Shown: positions 1 to 59,146, numbered from the stretch's first letter. The stretch is DNA of 59,146 bases from Thermoanaerobaculia bacterium (GCA_027067575.1 JAMOVQ010000026.1:1-59146), one strand, 5' to 3'. Numbers and translations are program-made. The notes: generated from the sequence alone by a model not told the origin.

Positions 1-245
1 GCTCCGTTGTGGGGACAGTCCCGATCGTGAAGGGCGTGGTTCTCTGAAGCGCCAACCGGAACATCGCTCCGCTCGTCCCTGGGCGGGCAGGTGGGTGGGG
101 TGCCAGGTGGAGCGCCATCCTCTCGGCGGGGGTTTCGGCCAGGTTGCGGGGGCAGTCCCGATCGTGATGGGCTTGGTTCTCTGGAACGCCAACCGGGTCG
201 TCGCTTCGTTCGTCCCTGGGTGGGTGAGGGGTGGGGCACCGGCTG
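1..245 (+). repeat. Two tandem copies (~137-nt period) of dispersed repeat module A (core GGGACAGTCCCGATCGTGA)
   Basis: CAGTCCCGATCGTGA at 16-30 and 153-167, each followed by similar GGTTCTC..CGCCAACCGG..TCGTCCCTGGG. Bases 1-59 match 57578-57636 with 4 mismatches. Confidence 0.85.
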
Positions 246-361
246 GGAGTACTTCGTTGGTCTCGACTCCGTCACGGACTTCGGTGTCAGAATGCCGGTG
301 TTCCTCTGCCTGGGGGGATCGGTCGACGGGTTGCGGCGCGACCCCCTCGGCCCCGCGGGCG

Positions 362-390
362 TTGACCCTTGCGGGCTCGGGTGTTAGCGT
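362..390 (+). promoter_or_regulatory. Sigma-70-type promoter for the pseudokinase-TonB gene
   Basis: TTGACC (362-367), 17 nt, TAGCGT (385-390) with upstream TG. RBS GGAGGAGG before ATG 411. Confidence 0.6.
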
Positions 391-410
391 TGGATGGGAG
401 GAGGAGCGTC

Positions 411-2336
411 ATGGCGGACTATTCGATGATTGGCCCGTTCGTGCTGTTCAAGGAGGTGGAGTCCGACGAGCTCGGCCGGCTCTACCGGGCCCGCGAGGTG
501 GACAGGGATGGGTGGCGGCGGACCGTCTGGCTCCGGGTCTTCCAGGCCGCTGGGGTGCAGGTCGAGGCGCTCCGGGAGCGGATGGCGCTCGTCAACGAGC
601 TCTCCAGCCAGCTCAAGGCCGCCAACGTGGTCTCCGGTCAGGAGCTGACCATCGTCGACGGGACGCCGGTGCTCGCCTGGGACCACGTTCCCGGCAACCT
701 CCTCTCCAGGCTGCTCGCCACGACGCGCGAGGAAGGGTTTCCTGTCCCGACGGACAACGCCCTGCTGATCATCGAGAAGATCGCCCTGGCGCTGGCCTCG
801 GGTCTGGCGTTCGAGCTCGAGGGCCAGAGCCTGATCCACGGTTTCCTCCATCCCGCCATGATCATGGTGACGAACGAGGGTGAGGCTCAGGTCTCCGGGT
901 TCGGGTTTGCCGAGCAGCTGCTCGGGATCCTCGATGATCCGGTGGCCCGCGAGCGGTGCGCCCCGTACCTGGCGCCGGAGGTCCTCCAGGCGCGCTCCAC
1001 GACCAAGCGGGGCGACGTCTACTCCCTGGGCGCCATCCTGTTCGAGCTCCTGACGGGCCAGCCGCTCCCGGCGGATCCGGCAGCCCGTGCCGAGGCCGTG
1101 GCGAATGCGCGGATGGCGCTGGAGGACGAGCCCATCCCCGACGACATCGCCGCGCTTCTCAAGCGTTCGCTGGCGGACCGCCCGGAGGAGCGGTTCAGTT
1201 CGGCCGCCGACTTCAAGAAGGAGCTGGACAAGCTGCTGTTCGGCGGCGCCTACAGCCCGACGACGTTCAACCTCGCCCTGTTCATCGACCGGCTCTTCCG
1301 GGCGGACATCGAGCAGGAGGAGAAGGAACGGATGGCGGAACAGGACCTCGATCCGGCACCGTACCTGGCGCCCGGGCCCGAGGACGAAGAGGAGGAGACG
1401 GAGCTGGCCGTGGCGAAGGCGCGGAGCCGCGCGGGGATGTGGATCGCGCTGGCGGCGGCGCTCGTGCTCGTCGCCGTCGCCCTCGTCGTCCTCGCGCCGA
1501 AGTTCCGGCAGCCTGCGGCGCCGCCGACCCCGACGCCCGAGGAGCTCGCCCGCAAGAAGGAGGCGGAGCAGAAGCGGTTCGAGGCGCTGGTCCAGGAGGA
1601 GCTGCAGCGGCTGATCGCCGAGCGCGAGGCCCAGAGTCAGAAGGAGCTCGAGCAGCGTCAGAAGGAGATCGAGAGCCTCAAGAAGAAGCTCAAGACGGTT
1701 CAGAAGCCCCAGGGGAAGCAGACGATGACGGCAGAACAGAAGCGCCAGGAGGAGGCGATCCGGGAGCAGCTCGCCCAGGCCGAGGCCGCCAAGAAGGCCC
1801 AGGAGGCGAAGCTGGAGGAGGCGCGTCAGAAGGCGCTCGAGGAGGCGCGCCGCAAGGCCGAGGCCAAGGCCGCGCAAGCGGCGACCCCCACCCCGGTGCC
1901 GAAGGCTGCGCCGACCGGCGCCCCGGCCGCCGCCCCCACCGAGGCGCCGAAGGTGGCCGCCGCGGCGTCGCCGGCCCCGGAGGCCGCCGCGCCCGCTTCG
2001 GCCGCCACCGCAACGGAGCAGATCACCGAGGGGATGTACGTGCCACCGACGGAGCTGGACACGAGTCCCGCCGTGCTCCGGACCGAGGCGCCCCACTGGT
2101 CGCGGATGGCACTCAACTCCCGGCGGCGCGGGGTGGTCATCCTCTCCGCCCGTGTCGATGCCGAGGGCCGCGTGACGGCGGTGAAGATTCTTCGGGCCGA
2201 CGACAAGGGGTTCGGGATCCCCAAGGCCGCAGCCGAGGCCGTCAAGAAGTACCTGTTCAAGCCGGGCACGAAGAACGGTGTCAAGGTGACGACGGACACG
2301 ACGGTGGCGATCCCCTACTCGTTCCGGGGACGGTAG
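411..2336 (+). CDS. Membrane protein: N-terminal Ser/Thr pseudokinase domain, TM helix, TolA-like coiled coil, C-terminal TonB_C domain
   Basis: Kinase fold remnants (YLAPE, GDVYSLG, RPEERF) but degenerate catalytic motifs. TM WIALAAALVLVAVALVVL. EK/Q/A-rich stalk. C-terminal RGVVILSARVDAEGRVTAVKIL...FKPGTKNGVKV is typical of TonB_C. Confidence 0.85.
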   Translation: MADYSMIGPFVLFKEVESDELGRLYRAREVDRDGWRRTVWLRVFQAAGVQVEALRERMALVNELSSQLKAANVVSGQELTIVDGTPVLAWDHVPGNLLSRLLATTREEGFPVPTDNALLIIEKIALALASGLAFELEGQSLIHGFLHPAMIMVTNEGEAQVSGFGFAEQLLGILDDPVARERCAPYLAPEVLQARSTTKRGDVYSLGAILFELLTGQPLPADPAARAEAVANARMALEDEPIPDDIAALLKRSLADRPEERFSSAADFKKELDKLLFGGAYSPTTFNLALFIDRLFRADIEQEEKERMAEQDLDPAPYLAPGPEDEEEETELAVAKARSRAGMWIALAAALVLVAVALVVLAPKFRQPAAPPTPTPEELARKKEAEQKRFEALVQEELQRLIAEREAQSQKELEQRQKEIESLKKKLKTVQKPQGKQTMTAEQKRQEEAIREQLAQAEAAKKAQEAKLEEARQKALEEARRKAEAKAAQAATPTPVPKAAPTGAPAAAPTEAPKVAAAASPAPEAAAPASAATATEQITEGMYVPPTELDTSPAVLRTEAPHWSRMALNSRRRGVVILSARVDAEGRVTAVKILRADDKGFGIPKAAAEAVKKYLFKPGTKNGVKVTTDTTVAIPYSFRGR

Positions 2337-2376
2337 GCGGCCGGGGGCCGGGCGAAACTGGCACGGCGTGACGTAC

Positions 2377-2408
2377 CGAGGCCCTGCGGCGGATGCCGCA
2401 GGGCCTCG
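2377..2408. terminator. Perfect 14-bp hairpin between convergent genes (probable terminator)
   Basis: CGAGGCCCTGCGGC-ggat-GCCGCAGGGCCTCG. Confidence 0.65.
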
Positions 2409-2476
2409 AATCATCGCTCACCGCGGCGTCCAGGCGGGAACCTGGACCCGCGCGAGAAGAACCGGCTTCCGCCGTT

Positions 2477-2770
2477 CTACTTCTCGACGCGCTCGCGGAG
2501 GGTCTTGCCGGGCTTGAAGTGCACGTAGTGCTTCTTCGGGATGGTGATCGTCTCACCGGTGGCCGGGTTGCGGCCCTGGCGCTCCCCGCGCTGGCGGGTG
2601 GAGAACGTCCCGAACCCCGGGATGGTCACCTTCTGGCCGGCGTCGAGCGCCGTGGCGATCAGTCCCTTGCCAGGCTGCGCGGCGAAGATGATGTCGAGGA
2701 TCTCGGCAGCCTTCGCCTGGCTGATACCGGCCTTCTTCGCGAGCTTCATTGCCATGTCGGTCTTGTTCAT
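2477..2770 (-). CDS. hup: HU family DNA-binding protein
   Basis: MNKTD..., GFGTF, RQGRNPATGETITIP, FKPGKTLRERV. RBS GGAGG upstream. Confidence 0.93.
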   Translation of the reverse strand: MNKTDMAMKLAKKAGISQAKAAEILDIIFAAQPGKGLIATALDAGQKVTIPGFGTFSTRQRGERQGRNPATGETITIPKKHYVHFKPGKTLRERVEK

Positions 2771-2801
2771 GCCAACCTCCGTATTGGTTTCATCACGAGG
2801 C

Positions 2802-2831
2802 ATTATCGGGGCGAGTTTCGCCTCCTGTCAA
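2802..2831 (-). promoter_or_regulatory. Sigma-70-type promoter for HU
   Basis: Minus strand TTGACA (2831-2826), 18 nt, GATAAT (2807-2802). Confidence 0.6.
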
Positions 2832-2943
2832 GGGCCATCGGCCTTTTCGCGGTAATCTCGGCCGGATCGGAGACTGATCGGTCGTTGTCCGTCTGTCACC
2901 GCGCCCGCGGATCTTACGTGCAGTCAGTTGGTTGCGGAAGCCG

Positions 2944-5796
2944 TCATTGGGTCTCCCCGGATGCCGGGCCGGTCGTGGATCCGTCCCGCCGGAGGATCGT
3001 CTGGAGGTAGCGGCCCGTGTGGGACGCCTCGGCGGTGGCCACGGCCTCGGGCGGGCCCTCGGCCACCACGCGGCCGCCGGCCTCGCCGCCCTCCGGACCC
3101 AGGTCGATCACCCAGTCCGCCGTCTTGATCACGTCGAGGTTGTGCTCGATGACCACGACGGTGTTACCCCGGTCGACCAGGGCGTGCAGGACGTCGAGGA
3201 GCTTCCGGACGTCGTGGAAGTGGAGGCCCGTGGTCGGCTCGTCGAGCAGGTAGAGGGTCCGGCCCGTGGCGCGCCTGGCGAGCTCCCGGGAGAGTTTGAG
3301 CCGCTGGGCCTCGCCGCCGGAGAGGGTGGTCGCCGGCTGGCCGAGCTTCAGGTAGCCCAGGCCGACGGCGATCAGGGTGTCGAGGATCCGGGCGATCCGC
3401 GGGACCGGACCGAACAGCTCCCGCGCCTCCTCCACCGTCAGCTCGAGCACCTCGGCGATGTTGAGCCCCTTGTACCGGACCTCGAGCGTCTCGCGGTTGT
3501 ACCGGGACCCGTTACAGACGTCGCAGGTGACGAACACGTCGGGCAGGAAGTGCATCTCGATCCGGGTGCGTCCCGCTCCCTGGCACGCCTCGCACCGCCC
3601 CCCCCGGACGTTGAACGAGAACCGCCCGGCCCGGTACCCGCGGGCCCGGGCCTCCGTCGTCGCGGCGAACAGCTGGCGGATCGGGTCGAACACCTTGGTG
3701 TACGTCGCCGGGTTGGAGCGGGGGGTCCGGCCGATGGGGTTCTGGTCGATCATGATGATCTTGTCCAGATGCTCGATGCCGGAAAGGCCGTCGTGCGCCC
3801 CGGGCCTCGTCAGGGTCCCGTACAGCTCCCGTCCGACCGCCTTGTGGAGGATCTCGTTGACCAGCGTCGACTTCCCCGAGCCGGATACGCCGGTCACGCA
3901 GACGAAGAGCCCCAGCGGGAACCGGACGTCGATCCCCTTGAGGTTGTGTTCCCTGGCGCCGTGGACGGTCAGCGCCTCCGGCCCGGGCGCGCGGCGCCGC
4001 TCCGGGACGGGGATGCGGAGCTCCCCGGAGAGGTACCGGCCGGTCAGCGATTCGGGGAACGACGGGATCCGCCCGGGCGGGCCCTCGGCGACGACCCGTC
4101 CGCCGTGGCTCCCGGCTCCCGGTCCCAGGTCGATCACCCAGTCGGCCTCGCGGATCGTCTCCTCGTCGTGCTCCACGACGATGACGGTGTTGCCCAGGTC
4201 GCGCATCCCGGTCAGGGTGTCCAGCAGGCGCCGGTTGTCGCGCTGGTGGAGCCCGATGGAGGGCTCGTCCAGGACGTAGAGGACGCCCATCAGCCGGGAG
4301 CCGACCTGGGTCGCCAGGCGGATCCGCTGGGCCTCGCCGCCGGACAGCGTGCCCGCCATCCGGTCGAGCGTCAGGTACTCCAGCCCCACCGAGACCAGGA
4401 ACCCCAGCCTGTCCACGATCTCCCGGAGCACCTTGTCCACGATCCGGCGCTCCCTGTCGGTGAGGCGGAGCCCGCGAAACCATGCGAGCGCCTCGTGGAC
4501 CGGGACGGCGGCGACCTCGGCGAGGCTCCTCCCGCCGACGCGGACGGCCAGCGCCTCGGGGCGGAGGCGGGCGCCGTGGCACTCCGGACAGGGCGCCAGC
4601 GACATGAACCGTTCGAGCTCGCGGCGGACCTCGTCGGAGCCCGTCTCCCTGTACCGCCGCTCGAGCCGCGGCACGAGCCCCTCGAACCGGTCGCGGAAGA
4701 CGTACGCGCTCCGGCGCCCCTCCCAGCGGAACTCGACCTCCTCGTCCGAGCCGAACATGATCAGCCGCCGGACCGCCTCCCGGAGCTCCCGCCACGGCGT
4801 CGACAGCGAGAACCCCGCGTGGCGTGCCAGCTGCTCGAGCTGGCGGCGGCGCCAGGAGGTGGAGCCCTCGCGGATCACGGCGAGGCAGCCGGCCGCGAGG
4901 GAGCGGTCCGGGTCCACGACCAGCTTCTCCGGGTCGATCTCCCGCAGGAACCCCAGGCCGGAGCAGCGGGGGCAGGCGCCCTGGGGGGCGTTGAACGAGA
5001 ACAGGCGGGGGGAGATCTCCGAGAGCGAGTACCCGCACCGCGGACAGGCGTGGCGGGCGGAGAGCAGGAGCTCCTCCGAGCCGGGTACGGCGATCCGGAC
5101 GAGCCCCTTCCCGGCCTCCAGCGCGGTCTCCAGCGAGGCCGCCAGACGGCTCCGGACGCCCTCGCGGACCGAGAGCCGGTCCACGACGATCTCGATGGTG
5201 TGGACCCGGTTCCGGTCGAGCTCGGGCGGCTCGGTGACCTCAACGACCTCCCCGTCCACCCGGGCCCTGACGAACCCGTCCCGGGCCATCCGCTCGAACA
5301 GCTTGCGGTGTTCCCCCTTGCGCCCCTCCACCACCGGGGCGAGGACGAGGAACCGCTCACCCTCCGGGAGCGCCAGCACGCGGTCCACCATCTGCTCCAC
5401 CGTTTGCGGCTCGATGGGGAGGTCGCACTCCGGGCAGTGGGGAATCCCGATGGAGGCCCAGAGGAGCCGCAGGTAGTCGTGGATCTCCGTCACCGTGCCT
5501 ACGGTGGAGCGGGGGTTTCTCGACGTGGTGCCCTGCTCGATGGAGATCGCCGGCGAGAGCCCCTCGATGGCGTCCACGTCGGGCTTCTCCATCTGCTGGA
5601 GGAACTGCCGGGCGTACGCGGAGAGCGACTCCACGTACCGGCGCTGGCCCTCGGCGAACAGCGTGTCGAACGCCAGCGACGACTTCCCCGAGCCGGAGAC
5701 TCCCGTGATCACCACGAGCCGGTCCCGCGGGATCTCCACGTCGATCCCCGCCAGGTTGTGCTCCCGCGCACCGCGGATGACGATCCTGTCCTTCAT
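2944..5796 (-). CDS. uvrA: Excinuclease ABC subunit A
   Basis: GAREHNL, two Walker A motifs GVSGSGKS, zinc fingers, LSGGEAQR twice, LDEPSIGLH and LDEPTTGLH. Confidence 0.98.
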
Positions 5797-5856
5797 TCCG
5801 CCTCCGCCGTAGCCCAACACGGCTCCCGGCCGGTTCCTTCCGGGACGGCCCCGCGG

Positions 5857-6345
5857 CTACAGCTCGCCCTTCATGGCGCGCTCGGCCTCGCGGTCCAGCG
5901 CCCGCCGCCGGAGGGTCTCCCGCTTGTCGTGGAGCTGCTTGCCCCGGACGAGGGCGATCTCGACCTTGATCCAGTTCCCGTCGAGGAGCAGGGCCAGGGG
6001 AACGACCGTGTACCCCTTCTCCCGGCTCTTGGAGGCCAGCCGCTCGATCTGCCGCTTGTGGAGCAGCAGCTTCCGTGGCCTGACGGGATCGTGCTGCGCG
6101 TAGCCCGCCTGCTCGTACGGGCTGATGTGGCATCCGACGAGGAACGCCTCGCCGCCCTCGAAACGGACGTACGCCTCCTTGAGGTTGACCCGGCCCTCGC
6201 GGGCGGACTTGACCTCGGACCCGGTCAGCTGGAGCCCGGCGACCTCGGTCTCGAGGATCTCGTACTCGTGCCGGGCCCGCCGGTTCCGTGCGAGCACCTT
6301 CGGCTCCGCCCCGCGGGGCCGTTCCCGCCGCCTGCCCCTGGCCAT
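5857..6345 (-). CDS. smpB: SsrA-binding protein SmpB
   Basis: NRRARHEY, AGLQLTGSEVKS, RPRKLLLHKRQI, GKQLHDKR. Confidence 0.96.
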   Translation of the reverse strand: MARGRRRERPRGAEPKVLARNRRARHEYEILETEVAGLQLTGSEVKSAREGRVNLKEAYVRFEGGEAFLVGCHISPYEQAGYAQHDPVRPRKLLLHKRQIERLASKSREKGYTVVPLALLLDGNWIKVEIALVRGKQLHDKRETLRRRALDREAERAMKGEL

Positions 6346-6347
6346 CG

Positions 6348-7847
6348 CTACACCACGTTCCCGAGCGCCCGGACGACCTCCGGGTCGAACTGGTGGCCCG
6401 CCGCGGAACGGAGGACGCCGAGCGCCTCGGTGCGGCCCACGGGACGCCGGTAGCTGCCGTCGGAGGTCAGCACGTCGTAGACCTCGGCCACATGGACGAT
6501 CCGCGCCAGCTTCGGGATGGCATCGCCGCGGAGCCGGTCGGGGTATCCCCCGCCGTCCCACCGCTCGTGGTGGTGCCGTACCGCCTCGGCGACCACGGGG
6601 AGCCCGGCCTCCGAGAGGATTCGCTCGCCGATCACCGGGTGCCGTGCGTACAGACGGCGCTCCGTGGGGCCGGGCTGAGGGTGACGGTACAGCCGCTCGT
6701 AGTCGAGTTCGCGCATCCCGACGTCGTGGAGCCATCCGGCAAGCGCCGCGGTCTCGATGGTGCGATCGTCCTCTCCCAGGTCAGCCGCCAGCCGCCAGGC
6801 CAGGCGCGACACGGCCTCCGAGTGGTGCCTGAGCTCCGGAAACCGCTGTTCCCCGGGCTCCAAGAGCGCTTTGGCCAGCCGCCGGGACTGCCGGATCGCG
6901 GTACGCGCCTCCCGGAGCATCTCGACCTCGCGCGCCAGAATCTCGAGCACCGTTTCCGGCACGGGGGAACCCAGCCCGCCGAGCACCGTGCCGGCGAGTC
7001 CCCACCCGTCCTCGGTCAGGAGCGGACGGCTGGCAGCCATCTCCCGGGGAGTGTCCCCTGCGCCCTCGACCACCGCGGCGTCCACGGTCCACGTACGCTC
7101 CGATGCGGGATCGGGAGCGCCGGCGAGCAACGACGCCTGGTGCCGCCGCAGCGTGTTCAATGCGTCAGCCCCCGGCCGCGCCACCGAGCGGACCACGGTG
7201 TGGGCCTGGCCGTCGGCCGCAAGCGTCACCGCCACGGCGCCGACGCCGGGAAGGGCTGCGAGCCGTTCCACGGTCCCGAGCAGGAACGGGAGGGCGCCCC
7301 GGTCGAGAAGGCGCGCATCCCGGATGCGGGATGTGCCAGGACGTTCCTGGTGGACGGTCTCCTGCGTTCCGCTTTCCTCGAGGTCGGGGTACAGCCCGGA
7401 GCTGCGGACCAGCGCCACGAGCGCCGAGGCGATGGCGGTGGCGGCCTCCTCGTCGGCCGGCGTGAACACCTTGCGGCGCCCCTTGTCGCGGACGTCGGCG
7501 AACCCGACGAGACGTGAACCGGTGTACAGCGGCACGAGCAGGATCCGCGCCGTTCCCGCGCCCTCCAGGTACTCGGCGATCTCCCGGGCCTCGCCCGGGC
7601 TGTTGAACGCCTTCGGACGGGTCCGGAGGTGGCGGGCGAGCTGCACCATGGCAGCCCGCGGCGGGAACTCGGCGGCAAGAAGGTCGCGGCGGCCAAAACC
7701 GTACTGGGTGACGAGGAGGTACCGCCCGTCCTCGGCGAGGAGGTACAAGGCGGCTTTCGTCGAGTGGACCTCCTCCAGGAAACGGTAGAGGAGCTCCTTG
7801 AACCGTCGTTCCATCTCGGGGTTCCAGCCCGGCAGCACCGCGGTCAC
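6348..7847 (-). CDS. GAF-like domain(s) + HD-GYP phosphodiesterase (c-di-GMP)
   Basis: LHDVG, HHERWDGGGYP, AEVYDVLT, GHQFDP. GAF-like LLVPLYTGSRLVG. GTG start preceded by GAGGAGG (alternative ATG at 7814). Confidence 0.85.
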   Translation of the reverse strand: MTAVLPGWNPEMERRFKELLYRFLEEVHSTKAALYLLAEDGRYLLVTQYGFGRRDLLAAEFPPRAAMVQLARHLRTRPKAFNSPGEAREIAEYLEGAGTARILLVPLYTGSRLVGFADVRDKGRRKVFTPADEEAATAIASALVALVRSSGLYPDLEESGTQETVHQERPGTSRIRDARLLDRGALPFLLGTVERLAALPGVGAVAVTLAADGQAHTVVRSVARPGADALNTLRRHQASLLAGAPDPASERTWTVDAAVVEGAGDTPREMAASRPLLTEDGWGLAGTVLGGLGSPVPETVLEILAREVEMLREARTAIRQSRRLAKALLEPGEQRFPELRHHSEAVSRLAWRLAADLGEDDRTIETAALAGWLHDVGMRELDYERLYRHPQPGPTERRLYARHPVIGERILSEAGLPVVAEAVRHHHERWDGGGYPDRLRGDAIPKLARIVHVAEVYDVLTSDGSYRRPVGRTEALGVLRSAAGHQFDPEVVRALGNVV

Positions 7848-8022
7848 GCCAACCCTCCTCCCCGGACCGGCCAGCGGTCCGGACGGCCCAGTGTAGCACC
7901 GGACCTCGACTGTGGCATCCGCGCCACACCCCGTCTGTTCCATGCCACACCTCCTGGCGAGCAGGTACAGCCCGACCCCGGAAGACGCAATGATGACGGC
8001 GGTTGTTCCTTGCGATTCTGGG

Positions 8023-8038
8023 TGGCACGGATCGTGCT
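8023..8038 (+). promoter_or_regulatory. Sigma-54 (-24/-12) promoter upstream of lpxC
   Basis: TGGCACGGATCGTGCT: GG-N10-GC, close to consensus TGGCACG-N4-TTGCW, ~30 nt before lpxC ATG. Confidence 0.65.
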
Positions 8039-8067
8039 TGCCGACAGGAGCGGAAGGGAAGGTTGGA

Positions 8068-8985
8068 ATGATCCGATCGCAACGGACACTCGGCAGGACG
8101 GTGGCCACAGCCGGTGTGGGGCTCCATTCGGGAGAGCTCGCCCGTCTCTGGCTTCACCCGGCGCCTGCCGGTCACGGGATCCGGATCCATCGCCGGGGCT
8201 CGAAGGAGATCATCCCCGCACGGGTGGACTCGGCCCAGGAGCTCTCCTACGCGACCCGCCTCGGTCTCGGCGAGGCCTCCGTGTCGACGGTGGAGCACCT
8301 TCTCTCGGCGCTCGCCGGTCTCGGTGTGGACAACGTCCGGATCGAGCTCGACGGTCCCGAGATCCCGATCAAGGACGGCTCGGCGCTCCCGTTCGTCCGG
8401 TTGATCGAGCGTGCGGGCGTCGTCGAGCAGGCGGCGCCGGTCAGCGCCATCCGGATCCTCGAACCGATCGAAGTCCGGGAGGACGGCAAGTGGATCCGGG
8501 TGGAGCCGGGCAGCGAGTTCGTCGTCGACTACCGGATCGCCTTCGACAACCCGGCCATCGGGTACCAGCGGTTCGTCGGAGCCGTGGACCCGGAGACGTA
8601 CCGGGACGCCGTGGCGCCCGCCAGGACGTTCGGGTTCCTCAAGGAGGTCGACTACCTCCGCAGCCGGGGCCTCGCCCGCGGCGGCACGCTGAGCAACTGC
8701 ATCGTGGTGGACGGGCCGAAGGTCCTCTCCGGGGAGCTCCGGTTCAACGACGAGTTCGTCCGCCACAAGGTTCTCGACCTGATCGGCGATCTTGCGCTCC
8801 TCGAGTACCCGTTGATCGGCAGGGTCACGGCGTACAAGGCCGGGCACGCCCTCCACGCCGCGCTCTCCCGGGCGATCCTCGACCAGCCCGAGAAGTGGGT
8901 CATCGTCGGTCCCGAGGGTGCGGCCACCGTGGTGCCGTTCCCGCTCGAGACCGAGGTGGCGGCGACCGGAGCCATGTCCATGTGA
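8068..8985 (+). CDS. lpxC: UDP-3-O-acyl-N-acetylglucosamine deacetylase
   Basis: QRTL..GVGLHSG, STVEHLLSAL, DGSA, APARTFGF, EFVRHKVLDLIGDL, KAGH. Confidence 0.97.
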   Translation: MIRSQRTLGRTVATAGVGLHSGELARLWLHPAPAGHGIRIHRRGSKEIIPARVDSAQELSYATRLGLGEASVSTVEHLLSALAGLGVDNVRIELDGPEIPIKDGSALPFVRLIERAGVVEQAAPVSAIRILEPIEVREDGKWIRVEPGSEFVVDYRIAFDNPAIGYQRFVGAVDPETYRDAVAPARTFGFLKEVDYLRSRGLARGGTLSNCIVVDGPKVLSGELRFNDEFVRHKVLDLIGDLALLEYPLIGRVTAYKAGHALHAALSRAILDQPEKWVIVGPEGAATVVPFPLETEVAATGAMSM

Positions 8986-9024
8986 CCGCAACAGGAACCA
9001 CGCATCCGCTCGCGCGGATCTCCG

Positions 9025-9232
9025 GGGGCACGTCACGTGCCCCTTTCTTGCGCCACGGCCGGCCGCTCGGGAAGGGACACTCCCGAAATGGGGACACTCC
9101 CTTTCTTTTCCCCTGCCGCGTCCGTTCCGCTCCTCGCGGCGGCGGGGACCGTGTTCCCAGCCCCGCCCCCAGGACGCCGTCTCCGGAGGGCCCGTGGCGG
9201 TGCCGCCATCGGAAATAAACAGTGTCCCGTTC
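9025..9232. repeat. Intergenic cluster of GGGACACTCCC-type palindromic repeat motifs
   Basis: Palindrome GGGGCACGTcACGTGCCCC at 9025-9043. GGGACACTCCC twice (9074-9101). GGGGACACTCCCTTTCT (9090-9106) is identical to the reverse complement of the repeats at ~31.9/32.0 kb. ATAAACAGTGTCCC (~9215) is the reverse complement of GGGACACTGTTTAT at ~57796. Confidence 0.7.
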
Positions 9233-9339
9233 TCTTGGGCCTGTTCTGAGAAAATCAGTGTCTCTTCCTGTTGGGGTGCGGGTGGGATGGCCGTTTGCGG
9301 CCGGGGGCGCGATCGGCACTGTGGTAAAGTTGCAACACC

Positions 9340-9858
9340 ATGCGGGTGGCGGCGCTCCTCCTCGCGCTCGTAGCCGCCGGGACGGCCGAGCCGGTCCTCC
9401 ATGTGGCGGCGCGCTGGGAGCCTTCAGGGCTCCGGGTGGAGCTGCACCTGTCCGGCCCGCTTCCTGAGGCGATGGAGAAGGCGCTCCCCTCGGGAGCAGT
9501 GGTCCGGGTGCTGTACCCGCTGAAGGTCCGGTCGCGTAGACGGCTGTGGTGGGACAAGAAGCTGTTCTCGTCGGAGGCCGAGTCGCTCGTCGCCTTCGAC
9601 CCACTGACGGGGCGGTACCGGTGCCAGTTCCGGCTCGGCGACGTGGTGATCTCCGTGCACGAGACCGCCTCCATCGAGGCGGCCCGCGGCTGGCTGACCG
9701 ATCCGCCGCCGTTCCACATCGTCATCGCCCGGCGCCGCCCCCATGTCCGGATCGAGGCGCGCGCCATCTTCGCCAGCGGCACCACGTGGCTCGTCTTTCC
9801 GTCCTCCGCGGGAACGGAGTGGGTGGAGGCGCAGGTCCCGGCGGAGGACGATCGATGA
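9340..9858 (+). CDS. DUF4390-like exported protein
   Basis: Signal-peptide-like N-terminus, ALPSG, R.R..WWD, FDPLTGRY. Lies directly upstream of ntrY-like kinase (ATGA overlap), the usual DUF4390 context. Confidence 0.7.
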   Translation: MRVAALLLALVAAGTAEPVLHVAARWEPSGLRVELHLSGPLPEAMEKALPSGAVVRVLYPLKVRSRRRLWWDKKLFSSEAESLVAFDPLTGRYRCQFRLGDVVISVHETASIEAARGWLTDPPPFHIVIARRRPHVRIEARAIFASGTTWLVFPSSAGTEWVEAQVPAEDDR

Positions 9859-11957
9859 ACCGCCTGGTCGAGGCGTGGCACCGCCACCGCCGCGAGAACC
9901 GGTTCCTTCTGGGCGTCTTCGTCTCGCTCCTGGTGCTCTCCACCGGAGCCTTCTTCCTCCTGCAGCGTGCCCAGGCGGCCTCACCGCGGGAGCTCGCCAA
10001 CAGGATCCTGCTGTTCGTCCTGTGGTACCTCGACCTGTCGCTCATCCTGATCCTCCTGTTCGTCCTCATCAGGAACCTCGTCCACCTGGCCATCGAGCGC
10101 CGTATGGGCGTGCTCGGGAGCCGGTTCCGGACCAAGCTCGTCCTGACGTACGTAGGTCTCTCCCTGCTCCCCGTCGTGTTCATCTTTCTCGTCGCCACGA
10201 ACCTGCTCCAGCGTTCCATCGACCGGTGGTTCTCGGCGCCGGTGGAGGAGGTCCTCCGGGGCGGGGCGGCGGTGGCGGAGCAGGTCCGCTCCCTCGTGGA
10301 ACAGCACCTCGAACGGCAGGCGGCCGCGGCCGCCGAGGAGCTCGCCGGCAACGGCGACCGGGAGCTCGACCAGCTCCAGTCGCTCCTCGGCGTCGATCTC
10401 CTGGCCGTCTACGACAGGGGCCGGCTCGTCCAGGCGGTGACCGACCCGCGCCGGATCCCCTCCTCGACGCCGCCCCTCGCGCCCTCGCTCCTCCGGGTCC
10501 CGGGCCACCGGGCCGACCGGTGGCGTGGCGGTCTGCTCGTCCGGGCGTGGCGGCCGATACCTGGCCGTCCCCGCCGGGTGGTCGTGGTGGGCGACATGCT
10601 CCCCCGCGACCTGCTCCAGCACCTCGAGCGGGCCACGGCGGCCCACGCGACGTTCCAGGAGATGCAGCTCGAGCGGGGGACCATCACCTGGACGACGATC
10701 CTCGTCTTCCTGGCCATCACCCTGCTCCTGCTGTTCGGCACCGTCTGGATCGGCCTGTACCTTTCGCGGCGGTTCACCGAGCCGCTTCTGGCCGTGGCCT
10801 CGGCGACCCAGCGCGTCGCCGAGGGGAACGAGCTCGAGGAGATCGCCGTGCCCGCGACGGACGAGGTCGCGGTGCTGGTCGACTCGTTCAACGCCATGGT
10901 CCGCCGGGTGCGGAGCACCGAGGCGGAGATCCTGGCGTCGAACCAGGAGCTGGCGACACTCCTCGCCACCGTGCCCACCGGCGTCCTGACGGTGGATCCC
11001 GCCGCTGGCCGGTTCCGGGCCAACCCGTCGGCGGCGCGGCTTCTCGGTCTGGAGGAGGGCGACCGGTGGACTCCGCTCGACACGCTGGCGGCGCCGGGCC
11101 TCGGGCCGCTCCGGACACTCCTGGAGGACCCCGACCGCCTCGCAGGCCGGCGGGAGATCGACCTTGAGACCGATGGGGCGCTCCGGCACGTCGAGGTCTC
11201 CGCCCGCCGCCTCCCCGGGGGTGGCTGGGTCGTGGCGGTGGACGACCTGACCCAGCTCGTCCGGGCCCAGCGCCAGGCGGCGTGGAGCGAGGTCGCCCGC
11301 CGGATCGCCCACGAGATCAAGAACCCGCTGACCCCGATCCGGCTCGCGGCGGAGCGGATCCTTCGCCAGACAACCGGCGTGGACGGAAAGGCCCGGACCG
11401 TCATCGAGACCGGGTGCGCGGCGATCATCGCCCACGTCTCGGGGTTGAAGGAGCTCGTGGACGCGTTCCACCAGTACGCCCGGATGCCCCAGGTCAACCC
11501 CAGGCCGACCCGGATCGACACCCTGCTCAGGGAGGTTGCGGCCCTGTACGTCGGCGTTCGGGACGGGCTTCAGATCGAACTCGCATGGGACGCGGGGGAA
11601 CGCACGGCGTTCGTGGACCCCGCGCTGCTGCGCCAGGCGCTGGTCAACCTGCTGGACAACGCCGTGGAGGCGATGGACGGTCCGGGAACCATCGTGCTCC
11701 GGGGCGAGGTGGCCGACGGCGACCTGACCATCGAGGTGCTGGACGAGGGCGTGGGTCTGCCCACCGAGGACACGGGGAAGCTGACACAGCCGTTCTTCTC
11801 CACCAAGGGGCGCGGGTCCGGGATGGGGCTGGCGCTCGTCCACCGGATCGTCAGCGACCACGGCGGCAGCCTGGAGCTGAGACCGCGGCCCGGCGGCGGG
11901 ACGGTGGCGCGGATCGTCCTGCCGGGCGTGGTGCCGCGGGGCGAGGGAGGAGTGTGA
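9855..11957 (+). CDS. ntrY: NtrY-like HAMP sensor histidine kinase
   Basis: Multiple N-terminal TMs, GSRFRTKLV, SIDRWF, HAMP (SFNAM), H-box AWSEVARRIAHEIKNPLTPIRL, NLLDNA, DEGVG, GSGMGL. Confidence 0.88.
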   Translation: MNRLVEAWHRHRRENRFLLGVFVSLLVLSTGAFFLLQRAQAASPRELANRILLFVLWYLDLSLILILLFVLIRNLVHLAIERRMGVLGSRFRTKLVLTYVGLSLLPVVFIFLVATNLLQRSIDRWFSAPVEEVLRGGAAVAEQVRSLVEQHLERQAAAAAEELAGNGDRELDQLQSLLGVDLLAVYDRGRLVQAVTDPRRIPSSTPPLAPSLLRVPGHRADRWRGGLLVRAWRPIPGRPRRVVVVGDMLPRDLLQHLERATAAHATFQEMQLERGTITWTTILVFLAITLLLLFGTVWIGLYLSRRFTEPLLAVASATQRVAEGNELEEIAVPATDEVAVLVDSFNAMVRRVRSTEAEILASNQELATLLATVPTGVLTVDPAAGRFRANPSAARLLGLEEGDRWTPLDTLAAPGLGPLRTLLEDPDRLAGRREIDLETDGALRHVEVSARRLPGGGWVVAVDDLTQLVRAQRQAAWSEVARRIAHEIKNPLTPIRLAAERILRQTTGVDGKARTVIETGCAAIIAHVSGLKELVDAFHQYARMPQVNPRPTRIDTLLREVAALYVGVRDGLQIELAWDAGERTAFVDPALLRQALVNLLDNAVEAMDGPGTIVLRGEVADGDLTIEVLDEGVGLPTEDTGKLTQPFFSTKGRGSGMGLALVHRIVSDHGGSLELRPRPGGGTVARIVLPGVVPRGEGGV

Positions 11958-13309
11958 TGCACCAGGGATCGATCCTCATCGTCGACGACGAGCCGGGGAT
12001 CCGGGAGTTGCTCGGCCAGATCCTTGGCGACGAGGGGTACGAGACGGCCGAGGCGGCTTCCGGCGAGGAGGCGCTCACTCTGCTCGAACGCGAGCTGTAC
12101 GACCTCGTGCTCCTCGATCTGTGGCTGCCGGGGATCGACGGGCTCGAGGTGCTCCGGCGGCTCCGGGAGGCCGGGTACCAGGTGCCCGTCATCGTCATCT
12201 CCGGGCACGCCTCGGGGGAGCAGGCGGTGGCCGCGGTCCGGGAGGGGGCCAGAGACTTCCTCGAGAAGCCGTTGAGCTACGACCGGGTTGTGCTCTCGGT
12301 GCGGAACGCCTTGGATCAGGCGCGGCTCGAGCGGCGGGTCGCCGAGGCGGCGGAGGGGCGGGTGGCCCTGACCGGTTCTTCGCCTGCCATCCGGGAGCTG
12401 CGCCGGCAGGTGATCACGGCGGGGGCCTCGGAGGGGCGCGTGCTCATCAGTGGTCCCAACGGCTCCGGGAAGGAGGTCGTCGCACGGATGCTCCACCGGC
12501 ACTCCGGGCGAGCCGGCGGACCGTTCGTCGCGGTCAACTGCGCGGCGATCCCCTCCGAGCTGATCGAGAGCGAGCTGTTCGGCCACCTGCGCGGTGCGTT
12601 CACCGGGGCCGTGGAGTCGAAGCGGGGCAAGTTCGAGCTCGCCGACGGCGGCACGCTGTTCCTCGACGAAATCGGCGACATGAGCCTGCTGACGCAGGCG
12701 AAGGTCCTCAGAGTGCTCCAGGAGCAGCGGTTCACCCGGCTCGGCGGGAGCCGTGAGATTACGGTGGACGTCCGGGTCATCGCCGCCACGAACAAGGATC
12801 TGGAGGCGGAGATCGAGGCCGGACGGTTCCGGCAGGACCTGTTCTTCCGGCTCAACGTCATCCCCGTGCGCGTCCCGGCGCTGGCCGAACGGCTGGAGGA
12901 CATCCCGGAGCTCGTGGAGGAGTTCGTGGCGGAGGTGGCCGGATCCACGGGGCTCCGGCCCAAGTTGTTCGCCCCGGACGCCCTGGACAGGCTCCGTGAG
13001 TACGGCTGGCCGGGCAACGTCCGGGAGCTTCGGAACGTGGTCGAGCGGGTGATGATCATGGTGCCGGGCGAGACGATCCACGCGGCGGACCTGGCGTTCC
13101 TTCCGGCGGATTCGGGCGTCGCCCCTCCCGCCGGCGAGGTTCCGCGGGATCTTCCGCTCCGGGAGGCGAGGGAGCGGTTCGAGCGGGAGTACATCCGGCA
13201 GGCCCTCGAACGGTGCGGCGGCAACGTCACCCGTGCCGCGGCCCGGCTGGGGGTCGAACGGAGCCACCTTCACCGGAAGTTGCGGCAGCTCGGACTGGCT
13301 CCGCGTTGA
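11957..13309 (+). CDS. ntrX: NtrX/NtrC-family sigma-54-dependent response regulator
   Basis: REC (VDDE, LLDLWLPG, EKP), GPNGSGKE, intact GAFTGA, LFLDEIG, WPGNVREL, Fis-type HTH. TGATG coupling to ntrY. Confidence 0.9.
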   Translation: MHQGSILIVDDEPGIRELLGQILGDEGYETAEAASGEEALTLLERELYDLVLLDLWLPGIDGLEVLRRLREAGYQVPVIVISGHASGEQAVAAVREGARDFLEKPLSYDRVVLSVRNALDQARLERRVAEAAEGRVALTGSSPAIRELRRQVITAGASEGRVLISGPNGSGKEVVARMLHRHSGRAGGPFVAVNCAAIPSELIESELFGHLRGAFTGAVESKRGKFELADGGTLFLDEIGDMSLLTQAKVLRVLQEQRFTRLGGSREITVDVRVIAATNKDLEAEIEAGRFRQDLFFRLNVIPVRVPALAERLEDIPELVEEFVAEVAGSTGLRPKLFAPDALDRLREYGWPGNVRELRNVVERVMIMVPGETIHAADLAFLPADSGVAPPAGEVPRDLPLREARERFEREYIRQALERCGGNVTRAAARLGVERSHLHRKLRQLGLAPR

Positions 13310-13335
13310 CCGGCATCGAGCCGGCTTGATACCAT
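13306..13335 (+). promoter_or_regulatory. Sigma-70-type promoter overlapping the ntrX stop codon
   Basis: TTGACC (13306-13311), 18 nt, TACCAT (13330-13335) with TG extension. Confidence 0.45.
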
Positions 13336-13344
13336 CGGGAGGTC

Positions 13345-15429
13345 ATGGCATACCCGGGGAATACGGAGCTGTCTCCCGAGGCCCAGGAACGCGTGCTCTC
13401 GACGTTCCGTGAGGTGATCCGGAACATCCAGGCGGGCCGGCGGGACGAGGCGAAGATCGGGCTGGAGTTCGTGCTCCGGCTCGATCCGGAGTTTGCACCA
13501 GCCGTGGGGCTCCAGCGCCAGATCGCCAGCGGCTCCGGCGAGCTCGACCTGGGCAGTGTCCTCGAGAGCCTCGCGGGCCCCGCCCCCGAGGAGCTGGAGT
13601 CGGAGCTCGTCCGGGCGGTGGAGCTCTTCTCGGAGCGGCACTTCCTCGAGGCCAAGGAGGTTGCGGAAGCGGTTCTCCGGGAGCTCCCGGGGCACCAGGA
13701 GGCCCGCCAGCTGCTCGGTCAGATCCAGGAGGCGCTCAAGCTCGAGGCCCAGGTCGCCGGGTTCCTCTCCCAGGCGCGGGAGGCGCTGGACCGGGGCGAG
13801 GGGCAGGAGGCGGCCAACTTCGTCACCATGGCCCAGGCGCTCGATCCGAACCACCCGGGGATCTCGCCGATGCTCGCCGAGCTCCAGGCCGTTGCGCCCC
13901 AGGCCGCCGCACCGGCTCCCGCCGAGGAGGAACCCGTGCCGGCGGCTGCGGAGGGCGAGTTCGATATCCGGTTCGAGACGATCGAGGACCCGGCCGCCCA
14001 TGCCGGCGGGGCAGAGCCGCGGGAGGGTGACGGGTTTCAGTTCGAGTTCGGCGGTGCCGCAGAGTTCGATTTCGGTGAGGCTGCCGGGGAGGCGGCTCCG
14101 TCCGAAGAGATCCCTTCCGGGGCGCCGGGTGAGGACGAGCTGTTTTCCTTCGCCGGGGAGGGTGGGGCCGATGCCGGAGAGTCTCCCCCGTCCGGGCCCG
14201 GTGCGGACGAGAAGGTGGCCGAGCTCCTGGGCCGTGGTCAGGAGGCTTTCGACGCCGGGGAGTTTCAGGAGGCGATCGACGTCTGGTCGCGGATCTACCT
14301 GATCGACCCGTCCAACGACACGGTCTCCGAGCGGATCGACACGGCCCGCGCCCGGCTCGAGGAGCGGTCTCGCGAGCTGGAGCTGCTCCTCCACGATGCA
14401 GCGGAGGCCGCGGAAGCGGGGCGGCCCGCCGAGGCGCTGGAGATCGTGGCGCAGGTGCTCGAGCGGGAGCCCGGCCACATTGAGGCGCTCGATCTCAAGA
14501 GACGGCTGGAGCAGGGCACGGGAGCGGCTGCCGAGACGGAGCCAGGCCAAGAGATCGCCATGCCGGAGATCGAGGACGACCTCTTCCGGGAGGAGCTGCC
14601 GTCCCAGATCCCCACGCCGGCCGAGCCGCTGGAGATCCCCGACCTCCCGGAGATGACAGCTCCGGTCCCTGCCCGGCGAAAGCGGTTCCCTTTCCGGCTG
14701 GTCGCCGTGATCGTCAGCGCGCTCCTCGTGGTGGCCCTTGGAGCCTGGTTCGGGACCCGGATGCTCTCCGGCCACGGCAAGGCGGAACAGGACTCCGAGG
14801 CGGCCGAGCGGGCGATTCGTCAGGCGGCCCGGCTGTACCGCCAGGGCCGGATCGAGGAGGCGATCCACATCCTTCAGGAGGCCCGCGCATCCTCGGTCGA
14901 CCAGCAGCGGATCGCGATGCTGATCCGGCGGTACCAGAAGGCGCTCCAGCCGCCGACACCGACGCCGGTCCCTGCAGTCCTCGGGGATGCGGAGGCCGCC
15001 GCGAGGGAAGGACGCTGGCTGACCGCCTACACGCTCGTGCTCGAGGGGCTCCAGACCCAGCCGAAGGACCCCGGTCTTCTCGAGCTGAAGGAGCAGATCG
15101 TCCAGCAGGAGCCGCTCGTCCAATCGTACGCCGCCGCGGCGGGTCGAGGCGACGCGTCCACCGCGCTCTCCATCGTGCGTCAGCTCGCCGAGCGGCACCC
15201 GGACGATCCCGCGGTGGTGAAGGAGCTCGACAGACAGCTGTTCAACGCCGCGGTGACCGAGCTCAGGCAGTACAACCTGACGGGAGCCAACGTGCTGCTG
15301 AAGGACCTGGCGGCGCGGCACCCCGACGACGAGGAGGTGGGGCGGATCCTGGAGTTCATTCAGAAGTACAGGAACCGGCCCGTGGACATGCGCCTCAAGA
15401 TCTTCATCTCGACCATCGAGCTGCGATGA
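13345..15429 (+). CDS. TPR-like repeat membrane protein (helical repeats, acidic linker, single TM)
   Basis: Repeated ...VLxLDP/EPGH.EA helical motifs, acidic Pro/Gly linker, TM LVAVIVSALLVVALGAWFG. RBS GGAGG. Confidence 0.75.
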   Translation: MAYPGNTELSPEAQERVLSTFREVIRNIQAGRRDEAKIGLEFVLRLDPEFAPAVGLQRQIASGSGELDLGSVLESLAGPAPEELESELVRAVELFSERHFLEAKEVAEAVLRELPGHQEARQLLGQIQEALKLEAQVAGFLSQAREALDRGEGQEAANFVTMAQALDPNHPGISPMLAELQAVAPQAAAPAPAEEEPVPAAAEGEFDIRFETIEDPAAHAGGAEPREGDGFQFEFGGAAEFDFGEAAGEAAPSEEIPSGAPGEDELFSFAGEGGADAGESPPSGPGADEKVAELLGRGQEAFDAGEFQEAIDVWSRIYLIDPSNDTVSERIDTARARLEERSRELELLLHDAAEAAEAGRPAEALEIVAQVLEREPGHIEALDLKRRLEQGTGAAAETEPGQEIAMPEIEDDLFREELPSQIPTPAEPLEIPDLPEMTAPVPARRKRFPFRLVAVIVSALLVVALGAWFGTRMLSGHGKAEQDSEAAERAIRQAARLYRQGRIEEAIHILQEARASSVDQQRIAMLIRRYQKALQPPTPTPVPAVLGDAEAAAREGRWLTAYTLVLEGLQTQPKDPGLLELKEQIVQQEPLVQSYAAAAGRGDASTALSIVRQLAERHPDDPAVVKELDRQLFNAAVTELRQYNLTGANVLLKDLAARHPDDEEVGRILEFIQKYRNRPVDMRLKIFISTIELR

Positions 15430-15923
15430 GCGACCCAGACCTTCGCGTGAGCGGCGAGAACGGGGGAACGGAGTCTCCGCTGGATCTCGCGTTCGAGGAG
15501 GAACCGGCGGTGTTCGACGACGCCGGAGAGGATGAGCCCGGAACCGAACGGGGCGTGGTCCCGGGGCCGCTCCTCGCCGCCGCCACCGCCTGGGCGGACC
15601 TCGTCCTCGTCCTGGCGGTCTGCGCAACGGCCGTGGCAGGGATCCGGCTTCTCGGCCTGCCGCTGTCCGGTTCGGTGCTGCCGTGGGCCTGTGGTCTCGG
15701 GGGGCTTGCATGGATCACCGTCTCGGCGATCCTCCTCCCGACCCGGAGGTCGTGGCCGGGGGCGCTCGTGCTCGGACTCGTGCTCCCGCCGGATGCCGGA
15801 AGGGACGGGGTGGTTCGCCGTCTGCTTCTCATCCTCCTGGCCATCGCGACGGTGGGACTCCTCTCCGCCCTGGCCTCCGGCCGCGACCCCTGGGCCGATC
15901 TCGTGCCCGAGAGATCGCTCTGA
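15426..15923 (+). CDS. Hypothetical membrane protein (RDD-like)
   Basis: ATGA overlap with the previous gene. Acidic N-terminus then ~3 hydrophobic helices (WADLVLVL...). Confidence 0.55.
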   Translation: MSDPDLRVSGENGGTESPLDLAFEEEPAVFDDAGEDEPGTERGVVPGPLLAAATAWADLVLVLAVCATAVAGIRLLGLPLSGSVLPWACGLGGLAWITVSAILLPTRRSWPGALVLGLVLPPDAGRDGVVRRLLLILLAIATVGLLSALASGRDPWADLVPERSL

Positions 15924-15962
15924 CGCCCGCCGCCGCAAGAGGCGGGGAGCGTGTCCCCCTGG

Positions 15963-16154
15963 CTACACCTTCCGGCGCTTGAACACCATCCCGATGTGAT
16001 CGGTCGCTCCGGTCTTGAAGTTGATCGCCGTGATGGAGACCAGCTCCCATCCCTCCTCGCCGAGCTCGTTGAGCTCCGCCTCGTAGATCGGGTCGAGCCG
16101 GTAGTTCTCGGAACGGATGTTGATGATCCTGTACTCCCAGCGCACCTGTGCCAT
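15963..16154 (-). CDS. DUF4177 domain small protein
   Basis: WEYRII...LNELGEEGWELVS...FKR signature. RBS GGGAGG. Confidence 0.85.
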   Translation of the reverse strand: MAQVRWEYRIINIRSENYRLDPIYEAELNELGEEGWELVSITAINFKTGATDHIGMVFKRRKV

Positions 16155-16207
16155 CCGTACCTCCCTCCCTCGCCTCGAACGGGCGTGGGCATTGTACCAT
16201 CGGGACG

Positions 16208-16987
16208 ATGCCACGGCCCCGCCTTTCCATCGTCGTCCCCGCGTTCGAGGAGACTGGACGGCTTCCCGGCCGGCTCGCGGCGTTCGGGGCGTACCTGGAA
16301 GGAAGCCCGTGGTGTCCCGTGGAGCTGCTCGTGGTGGACGACGGGTCCACGGACGGGACCGCGGAGGCGGCGGCCGCTGTGCCCGTGCCCGATGGGGTCG
16401 GGCTCCGGGTGCTTCGGCACGAACACAACCGTGGCAAGGGTGCGGCGGTCCGGACGGGGTTTTCCGCCAGCCGGGGCGAGCTCGTGCTGATGACCGACGC
16501 CGACCAGTCGACGCCTGTCGAGGAGCTCGCCGCCCTGGCCGCGCGGATGGCCCCGGGGGCGGTTCCCATCGCCTCCCGCGCCGCAGATCGGCACCGGATC
16601 GTCCGGCGCCAGCCGGTGTACCGCGACCTGATGGGGCGGACGTTCAACCTTCTCGTCCGGGCCGTCCTCCTTCCAGGGATCGGCGACACCCAGTGCGGGT
16701 TCAAGCTGTATCCCGGGAGGCTCGCCCGTGCGCTGGCTGCGGCGCAGCGGATCGAGGGGTTCGCCTTCGACGTGGAGCACCTCGTGCTCGCCCGGCGGTG
16801 GGGATGGCGGGTCGTGGAGGTCCCCGTTGCGTGGGCCCACGCCGAGGCATCGAGAGTCTCGCCGTTCCGGCACTCCCTCCAGATGCTCCGGGACGTCGTC
16901 AGCCTGGGCGTCCGGAGGGTGCCGCCTGCGCCGGTGGGCGGGGCGCCGGCCCCGCCGCCGCCCTGGCTTCCCGAGGTGCTGGCATGA
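16208..16987 (+). CDS. GT2 polyprenyl/dolichyl-phosphate glycosyltransferase
   Basis: SIVVPAFEE, VDDGSTDGT, NRGKGAAVR, TDAD, DTQCGFKL, FAFDVE. Confidence 0.9.
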   Translation: MPRPRLSIVVPAFEETGRLPGRLAAFGAYLEGSPWCPVELLVVDDGSTDGTAEAAAAVPVPDGVGLRVLRHEHNRGKGAAVRTGFSASRGELVLMTDADQSTPVEELAALAARMAPGAVPIASRAADRHRIVRRQPVYRDLMGRTFNLLVRAVLLPGIGDTQCGFKLYPGRLARALAAAQRIEGFAFDVEHLVLARRWGWRVVEVPVAWAHAEASRVSPFRHSLQMLRDVVSLGVRRVPPAPVGGAPAPPPPWLPEVLA

Positions 16988-17889
16988 CGGGGCCGGTGGA
17001 TCCCTGGCGGGTCGAGGCGTTCCTCGAGCAGCTCGAGTGGGAGCGCAACCTCTCGCCCCGGACCCAGGCGGCCTACCGGCGGGAGGTCCTCCGGTTCGCC
17101 GCGTTCGCCTCGGAGGAGCTGGGGAGGGCGTGCCCCCGGAGCATCGAGACGGCCGACATCCGGGCGTTCGTAGCCCACCTGCACTCGCTGCGGCTGGCGC
17201 CCCGGTCGATCCAGCGGGCGCTCGCCGCGCTTCGGACCTACTTCCGGTTCCTCACCGCAGAGGGAGTCGTGCCGGCCAACCCGGCCGCGGCCGTACCGAA
17301 CCCCCGGGTGCCAAGGACGCTCCCCGACACCGTCCCTCCCGCGGCGCTGGAGGCGCTGTTCGAGGCGTTTCCCGAAACCCCTGCGGGGCGGCGGGACCGG
17401 GCGATCCTCGAGCTGCTCTACGGGTCGGGGTTGCGGGTCTCCGAGCTGGTGGGGCTCGACCTCGCGGACGTGGACCGGGGACGCCGCCTCCTGCGGGTCC
17501 GCGGCAAGGGGCGCAAGGAACGGATCGTCCCGTACGGAGGCAAGGCGGAGGAGGCGCTGGCGGCGTACCTCCCGGAGCGGGCCGCCTGGCGGCAGGGTGG
17601 TGGCCGGGACGACGATCCGCTGTTCGTCAACCAGCGCGGAGGCCGGCTGACGGACCGGTCGGTCCGGCGGATCGTCGACGCTGCGGTCCGCAGGGTCGCC
17701 TCCCTCCACCGCCTCCACCCCCACTCGCTGCGCCACGCCTTCGCCACCCACCTCCTGGAGGCCGGGATGGACCTCCGCGCGATCCAGGAGTTGCTCGGCC
17801 ACGCCTCGCTGGCCACGACCCAGGTCTACACCAACGTGGACCTCGAGCACCTGATGGCAGTCTACCGCAGGAGCCATCCGAAGGCGTGA
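16984..17889 (+). CDS. xerC: Tyrosine recombinase XerC-like
   Basis: LYGSGLRVSEL, GKGRKER, HPHSLRHAFATHLL, QELLGH, TTQVYT, SHPKA terminus. Confidence 0.88.
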   Translation: MTGPVDPWRVEAFLEQLEWERNLSPRTQAAYRREVLRFAAFASEELGRACPRSIETADIRAFVAHLHSLRLAPRSIQRALAALRTYFRFLTAEGVVPANPAAAVPNPRVPRTLPDTVPPAALEALFEAFPETPAGRRDRAILELLYGSGLRVSELVGLDLADVDRGRRLLRVRGKGRKERIVPYGGKAEEALAAYLPERAAWRQGGGRDDDPLFVNQRGGRLTDRSVRRIVDAAVRRVASLHRLHPHSLRHAFATHLLEAGMDLRAIQELLGHASLATTQVYTNVDLEHLMAVYRRSHPKA

Positions 17890-18044
17890 CGGTCTCAGGA
17901 TGCCCGGACGTCCCGGGATCCATCCGGGGCCAGTCGTGCCCGGGTGTTCCTTGAACGGTTGTGCCGTGTTGGTACGGTGGGGCGCTGCCTGTTTCGTGAC
18001 GAACCGACGGGGCGGTCACTCCGCCGAAGGACCGGTGCTCCTTC

Positions 18045-18060
18045 GGGAACGGTTCTTGCT
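18045..18060 (+). promoter_or_regulatory. Possible sigma-54 promoter upstream of the giant surface protein gene
   Basis: GGGAACGGTTCTTGCT: GG-N10-GC with ACG and TTGCT. Deviates from consensus at two positions. Confidence 0.4.
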
Positions 18061-18141
18061 TCCCCGGAATTCTGGAATCACGTCCGACCGGTCCGTGCGG
18101 CACTCGAGAGGCTGCCGGATCGTCGGATGGAGGAGGATCGA

Positions 18142-21100
18142 ATGGTCGGGAAGAATGGATCGTTGATTCGGACGGTGCTGGCGGGGCTCGGGGTCCTGAT
18201 GGCCGCTGCGGTCTGCGTGGCACAGCCGGTGCCAACGGTGACGATGGATGTGCCATCGGAGGTGATGCTGGGCGAACAGGTGTCGTTCACCGTGACCTTC
18301 GACAACACGTCGGCGACCGACCCGGGGTACGGGCCGATCATCGACCTGGTGTTCCCGGTCAACGGCGCCGATGGTGCGGCAGGGACGGACACGCCGGATG
18401 GAATCTCCTTCGTCTCCGCCTCGTACCTGGGCCAGCCCGTGGACGTGACGATCCGGACCTTTCCGGATGATGGGGGAGGCGTCGGCTGCAGGCGGCACCC
18501 CTTCTTCATGAAGCCGAATCATCGCCGGAAGTGGGTATGCGGAACTGCGGGCGACACGCTCGTCGTGCTCAAGCTTCCGTTCGGCTCCGTCGTTCCAGAC
18601 CAGCCTCCGATCACGGTGGACGTCACGGCGAATCTGTCGAACCTCGCGGATCTGCAGGTGCCGTTGCCCATTCATGCCAGGGGAGGGTTCCAGTACGGCG
18701 CCGATCCGCTCGATAACCCGTGTTGCGATTCTGTGATCGTCAATCCGGACGATTCCGACTCCTCGTCCTGGCCATCCTCCTCCGTCACCCCGATCCTCAT
18801 GCGGATCTCGAAGATCGGCCTGTCCCCCGACACCCTGGCGCCGGAGGACGAGACCACCGTCGGTCCCGGGTTCGAGCGGTGGTTCCAGATCACGGTGGAC
18901 GTGGCCGACGGTCAGACGATCACGAACCTCGACGTGACCGACATCCTCCCCGACAACGTCCAGTTCGTGGCGGTGACGGCGACGCAGGTCAACGGTTCGG
19001 ATGTCTCCACGACGGCTGTCGCGACGCCGAGCACCACGACGCCGGGTGGAACCCTGACGCGACGGTATGCAACGGTGACGGGGACGACGGGCGCCAACGA
19101 CGTGGCGCTGGTGTTCCGGTACTACGTGCCGCGTCTCGATGCCAACGGGAACGAGACGATCCCCGAGGGGTCGTGCTCCAAGGTCCTGGGGTTCAACGAC
19201 GCCGCTACGCTGGGTGACTGGGATCCGATCGATCCCCGGGATCCGTCTGGAACGGACAACGCGGGGATCGATCCCCCGGGACACGAGGCCGGGTTCTCTG
19301 GCAAGACGATCGCCGTGCAGGAAGATGCGGCCATCGTGAACGATCTCGGCGCGGCGGGGGCGACGCCCGGCGACACGGTGGAGTACATCGTGGAGTTCCA
19401 GGTCTCGGACGTGATGGCGTTCGACAGCCTCCGGCTCGAGCAGGTGATCTCGGACGGGCAGCGGTTCGACACGTCGTTCACCCCGACGATCCAGGTCAAT
19501 GAGCACGGAACCTCGACGGGACCGGCGGCGTTCGATGCGGCGAACTTCACGGTGACGGATCATTACACGGGGTCTCCATCCGCCGTGGCGCCCATCGACG
19601 GAACCCAGACCGTGGAGTTTCGTGTGTCCGACGAGATGGTGCATCAGGGGCTCGACGCCGCGGTTCTCGGAAACTGCGTGCCCGATGGCGGGACCGGAGG
19701 CGGTCCTCCCGACTGCTCGGTCTATTCCGGAGGCAAGGCGAAGGTCCGGGTGGTCTTCCGGACCATCATTCAGGATCAGTTCACCGATGACTACCCGTCG
19801 GGCGATCCCTCCGTCGATCAGGGCGATGAGCTGACCGGTGATGTGGACGTCTACGGTAACCTGCTCGACCCCGAGGATCTGACAGCGACGGGGAGCACGT
19901 GCACCGACGACTCCGATGCAGGTGTCACGATCGTGCGGGGGAACGTCACGAAGGAGGTCTATGCCATCAACGGGTCCACCTCGTTCCAGACCCCGGTGCT
20001 GGTGGCGCCGGGCGACGAGGTGACCTACCGGATCCGGTACACGCTGGCGACGTCGGATTTCGAGAGCCTGGTGGTCCGGGACTTCCTGCCGCTTCCCGTG
20101 TTCATGGCGACGGACGTGACGACGTTCACCTCCGTCGTGGATGGTTCCATCCCAGCAGCGGGCGAGGCAAAGTACGGCCCGGACGACACGTTCCACGCCT
20201 ACTCCGGAATCGACCCGACCCTTTCGACCAATGCGGCATCCAACGCCGTGGTGTTCGATTACGGGGATTTCGACTCGGCGTCGAACCAGGCGACGGAGAT
20301 CGATCTGCTGTTCACCGTCAAGGCGACGGATGAGCCGTACGCCGACGGCATGGTCCTGATCAACCAGGTCCGGGTGCACGAGGGATCGACCAACGCCGAG
20401 GAGTCGGACGACGATGCCATTGCACCCGTGACGCTCATGATGCCCCGGCTCGTCGTCCGGAAGGGGGCGTGCCAGACGGACAACCCGGACGAGCAGTACG
20501 ATCCGCCGCTGTCCGGCGGGGGGTGCCCGGGGCAGGTGACGTCCGATGACCTGGCCAACGATCCGGCGCTCTCGGATTCCGACGTGTCCGGTATCGACGT
20601 GGGCGACCACATGACGTTCTCCATGACCATCGAGAACCAGGGCGGGGCGGGAGCGTTCGACATCACGATCCACGACGTCATGCCGCCAGGGTTCTGTCTG
20701 CCCGGCTGCACCACGGCCGATCCCATGTGCGCCGCCGGAGCGTCGGGGCTCAACTTCTCGGTTGTCCGGGGAGACGGGTTCGTTCCGACGTGGGTGCCAC
20801 AGGGAACGTACAACGACGACAGGGACCTGTTCTCCAACGGCCTGATGCTCGACGATTCGGCCGGACAGCCGCTCTTCCAGCCGCACGATCCGGCGGCGGG
20901 GACCAACACCCTGACCATCAGTTACGAGCTGGAAATCTGCGACATCTCTCTCGTCCCGGGGTCGTTGCTCGCCAACCAGGGGGGTGTCAGCAGCTTCGCG
21001 AGCCGGGAGGGCGGACCGAACTTCGTCGATCCCAACAACCCCGTGGACTACACCGACCAGGCCACGATGACCCTGGCCATGCCTCAGTTCGCCAAGGCGC

Positions 21101-24100
21101 TCGTGGGGACCTCCATCACCGACTCGGTCAACGCCGCCGACGAGGTGGTGATCGGCGAGATGGTGACGTACCAGCTCACCCTCACGGTGCCCGAGGGAAC
21201 GATGCCCTCGACCCACATCGTGGACACCCTGGATCCCGGCCTGGCGTTCGTGGACGTGGTTTCCGTGGTCTATTCCTCCTCGGACCTGACATCGACCAAC
21301 ACCATCGGGATCGGTCCGAATCCGTCCAACGTCACCGTCGGAGCGAACGGATCCAGCCTCGATTTCGATTTCGGCGACCTGGTCAATGCAAACACGGACA
21401 ACACGGTGGACGAGACGGTCACCGTCGTGTACCGCGCTGTGGTGCTCAACATCGCCGCGAATCAGGCGGGGACGACGCTGGGCAACTCGGCCTCGGTCTC
21501 GTGGACCGATGGCACGCTCGGACCGGTCTCCGCCGCCGATGTGGCGGTGATCGAGCCGGCGATAGCGATCGACAAGAACGCCTCCCCGACGGCGGTCGAT
21601 GCCGGCGACGTCATCACGTACACCGTCAACGTGACGAGCCCCAACGATCCGTCGGCGGCCTCGGCGATGGACGTCGTGGTGACCGACACGCTCCCGACCG
21701 GGATGACCTACGTGGCCGGATCGCTCGGAACCGGTACCTGCGCCACGACGCCCACGGCGCTGGACGACAGCAGTGCTCCGGCCCTGACGGTGACCTGGGC
21801 CTCATTCCCACCGGGTGGCTCGTGTGAGATCACCTACCAGGCCACGGTGGATCAGAGCGTGGAACCCGGACAGGGGATGCCCAACACGGTCACGGATACC
21901 TGGACGAGCCTGCCGGGCGATCCGGGCCAGATCTCGGCCCACAACGGCGACGCCACCGAACGGAACGGTTCGGGTGGTGTCAACGACTACACGGGGACGG
22001 ACTCGGCGACGGTGACGGCCCGGAATGTCGACCCTGCCAAGTCGGTGGGGACGACCTCCGAGAGCTTCACGTCGGGAACGGACGTCGCCGTGGGTGAGGT
22101 CGTCCGGTACCGTATGGTGATCGAGCTGCCCGAGAGCACGGTGCCCGATCTGCGCCTGCAGGATGTTCTGCCAGCAAGCCTGCAGTTCATCGACGACGGC
22201 ACGGCGCGGCTCGCGCTGGTCTCCAACGGGAGTCCGATCACGTCGACGGAACCTGCCGGCTCCACGCTGGGGCTGGCACTGGGCAACGGTCCGTTCGGCA
22301 GCGGTCCGTGGGTCCAGGGGAACGATCCCACGGCGGTGACGCCGACCTTCGTGCTGCCCGACGCCAACATCGGATCCGATGGCTCTCTGACGAACGATCC
22401 GGACAACTGGGCGCCCGGGACGGACGTCTTCTTCAAGCTTGGAGATCTCGTCAATCCGGATTCCGACACCGATTCGGAATGGATCGTGCTCGAGTTCAAC
22501 GCCGTGGTGGTCAACACCGCGGACGTCAGTAACGGCACGGTGGTGAACAACTCCTACCTGGTCCTCTCGGGTTCCGACGAGCTTGCGGACTCCGGGCCCG
22601 CCGGGATTCCGTCGTTGACCGTCCGCGAACCGGCGGTGATCGACCTCGTCAAGACCGTCACGCCGACTTCCGGCGACGCCGGGGACACGGTGTCCTACCA
22701 GATCACCTGGTCCAACTCCGGGACCGCCACGGCCTGGGACACCGACCTCGTGGACGTCATCTCCTCCGGACTGGCGCTCAACGCAAGCTCTGTCACCATC
22801 ACCCTCTCGGGCGGCGCGACCGGGGCCACCGATCTGACGGCGGGCAACACGGTCCACGTCCAGGTGACCGAGATCCCCGTCGGTGGCTCGGTGACGGTGA
22901 CCTACACGGCAACGATCGAGACGAGCGTGGCGCCGGAACAGGTGCTGTCCAACTCCGTGGACCTGACCTGGACCTCGCTGCCCGGCCAGAACGGAACGAC
23001 GGGCAACCCCACGGGGTCCGATACGCCGGGTGGTCCGGGTTCGGACACGGGTGAGCGCGATGGATCCGGCGGGGTCAACGACTATTCCGCCTCGGATTCG
23101 GCCGACGTGACCATCACGTCGCCGGAGATCACCAAGACCGTGGCGTCCACGTCGGAGCCTTCCACGGGGATGAATCAGGGCGGCGTTCAGCTGCTGACCA
23201 TCGGCGAGACGGCGACGTTCTCGATCACGATCACGTTGCCCGAGGGCACCACGCCCACGGTGGTCATCACCGACTCGCTCCCGGCCAACGCCACCGGGGT
23301 CATGGAGGTGGTCTCCACCTCGGTCGACTCCATCGGCGCGAACCTGACGCCGGCCAACAGTCCGGCGGTCGTCACCATCACCGACGCCAACCTGGGCGAC
23401 GGGATCAACGACACGGTGAGCTTCGACTTCGGACAGGTCCAGAACGCGCCGGACGGCGTGGTGGACGACAACGATCGGATCACCGTGTCGGTGACGGCTC
23501 GCTTGAAGGACGTGCCCAACAACTCGAACGGCAATGTGCTGACCAACACGGCACGGCTCCAGTACGGAACGGGGCTCCAGGCGACCGACACGGCCGACGT
23601 GGAGGTGGTGGAGCCCGAGCTGGACGTCAGCAAGACGGCCTCGCCCACCACCGGCGACGCCGGGGACACCATCACGTTCACCGTCACGGTGGACCATGCG
23701 GGCACCTCGACGGCCGACGCCTTCGACCTCGTCGTGACGGATCAGATTCCCACGGACATGACCTGGGCCGGAAACGTGCAGACGGTTTCCGGACCCGCTC
23801 CGACGGTGGATACCTCCGGGTTGCCCACGGTGACGTTCTCGTGGGATGATCTCGCGCTGGGCGCGGGACCGTACACCTTCACCTTCGATGTCACACTGGA
23901 CACCACGGTCCAGCCGCAGCAGGTGATCACCAACACGGATGGCCTCACCTACGACACGCTCCCGGCGGACAACGATCCCGAGGAGCGGGACCACTCCGAC
24001 TCCGACTCGGCCAGTGTCACGATCTCGGCTCCAGGTGTGACCAAGACGGTCACATCGACCTCGGTCACGGCCACAGGGAATGGATCGGATTCGGAACCCG

Positions 24101-27100
24101 ATCTGACCATCGGTGAGCAGGTCACGTACGAGATCACCATCACGGTGCCCGAGGGCACCCTGAACCAGACGCTGGTGGTGGACGATCTGCCCACCGCACC
24201 GGGGCTTCTGGAAGTCGTCTCCTCCCAAGTCACGGCGATCGACGGTGACATGACGTCGTCCACGGGGCTCGGCGTCGGCTCGGCGGGAACGGCCTCCGAT
24301 CCCAACGGCGACGGCCGAAACGAGCGGGTGACGTTCGACTTCGGCACGCTGGTCAACGGTGTGGGCGGCTCCAACACCATCACGATCCAGGTGGTGGCCG
24401 TGGTGCCCGACGTGCCCGTCAACCAGGGCGGGCTGGACGGGCTCGTCAACACCGCGTCGGCCTCCACCTCCGGGGGCAGCGCGGTCAGCGGCACGGCCGC
24501 CGTGGACATCGTCGAGCCCGAGCTCGAGGTCACCAAGACGCTCGTCACGCCGTCCTCGCCGTTCGGCGACGCGGGCGACACGTTGACCTACCGGATCACG
24601 GTGGAGCACACCGCCGCCTCCTCGGCCGACGCGTTCGACGTGACGGTGGACGACGTCCTGCCGGTGGGACAAACCTACGTGACCGGGTCGCTCACCGTCG
24701 TCGATGGGCCTGCGCCCACCGAGGACACCTCGGGCCTCCCCGGCTCGGTCGTCTTCACCTGGCCGACCATCGCGCTGGCCGACAGCCCGGTGGTGATCGA
24801 GTACCAGGTCACGCTGGACGCCGGGGTCCATCCGGCCGAGACTCTGACCAACACGGCTCTGCTCTCCTGGGACTCGCTGCCCTCCGGGGCACCGGGCGAC
24901 GGCGGGGCCAACGATCGGGACGGGTCCGACTCGGACAACGCCGAGATCACCATCGACGCGCCGGCGCTGGTCAAGGTGACGGGGGTGTCCTCGCTCTCCG
25001 ACACCGGTCAGTCCCAGCACGATCCCACCCTGACCGACCTGGCCATCGGCGAGCAGGTGACGTACGAGATCACCGTCACGGTGCCCGAGGGTATCACCCA
25101 GTCGGCCGTCGTCACGGACTCGGTCCAGGCCGACGCCAACGGCGTGCTCGAGGTCATCGGAGCCACCGTCGTCTCCATCGGCGGCAACCTGACGACGACC
25201 CAGGCAGGCACGCCCACGTTCGCCGACAACATGCTGGGCGACGGACTCGATGACACGGTTTCCTTCGACTTCGGGGACATCACCAACACCGCGGACGGCG
25301 TCACGAACGACGACGACCGGATCGTGCTCGAGGTGACGGCGCGGGTCGTGGATCTTGCCGCCAACGCCGACGCCGACGAGCTCGTGAACTCCGCCAGTCT
25401 GACCTACGCCACAGGCCCGGCGGTGGACGACACCGCTGATATCGACGTGGTGGAGCCGGTGATGGCCATCGACAAGACCATGGGGACGCCGGTGAACGGC
25501 GTGGTGCCGATCACCGTGACGCTCTCCAACACGGGAACGGCGCCCGCGTACGACGTCCGGGTCACCGACGCCTTCGCCGCGGCCACCTGGGATACGGCGT
25601 CCATCGCGCCGGTCTCGATCCCGTCAGGGTTCACCTTCTCGGTTTCCGGTGCGCCGGGCGATGCCACGGTGACCATCGCATCGGATCCGGGAGCCTCGCC
25701 TCCGTCGTCCTCCATCGAGCCGGGTGAGGCGGTGGCGTTCACGTTCCAGGCTGCGTTCGTGGCCGACGGGGGGACTCCGGCGACGAATCCGCTGACCAAC
25801 ACGGCCACCAACGACCAGGCCACCACGCTCCCAGGTGACAACACCTCCGAGCGTGAGGAGCCCGACGTCTCCGACCAGGCGCAGCTCGCGCTGCCGTCCA
25901 TCGAGCTCGACAAGAGCTGGTCCATCGCCCCTGGCGGCGACCTGGATGGCTCGGGGACGGCCTCGCCGGGCGACATCCTGCGCTACACCATCACCGTGAC
26001 CAACTCGGGCCAGGGCGCGGCGACGAACCTCGCCATCACCGACCCGATCAACGATCCGAACCTGACACTCGTCACCGGTTCCGTCACCGCCGGCTCGGGT
26101 GCCGTGATCACGACGGGCAACAACGCCGGCGACACGGCTGTCCGGGTCGATTACGCAAGCTTCGCCGGTGGTACGAGCGACACCATCGCCTACGACGTCC
26201 AGGTGGCAGACCCCGTGGCTTCGGGGGTCTCCACACTGACCAACTGGGCCGCCGGTGATTGTGACGAACTCGACTCCGAGCCGTCCGACGACCCGTCCAC
26301 GACGGACGACGACGATCCGACCGTGGTGCCGCTCGACGCCGCTCCGGACATCGCCGTGGCCAAGGACGACGGTGTGACCGAGGTGCGCCCCGGCGACACC
26401 ATCACGTACACCGTGACGGTCTCCAACGTGGGCAACCAGGACGCCACCGGCGTCGTGCTGACCGATCCGGTTCCCTCCGGCACGGCTTTCGTCTCCGCTT
26501 CCGACGGCGGGACGGAGTCGGGCGGGACCGTGACCTGGCCTGCGTTCGATCTTGCGGCGGGCGATTCGGCCCAGCGGACCCTCGTGGTCCAGGTGAACGA
26601 CCCCGCCCCGGCGGGCCAGGCCACCGTGGCCAACACGGCTCATGCCGCCGACGACGGGGCCAACGGCACCGACCCGGATTCGGGCAACAACGATGCAACG
26701 GACACGGACACCCTGATCCAGGCGGACCTTGGGATCACCAAGGCCGATAGCCCGGATCCGGTCCGCGCCGGCGAACAGGTGACGTACACACTGACAATCG
26801 TCAACAACGGTCCGTCGGCCGAACCGAACGCCGTGGCGACGGACACACTACCGGCACAGTTCACCTTCGCCTCGGCCACGGCCAGTCAGGGCTCGTGCAC
26901 CGAAGCCGGCGGTGTGGTGACCTGCGCACTGGGCGCCATGGCCTCCGGTGCGACGGCCACCGTGACCATCGTCTGCGACGTGCCGGCGAACGTGGCAGCC
27001 GGTTCGTACACCAACACGGCCTCCGTGTCGGGCGACGAGTCCGACCCGGTCTCCACCAACGACACGGCGTCCGAGGACACCTCCGTTGTGGAGGAGGCCG

Positions 27101-30100
27101 ACCTGGCCATCACCAAGACGGACTCTCCGGATCCCGTCACGGCGGGCGAGCCGCTGACCTGGACCCTGACCGTCACCAACAACGGCCCGTCCGACGCCAC
27201 GAACGTGGTGGTCACGGACACCCTGCCCGCGGGCGTGACGTTCGACTCGGCCGACGCCGGGTGCACCGAGGCCGGCGGGACCGTCACCTGCACCGCTACG
27301 AACCTGGCGGCCGGTGACTCCGCGAGCTTCGACGTGGTGGTCACGGTGGATCCCTTCACCACGGGCACCATCCAGAACGCAGCCTCCGTGACGGCCGACC
27401 AGACCGACACCGACACCACCAACGACACCGACGACGAGGACACCGCCGTGGAGACGCGGGCGGACCTCTCGGTGGTCAAGGACGCTCCGGCGACAGTGGC
27501 TCGCGGCGACGATCTGACCTACACCATCACGGTAGCCAACGCGGGACCGTCCGATGCGGAGAACGTCACGCTCTTCGATCCGACACCGGGCGGACTGACG
27601 TTCGTCTCCGCCACGGCGCCGTGCACGGGCGGGTTCCCGTGCGACCTCGGCACCCTGGCCGCGGGCGCGTCGGTGACCCTGACGGCAACCTACACCGTCC
27701 CGGCGGACTACTCAGGGGCCGATCCGATCCTCAACACGGCCTCGGTGGCCACGGACACCGTGGACACCGACTCGACGAACAACTCCGACGACGGGACCAC
27801 GGCAGTGGACCGGACGCCCGAGTGTGACGTCTCGGTGGACAAGACCGGACCGCCCTCGGCGGCGGTGGGTTCCACGGTGACGTACACGCTGGTGGCATCC
27901 AACGCCGGCCCCGACGCCGCGGCGGACGTGGTGCTCGACGACCCGGCGCCGGCGGGGTTGACCTTCGCCTCGGCCGACGGGCCGTGCGCTGGCGGGTTCC
28001 CGTGCACCCTCGGGACGCTCGATCCGGGGCAGACCGTGACGGTCCACGCGACCTACGACATCCCGGCGTCCTACACGGGCTCCGACATCACGAACACGGC
28101 CACGGTGACCACCACGACGGACCAGACCGACACCACCAACGACTCGGACGACGAGACCACACCCATCGGGGCCGACCCCGTGGACCTCGTGGTGGACAAG
28201 CAGGGGCCCACGGCGGCCAACCCCGGTGACGACATCACCTACACCATCACCGTGACCAATCGCGGCCCCGGCGACGCCACGGGCGTGACCGCAACGGACA
28301 CCTTCCCCGGCGACGTCACCTGGGTCTCCGACAGCTGCGGCAACGACTTCGCCGACGGCGTCTGGAACATCGGGAACCTTGCCGCCGGTGACTCGGTGAC
28401 CTGTGAGATCACGGCCCACGTGGATCCCAATGCGGCGGGGCCGCAGACCAACAGCGTGACGGTCTCGGCCAACGAGGACGACAGCGACACGAGCAACAAC
28501 ACCGACGACACCATCACGGGGCTCGGTGCCGAGGCCGCCGACGTGGCCGTCGTCAAGACCGGCCCGGCCCGGACCTACCCGGGGAGCGACCTGGTCTACA
28601 CCCTGACCGTGACCAACAACGGTCCGGGGCTTGCTGCCAACGTGGTGCTCGACGATCCCACCCCGACGGGACTGACCTTCGTCTCGGCGTCGGCGCCGTG
28701 CGCTGGCGGGTTCCCGTGCACCCTGGGCAACCTGACCTCGGGTTCCTCGGTCTCGATGAGCGTCACGTTCCAGGTTCCGACGAACTACTCGGGTCCCGAC
28801 CCCATCGTCAACACGGCCTCGGTGACCACGGACTCCCAGGATGCCGACGCTGGAAACGACACCGACGACGCCTCGACGGACTACGTGCCAGAGGCCGACG
28901 CTTCCATCGACAAGGACGACGGTCAGACCACCGCCGTCCCGGGCACGACGATCACGTACACCATCACCGTGGGGAACGCCGGTCCTGGAGAGATCGTCGG
29001 TGGTACCGTCACGGACACCTTCCCGGCGATCCTGACCGGGATCTCCTGGACCTGCACGGCGTCGGCCGGCAGCTCCTGCACGGCCTCCGGCACGGGCGAC
29101 ATCGCCGACACGGTGACGATCCTGCCGAACGGCACGCTGACCTACACGGTCACCGCGACCATCGTGCCCGACGCCACCGGAAACCTCGTCAACCAGGCGA
29201 CGGTCACGCTTCCCAACGGCATGACCGATCCGGACCCGGCCGACAATACCGACGACGACACGGACACACTGACGCCTCAGACCGATCTGACCATCGTCAA
29301 GACCGACTCGCCCGACCCGGTGCTCGAGGGTTCGAACCTGACCTGGACGCTCGACGTCACCAACAACGGCCCGTCGGACGCCACCGGTGTGACGGTGACC
29401 GACCCGCTGCCGGCCGGCGTGGCGTTCCAGTCGGCCACGGCCAGCCAGGGCACCTGCTCCGAGACCGGTGGCGTGGTCACCTGCGACCTCGGCGACATGG
29501 CCGCCGGGACCACGGCCCAGGTCCAGATCGTCGCCATGGTGGACTGGAACGAGCCGGGTCCGATCCAGAACTCGGCCTCGGTCTCCGGTGACCAGGACGA
29601 TCCGGACGGCACCAACGACACGGACGACGAGCCGACGGACGTGCTGTACAGCCAGCTCGACGTGCTCAAGACCGTGTCGCCGCCGCCGGACGGCGAGGCG
29701 TACCGCCCCGGGGACGTGATCACCTGGACCATCGTCACCACCAACTCGGGCAACAGCCCGGCGGCGAACGCCATCCTGGGCGATCCGTTGCCGGTCGGGG
29801 CCGCCTACGTCCCCGGGTCGCTGACCCTCGACGGGGTGGCGCAGACCGATGCCGTGGACGGCGACGCCGGTTCGTACGACGGCGCCACGCGGACCGTGAC
29901 GGTGGACCTGGCACCGGTTCCTGCCAACGGCGGAACCCGGACCATCACCTTCCAGACCGAGCTCGTCGGGTACACGGGCAACCCGCCGACGACGATCTGG
30001 AACCAGGCCACGGTGGACACCCCCGGCGGCACGGTTCCCTCGGACGACCCGGACACCTCGGAGAACGACGATCCGACGGACGTCACCATCGAGTCGGTTC

Positions 30101-30192
30101 CGGCGATCCCCGCCCTGGGGACCGGGGGTGCGGCCGGGTTCGTGCTTCTGCTGATCCTGGCCGGCCTCGCGGTGCTCCGCCGGGTCCACTGA
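18142..30192 (+). CDS. Giant (~4016 aa) surface protein with ~26 isopeptide-pilin/DUF11-type Ig-like repeats and an IPTL-CTERM-like sorting tail
   Basis: Signal peptide (MVGKNGSLIRTVLAGLGVLMAAAVCVA). Repeated xDLxIxK...GD/E...YTITVxNxG...V.D.LP...NTA units. C-terminus IPALGTGG + TM + RR. RBS GGAGGAGG. Confidence 0.92.
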   Translation: MVGKNGSLIRTVLAGLGVLMAAAVCVAQPVPTVTMDVPSEVMLGEQVSFTVTFDNTSATDPGYGPIIDLVFPVNGADGAAGTDTPDGISFVSASYLGQPVDVTIRTFPDDGGGVGCRRHPFFMKPNHRRKWVCGTAGDTLVVLKLPFGSVVPDQPPITVDVTANLSNLADLQVPLPIHARGGFQYGADPLDNPCCDSVIVNPDDSDSSSWPSSSVTPILMRISKIGLSPDTLAPEDETTVGPGFERWFQITVDVADGQTITNLDVTDILPDNVQFVAVTATQVNGSDVSTTAVATPSTTTPGGTLTRRYATVTGTTGANDVALVFRYYVPRLDANGNETIPEGSCSKVLGFNDAATLGDWDPIDPRDPSGTDNAGIDPPGHEAGFSGKTIAVQEDAAIVNDLGAAGATPGDTVEYIVEFQVSDVMAFDSLRLEQVISDGQRFDTSFTPTIQVNEHGTSTGPAAFDAANFTVTDHYTGSPSAVAPIDGTQTVEFRVSDEMVHQGLDAAVLGNCVPDGGTGGGPPDCSVYSGGKAKVRVVFRTIIQDQFTDDYPSGDPSVDQGDELTGDVDVYGNLLDPEDLTATGSTCTDDSDAGVTIVRGNVTKEVYAINGSTSFQTPVLVAPGDEVTYRIRYTLATSDFESLVVRDFLPLPVFMATDVTTFTSVVDGSIPAAGEAKYGPDDTFHAYSGIDPTLSTNAASNAVVFDYGDFDSASNQATEIDLLFTVKATDEPYADGMVLINQVRVHEGSTNAEESDDDAIAPVTLMMPRLVVRKGACQTDNPDEQYDPPLSGGGCPGQVTSDDLANDPALSDSDVSGIDVGDHMTFSMTIENQGGAGAFDITIHDVMPPGFCLPGCTTADPMCAAGASGLNFSVVRGDGFVPTWVPQGTYNDDRDLFSNGLMLDDSAGQPLFQPHDPAAGTNTLTISYELEICDISLVPGSLLANQGGVSSFASREGGPNFVDPNNPVDYTDQATMTLAMPQFAKALVGTSITDSVNAADEVVIGEMVTYQLTLTVPEGTMPSTHIVDTLDPGLAFVDVVSVVYSSSDLTSTNTIGIGPNPSNVTVGANGSSLDFDFGDLVNANTDNTVDETVTVVYRAVVLNIAANQAGTTLGNSASVSWTDGTLGPVSAADVAVIEPAIAIDKNASPTAVDAGDVITYTVNVTSPNDPSAASAMDVVVTDTLPTGMTYVAGSLGTGTCATTPTALDDSSAPALTVTWASFPPGGSCEITYQATVDQSVEPGQGMPNTVTDTWTSLPGDPGQISAHNGDATERNGSGGVNDYTGTDSATVTARNVDPAKSVGTTSESFTSGTDVAVGEVVRYRMVIELPESTVPDLRLQDVLPASLQFIDDGTARLALVSNGSPITSTEPAGSTLGLALGNGPFGSGPWVQGNDPTAVTPTFVLPDANIGSDGSLTNDPDNWAPGTDVFFKLGDLVNPDSDTDSEWIVLEFNAVVVNTADVSNGTVVNNSYLVLSGSDELADSGPAGIPSLTVREPAVIDLVKTVTPTSGDAGDTVSYQITWSNSGTATAWDTDLVDVISSGLALNASSVTITLSGGATGATDLTAGNTVHVQVTEIPVGGSVTVTYTATIETSVAPEQVLSNSVDLTWTSLPGQNGTTGNPTGSDTPGGPGSDTGERDGSGGVNDYSASDSADVTITSPEITKTVASTSEPSTGMNQGGVQLLTIGETATFSITITLPEGTTPTVVITDSLPANATGVMEVVSTSVDSIGANLTPANSPAVVTITDANLGDGINDTVSFDFGQVQNAPDGVVDDNDRITVSVTARLKDVPNNSNGNVLTNTARLQYGTGLQATDTADVEVVEPELDVSKTASPTTGDAGDTITFTVTVDHAGTSTADAFDLVVTDQIPTDMTWAGNVQTVSGPAPTVDTSGLPTVTFSWDDLALGAGPYTFTFDVTLDTTVQPQQVITNTDGLTYDTLPADNDPEERDHSDSDSASVTISAPGVTKTVTSTSVTATGNGSDSEPDLTIGEQVTYEITITVPEGTLNQTLVVDDLPTAPGLLEVVSSQVTAIDGDMTSSTGLGVGSAGTASDPNGDGRNERVTFDFGTLVNGVGGSNTITIQVVAVVPDVPVNQGGLDGLVNTASASTSGGSAVSGTAAVDIVEPELEVTKTLVTPSSPFGDAGDTLTYRITVEHTAASSADAFDVTVDDVLPVGQTYVTGSLTVVDGPAPTEDTSGLPGSVVFTWPTIALADSPVVIEYQVTLDAGVHPAETLTNTALLSWDSLPSGAPGDGGANDRDGSDSDNAEITIDAPALVKVTGVSSLSDTGQSQHDPTLTDLAIGEQVTYEITVTVPEGITQSAVVTDSVQADANGVLEVIGATVVSIGGNLTTTQAGTPTFADNMLGDGLDDTVSFDFGDITNTADGVTNDDDRIVLEVTARVVDLAANADADELVNSASLTYATGPAVDDTADIDVVEPVMAIDKTMGTPVNGVVPITVTLSNTGTAPAYDVRVTDAFAAATWDTASIAPVSIPSGFTFSVSGAPGDATVTIASDPGASPPSSSIEPGEAVAFTFQAAFVADGGTPATNPLTNTATNDQATTLPGDNTSEREEPDVSDQAQLALPSIELDKSWSIAPGGDLDGSGTASPGDILRYTITVTNSGQGAATNLAITDPINDPNLTLVTGSVTAGSGAVITTGNNAGDTAVRVDYASFAGGTSDTIAYDVQVADPVASGVSTLTNWAAGDCDELDSEPSDDPSTTDDDDPTVVPLDAAPDIAVAKDDGVTEVRPGDTITYTVTVSNVGNQDATGVVLTDPVPSGTAFVSASDGGTESGGTVTWPAFDLAAGDSAQRTLVVQVNDPAPAGQATVANTAHAADDGANGTDPDSGNNDATDTDTLIQADLGITKADSPDPVRAGEQVTYTLTIVNNGPSAEPNAVATDTLPAQFTFASATASQGSCTEAGGVVTCALGAMASGATATVTIVCDVPANVAAGSYTNTASVSGDESDPVSTNDTASEDTSVVEEADLAITKTDSPDPVTAGEPLTWTLTVTNNGPSDATNVVVTDTLPAGVTFDSADAGCTEAGGTVTCTATNLAAGDSASFDVVVTVDPFTTGTIQNAASVTADQTDTDTTNDTDDEDTAVETRADLSVVKDAPATVARGDDLTYTITVANAGPSDAENVTLFDPTPGGLTFVSATAPCTGGFPCDLGTLAAGASVTLTATYTVPADYSGADPILNTASVATDTVDTDSTNNSDDGTTAVDRTPECDVSVDKTGPPSAAVGSTVTYTLVASNAGPDAAADVVLDDPAPAGLTFASADGPCAGGFPCTLGTLDPGQTVTVHATYDIPASYTGSDITNTATVTTTTDQTDTTNDSDDETTPIGADPVDLVVDKQGPTAANPGDDITYTITVTNRGPGDATGVTATDTFPGDVTWVSDSCGNDFADGVWNIGNLAAGDSVTCEITAHVDPNAAGPQTNSVTVSANEDDSDTSNNTDDTITGLGAEAADVAVVKTGPARTYPGSDLVYTLTVTNNGPGLAANVVLDDPTPTGLTFVSASAPCAGGFPCTLGNLTSGSSVSMSVTFQVPTNYSGPDPIVNTASVTTDSQDADAGNDTDDASTDYVPEADASIDKDDGQTTAVPGTTITYTITVGNAGPGEIVGGTVTDTFPAILTGISWTCTASAGSSCTASGTGDIADTVTILPNGTLTYTVTATIVPDATGNLVNQATVTLPNGMTDPDPADNTDDDTDTLTPQTDLTIVKTDSPDPVLEGSNLTWTLDVTNNGPSDATGVTVTDPLPAGVAFQSATASQGTCSETGGVVTCDLGDMAAGTTAQVQIVAMVDWNEPGPIQNSASVSGDQDDPDGTNDTDDEPTDVLYSQLDVLKTVSPPPDGEAYRPGDVITWTIVTTNSGNSPAANAILGDPLPVGAAYVPGSLTLDGVAQTDAVDGDAGSYDGATRTVTVDLAPVPANGGTRTITFQTELVGYTGNPPTTIWNQATVDTPGGTVPSDDPDTSENDDPTDVTIESVPAIPALGTGGAAGFVLLLILAGLAVLRRVH

Positions 30193-30200
30193 TTCCGCTC

Positions 30201-30233
30201 GCTCCCGGCCGGGTTCGAACCCCGGCCGGGAGC
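30201..30233. terminator. 13-bp hairpin after the giant gene, between convergent genes
   Basis: GCTCCCGGCCGGG-ttcgaac-CCCGGCCGGGAGC. Confidence 0.65.
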
Positions 30234-30319
30234 CGTTCACTCACAGACCGGAGGGTTTCGGGCCAGGACCGGGGAGGCGTCTTTCAGAGGGAGTCCGAAC
30301 ACAGGTCGCGGCGGCGGGC

Positions 30320-30667
30320 TCAGCGGAAGCCGATCATCCCGTGACGGGCGAGCTGGTGGAGGAACAGCGCCACGCGGGCCTCGGCGGCCTCCATCTCTCC
30401 GCCCTCGGCCTCCCGGAGCGCCGAGGCGATCTCTTCGGCGGAGCGCTCCCCGTCCAGGAGGCGCCAGACCGCCGAGCCCCGCTCGTCGAGCAGGATCGTC
30501 GGTGAGGAGAGGAAGGCGGCGATCCGTTCCAGGAACCCCCGCACCCCCGGGGTCTCCGGCTGCGGCCTCCTGAGGAGCACGCGCCCCTCCCGATCCTCCC
30601 ACGACGCCAGCGGGACCGGCGTGAGGGCCAGCATTTCCCCGACGGTCATGGTCCGCTTCCGTGCCAT
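30320..30667 (-). CDS. PqqD-family (RRE-like) protein
   Basis: LDERGSAVWRLLDGERSAEEIA...RVALFLHQL..GMI matches the PqqD winged-helix pattern. Confidence 0.8.
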   Translation of the reverse strand: MARKRTMTVGEMLALTPVPLASWEDREGRVLLRRPQPETPGVRGFLERIAAFLSSPTILLDERGSAVWRLLDGERSAEEIASALREAEGGEMEAAEARVALFLHQLARHGMIGFR

Positions 30668-30671
30668 GGCG

Positions 30672-31655
30672 CTACACCACGTACGCCATGGCGAACCCCA
30701 CCTGCGCCGCCATCATCATCAGGTACATGTGGGTCCAGGACGGGTGGTTCTCCACGGTGGCCAGGGCGCCGGGGTCGCGGAGCATCAGCCGGATGGTGTA
30801 CACGCCCCACGCCGCCAGTCCCAGCCCCAGGGCGACGAGCACCGGACCGTTCCCCGTCAGGATCGCGTGGGCCGGGTCGTGGGGGTCGGGGAGCATCGCC
30901 CCGAGCGGCATCAGCAACCACGGGAGCACGAACGACGGCGCCATCAGGTGCACGGCCCGCCTGGTGCCGTAGATCAGCGGCAGGGTCCGGCAGCCGCCGC
31001 GGGCATCTCCCTCCATGTCCGAGAAGTCCTTGGTCGAGCTCGCCCCGAGGAGGAACATCCCGAAGATCGCCCCGATCCACCACGGCTCGGCGGACCAGAC
31101 CGGCGCCACCATGGACCACCCGGCGACCTTGAGCAGCGTGCCCCGGGGGATGGCGATGGTCAGGTTGGCCAGCCACCCGAGCCGCTTCGTGCGGCCGAAC
31201 GCCGGCAGGGAGTAGACGAGGGTGAACAGCAGCCCCGCCAGGTAGATGAAGAAGCAGACGTGCTCGGACACGGGCGCTGTCAGCTTTGCCGCCAGGGTGT
31301 CGTAGGGGTGCGGCACCACGAGCCAGGTCGGGAGCAACGCCAGCGCGTACATGACGACGGTGACCGTCCACGCCTCCCGGAGCGACACCCGTCCCGAGGG
31401 CAGGGCCCTCCCCGGCTTGTTGACCCGGTCGATCTCCAGGTCGGCGATCTGGTTGAGGATGTTCGATGCCGCGTTGAGCAGTGAAGCGCACGCCGAGCCC
31501 AGCACGACGGTGGCCACCACGGTCCAGGTCAGCCGGTGGGCCGGGTCCGGGTTGTGGACCGAGCCGAAGGCGCACACCGCGCCCGAGACGATTCCGAGCA
31601 GCGGCGGCAGCAGCGTGAACGGCCGGGAGAGGTCCCGGAGGTCCTTCAACGTCAT
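30672..31655 (-). CDS. UbiA-superfamily prenyltransferase (HPT/ChlG/DGGGP-synthase-like motifs)
   Basis: RP.TL N-terminus, NQIADLEIDRVNKPGRALPSG, YSLP, KDFSDMEGD...RTLP..YG, multiple TMs. Confidence 0.88.
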   Translation of the reverse strand: MTLKDLRDLSRPFTLLPPLLGIVSGAVCAFGSVHNPDPAHRLTWTVVATVVLGSACASLLNAASNILNQIADLEIDRVNKPGRALPSGRVSLREAWTVTVVMYALALLPTWLVVPHPYDTLAAKLTAPVSEHVCFFIYLAGLLFTLVYSLPAFGRTKRLGWLANLTIAIPRGTLLKVAGWSMVAPVWSAEPWWIGAIFGMFLLGASSTKDFSDMEGDARGGCRTLPLIYGTRRAVHLMAPSFVLPWLLMPLGAMLPDPHDPAHAILTGNGPVLVALGLGLAAWGVYTIRLMLRDPGALATVENHPSWTHMYLMMMAAQVGFAMAYVV

Positions 31656-31699
31656 GGCCGGGAGTCTACCGCACCCCGGACGCGCCCTCCGGCATTCCC

Positions 31700-32045
31700 C
31701 GGCGTGGCTGACCAGGCTGTGAGGGATTGCTTCGTCACCCGCCTTCGGCGAGTCCGTGGGGCGCGCCAAGCTGTCAGGGATTGCTTCGCCGTTCTCCTTA
31801 CGGAGTCCGGCTCGCAATGACAGGGCCAGGACATGGCCGAGGCGCTCAGCCCGCGCGGAGCGCGGGGACCGGCCGCCGGTTCGCCCTCCGCGAGAGAAAG
31901 GGAGTGTCCCCTTCTCCGGTTTGCGCTTCGGAGAACGAGGTCCATCACGATCGGGACTGTCCCCTCAAAGGAGCCCCCGGCCATCCAGCGATCGAGCGCC
32001 CCACGAGGAACGGAAGAGAAAGGGAGTGTCCCCTTCTCCGGTGGG
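31700..32045 (-). repeat. Mosaic intergenic repeat (modules A, C, B plus 28-nt direct repeats)
   Basis: The reverse complement of 31923-32013 matches 57539-57629 (82/91 nt). That of 31761-31822 matches 57119-57180 (58/62). 31850-31894 resembles 57202-57247. Identical 28-mers at 31893-31920 and 32015-32042. Confidence 0.88.
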
Positions 32046-32053
32046 AAGGAGGG

Positions 32054-33394
32054 TCACGGCGGGAGCAGGAGGGTGATGGCGTGGAGGATCAGGGCGCCGG
32101 TGACGGTGTTGGCCAGGTTGGTGCCGGTGTTGGTGACGGGGCCGAGCCGGGGGAGGAACCCCTCGGCGAGCATGGCGAGGAAGCCGGCCGCCGTCACGGG
32201 GAGGAGCGCCCCCGCCGGGAGGAACCCCGAGGCCACGGCCGCCCCGGCGATCGCCGCCGCGCCGGCGAGCCCGGCCAGGGTGCCGGGGATCGAGACGGCG
32301 CCCTCGGTCCCGGGCGGCACGGGCCGCAGGGAGGGCAGTGCCCAGGTCCGGCGGCCGTACGCTTTGCCGATCTCCGAGGCTGCGGTGTCCGCGAGCGCCG
32401 CGGCGAGACCCGCCGCCACGACCGCCGCCGCCGCGGCGCTTCCCGTCAGTCCGTAGAGGACGCTTCCCACGAGGCAGAGCGCGCCGTTGGCCGCCACGTG
32501 GGCGAGCCCCCTCCGGCGCTCGTCCTCGAGCCCGGCGCGGCGCTTCTCGGCGCGCCGGATCCTGGTGACGGCCGTGCCGCCCGCCAGGAAGATCCAGAGG
32601 AGCAGGTAGGCGCGCCACGTCCCGAACCCCAGGGTCACCGTGCCGAGGAGCCAGGCGGCCGCGATCCCGGGGCCCTCCAGCAGCCGCACCGCCCGCGCCG
32701 CCACGGCGATGGCCAGGTTGACGGCCGCCGCCAGCGCCACGGCCCGCGCGAGGGCCGGCGGGTCCGTCAGGCCGGCCGTCCCCGCGGTGGCCGCCGCCAG
32801 GACGAGGGTCCCGGCCAGCGGCGGCAGCACGTTGTCGTCGAGCCCGTGGGGGAGCGACTCCAGCACCGCCGCCAGGACGGTACCGAGCACGACGGCCACC
32901 GCCGCGGCCGTACCGTACGCCCCGTACGGGCACCGTCCCCAGACGAAGGCGAACAGCGCCACGCCGAGCGCCCCGCCACCCAGGACGTACCCGGTGAACC
33001 CCTCCCACGACTTGGCGCCGTTCCAGGGGAGCGGGTGGCGGCCCCACAGCATCCCCACGGTGCCCGCCACGGCGTCGCCCCCGGCGAGCAGACCCCAGCC
33101 GAAGGCGGCCAGCGCCAGCCCGGACGCGCCCGGCCGGTGGAAGAGCACGATCAGGGCCAGGACCACCAGCGGGTACAGGAGCACGCCGCGGTCGGAGGCG
33201 CCGTGCCGTTTGGTAGCCAGGCGGTGGCCGAGCAGACGCGGCAGGAGCAGGAGGTTGAACAGGAACGCCACCAGGGCACACAGGGCGGCGGCGCGCCAGT
33301 CGAGCCAGCGCAGCGCCAGCGCGAAGGCGGCCATGCCCAGGTGGACCGCCTTGCGGGGCAGCTCGCCGGGAGGCAGCGTGCGGCGGGCGGTCAC
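32054..33394 (-). CDS. Fusion of CTP-dependent phytol/dolichol-kinase-like domain and DUF92 (TIGR00297/VTE6-like) domain
   Basis: N-half: ELPRKAVH, GDAVAGTVG..WG......KSWEG, LDDN. C-half: RGLAHVAANG, ADTAASEIGKAYG, VPPGTEGAVS..GTLAG. GTGA overlap with the upstream SDR gene. Confidence 0.82.
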   Translation of the reverse strand: MTARRTLPPGELPRKAVHLGMAAFALALRWLDWRAAALCALVAFLFNLLLLPRLLGHRLATKRHGASDRGVLLYPLVVLALIVLFHRPGASGLALAAFGWGLLAGGDAVAGTVGMLWGRHPLPWNGAKSWEGFTGYVLGGGALGVALFAFVWGRCPYGAYGTAAAVAVVLGTVLAAVLESLPHGLDDNVLPPLAGTLVLAAATAGTAGLTDPPALARAVALAAAVNLAIAVAARAVRLLEGPGIAAAWLLGTVTLGFGTWRAYLLLWIFLAGGTAVTRIRRAEKRRAGLEDERRRGLAHVAANGALCLVGSVLYGLTGSAAAAAVVAAGLAAALADTAASEIGKAYGRRTWALPSLRPVPPGTEGAVSIPGTLAGLAGAAAIAGAAVASGFLPAGALLPVTAAGFLAMLAEGFLPRLGPVTNTGTNLANTVTGALILHAITLLLPP

Positions 33395-34377
33395 GGCGCC
33401 TCCGAGAGCGTCAGGGTGCGGCGGACCTCCCGCCGCCACCACTCCAGGAGGTCGAGCAGCGTCTGTTCGATGGGAATGGCGGGCTCCCACCCCGTCGCCT
33501 CGCGGAACGCCTCGGCACTTCCCCACAGGGCCGGGATGTCGGCGGTCCGGAGACGGCCGGGATCGACGCGGACCTCGACGGTCTCCTCGCTGGAGGAGAG
33601 CAGGAGGTCGAGGACCCGCCGGATCGTGACGGGACGCCCCGAGCAGACGTTGTAGACGGCACCGGGTTCCCCCCGGGTGGCCGCCAGCCAGTATGCGCGG
33701 ACCACGTCGCGCACGTCACAGAGATCGCGGACCACGTCGAGGTTTCCGACCTCGATCCGCGGCGGACGCATCCCGGCCTCGATCTCGGCGATCTGCCGGG
33801 CGAAGGAGGAGGCGACGAACCGGGAGGGGCGGCGCGGCCCGGTGTGGTTGAACAGCCTGAGCCGGACGATCTCCATGGAGTACGCCGTGGCGTACTGGGC
33901 GGCCAGGAGGTCCTGGGCCGCCTTGCTGACGCCGTACGGGGAGACCGGCGCCAGCGGCGTATCCTCCCGGGCTGGGAGGTGGTCCTCGGGGACGGCCCCG
34001 TACACCTCGCCGGAGCAGGCCACCACGATCCTGGGGTTCATGTCCAGCGTCCGGATCCCCTCGAGGAGGTACACCTGGCCGATGGCGTTGACCTGGAGCA
34101 CCTCGGCGGGCGTGACCCACGAGGAGGAGACGGTGGAGGCCGCGGCGAGGTGGAAGACGATGTCGGGCCGCGCGGCCCGGAGCGCCCTGAGGATCGCCGG
34201 AGCGTCGGTCAGGTCGCCCTCGACGAGCCGGACGAGCGGTGCGATGGGGCCGAGCACCTCGGCCTCAGAGTCCCACCGGACGAGCCCCCAGATCGTGGCC
34301 TCGGGAACGCGCTCCACGAGCAGCTCGGCGAGGTACCGCCCGGCGAACCCGGTGATCCCGGTGATCAGGACGCGCAT
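33391..34377 (-). CDS. GDP-mannose 4,6-dehydratase / GDP-4-dehydro-6-deoxy-D-mannose reductase family SDR
   Basis: LITGITGFAG, HLAA, SPYGVSK, FNHTGPR, GNLDVVRDLCDVRDVVRAY. Confidence 0.85.
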   Translation of the reverse strand: MRVLITGITGFAGRYLAELLVERVPEATIWGLVRWDSEAEVLGPIAPLVRLVEGDLTDAPAILRALRAARPDIVFHLAAASTVSSSWVTPAEVLQVNAIGQVYLLEGIRTLDMNPRIVVACSGEVYGAVPEDHLPAREDTPLAPVSPYGVSKAAQDLLAAQYATAYSMEIVRLRLFNHTGPRRPSRFVASSFARQIAEIEAGMRPPRIEVGNLDVVRDLCDVRDVVRAYWLAATRGEPGAVYNVCSGRPVTIRRVLDLLLSSSEETVEVRVDPGRLRTADIPALWGSAEAFREATGWEPAIPIEQTLLDLLEWWRREVRRTLTLSEAP

Positions 34378-35213
34378 CGTGCCTCCAGGTCGCGGTCGAG
34401 GGCGTTCTCCCACGGCGGGAGCTCCCGCCCGAGGAGCCGCCGGAGCCGGTCCGTCGCCAGGACGGAGTTCGCGGGCCGCCGGGCCGGCCGGGGGAACGCC
34501 TCGGTGGGAACGGGGCGGACCGCGACCCCCGGCGCGGTCCGCGCGACGATGGCCCGGGCGAACCCGTGCCAGGTCGTGGACCCGGCGTTGACGACGTGGA
34601 TCGTGCCCGTGGCCCCGCGGGCGAGGAGGTCGAGGATCGCCCCGGCGAGATCGGGGGCGTAGGTGGGGCAGCCGCGCTGATCGGCCACCACGTCCAGCGT
34701 CCGGGCTCCGGACTCGACCTGCCGGAGGATCGCCTCGACGAAGTTCCGGCCCCCGGGGCCGAACAGCCAGGCCGTCCGGACCACCAGGTGCCGGCGGGCG
34801 GTCCGGGCCAGCGACTCGCCGAGCGCCTTGCTCCGGCCGTAGGCGTTGACCGGGTCCACGGGGTCGTCCTCGGCCCACGGCCGGGAGCCGGTGCCCGGGA
34901 AGACGTAGTCGGTGGAGACCTGGACGAGCACCGCTCCGGCGAGATCGGCGGCGCGGGCCAGGTTGCCCACGGCGAGACCGTTGATCCGGTTGGCCGCGTC
35001 GGGCTCGGACTCGCAGCGGTCAACGTCGGTCATCGCCGCGCAGTTGACGATCACCGACGGGCGCACGCGGAGGACCGTCCGCTCCACGGCCACGGGATCG
35101 GCGATGTCCAGCGTGTCGAGATCGTGCCCCTCGGCCGCGAGCCTCCGCCTGGCGGCCTCGGCGAGGAGGGCCGCGCCCAGCTGGCCGCGGGACCCCGTGA
35201 CGAGGACCGTCAT
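34365..35213 (-). CDS. rfbD: dTDP-4-dehydrorhamnose reductase
   Basis: VTGSRGQLG, NCAAMTDVDRCE, STDYVF, YGRSKALGE, DQRGCPT, ARRPANS. Confidence 0.92.
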   Translation of the reverse strand: MTVLVTGSRGQLGAALLAEAARRRLAAEGHDLDTLDIADPVAVERTVLRVRPSVIVNCAAMTDVDRCESEPDAANRINGLAVGNLARAADLAGAVLVQVSTDYVFPGTGSRPWAEDDPVDPVNAYGRSKALGESLARTARRHLVVRTAWLFGPGGRNFVEAILRQVESGARTLDVVADQRGCPTYAPDLAGAILDLLARGATGTIHVVNAGSTTWHGFARAIVARTAPGVAVRPVPTEAFPRPARRPANSVLATDRLRRLLGRELPPWENALDRDLEARCAS

Positions 35214-36244
35214 CCCGCCGGCCCGTCCTCCAGGCGCCGCCCGTACTGGCGGCGGTAGTAGGCGGCGAACTCCTCGTCCCCCTCGCGGATCGGACGCCAC
35301 CAGTCCGGGTGGTCCACGTACCACCGGACCGTCGTCTCCAGGGCGTCCTCGAAGGAGGTCTCCGGCCGCCACCCCAGGGCGGCGAGCTTGGAGGCGTCGA
35401 GGGAGTACCGGCGGTCGTGGCCCGGCCGGTCCTCGACGAACCGGATCAGGTCGCGGGGGCGGCCGAGGAGGTCGAGGATCCGCGTGGTGATCTCCAGGTT
35501 CGTCCGCTCGTTGCCGCCGGCGATGTTGTACACCTCGCCAGGATCGCCGTGGGAGAGCAGGAAGTCGATGGCCCGGCAGTGGTCCAGGACCCAGAGCCAG
35601 TCCCTGACGTTGCCGCCGTCGCCGTACAGCGGCAGGGGCAGGCCGGTCAGGGCGTTGGTGACGAACAGGGGGATCAGCTTCTCCGGGTACTGGTACGGGC
35701 CGAAGTTGTTCGAGGCGCGGGTGATGATCACCGGCACGCCGAACGACGCCCAGAACGAGAAGGCGATCCGGTCGCCGCCGGCCTTGGAGGCCGAGTACGG
35801 GTTCGTCGGCATCAGGGGCGAGCTCTCGGTGAACGATCCGCGGTCGATGGAGCCGTACACCTCGTCGGTGGAGACCTGGACGAACCGGGCCACGCCGCGC
35901 CGGCGGGCCTCCTCCAGCAGCACCCAGACGCCGTAGCAGTCGGTCTGGATGAAGTGGCCGGCGCCGAGGAGCGAGCGGTCCACGTGGGTCTCCGCGGCGA
36001 AGTTGACCACCGCGTCGCAGCCGTCCATGGCGTCGCGGACGGCCTCGGCGTCGCAGATGTCCCCGTGGACGAACCGGTAGCGCGGGTCGTCCTCGATGTC
36101 GGCCAGGTTCTCGCGCCGGCCGGCGTAGGTCAGTGCGTCGAGGTTGACCACCTCGAGGCCGGGGCGGGCCGCGAGCACGTGCCGGACGAAGTTCGACCCG
36201 ATGAACCCGCAGCCGCCGGTGACGAGAAGCCGTTCGATCCGCAT
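35210..36244 (-). CDS. rfbB: dTDP-glucose 4,6-dehydratase
   Basis: VTGGCGFIGSNF, DALTYAG, AAETHVDRS, STDEVYG, PYSASKA, PEKLIP, DRPGHDRRY. Confidence 0.95.
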   Translation of the reverse strand: MRIERLLVTGGCGFIGSNFVRHVLAARPGLEVVNLDALTYAGRRENLADIEDDPRYRFVHGDICDAEAVRDAMDGCDAVVNFAAETHVDRSLLGAGHFIQTDCYGVWVLLEEARRRGVARFVQVSTDEVYGSIDRGSFTESSPLMPTNPYSASKAGGDRIAFSFWASFGVPVIITRASNNFGPYQYPEKLIPLFVTNALTGLPLPLYGDGGNVRDWLWVLDHCRAIDFLLSHGDPGEVYNIAGGNERTNLEITTRILDLLGRPRDLIRFVEDRPGHDRRYSLDASKLAALGWRPETSFEDALETTVRWYVDHPDWWRPIREGDEEFAAYYRRQYGRRLEDGPAG

Positions 36245-36368
36245 CGCCGGAATCGTACCAGAGCCCGGTGCCCCCGGCAGGATCCCGGCCCCGGGCGGTG
36301 GGCCGCGGGGTGCGCCCCGCCCGGGTACCCCGGCGGGGGCGAGCTCCTCCCGGTCCGCCCGTGCGACA

Positions 36369-36446
36369 CGCTGGCGCCGCCTGCGGCGTCGCTGCCGGCC
36401 GCCGGTTGACCTCGGCTGGCTGAGAATCAAACACTGTCCCCTTCTT
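36369..36446 (+). repeat. Repeat module D plus an ACTGTCCCC motif
   Basis: 35-nt CGCTGGCGCCGCCTGCGGCGTCGCTGCCGGCCGCC identical at 36369-36403 and 57309-57343. AAACACTGTCCCCTTCTT follows. Confidence 0.7.
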
Positions 36447-36549
36447 GGGGAGGCTCTGCCCTGTTGGCACGCGGAAATCCTCCAGGCCTCCCCGTCCGAC
36501 CACCACCGTCCCGCCGGGGCACGGCGAACAGCCTCCCGGAACGGGCGTC

Positions 36550-36578
36550 TTGACCGTACCGGGCGGTTGGGGTAGGCT
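36550..36578 (+). promoter_or_regulatory. Sigma-70 promoter of the rpsU-mutS2-dnaG operon
   Basis: TTGACC (36550-36555), 17 nt, TAGGCT (36573-36578). Confidence 0.6.
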
Positions 36579-36637
36579 ACGGGCCCTGCGTGGTGTGCCT
36601 GCACACGAGACCGGCGCAGAGGAGGGGGTGAGCACCA

Positions 36638-36850
36638 GTGCCGACCGGAGTCGTGGTTCGCGAGAACGAGTCGTTCGAGCAGGCACTGCGCCGTTTCAAG
36701 CGCAAGTGCGAGAAGGCCGGCATCCTCTCCGAGGTCAAGCGCCGCCGCTACTACGAGAAGCCCTCCGAGCGCCGCAAGCACCAGATCATGGCCGCGCGGA
36801 AGAAGATGCTCCGCAAGCTGGCCAAGCAGCGCCGGGCCGGGATGCTCTGA
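36638..36850 (+). CDS. rpsU: 30S ribosomal protein S21
   Basis: [40 protein letters not shown] start with GGAGG RBS. Confidence 0.97.
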
Positions 36851-36857
36851 TCAGCCA

Positions 36858-39242
36858 GTGACCCGCCGCTGCGCCACCGAGATCGAGTTCCCCGAGGTGC
36901 TCCGCCTCGTGGCGGCCCACGCCAGGAGCCCGCTCGGTGCCAGGCGGATCCTCGAAACCGACGCCCTTCCCTCACCGGGGGAGGGCGTTCTCTCGTGCCG
37001 GCTGACCTTGGAGGCCGAACGGCTGCTCGCCGAGGAGGGCCCCCTTCACCTCGGCGGGATCGACGACGCGCTCCCCCTGCTCGATCCGGCGTCGCCGCCC
37101 CCGGCCGAGGTGCCGGGCCTGATGGCCCTGCTCTCCCTGGCCCGGCGCGTGGCGTCGGTCCGCCGGACCCTGGCCGGGCTCGGGACCGAGTTCGAGCGGC
37201 TCGACGAGCTGGGCCGGAGGCTCCCGGACACCGCCGGGCTGGTCCAGTGGGTCTCGCAGCGCCTCGGCCGCGACGGCACGGTGCCCGACACGGCCTCCCC
37301 CCAGCTCGCCTCGGTCCGCCGCGGACTCGTCCGCACCCGGCGTGAGCTGCTCCAACGGCTGGAGGCGTTCCGGAGGCGGCACGCTGCCGCGGCCACCGAC
37401 GCGCCCCCCACCGTGCGCCGGGACCGGTACTGCCTGCCGGTCCGCGCCGCCGCGCGCAACGAGGTGCCCGGCCTCGTCCTCGATGCGTCGGGCTCCGGCG
37501 CCACGGTGTTCGTCGAGCCGTTCGAGATCGTCGACGCCAACAACGCGCTGGTGGAGCTCGCCGCCAGGGAACGCGAGGAGGTCCGGCGGATCGTGGACGA
37601 GGTGGCTGCGGCCATGACGGCGGCGATCCCAGAACTGCGGCGCGCCGCCGACGTCCTGGCCGAGCTCGACGCCGCCCAGGCCCGGGCGCTGTTCGGCCGG
37701 GCCGCCGGGGGGATCGTCGTGCCGCCCGGCGGGGAGGCGCTCGTCCTGGAGTCCGCGCGCCATCCCCTCCTCGACGAACGGCTGGCCCCGCTCCGGCGGG
37801 AGGTGCTCGGTGAGGACCCCGAGCTCGACCGGCGCGTCGTCCCCCTCGACCTCGAGCTCCCCCCCGACGTTCGCACCCTCGTGATCTCCGGTCCCAACGC
37901 GGGCGGCAAGACCGTCGTGCTCAAGACCGTTGGGCTGATGGTGCTGATGGCGTACCACGGGATCCCCCTCCCCGCCGGTGAGGGGACGCACATCCCCGCC
38001 ATCGACCGGCTCTGGTGCCACGTGGGCGACGAGCAGGACGTGGCCCGCGACCTCTCCACCTTCTCGGCGGCCATGGCCGCCACGAGCGAGCTGCTGGCCT
38101 CTCCTCCCGGCCGGACGCTGGTGCTGTACGACGAGCTCGGAGCGGGCACCGACCCGCTCGAGGGCGCGGCGCTGGGCACGGCGCTCCTGGAGGAGCTGAC
38201 CCGGCGCGGCGGGATCACCATCGCCACGACGCACCTGGCCGCCATCTCCCAGGCGGTGGCCGGCGCCGAGGGGATGGAGAACGCCGCCATGGGGTACGAC
38301 GAGGCCACGGGCCGCCCGACCTACCGCCTCGTCGTGGGCCGGCCGGGCCGCTCCCGCGGGCTCGAGATCGCCCGGCGGATGGGGGTCCCGGCCGCGGTGG
38401 TGGACCGGGCCGACGCCCTCCTCGGCGGCCAGCACCTGGAGATGGAGCGGTGGCTCCGCAGGATGGAGCGGCTGGAGCAGGAGCTGGAGGCCGCGCGCCG
38501 GACGCTCGAGCTGGACTCGATCGAGCTGGCCCGCCGGAGGCGGGAGGCCGAGGAGGAGCGAAGGCGGCTGGAGGAGGAACGACGGCGGCTCGGGGAGCGG
38601 CTGGAGGCCGAGCGGACGGCACTCCGCCGGAAGGCGAAGGAGAGGCTCGACCGGGCCATGGCCCGGCTCGACGAGGCGATGGAGCGGCAGGAACGGCTGG
38701 GGCGCCGGCGCCGCGAGCGGATCCGGCAGGAGGCGCTGGCGCTGGACGCCAGCGGGGGGGGTCCGGCCCCGGAGGCCCCGGCGGCGCTGGAGCCGGGCGT
38801 CCCCGTCCGCCTGCGCTCCCTCGGCACCCGGGGGACGGTGGAGGCCGTCCGCGGGGGGCGGGTGCGGGTTGCCGCCGGGGGCAAGCGGATCTGGGTCGCC
38901 GCGGACGACGTGGAACCGGAGCCCGTGCCGGCGGGAACGGCGAGCGCCCCGGCCCGCGCCGTCCGCGTCGCCGTGGAGGCCCCGGCGGAGCGCGAGATCA
39001 AGCTGCTCGGGATGGATGCCGAGACGGCCCGGGAGGAGCTGGAGCGGTTCCTGGACCGCGCGTTCGCCGCCGGGGTCCCCCGGGTGCGGGTGGTCCACGG
39101 GCACGGCACCGGGACACTGCGCCGCGTGGTGGGCGAGCTGTGCCGTACCCACCCCGCGGTCCACGCCTTCGCCCACCCGCCCCAGCACCGGGGCGGCTCG
39201 GGCGTGACGGAGATCGAGCTGGAGGAGCCCGGCGATGGGTGA
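36858..39242 (+). CDS. mutS2: MutS2 family endonuclease / ribosome-collision factor (Smr domain)
   Basis: SGSGATVFVEP, ARHPLL, GPNAGGKT, GDEQD..LSTFS, DELGAGTDP, coiled coil, C-terminal Smr VVHGHGTG..GGSG. Confidence 0.92.
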   Translation: MTRRCATEIEFPEVLRLVAAHARSPLGARRILETDALPSPGEGVLSCRLTLEAERLLAEEGPLHLGGIDDALPLLDPASPPPAEVPGLMALLSLARRVASVRRTLAGLGTEFERLDELGRRLPDTAGLVQWVSQRLGRDGTVPDTASPQLASVRRGLVRTRRELLQRLEAFRRRHAAAATDAPPTVRRDRYCLPVRAAARNEVPGLVLDASGSGATVFVEPFEIVDANNALVELAAREREEVRRIVDEVAAAMTAAIPELRRAADVLAELDAAQARALFGRAAGGIVVPPGGEALVLESARHPLLDERLAPLRREVLGEDPELDRRVVPLDLELPPDVRTLVISGPNAGGKTVVLKTVGLMVLMAYHGIPLPAGEGTHIPAIDRLWCHVGDEQDVARDLSTFSAAMAATSELLASPPGRTLVLYDELGAGTDPLEGAALGTALLEELTRRGGITIATTHLAAISQAVAGAEGMENAAMGYDEATGRPTYRLVVGRPGRSRGLEIARRMGVPAAVVDRADALLGGQHLEMERWLRRMERLEQELEAARRTLELDSIELARRRREAEEERRRLEEERRRLGERLEAERTALRRKAKERLDRAMARLDEAMERQERLGRRRRERIRQEALALDASGGGPAPEAPAALEPGVPVRLRSLGTRGTVEAVRGGRVRVAAGGKRIWVAADDVEPEPVPAGTASAPARAVRVAVEAPAEREIKLLGMDAETAREELERFLDRAFAAGVPRVRVVHGHGTGTLRRVVGELCRTHPAVHAFAHPPQHRGGSGVTEIELEEPGDG

Positions 39243-40974
39243 GTACGACCTCGACCGCGCCGTGGTGGCCCGGGTCCGCGACGCCGCGGACATCGTGGAG
39301 GTCGTCTCCGAGCACGTGGCGCTCAAACGGCGCGGGCGCAACTGGACCGGCCTGTGCCCGTTCCACGAGGAGAAGACGCCGTCGTTCTCGGTCAACGCCG
39401 AGAAGGGGCTGTACTACTGCTTCGGCTGCCACGCCGGCGGGGACGTCATCGACTTCGTCATGCGGCTCGAACGGATGGACTTCCCCGAGGCCGTGGAGTA
39501 CCTGGCCCGGCGGTTCGGCGTGGAGCTCCCCCGGCGTTCGCCGGGGCAGCTCAGGGCCCGGCGCGAGGCGGAGCGGGTGGCGGGGATCCTCGGGGAGGCC
39601 CAGCGGTTCTTCGTCGAACGGCTCGGCCGTCCGGACGCTGCCGAGGCGCGCCGCACCCTCGAGGCGCGGGGGTTCCCGGAACCCACCTGGAGCGAGTTCG
39701 GGTTCGGGTTCGCCCCCGACGGCTGGCGTGAGCTGATCGGCGCCCTGGGCAGGCGCCACCCGGTCCAGGCGCTCGTGGACGCCGGCCTCGCCCTGGTCCC
39801 CGAGAGGGGCGGGAACCCGTACGACCGGTTCCGGAACCGGATCACCTTCCCGATCCGGGCCGCCGACGGCTCCCTGATCGCCTTCGGCGGGCGTGCGCTG
39901 GGCGACACGGAACCCAAGTACCTCAACAGCCCGGAGGGCCCGCTGTTCAGCAAGCGGTCGGTGCTGTTCATGCTGGACCGGGCGCGCCGGGCGGCCGCCG
40001 ACGAGGGGGGCGTCCTCGTGGTGGAGGGGTACTTCGACTGCCTCTCCCTCCACCGGGCCGGGATCGTGAACGTGGTCGCCACGCTGGGGACCTCGCTGAC
40101 ACCGGAGCACGCCCGGCTCCTGCGGCGGCTGACCTCGCGGGTCGTGCTGGCGTACGACGCCGACCCCGCCGGACGCCGGGCCGCTGGCGCCGGCGCCCGG
40201 GTGCTGCTCGAGGCCGGGCTCGAGGCGGCGGTGCTCGTGCTTCCCGAGGGGAAGGATCCCGACGACATCGTCCGGGAGGAGGGGCCCGACCGGTTCCGCG
40301 AGCTGATGGCACGTCCCGTCCCGCTGCTCGACTTTCTCCTCGGCGACGCGCCGAACGATCCCGAGGGCCGCCGGCGCATCGGCCGCGAGATCGCCGAGCT
40401 CGTGGCCGGGGCGCGGGATCCCGTCACCCGGTTCGCGCTCCAGGAGGAGCTGGCACGGCGTCTGGATCTCCCCATCGCCGTCATCGCCGAGGCCGGTCGG
40501 CGGCGGGCCCGGCGCGGTCCCCGGGCCGGGCAGGCGGAGACGGCGGTGGAGGAGCCGGTCCCCACGGGAGAGCTCGAGCTGGTCCGGATCGTCCTGGAAG
40601 GGACGCCGGATCTCCGGCGGAAGGCCCTGGAGGCCGTGCGGGACGACCTGCTTCGGAGCGAGGTGGTCCGCGCCGTGTTCACGGCCGTCCGCGCGCTGGA
40701 GACGGAGGACACGGACATCGTGGGCTCGCTCCTTGCGAAGGGCACCGACCCCGCCGTCCACCGGCTCGTCGCCAGGGTCACCGCGTCGGAGCTGCCACCG
40801 GTGGACGAACGTTCGGCGCTCCAGCTGATCGGCCGCACCGCCAGGATCCACGCCTCGGAGGCCGCACGCCGGCTTCAGCGGGCGATCCGCGAGGCGGAGG
40901 AACGGGGTGACGAAGCAACGCTCGCCAAGCTGCTCGAGGAAAAGACCAGGCTCCGGGGAAGCGGAATGGTGTGA
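39235..40974 (+). CDS. dnaG: DNA primase
   Basis: CPFHEEKTPSF, CFGC, DRFRNRITFPI, KYLNSPE, VEGYFD, YDAD.AG, KDPDD. Confidence 0.96.
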   Translation: MGEYDLDRAVVARVRDAADIVEVVSEHVALKRRGRNWTGLCPFHEEKTPSFSVNAEKGLYYCFGCHAGGDVIDFVMRLERMDFPEAVEYLARRFGVELPRRSPGQLRARREAERVAGILGEAQRFFVERLGRPDAAEARRTLEARGFPEPTWSEFGFGFAPDGWRELIGALGRRHPVQALVDAGLALVPERGGNPYDRFRNRITFPIRAADGSLIAFGGRALGDTEPKYLNSPEGPLFSKRSVLFMLDRARRAAADEGGVLVVEGYFDCLSLHRAGIVNVVATLGTSLTPEHARLLRRLTSRVVLAYDADPAGRRAAGAGARVLLEAGLEAAVLVLPEGKDPDDIVREEGPDRFRELMARPVPLLDFLLGDAPNDPEGRRRIGREIAELVAGARDPVTRFALQEELARRLDLPIAVIAEAGRRRARRGPRAGQAETAVEEPVPTGELELVRIVLEGTPDLRRKALEAVRDDLLRSEVVRAVFTAVRALETEDTDIVGSLLAKGTDPAVHRLVARVTASELPPVDERSALQLIGRTARIHASEAARRLQRAIREAEERGDEATLAKLLEEKTRLRGSGMV

Positions 40975-41022
40975 CCACCGTTCTCGTTGCGGAGAGGAAG
41001 AGGACCGGGGGAACTGCATGTC

Positions 41023-43830
41023 ATGAACGAGACTGAACGCTCCAGACTGCTCCAACTGATCGTGCCGGCCCTGTCGGCCGAGCTGATCGCCGTTCGCTTC
41101 CTCTCGGGGGCGCTCGAGATCCTCGGCGCCCGGGCCGGGGCGCTCTGGCTTTCCGTCGCCGGCACGAAGGAGACCCCCCGTCCGACACTGGCGAGGACCG
41201 CCTGCCGCCCGGAGGGGTTCAGAGCGGCCGCGGAGATCCCTCCGGATCATCCGATCCTGGATGCGCTGCACCAGCGTCCCTCGGCCGTGTTCGGTGCCAC
41301 CGACCCGGAGGTCACCGGCCTGTTCGAACCCGACAGCGATCCCCGGTCGGCGGTCCTGGCGATGGCCACCGATCCCGGCGGCGTGCTGGCGTTTCTCGTT
41401 CCCGACCGGCGCGCGTTTCCCGTCCAGCGGGTCCACGAGCTCAGGCCGGTCGCCGACCGTCTCGGGTACGCACTTGGGCAGGCGCTCAGCCACCGCGCAG
41501 TGGAGGAGGAGGTCAGACAGCTCAAGAAGGAGCTGGCAGCGCTCCGGTACACGGCAGGCCGCCTCCGCGCCCTGGTGGAGAACAGCCTGGACTTCCTGAT
41601 CGTCCTCGGATACGACGGCTCGATCCAGATGACCAGCCCCTCCCTGGCCGAGGCCACCGGCCTCGCCCAGAACGAGCTCGAGGGGACGTCGATCTTCACC
41701 CTCGTTCACCCGGACGACGTGGGGCCGTTCATCGAGGAGTTCCGGGAGCGGCTGCTCCAGCGCGGCCTGGGACCGGCCCGGGAGCTCCGGCTGAAGGGGC
41801 TCCGGGGGTGGCGGTGGGTGACCGCCCGGCTGGTCAACCGGCTCGACGACCCGAAGGTCGGAGGTGTGATCCTCTCACTTCACGACATCACCGAGCTCAA
41901 GCGCCACGCCGAGGAGCTGGAACGGGCCCGTCAGGACGCGGAGGCCATGAGCCGGGCCCGTGCCGAGTTCCTGGCGGCGATGAGCCACGAGATCCGCACC
42001 CCGATGAACAGCGTCATTGGGCTCGCCAGCCTGCTCGAGGAGACGGATCTCGACGAACAGCAGCGCGAGATGCTCCACACCATCCGCACGAGCGGGGCGA
42101 CTCTCGTCGGGATCATCAACCAGGTACTCGACCTCGCCCGGATCGAGGCCGGGGAGATCGTGCTCCACGTCGCACCGGCGGACATCCGGACACTCGTCGA
42201 CGAGGTGCTGGAGGTCGCCGGGCCGGCAGCATCCGAAAAGGGACTCGACCTGATCGACGACATCCCGGACAGCGTTCCCCGGAGCCTTCTCCTCGATGCT
42301 CAGAGGATCCAGCAGATCCTCCTCAACCTGGTCACCAACGCCGTCAAGCACACTGAGGCCGGTTCGGTGACCGTCACGGCGACGGTCAGCGGAAGCGGGG
42401 TCTCCCCTCAGCTCGAGCTGTCGGTCCGGGATACCGGTCACGGGATCCCGGAGAGCCAGGTGGCCCGGATCTTCGAGCCGTTCATGCAGACCGCAGAGGG
42501 CGTGCGCGAGGGTGGCACCGGGCTCGGCCTGGCCATCACTCGTCAGCTCGTCGAGGCCATGGGTGGCACCATCGAGGTCAGGAGCGCCATCGGCAAGGGT
42601 TCGACGTTCCGCGTTACGCTGCCGGTCCAGATTGCCGAGACGGGCACCGGGCACCCCACGCGTGCGCTCCGGGACCGAGCCGTCCTGCTCATCGGGGCGG
42701 GACCGGAGACCATGAGCGCCCACGCCGGCTGGCTTCGCAGCGAGGGTGCCACCGTGACCGCCGTACCCGCAGAGGGATCGCTCCCGGAGAGAGGGCCGTT
42801 CGATCTCCTCGTGGTGGACACGGCCCGCGGCATCGAACGGGGGATCCGGACGATCCGCGAGCTCCGGGAGGCGCTGGGTGAGACCGTACCGGCCATCCTG
42901 CTGCTGCCGCTGGGCCACAGGCCCGGGGACGGGCTGCCGGAACGGACCGCCGTCGTCACCAAGCCGGCGCGCCGGGGCCGTCTCCTCGAGGCTGCCCGCC
43001 GGATCCTCCTGGGCGGAGAGGCGCCAGCGGTTTCCCCCGCCGGACCATCGTCGCGGATGAGTGCATCCCGGCCGCTCCGGATCCTCCTGGCCGAGGACAA
43101 CCCCGTGAACCGCAAGGTCGCCACCATGATGCTGGAGCAGCTCGGCCACCGGGTGGAGACCGTGTCTTCCGGTCCAGAGGTCGTGGAAGCCACCCGCTCC
43201 GGGCAGTACGACGTCATCCTGATGGACGTGGAGCTGCCGGGCTTCAGTGGATTGGAGGCCACGCGCAGGATCCGGGCCATGACTCTGGTGAACCTCCCGT
43301 ACATCGTGGCGATGACGGGCCACGCGCTGCCCGCCGACCGGGAGCGGTGCCTCGCCGCGGGGATGGACGAGTTTCTTCCCAAGCCGGTCGTGCTCGAGGA
43401 GCTCCGGGCGGTGCTGAACCGTGCGCCCGTACCTTCACGGCATGAGGAGCAGGCGGCCGAGACACGGCAGATCATCGTCGACCCCGACCGGATCGAGATG
43501 ATCTCCGCCGTCACCCCCGGCCTGCTCCGTCAGCTCGTCGAGCTGTTCTCCGCCGATGCGCCGGAACGGATCGAGGCGATCGCCACGGCGATCGAGGCCG
43601 GGAACCTCCACGAGGTGGCCCAGTCGGCCCACCAGCTCAAGGGGGCGGCGGCCAACATGGGAGCGCGCGAGCTGGAGCGGCTGGCCTGCGACGTGGAGAA
43701 CCTGGCACGCACCGGCCAACGGGACCGTCTGGCCGGCGTGGCCGGCCTTCTCCACGAGGCGTTCGAGGCGGCCCGTACCGCCCTCGACCGTGCCGTCGCC
43801 GCGGAGGACGACGGGTTCGTGGAGTGGTGA
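41023..43830 (+). CDS. Hybrid sensor kinase (PAS-HisKA-HATPase-degenerate REC-REC-Hpt)
   Basis: VHPDD (PAS), MSHEIRTPMN, NLVTNAVK, DTGHGI, GGTGLGL, LAEDN..LMDVELP..KP, AHQLKGAAANMG. Confidence 0.92.
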   Translation: MNETERSRLLQLIVPALSAELIAVRFLSGALEILGARAGALWLSVAGTKETPRPTLARTACRPEGFRAAAEIPPDHPILDALHQRPSAVFGATDPEVTGLFEPDSDPRSAVLAMATDPGGVLAFLVPDRRAFPVQRVHELRPVADRLGYALGQALSHRAVEEEVRQLKKELAALRYTAGRLRALVENSLDFLIVLGYDGSIQMTSPSLAEATGLAQNELEGTSIFTLVHPDDVGPFIEEFRERLLQRGLGPARELRLKGLRGWRWVTARLVNRLDDPKVGGVILSLHDITELKRHAEELERARQDAEAMSRARAEFLAAMSHEIRTPMNSVIGLASLLEETDLDEQQREMLHTIRTSGATLVGIINQVLDLARIEAGEIVLHVAPADIRTLVDEVLEVAGPAASEKGLDLIDDIPDSVPRSLLLDAQRIQQILLNLVTNAVKHTEAGSVTVTATVSGSGVSPQLELSVRDTGHGIPESQVARIFEPFMQTAEGVREGGTGLGLAITRQLVEAMGGTIEVRSAIGKGSTFRVTLPVQIAETGTGHPTRALRDRAVLLIGAGPETMSAHAGWLRSEGATVTAVPAEGSLPERGPFDLLVVDTARGIERGIRTIRELREALGETVPAILLLPLGHRPGDGLPERTAVVTKPARRGRLLEAARRILLGGEAPAVSPAGPSSRMSASRPLRILLAEDNPVNRKVATMMLEQLGHRVETVSSGPEVVEATRSGQYDVILMDVELPGFSGLEATRRIRAMTLVNLPYIVAMTGHALPADRERCLAAGMDEFLPKPVVLEELRAVLNRAPVPSRHEEQAAETRQIIVDPDRIEMISAVTPGLLRQLVELFSADAPERIEAIATAIEAGNLHEVAQSAHQLKGAAANMGARELERLACDVENLARTGQRDRLAGVAGLLHEAFEAARTALDRAVAAEDDGFVEW

Positions 43831-43851
43831 CCCCGGACCGGTTGGCTCGGT

Positions 43852-44304
43852 TCAGTTCCCCTCGAGGACCACGTCGTCGTACTCGGTCTCGAAGAACAGC
43901 TTGTGCTTCAACTCTTCACGGGCCAGCGACTTGAATGTCTCACGGAGCTCCGGATCCGAAACCGCCTTCGCCAGGCCGATGTACAGGTCGTGGGCGCGCT
44001 GCTCGGCCTTCATGGCGAACAGCAGCGCCTCCTGGTAGGTCATCTCCGGAGAGGGCGTCACGTCCACGAGCAGATCGGTCAGCCCGAGGTCGCCGACGGC
44101 TCCGCTCCCGAACGCCTGTACCCCACGGGCCTTGATCGCCTCGAGACGGCGCCGGTGCCCCAGTTCCATCTCCGCGAGCTCCTGGAACGTCTGCCGCAGC
44201 CCCGGCCGGCGGACCATCTCCGCGACCTGGGCGTAGAGGTCGTGCGCCTCCTGCTCCTTCGCGATCGCGAAGTCGAGCACGTCGTCGATACCGAGAAAGT
44301 CCAT
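43852..44304 (-). CDS. Rubrerythrin/ferritin-like di-iron protein
   Basis: Two E..A...Y / ExxH halves (EMELGH, EELKH). RBS AGGAGG. No rubredoxin domain. Confidence 0.88.
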   Translation of the reverse strand: MDFLGIDDVLDFAIAKEQEAHDLYAQVAEMVRRPGLRQTFQELAEMELGHRRRLEAIKARGVQAFGSGAVGDLGLTDLLVDVTPSPEMTYQEALLFAMKAEQRAHDLYIGLAKAVSDPELRETFKSLAREELKHKLFFETEYDDVVLEGN

Positions 44305-44417
44305 CGTTCCTCCTGACGGTCGGTGGATCGGCGCGGCACCGCCGCACCGGGTGCAGGATACCACGCGTCCCGTCCGGAAGGTCCCGGCCCCGTGGCGCAA
44401 CCACGTACAATGGCGCC

Positions 44418-45545
44418 GTGGCACTGAAGGTCGGCATCGACGCCCGCAAGCTGACGGACTTCGGCATCGGGACCCACATCGAGGGCCTGGTGACGCGCCT
44501 GGCCGCAAGGCGGGATCTCCGGCTCTTCCTGCTCGTCCGGGAGGAGCACGCGGAGCGCGCCCGGCAGCTGGCGCCCGGCGCCACGATCCGTCCCGTGGCC
44601 GCGGCGGGGTACACGATCCGGGAACTGTTCGAAGTCGGGCTGGCGTTCCGTGGCCAGGAGCTCGACGTGGTGCACATCCCGCACTACGTGCTCCCGGTGT
44701 GGCTTCCGGCGCCGGCCGTGGTGACGATCCACGACGTCATCCAGCTCCTGTACCCGCCGCGGGACCGCCGCCCCGGGGCGCTCCTGTACCTGCGCCACAT
44801 GATGCGCCGCGCCCTCCGGCGCGCCCGGCGCGTCGTGACGGTCTCCCGGACCACGCGGAACGACCTGCTCGAGCTGTTCGGCGGCCGGTCCGACCGGATC
44901 GAGGTCATCCCGAACGGCGTGGACGAGGCGTTCTTCGAACGCCCACCCCGCGAGGTGCTGGAGCGTCTTCGCGAGCGGTACGGCCTGCGACCGCCCGTGA
45001 TCCTCGTCGTGGCCAACGACAAGCCGCACAAGAACGTGGACACGGCGCTCCGGGCGTTCCACCGCGCGGTGCGGGTTCACGGGATCCCCGGACAGCTCGT
45101 CTTCGTTGGCGGGTTCCCGCCCGACGGACGGCTGGCCTCCATCGCCCGCCACATGGGGCTCGGCGACCGGGTGGCGTTCACCGGCCGGGTTCCGCGGGAC
45201 GATCTGGTGGGCCTCTACCACATGGCCGCCCTCCTGCTCCACGTCGCCCTCTACGAGGGGTTCGGCCTGCCGATCCTCGAGGCGATGGCGGCCGGCGTCC
45301 CGGTGATCACGTCGAACCTCGGCGCGATGCGGGAGCTCGGCGAGGGCGTGGCGACCCTCGTGGAGCCGCTCGACGTGTTTGGGATCGCCGCGACGCTGGA
45401 GCGCGTCCTGGTGGACGATCCGCTGCGACGCCGTATGATCGAGGCCGGGCGGCGGCGGGCGAGGGACCTGTCCTGGGACCGGGCCGCCGAGGCGATGGTG
45501 GCGGTGTTCAGGAAGGCCGCGGGAAGGGCGGCCAGGGAGGCGTGA
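44418..45545 (+). CDS. Glycosyltransferase family 4
   Basis: VGIDAR, VTIHD, KPHKN, YEGFGLPILEAMAAG. Confidence 0.92.
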   Translation: MALKVGIDARKLTDFGIGTHIEGLVTRLAARRDLRLFLLVREEHAERARQLAPGATIRPVAAAGYTIRELFEVGLAFRGQELDVVHIPHYVLPVWLPAPAVVTIHDVIQLLYPPRDRRPGALLYLRHMMRRALRRARRVVTVSRTTRNDLLELFGGRSDRIEVIPNGVDEAFFERPPREVLERLRERYGLRPPVILVVANDKPHKNVDTALRAFHRAVRVHGIPGQLVFVGGFPPDGRLASIARHMGLGDRVAFTGRVPRDDLVGLYHMAALLLHVALYEGFGLPILEAMAAGVPVITSNLGAMRELGEGVATLVEPLDVFGIAATLERVLVDDPLRRRMIEAGRRRARDLSWDRAAEAMVAVFRKAAGRAAREA

Positions 45546-45547
45546 TC

Positions 45548-46636
45548 GTGCGGGTTGCACTGGTGCACGACTGGCTGACGGGGATGCGGGGCGGGGAATG
45601 GGTGCTGGCGGAGATCGCGGCGCTCTTCCCCGAGGCGCCGATCTACACCCTGGTCCACCGGCCGGGGAGTCTGGCGCCGGAGCTGGATGGCCACCCGATC
45701 CGGGTCTCCTGGCTCCAGGGGCTCTCCCTCGGCGGGCGGAAGTGGCGGCATCTCCTGCCGCTGATGCCGGCGGCGGTGGAGTCGTTCACCTTCCCCAACG
45801 TGGATCTCGTGATCTCCACGAGCCACTGCGTCGCCAAGGGGGTGATCCCACCGCCGGGGGCGTACCACGTCAGTTACATCCACACGCCGATGCGGTACGC
45901 CTGGGACCAGCGGGACGTCTACGTCCGCCAGCTCCCCCGGCCGCTGCGGCCGCTGGTCCAGATGCGGCTGGCGCACCTGCGCCAGTGGGACCACGTCTCG
46001 GCGGCGCGGGTGGACCGGCTGCTGGCCAACTCCCGGCTGGTCGCCTGGCGGATCCGGCACTACTGGAACCGAGAGGCGGAGGTGCTGCCCCCGCCGGTGG
46101 ACACGGGGTTCTTCACGCCGGGAGGGGAGCGGGGTGACTCCTTGCTGATGGTGGCGGCTCTCGTTCCGTACAAGAGGGTGGAGCTGGCCGTGGAGGTCGC
46201 ACGGGCCCTGGGACGGCACCTCGACGTGGTGGGAACCGGCCCGCTCCTCGGGAGGCTGCGGCGGATGGCGGGACGGGATGCGACGTTCCACGGCTGGGTC
46301 GGAAGGGAACGGCTCCGGGAGCTGTACCGGCGGTCGGCCGCCCTGATCGTCCCCAACGTCGAGGACTTCGGAATGGCCTCGGTGGAGGCGCTGGCCTGCG
46401 GCACCCCGGTGGTCGGTCTGGCCGCCTCGGGAACCGCCGACGTGGTCTGGCCGGGCCGCGAGGGCGAGCTGGCCGACGCGCCGGACGCGGGCTCCCTCGC
46501 CGAGGCGGCCCGGGCGGTCCTCGACCGGGAGTGGGACCGGGAGGCGCTCAGGCGGCGCTCGGCGACGTTCTCCCGTGAGCAGTTCCGCCTGCGGTTCCTC
46601 AACCTCCTCGACCGGATCGGGTTCCAGGTGCGGTGA
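45548..46636 (+). CDS. Glycosyltransferase family 4
   Basis: VALVHDWLTGMRGGE, HTPMRYAWD, PYKR, EDFGMASVEALACGTPV. Start may be 45542. Confidence 0.9.
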   Translation: MRVALVHDWLTGMRGGEWVLAEIAALFPEAPIYTLVHRPGSLAPELDGHPIRVSWLQGLSLGGRKWRHLLPLMPAAVESFTFPNVDLVISTSHCVAKGVIPPPGAYHVSYIHTPMRYAWDQRDVYVRQLPRPLRPLVQMRLAHLRQWDHVSAARVDRLLANSRLVAWRIRHYWNREAEVLPPPVDTGFFTPGGERGDSLLMVAALVPYKRVELAVEVARALGRHLDVVGTGPLLGRLRRMAGRDATFHGWVGRERLRELYRRSAALIVPNVEDFGMASVEALACGTPVVGLAASGTADVVWPGREGELADAPDAGSLAEAARAVLDREWDREALRRRSATFSREQFRLRFLNLLDRIGFQVR

Positions 46637-46637
46637 G

Positions 46638-48032
46638 ATGATCGCCCGACGACGCCAGACCCAGGTCGCCCTCTACCTCGTCGGCGACGTGGCCGCCACG
46701 GCGGCGTCGGTGCTCGTGGCGTACTGGCTCCGGTTCGTCATCGAGATCGTCCCGGTGACCAAGGGCGTGCCCCCGCTGGCGCCGTACCTGCGCCTGATCC
46801 CGGTGACGGCGCTGCTCTGGCCCGTGGTGTTCTACTTCCAGGGCCTGTACCAGCTCCGCCGCTCCCGCTCGCGGTTCGAGGAAGCGCTGAAGGTCGTTCT
46901 CGCCGTGGCCCTGGGGACCGTCATCCTCGCCGCCGGCCTCAACTTCTACCGGGACTTCTCCTACTCGCGGCTGACCCTGGCGATTTTCGCCGGGGTGGAC
47001 ACCGTGGCCGTCGTCCTGACGCGGTGGGCCATCGCCGCGACGCTCAGGCGGATCCGCCGTTCCGGCGGCAACCTCCAGCGGGTCCTCGTGGTCGGCGCCG
47101 GGGAGCTGGGCAGGCAGGTCGTGGAACGGCTCCAGAACCACCAGGAGTACGGCTTCCGGGTGGCGGGGTTCCTGGACGACGACCCCGGCAAGCAGAAGCG
47201 GAAGATCCTCGACGTCCCCGTCCTCGGCACCACCCACGACCTGGAGACGGTGATCCTCGCGGAGGCGATCGACCAGGTCGTGCTGGCCCTGCCCCTCTCC
47301 GCCCACCACCGCACGGTGCAGCTGATCCGCCGCGCGGGCAACATGCTCGTGGAGGTCAAGGTCGTCCCCGACCTGCTCCAGTACTACGTGCTCCGGGCGG
47401 GGATCGAGGACCTGGATGGCCTGCCCGTCATCAACCTGACCCAGGTCCCGCTGGCCGGCTGGAACCAGATCGTCAAGCGGGCGTTCGATCTCGTGGGCGC
47501 CAGCCTGATCCTCCTGGGCACCTGCTGGCTGTTCCCCCTCATCGCCTGGGCGATCAAGCGCGAGGATGGGGGGCCGGTGTTCTACTCCCAGGTCCGCATG
47601 GGGCTCGACGGCCGGTCGTTCCGGATGTGGAAGTTCCGCTCCATGCGGATCGACGCCGAGGCCGACGGCCAGGCCCACTGGACGCGCAACCGGGACCCCC
47701 GCGTCACGCGGATCGGGGCGTTCCTCCGGCGCACGAACCTGGACGAGCTCCCCCAGCTGATCAACGTGATCAAGGGCGAGATGTCCCTCGTGGGTCCCAG
47801 ACCGGAGCGGCCCGAGTTCGTCGAGCGGTTCCGCGAGCGGTACCCCGAGTACATGGCCCGCCACCGGGTCCGGGCCGGGATGACCGGCTGGGCGCAGGTC
47901 AACGGCCTGCGGGGCGACACCTCCATCCGCAAGCGGATCGCCGCCGACCTCTTCTACATCGAGAACTGGTCGCTGGCGCTGGACCTCCGGATTCTCTGGA
48001 TGACCCTCCGCACGGCGTTCCGCAGACACTGA
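46638..48032 (+). CDS. Undecaprenyl-phosphate sugar phosphotransferase (WcaJ-like)
   Basis: 4 N-terminal TMs, VVGAG, KRAFD, KFRSM, DELPQL.NV..GEMSLVGPRPE, GMTGWAQVNG, YIENWS. Confidence 0.92.
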   Translation: MIARRRQTQVALYLVGDVAATAASVLVAYWLRFVIEIVPVTKGVPPLAPYLRLIPVTALLWPVVFYFQGLYQLRRSRSRFEEALKVVLAVALGTVILAAGLNFYRDFSYSRLTLAIFAGVDTVAVVLTRWAIAATLRRIRRSGGNLQRVLVVGAGELGRQVVERLQNHQEYGFRVAGFLDDDPGKQKRKILDVPVLGTTHDLETVILAEAIDQVVLALPLSAHHRTVQLIRRAGNMLVEVKVVPDLLQYYVLRAGIEDLDGLPVINLTQVPLAGWNQIVKRAFDLVGASLILLGTCWLFPLIAWAIKREDGGPVFYSQVRMGLDGRSFRMWKFRSMRIDAEADGQAHWTRNRDPRVTRIGAFLRRTNLDELPQLINVIKGEMSLVGPRPERPEFVERFRERYPEYMARHRVRAGMTGWAQVNGLRGDTSIRKRIAADLFYIENWSLALDLRILWMTLRTAFRRH

Positions 48033-48110
48033 GCCGGCGTGGACGCGGGCGGCCGGCCGGGCCTCCCGCTAAGAATCGGTGACGACGTCCGTTCCCACGG
48101 TGGAGGAACG

Positions 48111-48647
48111 ATGCCGGGGACGACGGTGGTGATGGAGGCGGCGATCGACGAGAGAGACGGGGACGGTCCGGTCCGGCTCGGGGCGCTCTACCGGGAACAC
48201 GGGCGCGCCGTCCTGCGGGCCGCGTACCGCGTGACCGGCAACCTCGCCGAGGCCGAGGACGTGCTCCAGACCGTCTTTCTCAGGCTGGCCACGCGGGGCA
48301 CGGACGGCGTCGGACGAGCGTACCTACTCCGCGCCGCGGTCAACGGCGGGCTGGACTGCCTTCGCACGCGGCGATGGGGCGACGCCGATCCGGCCGAGTC
48401 CGTGGCCCGGGCCCCCGGGCCGGACCGGCTGGCGGAGTCCGGCGCCCTCCGTGAGGCGCTTCGCGACGCGCTCGCCCGGCTCGCGCCAAGGACCGCGGAG
48501 ATGTTTCTCCTCCGGCACGTGGAGGGCCTTCCGAACAGGGAGATCGCCGCGTTGCTCGGCACCACGCCGGGCACCGTGGCCGTGACCGTCAACCGCGCCA
48601 GGGCCCAGCTGCGCGAGCTCCTGGGGGACTGGAGAGGAGAGCGATGA
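48111..48647 (+). CDS. ECF RNA polymerase sigma factor
   Basis: AEDVLQTVFLRL (region 2), LRHVEGL..REIAALLG..GTV...RAR (region 4). RBS GGAGG. Confidence 0.9.
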   Translation: MPGTTVVMEAAIDERDGDGPVRLGALYREHGRAVLRAAYRVTGNLAEAEDVLQTVFLRLATRGTDGVGRAYLLRAAVNGGLDCLRTRRWGDADPAESVARAPGPDRLAESGALREALRDALARLAPRTAEMFLLRHVEGLPNREIAALLGTTPGTVAVTVNRARAQLRELLGDWRGER

Positions 48648-51094
48648 TGTACCAGAACGATTCCGAGTTGCTCGACCGCGCCGCGGAGATGCTGGCCGGG
48701 GACCGTCCCGAACCCGAGGCGGAGGAGGCGATCCTTCGGCGGGTCGAGGCACGGGTGGCCGACTACGGGACACCCGAGGTGATCGACGGGTGCGGCGGCT
48801 TCGCGCCGCTGCTCGGACCGTACCGGCGGGGAGAGCTCCCGGAGGCCACGGTCCGGCTCGTTCGCGATCACCTCAGGGGATGTCCGGCATGCCGGAACAG
48901 GATCCGGGAGGCGGTTGTCCGTCCGCCGCTCCGGGCCGTGCAACCGCCCGCCCGCCGGATCCGGTGGTGGCGCGCTGCCGCGGCGGCGGCCCTCGTGGCG
49001 GTCGCCTGGGCCGGCTGGCGTGTGGCCACTGCGAACCCGGTCGATGCCACCGTGGCCGCCGGCCCTGGAACCGTGCACCGGCTCGCAGGCGGCCCCTCCG
49101 GACGGCTGGCGCTGGGAGACCGGATCCGGCCCGGCGACCGGGTTCGGATCGGCCGGGAGGGTGGCGCGCTGCTGTCCCTGGCCGACGGCTCCACGGTGGA
49201 GCTCGCACCGGGAACCGAGATCGTCCTCGCCCGGTTGCGGCGCGAAATCGGGGTCGCTCACGGCGCAGTCCTGGTTCATGCGGCGCCCCAGCTCCGGGGA
49301 CGGCTGCACGTCCGCACCCGGGACTGCGGCGTCACGGTCCACGGGACGACGTTCGTCGTGGAGGCCGGACTCGCCGGCTCGCGCGTCGGCGTGGTGGAAG
49401 GGGAGGTCGCCGTCCGCCACGGCAACCGTCGGACGCTGCTCGAACCCGGACAGACCCTCCGGACCGGTCCGGCCGCCGCGGCCGAACCAGTGGTGGAGCA
49501 GGTGGCGTGGAGCCGGGATGCCGACCGGTACCGGGCGATGCTCCGGGAGCTCGCCGCGTTCCAGCGCGAGGTGGCCGAGCGGGCACGGCCGTTCGGCGTC
49601 CGGTACCGGTCGCGGCTCGCCAGACTGATGCCGGAGAACACGGTCCTGTTCCTGACGGCGCCCGACCTGCCTTCCCGCGCCGCGGCGATCCGGGAGACGC
49701 TGGAGCACCGTCTGGAGACGAGCGAGACGCTGGCCCGCTGGTGGCGGGAAACCATCGCCGCGAACGGCGAAGGGGACGAGGTCATGGCGATGCTGGGCTG
49801 GTTCGAGGCGCTGGGCCGGGCGCTCGGCGAGGAAGGCGCCATTGCGGTGACCGGCGGCGAGGCGCCGGAGACGGGCGCCACGTTGCTGGCGGCCGAGGTC
49901 CGGGATCCCGCGGCCCTCGCCGGCCTGCTGGAGAACGGACCGTGGACGGACGGAGACGAGGCTCCGGCGCTCGTCCTGCTGGACGACGCCTCCGCCGCGG
50001 TGGAGCATGCCGCCGCGGTTCAAGTCGTGCTGGTCGACGATCTCCTCCTGGCCTCCCGCGAGGGCCGCCTGCTCCGGGAGGCGGCGGCGCGGGCATCGGG
50101 GACGGTTCCGCCCGTCTTTCCGGACACGCCGCTCGGCCGCGCGGTGGCCTCGGCGTACGCCCGGGGCGTCACCTGGCTCGCCGGCCTCGACGGCGCCGTT
50201 CTGCGGGGCGACTCCACCGGGGAGGAGCTTCCGGTGCTCGAGCGCCTCGGAGTCGCCAACGCACGGACCCTCGTGCTGCGGCTGAGCGAGACCGATGGCC
50301 TGGAGGGGGTCGCCGCCTTCGATGGGCCCCGGGCGGGCGCGGCGGCGTGGCTCGCCCCGCCGGGACCGATGGGATCCCTGGAGTTCGTCTCCCCGCGAAC
50401 CGTACTGGCAGCGGCCGCCCTGACCCGGGAGGGCGCCGCCATCGTGGACGACGTGCTGGCGATCCTCGCCGCGGTGGACCCGGACCTGCCCGGGGAGCTC
50501 CGCCGGTTCGAGGCGGAGCACGGGATCGATGTGCACTCCGACCTCGGGGGGCCTCTGGGCGGCGAGGTGGCGCTGGCGCTGGACACACCGCTCCTGCCCG
50601 TCCCGTCGTGGAAGCTCGTGGTGGAGGTCCGGGACCCTGCCACGCTGGAGGCCACCATCGAGCGGCTCGTCGCCCAGCTCGCAGCCGGGGAGGGTGAGGC
50701 ACCGACGGTCCGGGAGCTGCCCGGCGAACCGGGCTGGCACGCTCTCGTCTGCGGCGACCGGACCCTGGCCGTGTGGACGTACGCCGGCGGATACCTGGTG
50801 GCCGGACCGGCCGCCGGCGTGGTGCACGACGCCCTCGACCTGTGGCGGACGGGGAGCGGCTTGCCGGCCTCCGCCGCGTTCCGCGACCTCCTGCCGCCCG
50901 ACGCCCCGCTGGACTGTTCGGCGGTGGTGTACCACGACCTCGACGCCGTGAACGGCGCGCTCGGGATCGTGGACGACCCCGACATCGCTCCGTTGATCGC
51001 GTTGCTCCCCGCCGGCCCTGGAGTTGTTGCGGCGTACGGGGAGCAGGACGCCATCGTGGTGCGGGCCGCGCCCCGGGGGAGCACGGACCGGTGA
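48644..51094 (+). CDS. Zinc-binding anti-sigma factor with TM, FecR domain and a large C-terminal periplasmic domain
   Basis: HLRGCPAC (Hx3Cx2C), TM after RRIRWW, FecR-like LADGSTVEL..V.VHGTTF.V..VVEGEV. ATGA overlap with the sigma gene. Confidence 0.82.
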   Translation: MMYQNDSELLDRAAEMLAGDRPEPEAEEAILRRVEARVADYGTPEVIDGCGGFAPLLGPYRRGELPEATVRLVRDHLRGCPACRNRIREAVVRPPLRAVQPPARRIRWWRAAAAAALVAVAWAGWRVATANPVDATVAAGPGTVHRLAGGPSGRLALGDRIRPGDRVRIGREGGALLSLADGSTVELAPGTEIVLARLRREIGVAHGAVLVHAAPQLRGRLHVRTRDCGVTVHGTTFVVEAGLAGSRVGVVEGEVAVRHGNRRTLLEPGQTLRTGPAAAAEPVVEQVAWSRDADRYRAMLRELAAFQREVAERARPFGVRYRSRLARLMPENTVLFLTAPDLPSRAAAIRETLEHRLETSETLARWWRETIAANGEGDEVMAMLGWFEALGRALGEEGAIAVTGGEAPETGATLLAAEVRDPAALAGLLENGPWTDGDEAPALVLLDDASAAVEHAAAVQVVLVDDLLLASREGRLLREAAARASGTVPPVFPDTPLGRAVASAYARGVTWLAGLDGAVLRGDSTGEELPVLERLGVANARTLVLRLSETDGLEGVAAFDGPRAGAAAWLAPPGPMGSLEFVSPRTVLAAAALTREGAAIVDDVLAILAAVDPDLPGELRRFEAEHGIDVHSDLGGPLGGEVALALDTPLLPVPSWKLVVEVRDPATLEATIERLVAQLAAGEGEAPTVRELPGEPGWHALVCGDRTLAVWTYAGGYLVAGPAAGVVHDALDLWRTGSGLPASAAFRDLLPPDAPLDCSAVVYHDLDAVNGALGIVDDPDIAPLIALLPAGPGVVAAYGEQDAIVVRAAPRGSTDR

Positions 51095-51140
51095 CCCCAT
51101 GGCGGCCGGACCGGTTCCGGAGACCCCGTATGATCGGTCC

Positions 51141-52073
51141 ATGACCGGTTCCGGGGGATCCGCGCCCCTTGTGGAGCTGGACGGGCTGACCGTCCGGCTG
51201 GGTGGACGGACGGTGCTCGACGCCGTCACGGCCCGGCTCGACGGCAGGGCGGTGGGCCTTCTCGGCCCCAACGGCGCCGGGAAGACCACGCTGATCCGGA
51301 CACTGCTCGGGTTCCATCGCCCCGCAGCCGGAAAGGCGGCGGTCCTCGGGCTCCCCGTGGGCTCCGGCGCCGCCCTGGCCCGGCGGATCGGGTACATGCC
51401 CGAGCACGAGGCGTTCATCGCGGGCATGACCGGCGTCCGCCTCGTCCGGATGCTGGCCGAGCTGTCCGGCCTCGACCGGCGCGAAGCGCTGGAGCGTGCC
51501 CACGAGGCGCTGGTGTGGGCGGGCCTCGGCGAGGCCCGGTACCGCACGGTGGAGACGTACTCGGCCGGGATGCGCCAGCTCCTCAAGCTCGCCCAGGCGG
51601 TGGTCCATCGGCCGCAGCTCCTGATCCTCGACGAGCCGACCAACGCCCTCGACCCCCCGGCCCGCCGCCGGATGCTGGAGCTCGTGGAGCACCTCCGCGA
51701 CACGGAGGGCGTGCGCGTGCTGCTTTCGTCCCACATGCTGCCCGACGTGGAACGGCTGTGCGACCAGGTGATGATCCTCCGTGAGGGCCGGCCCGCCGCC
51801 GTGCTCGACCTGGCCGCCGAACGCCGCGAAGCGCGGGGACTCTGGGTCGTCGAGGTCTCCGGAGACGAGGCCGCCTTCGCAACCGCCGCCGCGGCGGTCG
51901 GGTTCGGTGTCGCGCGGTCCGGCCGGCGGCTCCGGGTGACGGCCGCGGGCGGGCCCGGTCCCGCGGAGCTGTTTGCGGCCGCGGACCGGACCGGCACGGC
52001 GGTCGTCCGCCTGGAGGCGCGCCGGGATTCCCTGCGGGACATCTACCTCGAGGCGATGGGAGAGCTGCCGTGA
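51141..52073 (+). CDS. ABC exporter ATP-binding protein
   Basis: GPNGAGKT, YSAGMRQ, LILDEP, SSH. Start 51141 is preceded by TATGAT (alternative ATG 51099). Confidence 0.92.
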   Translation: MTGSGGSAPLVELDGLTVRLGGRTVLDAVTARLDGRAVGLLGPNGAGKTTLIRTLLGFHRPAAGKAAVLGLPVGSGAALARRIGYMPEHEAFIAGMTGVRLVRMLAELSGLDRREALERAHEALVWAGLGEARYRTVETYSAGMRQLLKLAQAVVHRPQLLILDEPTNALDPPARRRMLELVEHLRDTEGVRVLLSSHMLPDVERLCDQVMILREGRPAAVLDLAAERREARGLWVVEVSGDEAAFATAAAAVGFGVARSGRRLRVTAAGGPGPAELFAAADRTGTAVVRLEARRDSLRDIYLEAMGELP

Positions 52074-52891
52074 GGCGGCGGTCCCTCCCTCCGTCCCTCG
52101 TCGTCGCGCGGTACGCCGTGGCCCGGATGCTGGCGGGCCGCCGGTTCCGGCAGGCGTACATCCTCGCCCTGGCTCCGCCGACCGTTGCTCTGGCCATCCT
52201 CTACGTTCTCTCCAGCGCTCCGCTGATCGAACAGCTCGGCATCCGTGGACCCGCCGCGGGAGACGCCGCCCTCGCAGTCTTTCGCGCCCTCTTCCGCTGG
52301 CAGGCGTTCGCCGCCTTCGTGCTCGCGGCGCTGGGCGGCCCCGAGATCGTCAGCCCGGACCTCGTGGACGGGGGGCTCCCCCTCCTCCTGGCCCGGCCGC
52401 TCGGACGGTGGGGGTACGTCCGCGGCAAGGTCGGCGGCGTGATGGCGCTGCTGGCGCCCGTGACATGGGGGTCGGGGCTGCTCGTCTGGCTCCTGGCGGC
52501 CGGCCTGTTGAGCGACGGCTGGTGGCGGGGCCACCTGGCCGTGGCGGGCGCCATCTTGGGGGGGCACATCCTCTGGACCGCCGAGCTCGCGCTGCTCGTC
52601 CTGGCGACCTCCGCATGGGTCCGCAACCGGTCGGCCGCCCAGGGCCTGATGCTGGGGATCCTGATGGTGCTGACCTCCGTGGGGGCGATCTCGGCACAGG
52701 TGCTGCACAACGAGCTCCTGACGCTCGTCTCGCCCCCCATGGCCGTGGCCGCCCTGGTCGCTCCTGCGCTCGGGAGCACCCGGGTGCCCGCCGGTCTCGG
52801 GCCGGCGGCCTGCCTTGCCAGCGCGACCCTGGTCGCCATCTGCCTCGCCGTGCTCATGGCCCGCCTCCGGGCCGCGGAGGTCGTCCGGTGA
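52070..52891 (+). CDS. ABC-2-type permease
   Basis: ~6 TMs. SPDL..G.LPLLLARPL.R..YV.GK motif. GTGA overlap. Confidence 0.82.
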   Translation: MRRRSLPPSLVVARYAVARMLAGRRFRQAYILALAPPTVALAILYVLSSAPLIEQLGIRGPAAGDAALAVFRALFRWQAFAAFVLAALGGPEIVSPDLVDGGLPLLLARPLGRWGYVRGKVGGVMALLAPVTWGSGLLVWLLAAGLLSDGWWRGHLAVAGAILGGHILWTAELALLVLATSAWVRNRSAAQGLMLGILMVLTSVGAISAQVLHNELLTLVSPPMAVAALVAPALGSTRVPAGLGPAACLASATLVAICLAVLMARLRAAEVVR

Positions 52892-53826
52892 CCATCGTCT
52901 CCTTCGCCGGGGTCTCGCGGTTCTACGGGGAGGTCCTCGGTGTGGCCGGGATCGACCTCTCCATCGGACCGGGGATCACCGGCCTCGTCGGCCCGAACGG
53001 CGCCGGCAAGAGCACGCTACTCGGCCTGGCTGCGGCGCTCCTGCGGCCGGACCGGGGCGAGGTTCGCGTCGGCGGGATCCCCACCACGAAACCCGGGGGG
53101 CTGCTGCGGCTGGTTGGCGCCTGCCCTCAGCGTCTGGCGTTCCCGCCCTGGGCGACGGGGATCGGGCTGCTGGAGGAGGCAGCGTCGCTGGCCGGGCTCC
53201 CACGCCGGGCCGCCCGGCGCCGGGCCGGGGCGGTGCTGGCGCGCGTGGGCCTGGAGGAGGCCGGCCCCCGGCGGGCCGCCGGGTACAGCAAGGGGATGCA
53301 GCAACGGCTCAAGGTCGCGCGGGCGCTGGTCCACGACCCGCCCGTGCTGCTCCTCGACGAGCCGCTGGACGGCCTGGACCCGGTGGGCCGGGAGTGGATG
53401 ATGCACCTGATGCGCGAGCGGGCCGACGCCGGCGGGACCGTGGTGGTTTCGACCCACGTGCTCCACGAGGTCGAGGCCATCGCCGACCGGGTGGTGTTCG
53501 TCGCGGACGGGAGGGTGGTGGCCTCGGGAGCGCTCGGCGAGGTCCGGGAGACGATCCGGTCCGAGCCGGCCCGGTATCGGGTCGTCTGTGGAGCCCCACG
53601 GGAGCTGGCGGCCACCCTCGTCGTCCGGGAGGGTACGGTGTCGGTAGGCGTCGAGCCCGGGGAGGGCGCGGTGCTCGTCCGCACCTTCGATCAGGATGGC
53701 CTCCTCGCCGCAGTGACCCGTCTCGCCGCCGCCGGTCGTTTCGGAATCACCGGTGTGGCTCCAGTCGACCGTGACGCCGAGTCGGTCTACGCCTACGTCA
53801 TGGCGGAGAGGGGAAGGAGCCGGTGA
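52888..53826 (+). CDS. ABC exporter ATP-binding protein
   Basis: GPNGAGKS, YSKGMQQR, LLLDEP, STH. Confidence 0.92.
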   Translation: MTIVSFAGVSRFYGEVLGVAGIDLSIGPGITGLVGPNGAGKSTLLGLAAALLRPDRGEVRVGGIPTTKPGGLLRLVGACPQRLAFPPWATGIGLLEEAASLAGLPRRAARRRAGAVLARVGLEEAGPRRAAGYSKGMQQRLKVARALVHDPPVLLLDEPLDGLDPVGREWMMHLMRERADAGGTVVVSTHVLHEVEAIADRVVFVADGRVVASGALGEVRETIRSEPARYRVVCGAPRELAATLVVREGTVSVGVEPGEGAVLVRTFDQDGLLAAVTRLAAAGRFGITGVAPVDRDAESVYAYVMAERGRSR

Positions 53827-54617
53827 GCGGCGGCCTCCCCGTTCCGGCGTTGGCGGCGCTCATCCGGGCCGAGCTCCGAAGGGCTCTGACCACGCGGCGC
53901 GGGGCAACACTGTTCCTCGCCGCCGCCGCCCCCGTGCTCCTGGCCGGGCTCCGCGCCCTCTCGACCGGCGGCGGAGCGGCCGCGGCCCTGACGAGCCAGA
54001 CCTCCCAGGTTCTCCACCTCGTCCTGCTCCGCTCCGCCCTGGTGCTCGGTACCGCGGACATGCTGGCCAAGCTGTTCTCCGCGGACCGCCAGGAAGGGAC
54101 CCTGGCCCACCTCCTCCTGGCACCGCTGCCCAGGGCGGCGCTGGTCCTCGGGCGGTTTGCCGGAGCCGCCGCCGCCGTGGCCGCGGCGTTTTCCGCGTCC
54201 CTCGTCCTGACCGCCGCGCTCCTCGCCGTGCCCGCCGCCCGGGCGGGGATGCCGGTGGCTGCCACCGTGGCCGGCACCGTCGCGGGCTACCTCCCCGCCG
54301 TGGCGGCCGGGACCGTGGCGTACGGGGCCGTGTTCCTCCTCCTCGGTCTCCTGCTCCGTACTCCGGCGATCCCGATCCTCCTGATCTACGGCTGGGAGCT
54401 GCTCGTCCCGTTCCTGCCCACGGGGCTCAAGGCGTGGAGCCTCGCGTACCACGTCGGCGCCCTGGCGCCGCCACTCCTGGTCCACTCGACCCTCGAGGTC
54501 GTCGCCGCGCCCGAGAACCCAGTCCTCGCCGTTGCCGTCCTCGTCGCCGTGTCCATCCTGGCGCTGGCCGCCGCCGCCCGCCTCGCCCGCCGGCTGGAGG
54601 CCACCCCCTCGGCGTGA
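53823..54617 (+). CDS. ABC-2-type permease
   Basis: ~6 TMs. DRQEGTL.HLLLAPLPR..LVLGR motif. GTGA overlap. Confidence 0.82.
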   Translation: MSGGLPVPALAALIRAELRRALTTRRGATLFLAAAAPVLLAGLRALSTGGGAAAALTSQTSQVLHLVLLRSALVLGTADMLAKLFSADRQEGTLAHLLLAPLPRAALVLGRFAGAAAAVAAAFSASLVLTAALLAVPAARAGMPVAATVAGTVAGYLPAVAAGTVAYGAVFLLLGLLLRTPAIPILLIYGWELLVPFLPTGLKAWSLAYHVGALAPPLLVHSTLEVVAAPENPVLAVAVLVAVSILALAAAARLARRLEATPSA

Positions 54618-54621
54618 ACGC

Positions 54622-55740
54622 TCACGTCCCGGCGACCTCCCGCACGAGCTCCCGCCACGCCGCCACGGCGGCCTCCCAGCCGAGGGCGGGGGCGCGTTCG
54701 AGGGCGGCGGCCCGGAGGCGGTCGCGTTCCGCGGGCTCCAGGGCGCGGCGGATGGCGGCGGCCAGCGCCCCGGGGTCGTGGACCGGGGCGGTCAGCGCCG
54801 CGCCGCCGGCGACCTCGAGCAGGGCAGGCGTCTCGGTGACCACCACGGGCGCGCCGCACCGGAGCGCCTCGGCCACCGGGAGGCCGAACCCCTCCGCCTC
54901 GCTGGCCAAGACGAACGCCTCCGCCGAGCGGTAGAGCGCCGGCAGGTCAGCGTCGGGGACGCGACCGGGCAGGTGGATCCGGCCGGCCAGGGGGGAGCGG
55001 GCGATCCGTGCGAGGATCGGGCCGGTCCCCCACCCGGGACCGCCCGCCAGCACGAGGTCGGGGGCGCCCGGGCCGGACTCCGCGATCCGCTCCCACGCTG
55101 CCACGAGGTCGAGGATCCCCTTCCGCGGCTCCAGCGTGCCCACGTGGAGCAGGTAGGGCCGTCCCCCGGCGTAGCGGGCGCGGATCCGCTCCGCCTCGCC
55201 CGGCGCCGCCTCGGGGGAGAACCGCGGGTCGGCGCCCTCGCCGATGACCCGGACACGGTCCACGGCCCACGGGAACGCGCGAACCAGCTCGTCCCGCGTG
55301 GCACACGACGGGACCACCACGGCCGAGGCGCCCGCCAGGGAATCCTCGACCCACGCGTTGAAGCAGAACCGGTTCTTCAGCGTGTGGCGGTCGGGCAGCA
55401 GCCGGGGGGTCAGGTCGTGGACCACCACGATGGACGGCACCGGACAGCGCCGCGGCGCCACGGCCAGGCTGGCGACGAAGAGGTTCGCCCCAAGGCCCCG
55501 GAGCTGGCCCGGAACGAGCCACTGGAGCCAGAGCGATCCCGGGAGCCGCACCGGGGGCGGCGCCACGGCCGATGCACCGGCCTCCGCCAGCGGCGCGGGG
55601 AGGTCCTCAAGCGGCGCGGGGGTCAGTAGCTCGACCCGCCACCCCGGCGTGGCGGCGAGCCCCGCCATGATCTGGACCGTCCACGTCCCGACCCCGGTGC
55701 GGGGGCCGAGGAGCGCCCTCGCGTCACACGCGATATTCAT
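54622..55740 (-). CDS. Glycosyltransferase family 4
   Basis: IACDAR..RTGVG, VVHDL, GTLEPRKG, EGFGLPVAEAL. Confidence 0.9.
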   Translation of the reverse strand: MNIACDARALLGPRTGVGTWTVQIMAGLAATPGWRVELLTPAPLEDLPAPLAEAGASAVAPPPVRLPGSLWLQWLVPGQLRGLGANLFVASLAVAPRRCPVPSIVVVHDLTPRLLPDRHTLKNRFCFNAWVEDSLAGASAVVVPSCATRDELVRAFPWAVDRVRVIGEGADPRFSPEAAPGEAERIRARYAGGRPYLLHVGTLEPRKGILDLVAAWERIAESGPGAPDLVLAGGPGWGTGPILARIARSPLAGRIHLPGRVPDADLPALYRSAEAFVLASEAEGFGLPVAEALRCGAPVVVTETPALLEVAGGAALTAPVHDPGALAAAIRRALEPAERDRLRAAALERAPALGWEAAVAAWRELVREVAGT

Positions 55741-57016
55741 CGGGTCCGGTGGGCGGCAGCCCCGCCGCCTGCCGCAGCACCTGCGCCGTCGCCCCGGCCG
55801 CACGGTCCCAGCGGAACAGCGCCGCCCGCACGCGGCCCGCCTCGCCGAGCCGCCGCCGGTGCTCCGGGTCGCGGACCAGTGCGAGCACCCCCGTTGCGAT
55901 CCCGTGAGGGCTCTCGGGATCGACGTAAACGGCAGCCGACCCGGCGACCTCGGGCATGGCGGAGCGGCCGGCGGTGACCACCGGCGTACCGCACGCCATC
56001 GCCTCCAGGAGCGGCAGCCCGAACCCCTCGAGCAGGGAAGGAAACAGCAGCGCCTCGGCGTTGGCGTACAGCGCGGGGAGCGCCTCCTGCTCCACGTAGT
56101 CCAGGTGGAGGATCCGGTCGCGGACGGGCGAGACATCGAGCTCCCGGCGGATCGACTCCGTCCGCCATCCCCAGCGCCCGACCAGGACCAGCGAGCCGGG
56201 GTAGCCCCACTCCACCACGAGGCGGAACGCCCTCAGCACGTTCGCCACGTTCTTCCGGGGCTCCAGCGTCGAGACGAACAGGAGGTACCGCTCCGGAACG
56301 CCGTCCGGCGGCTCCCCGGGGTCTCCGGAGAACGCCGGGTCGATCCCCTCGTGGACCGTGTGGACCCGGCGGCGCGGGACGCCCAGGCACTGGACCACAT
56401 CGCCTGCCGTCGCCTCGGAGACGGCGACGATCCGCTCGCTCCGGTACAGACTCGGCCCGAGGTTGCGCTCGAACTCGGCCAGCGTCTCCGGTGCAACGGT
56501 CTCCGGCATCGCCCGGAAGGCGAGGTCGTGGACCGTCGCCACAACCGTTCTGGCGAACGGCAGCTGCGTCCGGTGGGCGAAGAAGTTCGGCGCGAACAGC
56601 ACATCGTTCCCGTCGAGGACCCGCAGCAGTGGCTCCACAACGCCCTGGAGCACCGCCATGGCGGGGTGGACCGGCAGCAGGAACCCGGGAGGCAGGTGGT
56701 GCACGCGGAGGCGCATCCGCCGGGAGCCCGGCATCGGCGGCGGCGCAGGCTCCTCCGGCGCCAGGAACGTCCGGCCGTACAGGTTGAACTCGAGCCCGTC
56801 GCCGTCGCGCTCATCGAGCGCTGCCAGGAGGTTCCAGGCGTACCGCCCCACGCCGGTCATCCGCTCGAAGAACGGGAACACGTCCACGCCCACCACGGCG
56901 AGCGGCTCCCCGAGCACCGTCCTCCGGTGGAACCGCCGCCACCGGAGCGCCAGCGTCCCGGCGACGTCCTTCGCCAGGTGCCCCAGGAACCGCGCGGTCG
57001 CCGACAACCGACCCAT
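55724..57016 (-). CDS. Glycosyltransferase family 4
   Basis: TGVGRY, TVHDLAF, STLEPRKN, EGFGLPLLEAMACG. Confidence 0.9.
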   Translation of the reverse strand: MGRLSATARFLGHLAKDVAGTLALRWRRFHRRTVLGEPLAVVGVDVFPFFERMTGVGRYAWNLLAALDERDGDGLEFNLYGRTFLAPEEPAPPPMPGSRRMRLRVHHLPPGFLLPVHPAMAVLQGVVEPLLRVLDGNDVLFAPNFFAHRTQLPFARTVVATVHDLAFRAMPETVAPETLAEFERNLGPSLYRSERIVAVSEATAGDVVQCLGVPRRRVHTVHEGIDPAFSGDPGEPPDGVPERYLLFVSTLEPRKNVANVLRAFRLVVEWGYPGSLVLVGRWGWRTESIRRELDVSPVRDRILHLDYVEQEALPALYANAEALLFPSLLEGFGLPLLEAMACGTPVVTAGRSAMPEVAGSAAVYVDPESPHGIATGVLALVRDPEHRRRLGEAGRVRAALFRWDRAAGATAQVLRQAAGLPPTGPDEYRV

Positions 57017-57118
57017 TGCGCCAGATCATACACGAGGCCCGCCCCCCGACGGCCTCCCACGGCCGGCACGGTGCGGGGCGAACTACCGGCACCCACCCGG
57101 CGTCTCTCGCCCGCACCG

Positions 57119-57915
57119 TGTCATTGCGAGCCGGACTCCGTGAGGAGAACGGCGAAGCAATTCCTGGCAGCCTGGCGCGCTCCTCGGCCGTGTCGATCCG
57201 CCTCGCCGTGGGCCCAACCGGCGGCCGGCCCCCGCGCTTCGCGCGGGTGGTGCGCCCCGGCCTGCCGTCGCGGTGGAAGCGAGCTTCCACCGCGCCGTCC
57301 GGCCGTGCCGCTGGCGCCGCCTGCGGCGTCGCTGCCGGCCGCCTGGGCTTCGTTGAAGGGCGTTCGAGTCATCGACATTGGATGAACGGGGCCGCGAGTC
57401 TCGCACCCCGGGACCGCCCCCGCCGCGGTCGCTTCGTCGTCACGACCGCCAGGTCAGTTTCTCCTCGCGCCCTTGCGGGAACGGCCCCGGGGCTTGCCCT
57501 CGCCTCCGTCGCTGGACCGCCCCCGCCCCCACGCCGGCCCGTTCCTCGTGGGGCGCTCGATCGCTGGATGGTGAAGGGCTCCGTTGCGGGGACAGTCCCG
57601 ATCGTGAAGGGCCTGGTTCTCCGAAGCGCCAGCCGGGACGTCGCTTCGCTTGTCCCTGGGTGGATGGGTGAGTGGGGGCACCAGGTCGGGGTGCGTGGTT
57701 TCGGGCGAGGGGATGTGCTAATGGAGAGGAGCGTCCCGATCGTAAAGGCTGGGGTGTTGTGAGATGCCCACCGGGAGTCGGTTCCCGACGAAAAAGGGAC
57801 ACTGTTTATCTTGTGCCGCGCTTACGGGACGGTCTCGATCGTGATGGGTGGTGGTCTCCGGGGAGAGAAGTCGCGGATCTCGCACGTGCAGCAAGTGGGG
57901 ACACTCCCCATTTCT
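57119..57915 (+). repeat. Large mosaic intergenic repeat region (modules B, C, D, tandem A copies, GGGACAC motifs)
   Basis: B 57119-57180, C 57202-57247, D 57309-57343, A 57539-~57690, degenerate A cores at 57733 and 57832. GGGACACTGTTTAT at ~57796 and GGGGACACTCCC at ~57897. Confidence 0.88.
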
Positions 57916-57989
57916 CTGTGGATCCGATCAGCGAGGTGCAGCCCCAAGGAGCGCCCTATTTCCCGATGGTTTCCCCGTTCCGGCCGCGA

Positions 57990-58982
57990 TCAGGAGGAGG
58001 TGCCGGATGTGGCGTACCGGCGGGCGGCCTCGGCGTGCTCGCGGTGGATCGTCTCGCGGAGGCCGGCCGGCTCGAGGACCGTGCACGCCGCGCCCCAGCC
58101 GAGGATCCAGGGCACGAGCTCGGTGGCCGACGTGACCGTCAGGCCCAGCTCGAGGGAGCCGTCGGGCGCCTCGGCGAGGGTCTGGGAGGGGTGCCACCGC
58201 GTCTCCTGGACGAGCCCGGCGGCGTGGGGGGCGAACCGCAACCGGACGGTGACCGGCTCGTCGTCGGCGATCCAGACACCCCAGGAGCGCTCGACCCGGT
58301 CGAGGAGGGCCTCGACCGGTGGGGGGGTGAACGGCCGTTCCGTCACCCGGGATTCGGCGATCCGCTCGAGGCGGAGCACCCGGAGCCCTCCGGGGGGATC
58401 GAACCGGCCGACTGCGTAAAGGGCCGCGCCGACCACGGAGGGTTCCAGAAGGTACGGTTCGAAGAGCCCTTGCCGCTCCCCGGCGCCGGTGCGGGGCCTG
58501 TACCGGACCTCGACGGTCCGCCCCGTGGCCCATCCGTACGCGAGGTCCCGGAACGTCGCTGCGTGGCGGCTCCCGGCGCCGTCGATCCGGCCGGCGAGCC
58601 GCTCGAACGCCGTCTCCAGCTCGCGGGGCACGACACTGGCGAGCTTCCCGATCGCGCCGCGGAGGGCGCCACCGGGTTCCCCGGACCGGCGGGTGAGCCT
58701 CCGCACGGCGATGTAGACGGCGGTGGCCTCCTCGAGCTCGAACCGGACCGGCGGGATCGGGATCCGCGCCCCCTCCACGAGCCGCCACCCGGTCCCGCTG
58801 GCGTACACCGGGAGGCGGCCGGACGACGAGAGCTCGGTCAGGTACTTCCGGACGGTCCGGGGGTGGACGCCGAGCCGCTCGGCGATCTCCGCGGTCGTTC
58901 GCGTCCGGTACGGCTGCCGCGCGAACATCGTCTGGATCTCGATCAGCCTTCCGGCCTTCGTCAGTGCGTCACCGTAGACCAT
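57990..58982 (-). CDS. WYL-domain transcriptional regulator (wHTH-WYL-WCX)
   Basis: HTH TTAEIAERLGVHPRTVRKYL, EPYLLE..LYAVG, LRVLRLERI, WHPSQ, WILGWG..VLEP..LRE. Minus-strand TAGACT -10 and AGGGG RBS. Confidence 0.92.
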   Translation of the reverse strand: MVYGDALTKAGRLIEIQTMFARQPYRTRTTAEIAERLGVHPRTVRKYLTELSSSGRLPVYASGTGWRLVEGARIPIPPVRFELEEATAVYIAVRRLTRRSGEPGGALRGAIGKLASVVPRELETAFERLAGRIDGAGSRHAATFRDLAYGWATGRTVEVRYRPRTGAGERQGLFEPYLLEPSVVGAALYAVGRFDPPGGLRVLRLERIAESRVTERPFTPPPVEALLDRVERSWGVWIADDEPVTVRLRFAPHAAGLVQETRWHPSQTLAEAPDGSLELGLTVTSATELVPWILGWGAACTVLEPAGLRETIHREHAEAARRYATSGTSS

Positions 58983-59146
58983 CGCCCCGTTCCCCTGTCC
59001 CCAGTCTACCGCAGGCGTCCCCCCAGAATCCACCGCTAAGGGTTCGTCGATGGTGTGTAGGGGTTCCAGCCGTGGGGGGGGGCGGGGTTTGAAAGGGTGG
59101 TCAGTGGTTCAGAGGGCCTGGAGCGGTTGCATCTTGGGATTGTGTC

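Follow-up and report, generated by a model that had tools for sequence, protein, structure and literature searches.

The window, by which we mean the entire stretch of 59,146 nucleotides of Thermoanaerobaculia bacterium DNA that was analysed, contains three co-oriented minus-strand genes exactly where the original prediction had placed them: a gene for a two-domain fusion protein, a gene for a UbiA-superfamily prenyltransferase (hereafter UbiA) and a PqqD-family gene (Table 1). The fusion gene starts with GTG, in a GTGA overlap with the stop codon of an upstream epimerase gene, and shares its operon with genes of sugar-nucleotide metabolism, namely an RmlB-like gene, RmlD and a GDP-mannose-dehydratase-like gene that has a GTGA overlap. 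UbiA starts with ATG, a choice supported by its relatives because their open frame opens two codons ahead of the same MTLKDL. The ATG of the PqqD gene lies 4 nt past the UbiA stop, and the two genes are probably co-transcribed in this genome. The motifs that had been named for these proteins are all found in the translations: RKAVH, GGDAVAGTVG, KSWEG, DDN, ADTAASEIGKAYG and VPPGTEGAVS in the fusion, and NQIADLEIDRVNKP and KDFSDMEGD in UbiA.

Table 1. Genes, fusion domains and spacer at the locus (coordinates are those of the window).
Feature	Coordinates	Strand	Description
Fusion gene, 446 aa	32054-33394	-	N-terminal polyprenol-kinase-like domain + C-terminal DUF92 (VTE6-like) domain
N-terminal domain of fusion, SEC59/VTE5-like	32750-33394	-	about residues 1-215
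C-terminal DUF92/COG1836 domain of fusion	32057-32722	-	PF01940
Spacer between fusion and UbiA, 398 nt	31656-32053	-	two exact 28-nt hairpin repeats + 34-nt repeat pair
UbiA-superfamily prenyltransferase, 327 aa	30672-31655	-	PF01040
PqqD-family gene	30320-30667	-	PF05402

In relatives, the gap between the fusion gene and UbiA mostly measures 11–300 nt. The 398-nt spacer of the window has a fold z of -2.9, and the 20-nt core of its 28-mer occurs in 11 copies over seven contigs (at ≤1 mismatch). An Rfam search with the spacer returned no match, and a promoter and terminator scan gave nothing meaningful.

Family placement of the fusion protein and UbiA

The C-terminal half of the fusion passes the gathering score (GA) of PF01940 (DUF92) with 133.6 bits against 27.5 (1e-38; 8.1e-39 on residues 225–414), and all 34 fusion orthologues match the same model, so that its DUF92 membership is solid on sequence. 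The equivalog cut-off of TIGR00297 is missed (130.5 versus 205.85 bits), and we regard this half as a diverged member of DUF92/COG1836/VTE6; it is the only DUF92 copy in the genome. No variation is seen across 34 sequences at K284, R295, D336, T337, E341, G362, G365, S368 and N426, which include the conserved acidic core (D336, T337, E341) of this putative prenyl-phosphate kinase. The two best structural matches in VIA, CdsA (4q2e, Z 7.2) and CarS (5guf, Z 6.4), are both CTP-dependent lipid enzymes, all VIA Z values being below 8, a range that VIA itself flags with caution. Of 14 control genomes, four contain DUF92: those of one cyanobacterium and three archaea, each a user of C20 isoprenoids.

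On the N-terminal half, PF01148 (CTP_transf_1) reaches 19.7 bits (8.3e-4), below its GA of 24, and matches 3 of the 34 fusion orthologues at E ≤ 0.01 (best 4.9e-6); no NCBIfam model matches there. Nine positions (R14, H18, N47, G106, D107, K128, E179, D187 and N188) do not vary across 34 sequences. Comparison of predicted models in the ESM Atlas, to be read as a lead only, gave TM scores of 0.73/0.75 with a ‘SEC59/DGK1/VTE5 family’ cluster and 0.75/0.65 with a plant ‘phytol kinase’ cluster. In VIA, this half alone found CdsA at rank 11 (Z 5.6) and CarS at rank 16 (Z 5.4), both within helical-bundle noise, and hhalign aligned it with the DUF92 half at E 1.1e-4 (probability 56%). Judged by these models, the N-terminal half appears SEC59/VTE5-like and resembles phytol-kinase models. 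In 52 of the 53 relatives in which both halves were detected, a single open frame without a break encodes them, and the whole protein is modelled by AF2 with a pLDDT of 92.5. A Foldseek search of the PDB with this model found nothing at E ≤ 0.001, and phmmer and profile searches of PDB sequences with the fusion gave chance-level matches only.

UbiA belongs to its superfamily by PF01040 (6.9e-31, 107.9 bits versus GA 34.2) and by both Asp-rich motifs; N68 and D76 are invariant in 74 sequences, and D72, D210, D213 and D217 nearly so. The PqqD domain is likewise present (PF05402, 1.5e-10, 41.7 bits versus GA 23.4). The profile searches thus bear out the DUF92, UbiA and PqqD assignments of the original prediction, all above GA, and leave TIGR00297 and CTP_transf_1 below their thresholds.

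Within the superfamily, UbiA lies below every NCBIfam cut-off and belongs to no curated family. The best-scoring families, chlorophyll synthase and archaeal DGGGP synthase, are far under theirs: ChlG NF005742 scores 93.6 bits (cut-off 313), the BchG-type TIGR01476 85.3 (212.3) and DGGGP synthase NF009521 69.2 (296). The homogentisate phytyltransferase (HPT) model NF009525 scores 57.4 (226), the EboC model 34 (250), and the NCBIfam models for MenA, MqnP, UbiA and CyoE at most 28 bits each, below their cut-offs. Among solved structures, the best sequence matches are DGGGP synthase 6m31 (5.9e-14) and chlorophyll synthase 9sau (1.9e-11), at 55 and 47 bits only but with near-identical motif regions; both are users of prenyl diphosphates. 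In the predicted label ‘HPT/DGGGPS-like’, the HPT likeness is unspecific (57 versus 226 bits), and the same motifs align best with the DGGGP synthase of M. jannaschii. That UbiA stands outside the housekeeping MenA/MqnP/CyoE group is supported by the family scores and by a separate menaquinone paralogue, as the genome encodes an MqnP-like protein (TIGR01475, 290.8 versus 180.8) and also a MenA-like one. A further UbiA paralogue, on contig C94, passes the cut-off for decaprenyl-phosphate phosphoribosyltransferase (260 versus 234 bits).

The protein is highly conserved, being 57–87% identical across 80 relatives' loci with a mean column identity of 73% (24 orthologues). None of 70 subfamily members matches any family at E ≤ 1e-40, bar three matches to PRK12884 (best 8e-44), a model of unnamed function. 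An ESM Atlas search with UbiA returned its own family only. In a quick ML tree of the 70 members and four paralogues from the same genome, fused forms fall among ordinary members; resolution in this tree is poor, with stars on 9 of its 71 inner branches and the long-branch outgroups misplaced.

Conservation of the pair, a phosphatase-family partner and the PqqD neighbour

The fusion and UbiA form a conserved pair, as predicted, by adjacency, co-occurrence and natural gene fusion. The two genes adjoin in 59 of 80 relatives' loci (50 with the fusion upstream and co-oriented, 9 convergent); 12 loci are too short to judge, and in 9 of the 68 informative ones, with at least 1.6 kb on each side, no fusion stands beside UbiA. 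Across 301 Acidobacteriota genomes, UbiA occurs in 97 (at 45–80% identity to the window protein), DUF92 in 129, both in 96 and UbiA alone in one, counts that overstate the support because related genomes are not independent. The 96 include genomes in which the genes are unlinked; they lie on different contigs in several families, and in the closest genome of the set (G023, UbiA 80% identical) UbiA, DUF92 and PqqD are on three separate contigs. One natural protein of 571 aa (P0179) consists of DUF92 followed by the same UbiA subfamily, 43% identical over its full length; it is a singleton cluster and possibly a gene-calling artefact. Since it joins UbiA to the half presumed to perform the diphosphate-forming step, it fits a supply of donor. 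Complex prediction for the DUF92 half with UbiA returned a score of 0.00 (‘no answer’), which has no bearing on binding either way.

The fusion is not tied to UbiA alone: of 204 genomes that lack UbiA, 33 still carry DUF92. LptD and two SDR genes precede it in 5 of 12 loci examined, four from UbiA-less genomes and one with UbiA on another contig, which suggests that its main role could be in the metabolism of envelope glycans or lipid carriers. Of the 80 loci around UbiA itself, 48 contain SDR genes and 29 contain LptD. The SDRs that adjoin the fusion in four loci (L015, L016, L019 and L056) have no match above 90 bits in the genome of the window, so that a lipid-type reductase of this kind does not belong to the module here.

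A secreted alkaline-phosphatase-family enzyme is a recurrent third partner of UbiA. It is fused to the UbiA subfamily in three representative clusters, including relatives labelled as Deltaproteobacteria and Planctomycetota MAGs, and its gene directly follows UbiA in 6 of 80 loci. The genome of the window encodes a homologue on contig C55 (37% identical over 693 aa, with a signal peptide). Orthologues at E ≤ 1e-115, a cut-off picked post hoc from the match list, are found in 84 of 97 UbiA-positive and 8 of 204 UbiA-negative genomes. That a phosphoesterase recurs as partner hints at a product carrying phosphate. The neighbourhoods of this homologue and of a desaturase homologue (C108) in the same genome were uninformative.

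The PqqD gene had been counted as a member of the module, and this part falls away. PqqD occurs in 0 of 80 UbiA loci, and neither UbiA nor the fusion occurs in any of 19 PqqD loci of relatives, whose PqqD copies lie elsewhere, with OPT peptide-transporter genes alongside in 6 of 8 loci scanned. These counts and this context rule PqqD out of the module; it is a lineage-specific passenger and a chance neighbour. The original prediction had named lack of co-conservation among the three genes as grounds for its rejection, and on that point the trio fails; overall, its interpretation is partly supported.

Proposed pathway and alternatives

On balance, though with little more than even confidence, we favour a scheme in which a prenol is raised to its diphosphate by two kinase steps and transferred by UbiA to give a lipid product that is then processed by the phosphatase-family enzyme. 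The 446-aa membrane protein would join two homologous domains of the CTP-transferase fold, of which the SEC59/VTE5-like one would phosphorylate a free isoprenoid alcohol and the DUF92 (VTE6-like) one would phosphorylate the prenyl phosphate to the diphosphate; we infer both kinase activities from homology to VTE5 and VTE6. The neighbouring UbiA may then use this diphosphate to donate its prenyl chain to an acceptor, a role in which chlorophyllide, homogentisate, canonical GGGP and precursors of menaquinone are presumably all ruled out. As acceptor we would guess first at a phosphorylated head group of the polyol or glycerol type, which would yield an ether-linked envelope lipid, possibly processed in turn by the secreted enzyme from contig C55. 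The scheme does not account for where a non-phototroph would obtain free prenol; the low N-terminal family scores, the presence of DUF92 in UbiA-less genomes, the scattering of the genes over contigs in G023 and the repeat-filled spacer at this locus also count against it.

In plant and cyanobacterial phytol salvage, VTE5 phytol kinase and VTE6 phytyl-phosphate kinase act in succession to supply UbiA-family phytyltransferases. The locus shares with this system the DUF92 family, apparently also the VTE5-like family, their presumed order and an adjoining UbiA-family consumer, but here both kinases are one polypeptide, UbiA is outside the phytyltransferase families, the extra partner is a secreted phosphoesterase, and chlorophyll and homogentisate pathways were not found in the host genome. 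VTE5, VTE6 and COG1836 are treated in a review (PMC9782597), and COG1836 is listed under ‘phytol-phosphate metabolism’ in PMC3223725. Makarova et al. (2015; PMC5898192) describe archaeal fusions of Sec59-like and arCOG02245 (COG1836) domains (e.g. Mbar_A3310), assign both domains to the cytidylyltransferase superfamily, propose a kinase step for them in the metabolism of isoprenoids and give uppS as the sole conserved neighbour. By that description, the two-domain architecture appears to be the same, as is the kinase inference; the bacterial fusion differs in its neighbours, an orphan UbiA and LptD/sugar-nucleotide genes, and in its Gram-negative host. The ebo cluster (Yurchenko et al. 2016; PMC5133447) likewise ties a UbiA-like enzyme (EboC) functionally to a PF01663 alkaline-phosphatase-family hydrolase (EboF), but UbiA scores 34 versus 250 bits with the EboC model and the kinases are not in ebo; other ebo-type families were absent among the genes scanned in the window and in 13 relatives' loci.

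The fusion might instead chiefly regenerate polyprenyl phosphate for envelope glycans, a task that dolichol kinase performs in glycan assembly, with UbiA acting like a decaprenyl-phosphate phosphoribosyltransferase (polyprenyl phosphate as acceptor, an activated sugar phosphate as other substrate) and the phosphatase-family enzyme removing the extra phosphate. The sugar-nucleotide genes co-operonic with the fusion, its retention behind LptD-SDR-SDR where UbiA is absent or unlinked, the frequency of SDR and LptD genes at UbiA loci and a phosphatase-type partner reminiscent of the dephosphorylation step in the mycobacterial pathway all speak for this. We nevertheless judge it unlikely: the C94 paralogue already passes the phosphoribosyltransferase cut-off, models of that enzyme are not among the best 25 of UbiA's 27 matches, the closest relatives of UbiA use prenyl diphosphates, the natural fusion joins UbiA to the DUF92 half and not to the first-kinase half, and such a scheme would have no use for a prenyl-phosphate kinase domain. 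Quite unlikely, too, is that the pair has no functional link and merely sits in a slowly rearranging core block (LptD, SDRs, ClpB, HSP20, M48 protease, GrpE). Housekeeping genes do flank the pair in many loci, and non-adjacent and unlinked copies exist; this reading runs against the presence of DUF92 in nearly all UbiA-positive genomes regardless of linkage, the DUF92-UbiA single chain and subfamily relatives with Deltaproteobacteria and Planctomycetota labels.

Other activities of UbiA are less probable again. The classical ones (DGGGP synthase, (bacterio)chlorophyll synthase or homogentisate phytyltransferase) would agree with the best-scoring families and structures, and DUF92 in the control genomes accompanies exactly these pathways. 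The motif regions of UbiA are indeed near-identical to those of 6m31 and 9sau, but the NCBIfam cut-offs are widely missed, the subfamily has no family match at E ≤ 1e-40 beyond PRK12884, and searches of the genome, which is estimated to be 100% complete, found no PcrB/GGGP synthase, CarS, HPPD or BchH (Mg-chelatase), which makes classical acceptors improbable. Archaeal-lipid, chlorophyll and tocopherol readings were rejected on these scores and absent partner genes, and we consider a classical function highly improbable. UbiA could also cyclise or rearrange a prenyl diphosphate as a terpene synthase, with no second substrate; the two Asp-rich motifs suffice for such enzymes, the searches for acceptor pathways found none, and bacterial and fungal UbiA-type examples are mentioned in a 2026 preprint. 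Strong local identity to DGGGP synthase, which spans the two motif regions and takes in the KDF.DMEGD...LP..YG stretch on the acceptor side, and the phosphoesterase partner with its hint of a phosphorylated product make this very unlikely, if slightly less so than a classical function. Barely tenable is a trio in which PqqD binds a peptide that UbiA prenylates. In RiPP pathways, PqqD domains serve to recognise peptides, and the gene follows UbiA closely here, but its loci in relatives are separate and OPT-associated, and no radical SAM or other RiPP-type maturase was present among the window genes scanned.

Implications for Acidobacteriota

The archaeal form of the fusion is already published; in the literature covered, which excludes subscription journals, no paper on a bacterial fusion-UbiA module was found. 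We tentatively raise the idea, itself rather doubtful, that the fused kinases, the orphan UbiA and the secreted phosphatase-family enzyme build an undescribed class of isoprenoid envelope lipid in Acidobacteriota, ether- or phosphodiester-linked. Retention of UbiA in 97 of 301 Acidobacteriota genomes is a sign that the lipid product is specific and important, and the phosphatase fusion in MAGs labelled Deltaproteobacteria and Planctomycetota implies that the lipid may reach beyond the phylum. If true, bacteria would have a path to isoprenoid membrane lipids that dispenses with GGGP synthase and CarS and has prenol recycling built in. Acidobacteria abound in soils and sediments, and it is debated whether they produce unusual membrane lipids that serve as climate proxies. 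An as yet unassigned isoprenoid-lipid pathway in this phylum would be a concrete target for lipidomics, and the fused kinase is a compact candidate for converting prenols to prenyl diphosphates in engineered hosts.

The gene string and its two-domain fusion protein

The genes considered here belong to a minus-strand string spanning 30320-36240 of the window, which has 70% GC and constitutes the entire contig C26 of a 3.08-Mb genome (191 contigs, estimated 100% complete). The original prediction grouped three of them, encoding a VTE5-VTE6-like fusion, a UbiA-superfamily prenyltransferase (hereafter UbiA), and a PqqD protein, into an isoprenol salvage-and-prenylation module. Every motif quoted for them was found in the translations, and the Pfam matches to DUF92, UbiA, and PqqD all exceed gathering scores; the N-terminal half of the fusion matches the cytidylyltransferase model below threshold (19.7 bits vs. 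24).

Features of the window and of related sequences (C, contigs of the same genome; L, fetched loci)
Feature	Location	Strand	Remark
RmlB-like dehydratase	35210 to about 36240	-	Pfam/gene scan
RmlD	34365 to about 35225	-	Pfam/gene scan
GDP-mannose-dehydratase-like SDR	33391 to about 34380	-	Pfam/gene scan
Fusion	32054-33394	-	GTG start overlaps SDR stop as GTGA
Fusion-UbiA spacer, 398 nt	31656-32053	-	
UbiA	30672-31655	-	
PqqD	30320-30667	-	Start 4 nt past UbiA stop
UbiA paralogue, MqnP-like	Own genome		
UbiA paralogue	C94:29161-30012 (L083)		Passes decaprenyl-phosphate phosphoribosyltransferase NCBIfam cut-off (260 vs. 234 bits)
UbiA paralogue, weakly MenA-like	Own genome		
UbiA paralogue, orphan	C50:89-2082 (L116)		Location includes the geranylgeranyl-reductase-like gene before it
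Conserved 605-630-aa protein after UbiA	L003:6552-8369, L005:7160-8977, L009:6982-8877		
PqqD beside OPT gene in relatives	L090, L095, L097, L100, L102, L104		

The 34 aligned orthologues of the fusion (27-68% identical to it) retain R14, H18, N47, G106, D107, K128, E179, D187, and N188 in the first half and K284, R295, D336, T337, E341, G362, G365, S368, and N426 in the second. DUF92 matches all 34 orthologues, and PF01148 just three; the second half is thus a firm member of the DUF92 family, and the first half probably belongs with VTE5/Sec59. In a profile-profile alignment of the two halves the conserved cores align (E 1.1e-4, probability 56%), which agrees with the assignment of COG1836 to the cytidylyltransferase superfamily by Makarova et al. 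(2015, PMC5898192), who also describe a Sec59-like-COG1836 fusion in Methanosarcina and predict an isoprenoid kinase step. Salvage by VTE5 and VTE6 has been described before, as has the archaeal fusion; our literature search found no description of the UbiA subfamily, the phosphoesterase partner, or the product discussed below.

The AlphaFold model of the fusion is confident (pLDDT 92.5). Foldseek returned no match for it, and an exhaustive structural aligner run against 48,161 chains placed CdsA (4q2e; Z 7.2, rmsd 3.2, 159 aligned) first and CarS (5guf; Z 6.4, rmsd 4.2, 113 aligned) second, both on the DUF92 half and both with Z values in the middling range of the tool. When the N-terminal half was folded separately (pLDDT 88.4), CdsA and CarS reached only ranks 11 and 16; its ESM Atlas matches, model clusters named ‘SEC59/DGK1/VTE5 family’ and plant ‘phytol kinase’ (TM 0.73-0.75 over 184-194 residues), are leads rather than tests.

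In the spacer between the fusion and UbiA, a 28-nt sequence able to form a 9-11-bp hairpin is repeated exactly (31893-31920 and 32015-32042), and a 34-nt repeat pair lies at 31712 and 31766. The 20-nt core of the 28-mer is present 11 times on seven contigs of the genome; it represents a small dispersed REP-like element, without an Rfam match. Elsewhere in the window, a 4082-aa plus-strand open reading frame (17944-30192) converges on the PqqD gene; with 14 DUF11 stretches and DUF7507, DUF7619, bMG10, CARDB, and Cna-B-like domains, its product resembles a giant repeat protein of the surface or adhesin type. Contig C50 also encodes a smaller DUF11 protein. A single 656-aa frame at 366-2336 (plus strand) combines a Ser/Thr protein kinase domain with a C-terminal TonB_C domain.

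Conservation of the pair and the place of PqqD

A scan for UbiA relatives, with one genome per species, gave 173 stretches, the best 80 of which (57-87% identical to UbiA, nearly all labelled Acidobacteriota MAG) were kept as loci and compared with the window proteins by tblastn. The fusion adjoins UbiA in 59 of these 80, immediately upstream and co-oriented in 50 and downstream on the opposite strand in nine; nine loci that extend 1.6 kb or more to each side lack it, and the other 12 are not long enough to judge. Where both halves were detected, they share one uninterrupted frame in 52 of 53 loci. PqqD occurs in none of the 80. The observation behind the original prediction is confirmed and its interpretation supported in part. 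The fusion-UbiA pair is conserved, but the trio is not, and the inclusion of PqqD was wrong.

PqqD homologues were found in 31 of 36 same-family genomes and 2 of 24 sister-family genomes, and none of the 19 PqqD loci of other genomes contains UbiA or the fusion within 1.5 kb on either side. In G023, the closest genome compared (UbiA 80% identical), PqqD, UbiA, and DUF92 lie on three separate contigs. Absent from UbiA loci and placed elsewhere in relatives, PqqD is a lineage-specific passenger in this genome. Nine of the 19 PqqD loci were annotated, one of which gave no open reading frame under the filter; among the eight scanned, PqqD adjoins an OPT oligopeptide-transporter gene in six and a periplasmic binding protein gene in three. 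Pairing with an OPT transporter is unusual for PqqD-type peptide-binding domains. The OPT orthologue in the present genome (C183:17805-19208, 81% identical to the L102 copy) lies 318 bp from a contig end, and no PqqD match follows it there.

In the closest loci (L003, L005, and L009; UbiA 83-85% identical), the gene after UbiA encodes a conserved 605-630-aa protein, the L009 copy of which matches no Pfam family at E<=1e-6 and is followed by a radical SAM gene. In locus L001, a comparable frame contains the motif CxxxCxxC. The copy of this protein in the present genome (C54:6470-8233, 76% identical) lies on a different contig from UbiA.

The UbiA subfamily and its recurrent partner

UbiA matches 27 NCBIfam UbiA-type models and approaches the cut-off of none: the best scores are ChlG 93.6/313, PRK12884 91/269, and BchG 85.3/212.3, followed by DGGGPS 69.2/296 and HPT 57.4/226, and the MenA, MqnP, UbiA, and CyoE models give at most 28 bits. 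The automatic names given by different sources conflict (4-hydroxybenzoate polyprenyltransferase, DGGGP synthase, and chlorophyll synthase). The solved structures that it matches best in sequence are those of Methanocaldococcus jannaschii DGGGP synthase (5.9e-14), the motif regions of which are almost identical to those of UbiA, and chlorophyll synthase (1.9e-11). When the whole library was searched with HMMER, 177 cluster representatives were recovered at E<=1e-30; none of 70 members scanned matches a curated family at E<=1e-40 except for three PRK12884 matches (best 8e-44). UbiA is also conserved far above the fusion (mean column identity 73% vs. 46%).

The genome encodes four further UbiA paralogues. 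One passes the cut-off for decaprenyl-phosphate phosphoribosyltransferase, an enzyme best known from mycobacterial arabinan synthesis. Another directly follows a geranylgeranyl-reductase-family gene (TIGR02032, 155.8 bits vs. a cut-off of 158.8), and the two may form a second isoprenoid module.

In an even set of 301 Acidobacteriota genomes (>=90% complete; UbiA called at E<=1e-20), UbiA is present in 97 and DUF92 in 129, with both in 96, UbiA alone in one, and DUF92 alone in 33; the 96 include the unpublished G083 and G204, without which the result is unchanged. Natural fusions also occur among the longer representatives of the UbiA subfamily: P0179 (571 aa, a singleton cluster) and a fragment of the same kind, P0250, join DUF92 to a following UbiA-subfamily domain (43% identical over the full length for P0179); P0142, P0217, and P0271 (913-953 aa, labelled as Deltaproteobacteria and Planctomycetota MAGs) continue from UbiA into a PF01663 alkaline-phosphatase-family domain; and P0125, from a cluster of four sequences, has a fatty-acid-desaturase domain before UbiA. 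These fused forms fall among ordinary members in a quick, poorly resolved tree.

A PF01663 gene directly follows UbiA in 6 of the 80 loci, and contig C55 encodes a separate protein with a signal peptide that is homologous to the fused phosphatase domain (37% identity across 693 aa). In single-contig genomes of family f56, a stretch of about 5 kb can hold the phosphatase-family gene, the fusion, and UbiA together. Its orthologues at E<=1e-115, a threshold picked after the list was seen, occur in 84 of 97 UbiA-positive genomes vs. 8 of 204 others, in a sample of related, non-independent genomes that includes the unpublished G083, G204, and G108; weaker paralogues are common, occurring in 184 of the 301 genomes at 1e-40. 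Given this distribution, the UbiA-PF01663 fusions, and the adjacency, the recurrent third partner is the C55-type phosphoesterase, not PqqD. The stand-alone homologue of the P0125 desaturase domain (C108:897-1814, 51% identical) may modify the prenylated product. The SDRs next to the fusion in L015, L016, L019, and L056, as candidates for a lipid-type reductase, match nothing in the present genome above 90 bits. Neither the C55 nor the C108 neighbourhood was informative.

Proposed donor supply and route

Twelve loci with DUF92 genes lacking an adjoining UbiA were fetched, and in five (G065, G175, G070, G071, and G087) LptD and one or two SDR genes again precede the fusion; at the UbiA loci, SDR genes are present in 48 of 80 and LptD in 29 of 80. 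Since these neighbours persist without UbiA, the fusion has a link of its own to an envelope/sugar-nucleotide operon. This link keeps alive a less likely lipid-carrier reading of the fusion, with polyprenyl phosphate as the acceptor. Set against that reading is the natural fusion in which UbiA is joined to the DUF92 half, which presumably forms the diphosphate; this favours supply of the prenyl donor.

With the fusion as donor supplier, the route that we infer would begin with phosphorylation of a prenol by the N-terminal half and of the prenyl phosphate by the DUF92 half; UbiA would then transfer the prenyl group from the diphosphate to a lipid head group, the product probably being phosphorylated, and the phosphatase-family enzyme would process it in the periplasm. 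The choice of acceptor is a guess, with fairly low confidence. Searches of the genome for classical acceptor pathways found no PcrB/GGGPS, CarS, HPPD, or BchH. Dephosphorylation of a bacterial prenylglyceryl phosphate is reported to have a precedent (PMC9179154), and the ebo cluster likewise pairs a UbiA-like protein with a PF01663 protein (PMC5133447). UbiA would depend on the fusion, not the fusion on UbiA, which fits a putative kinase pair that would supply an activated prenyl pool to more than one consumer.
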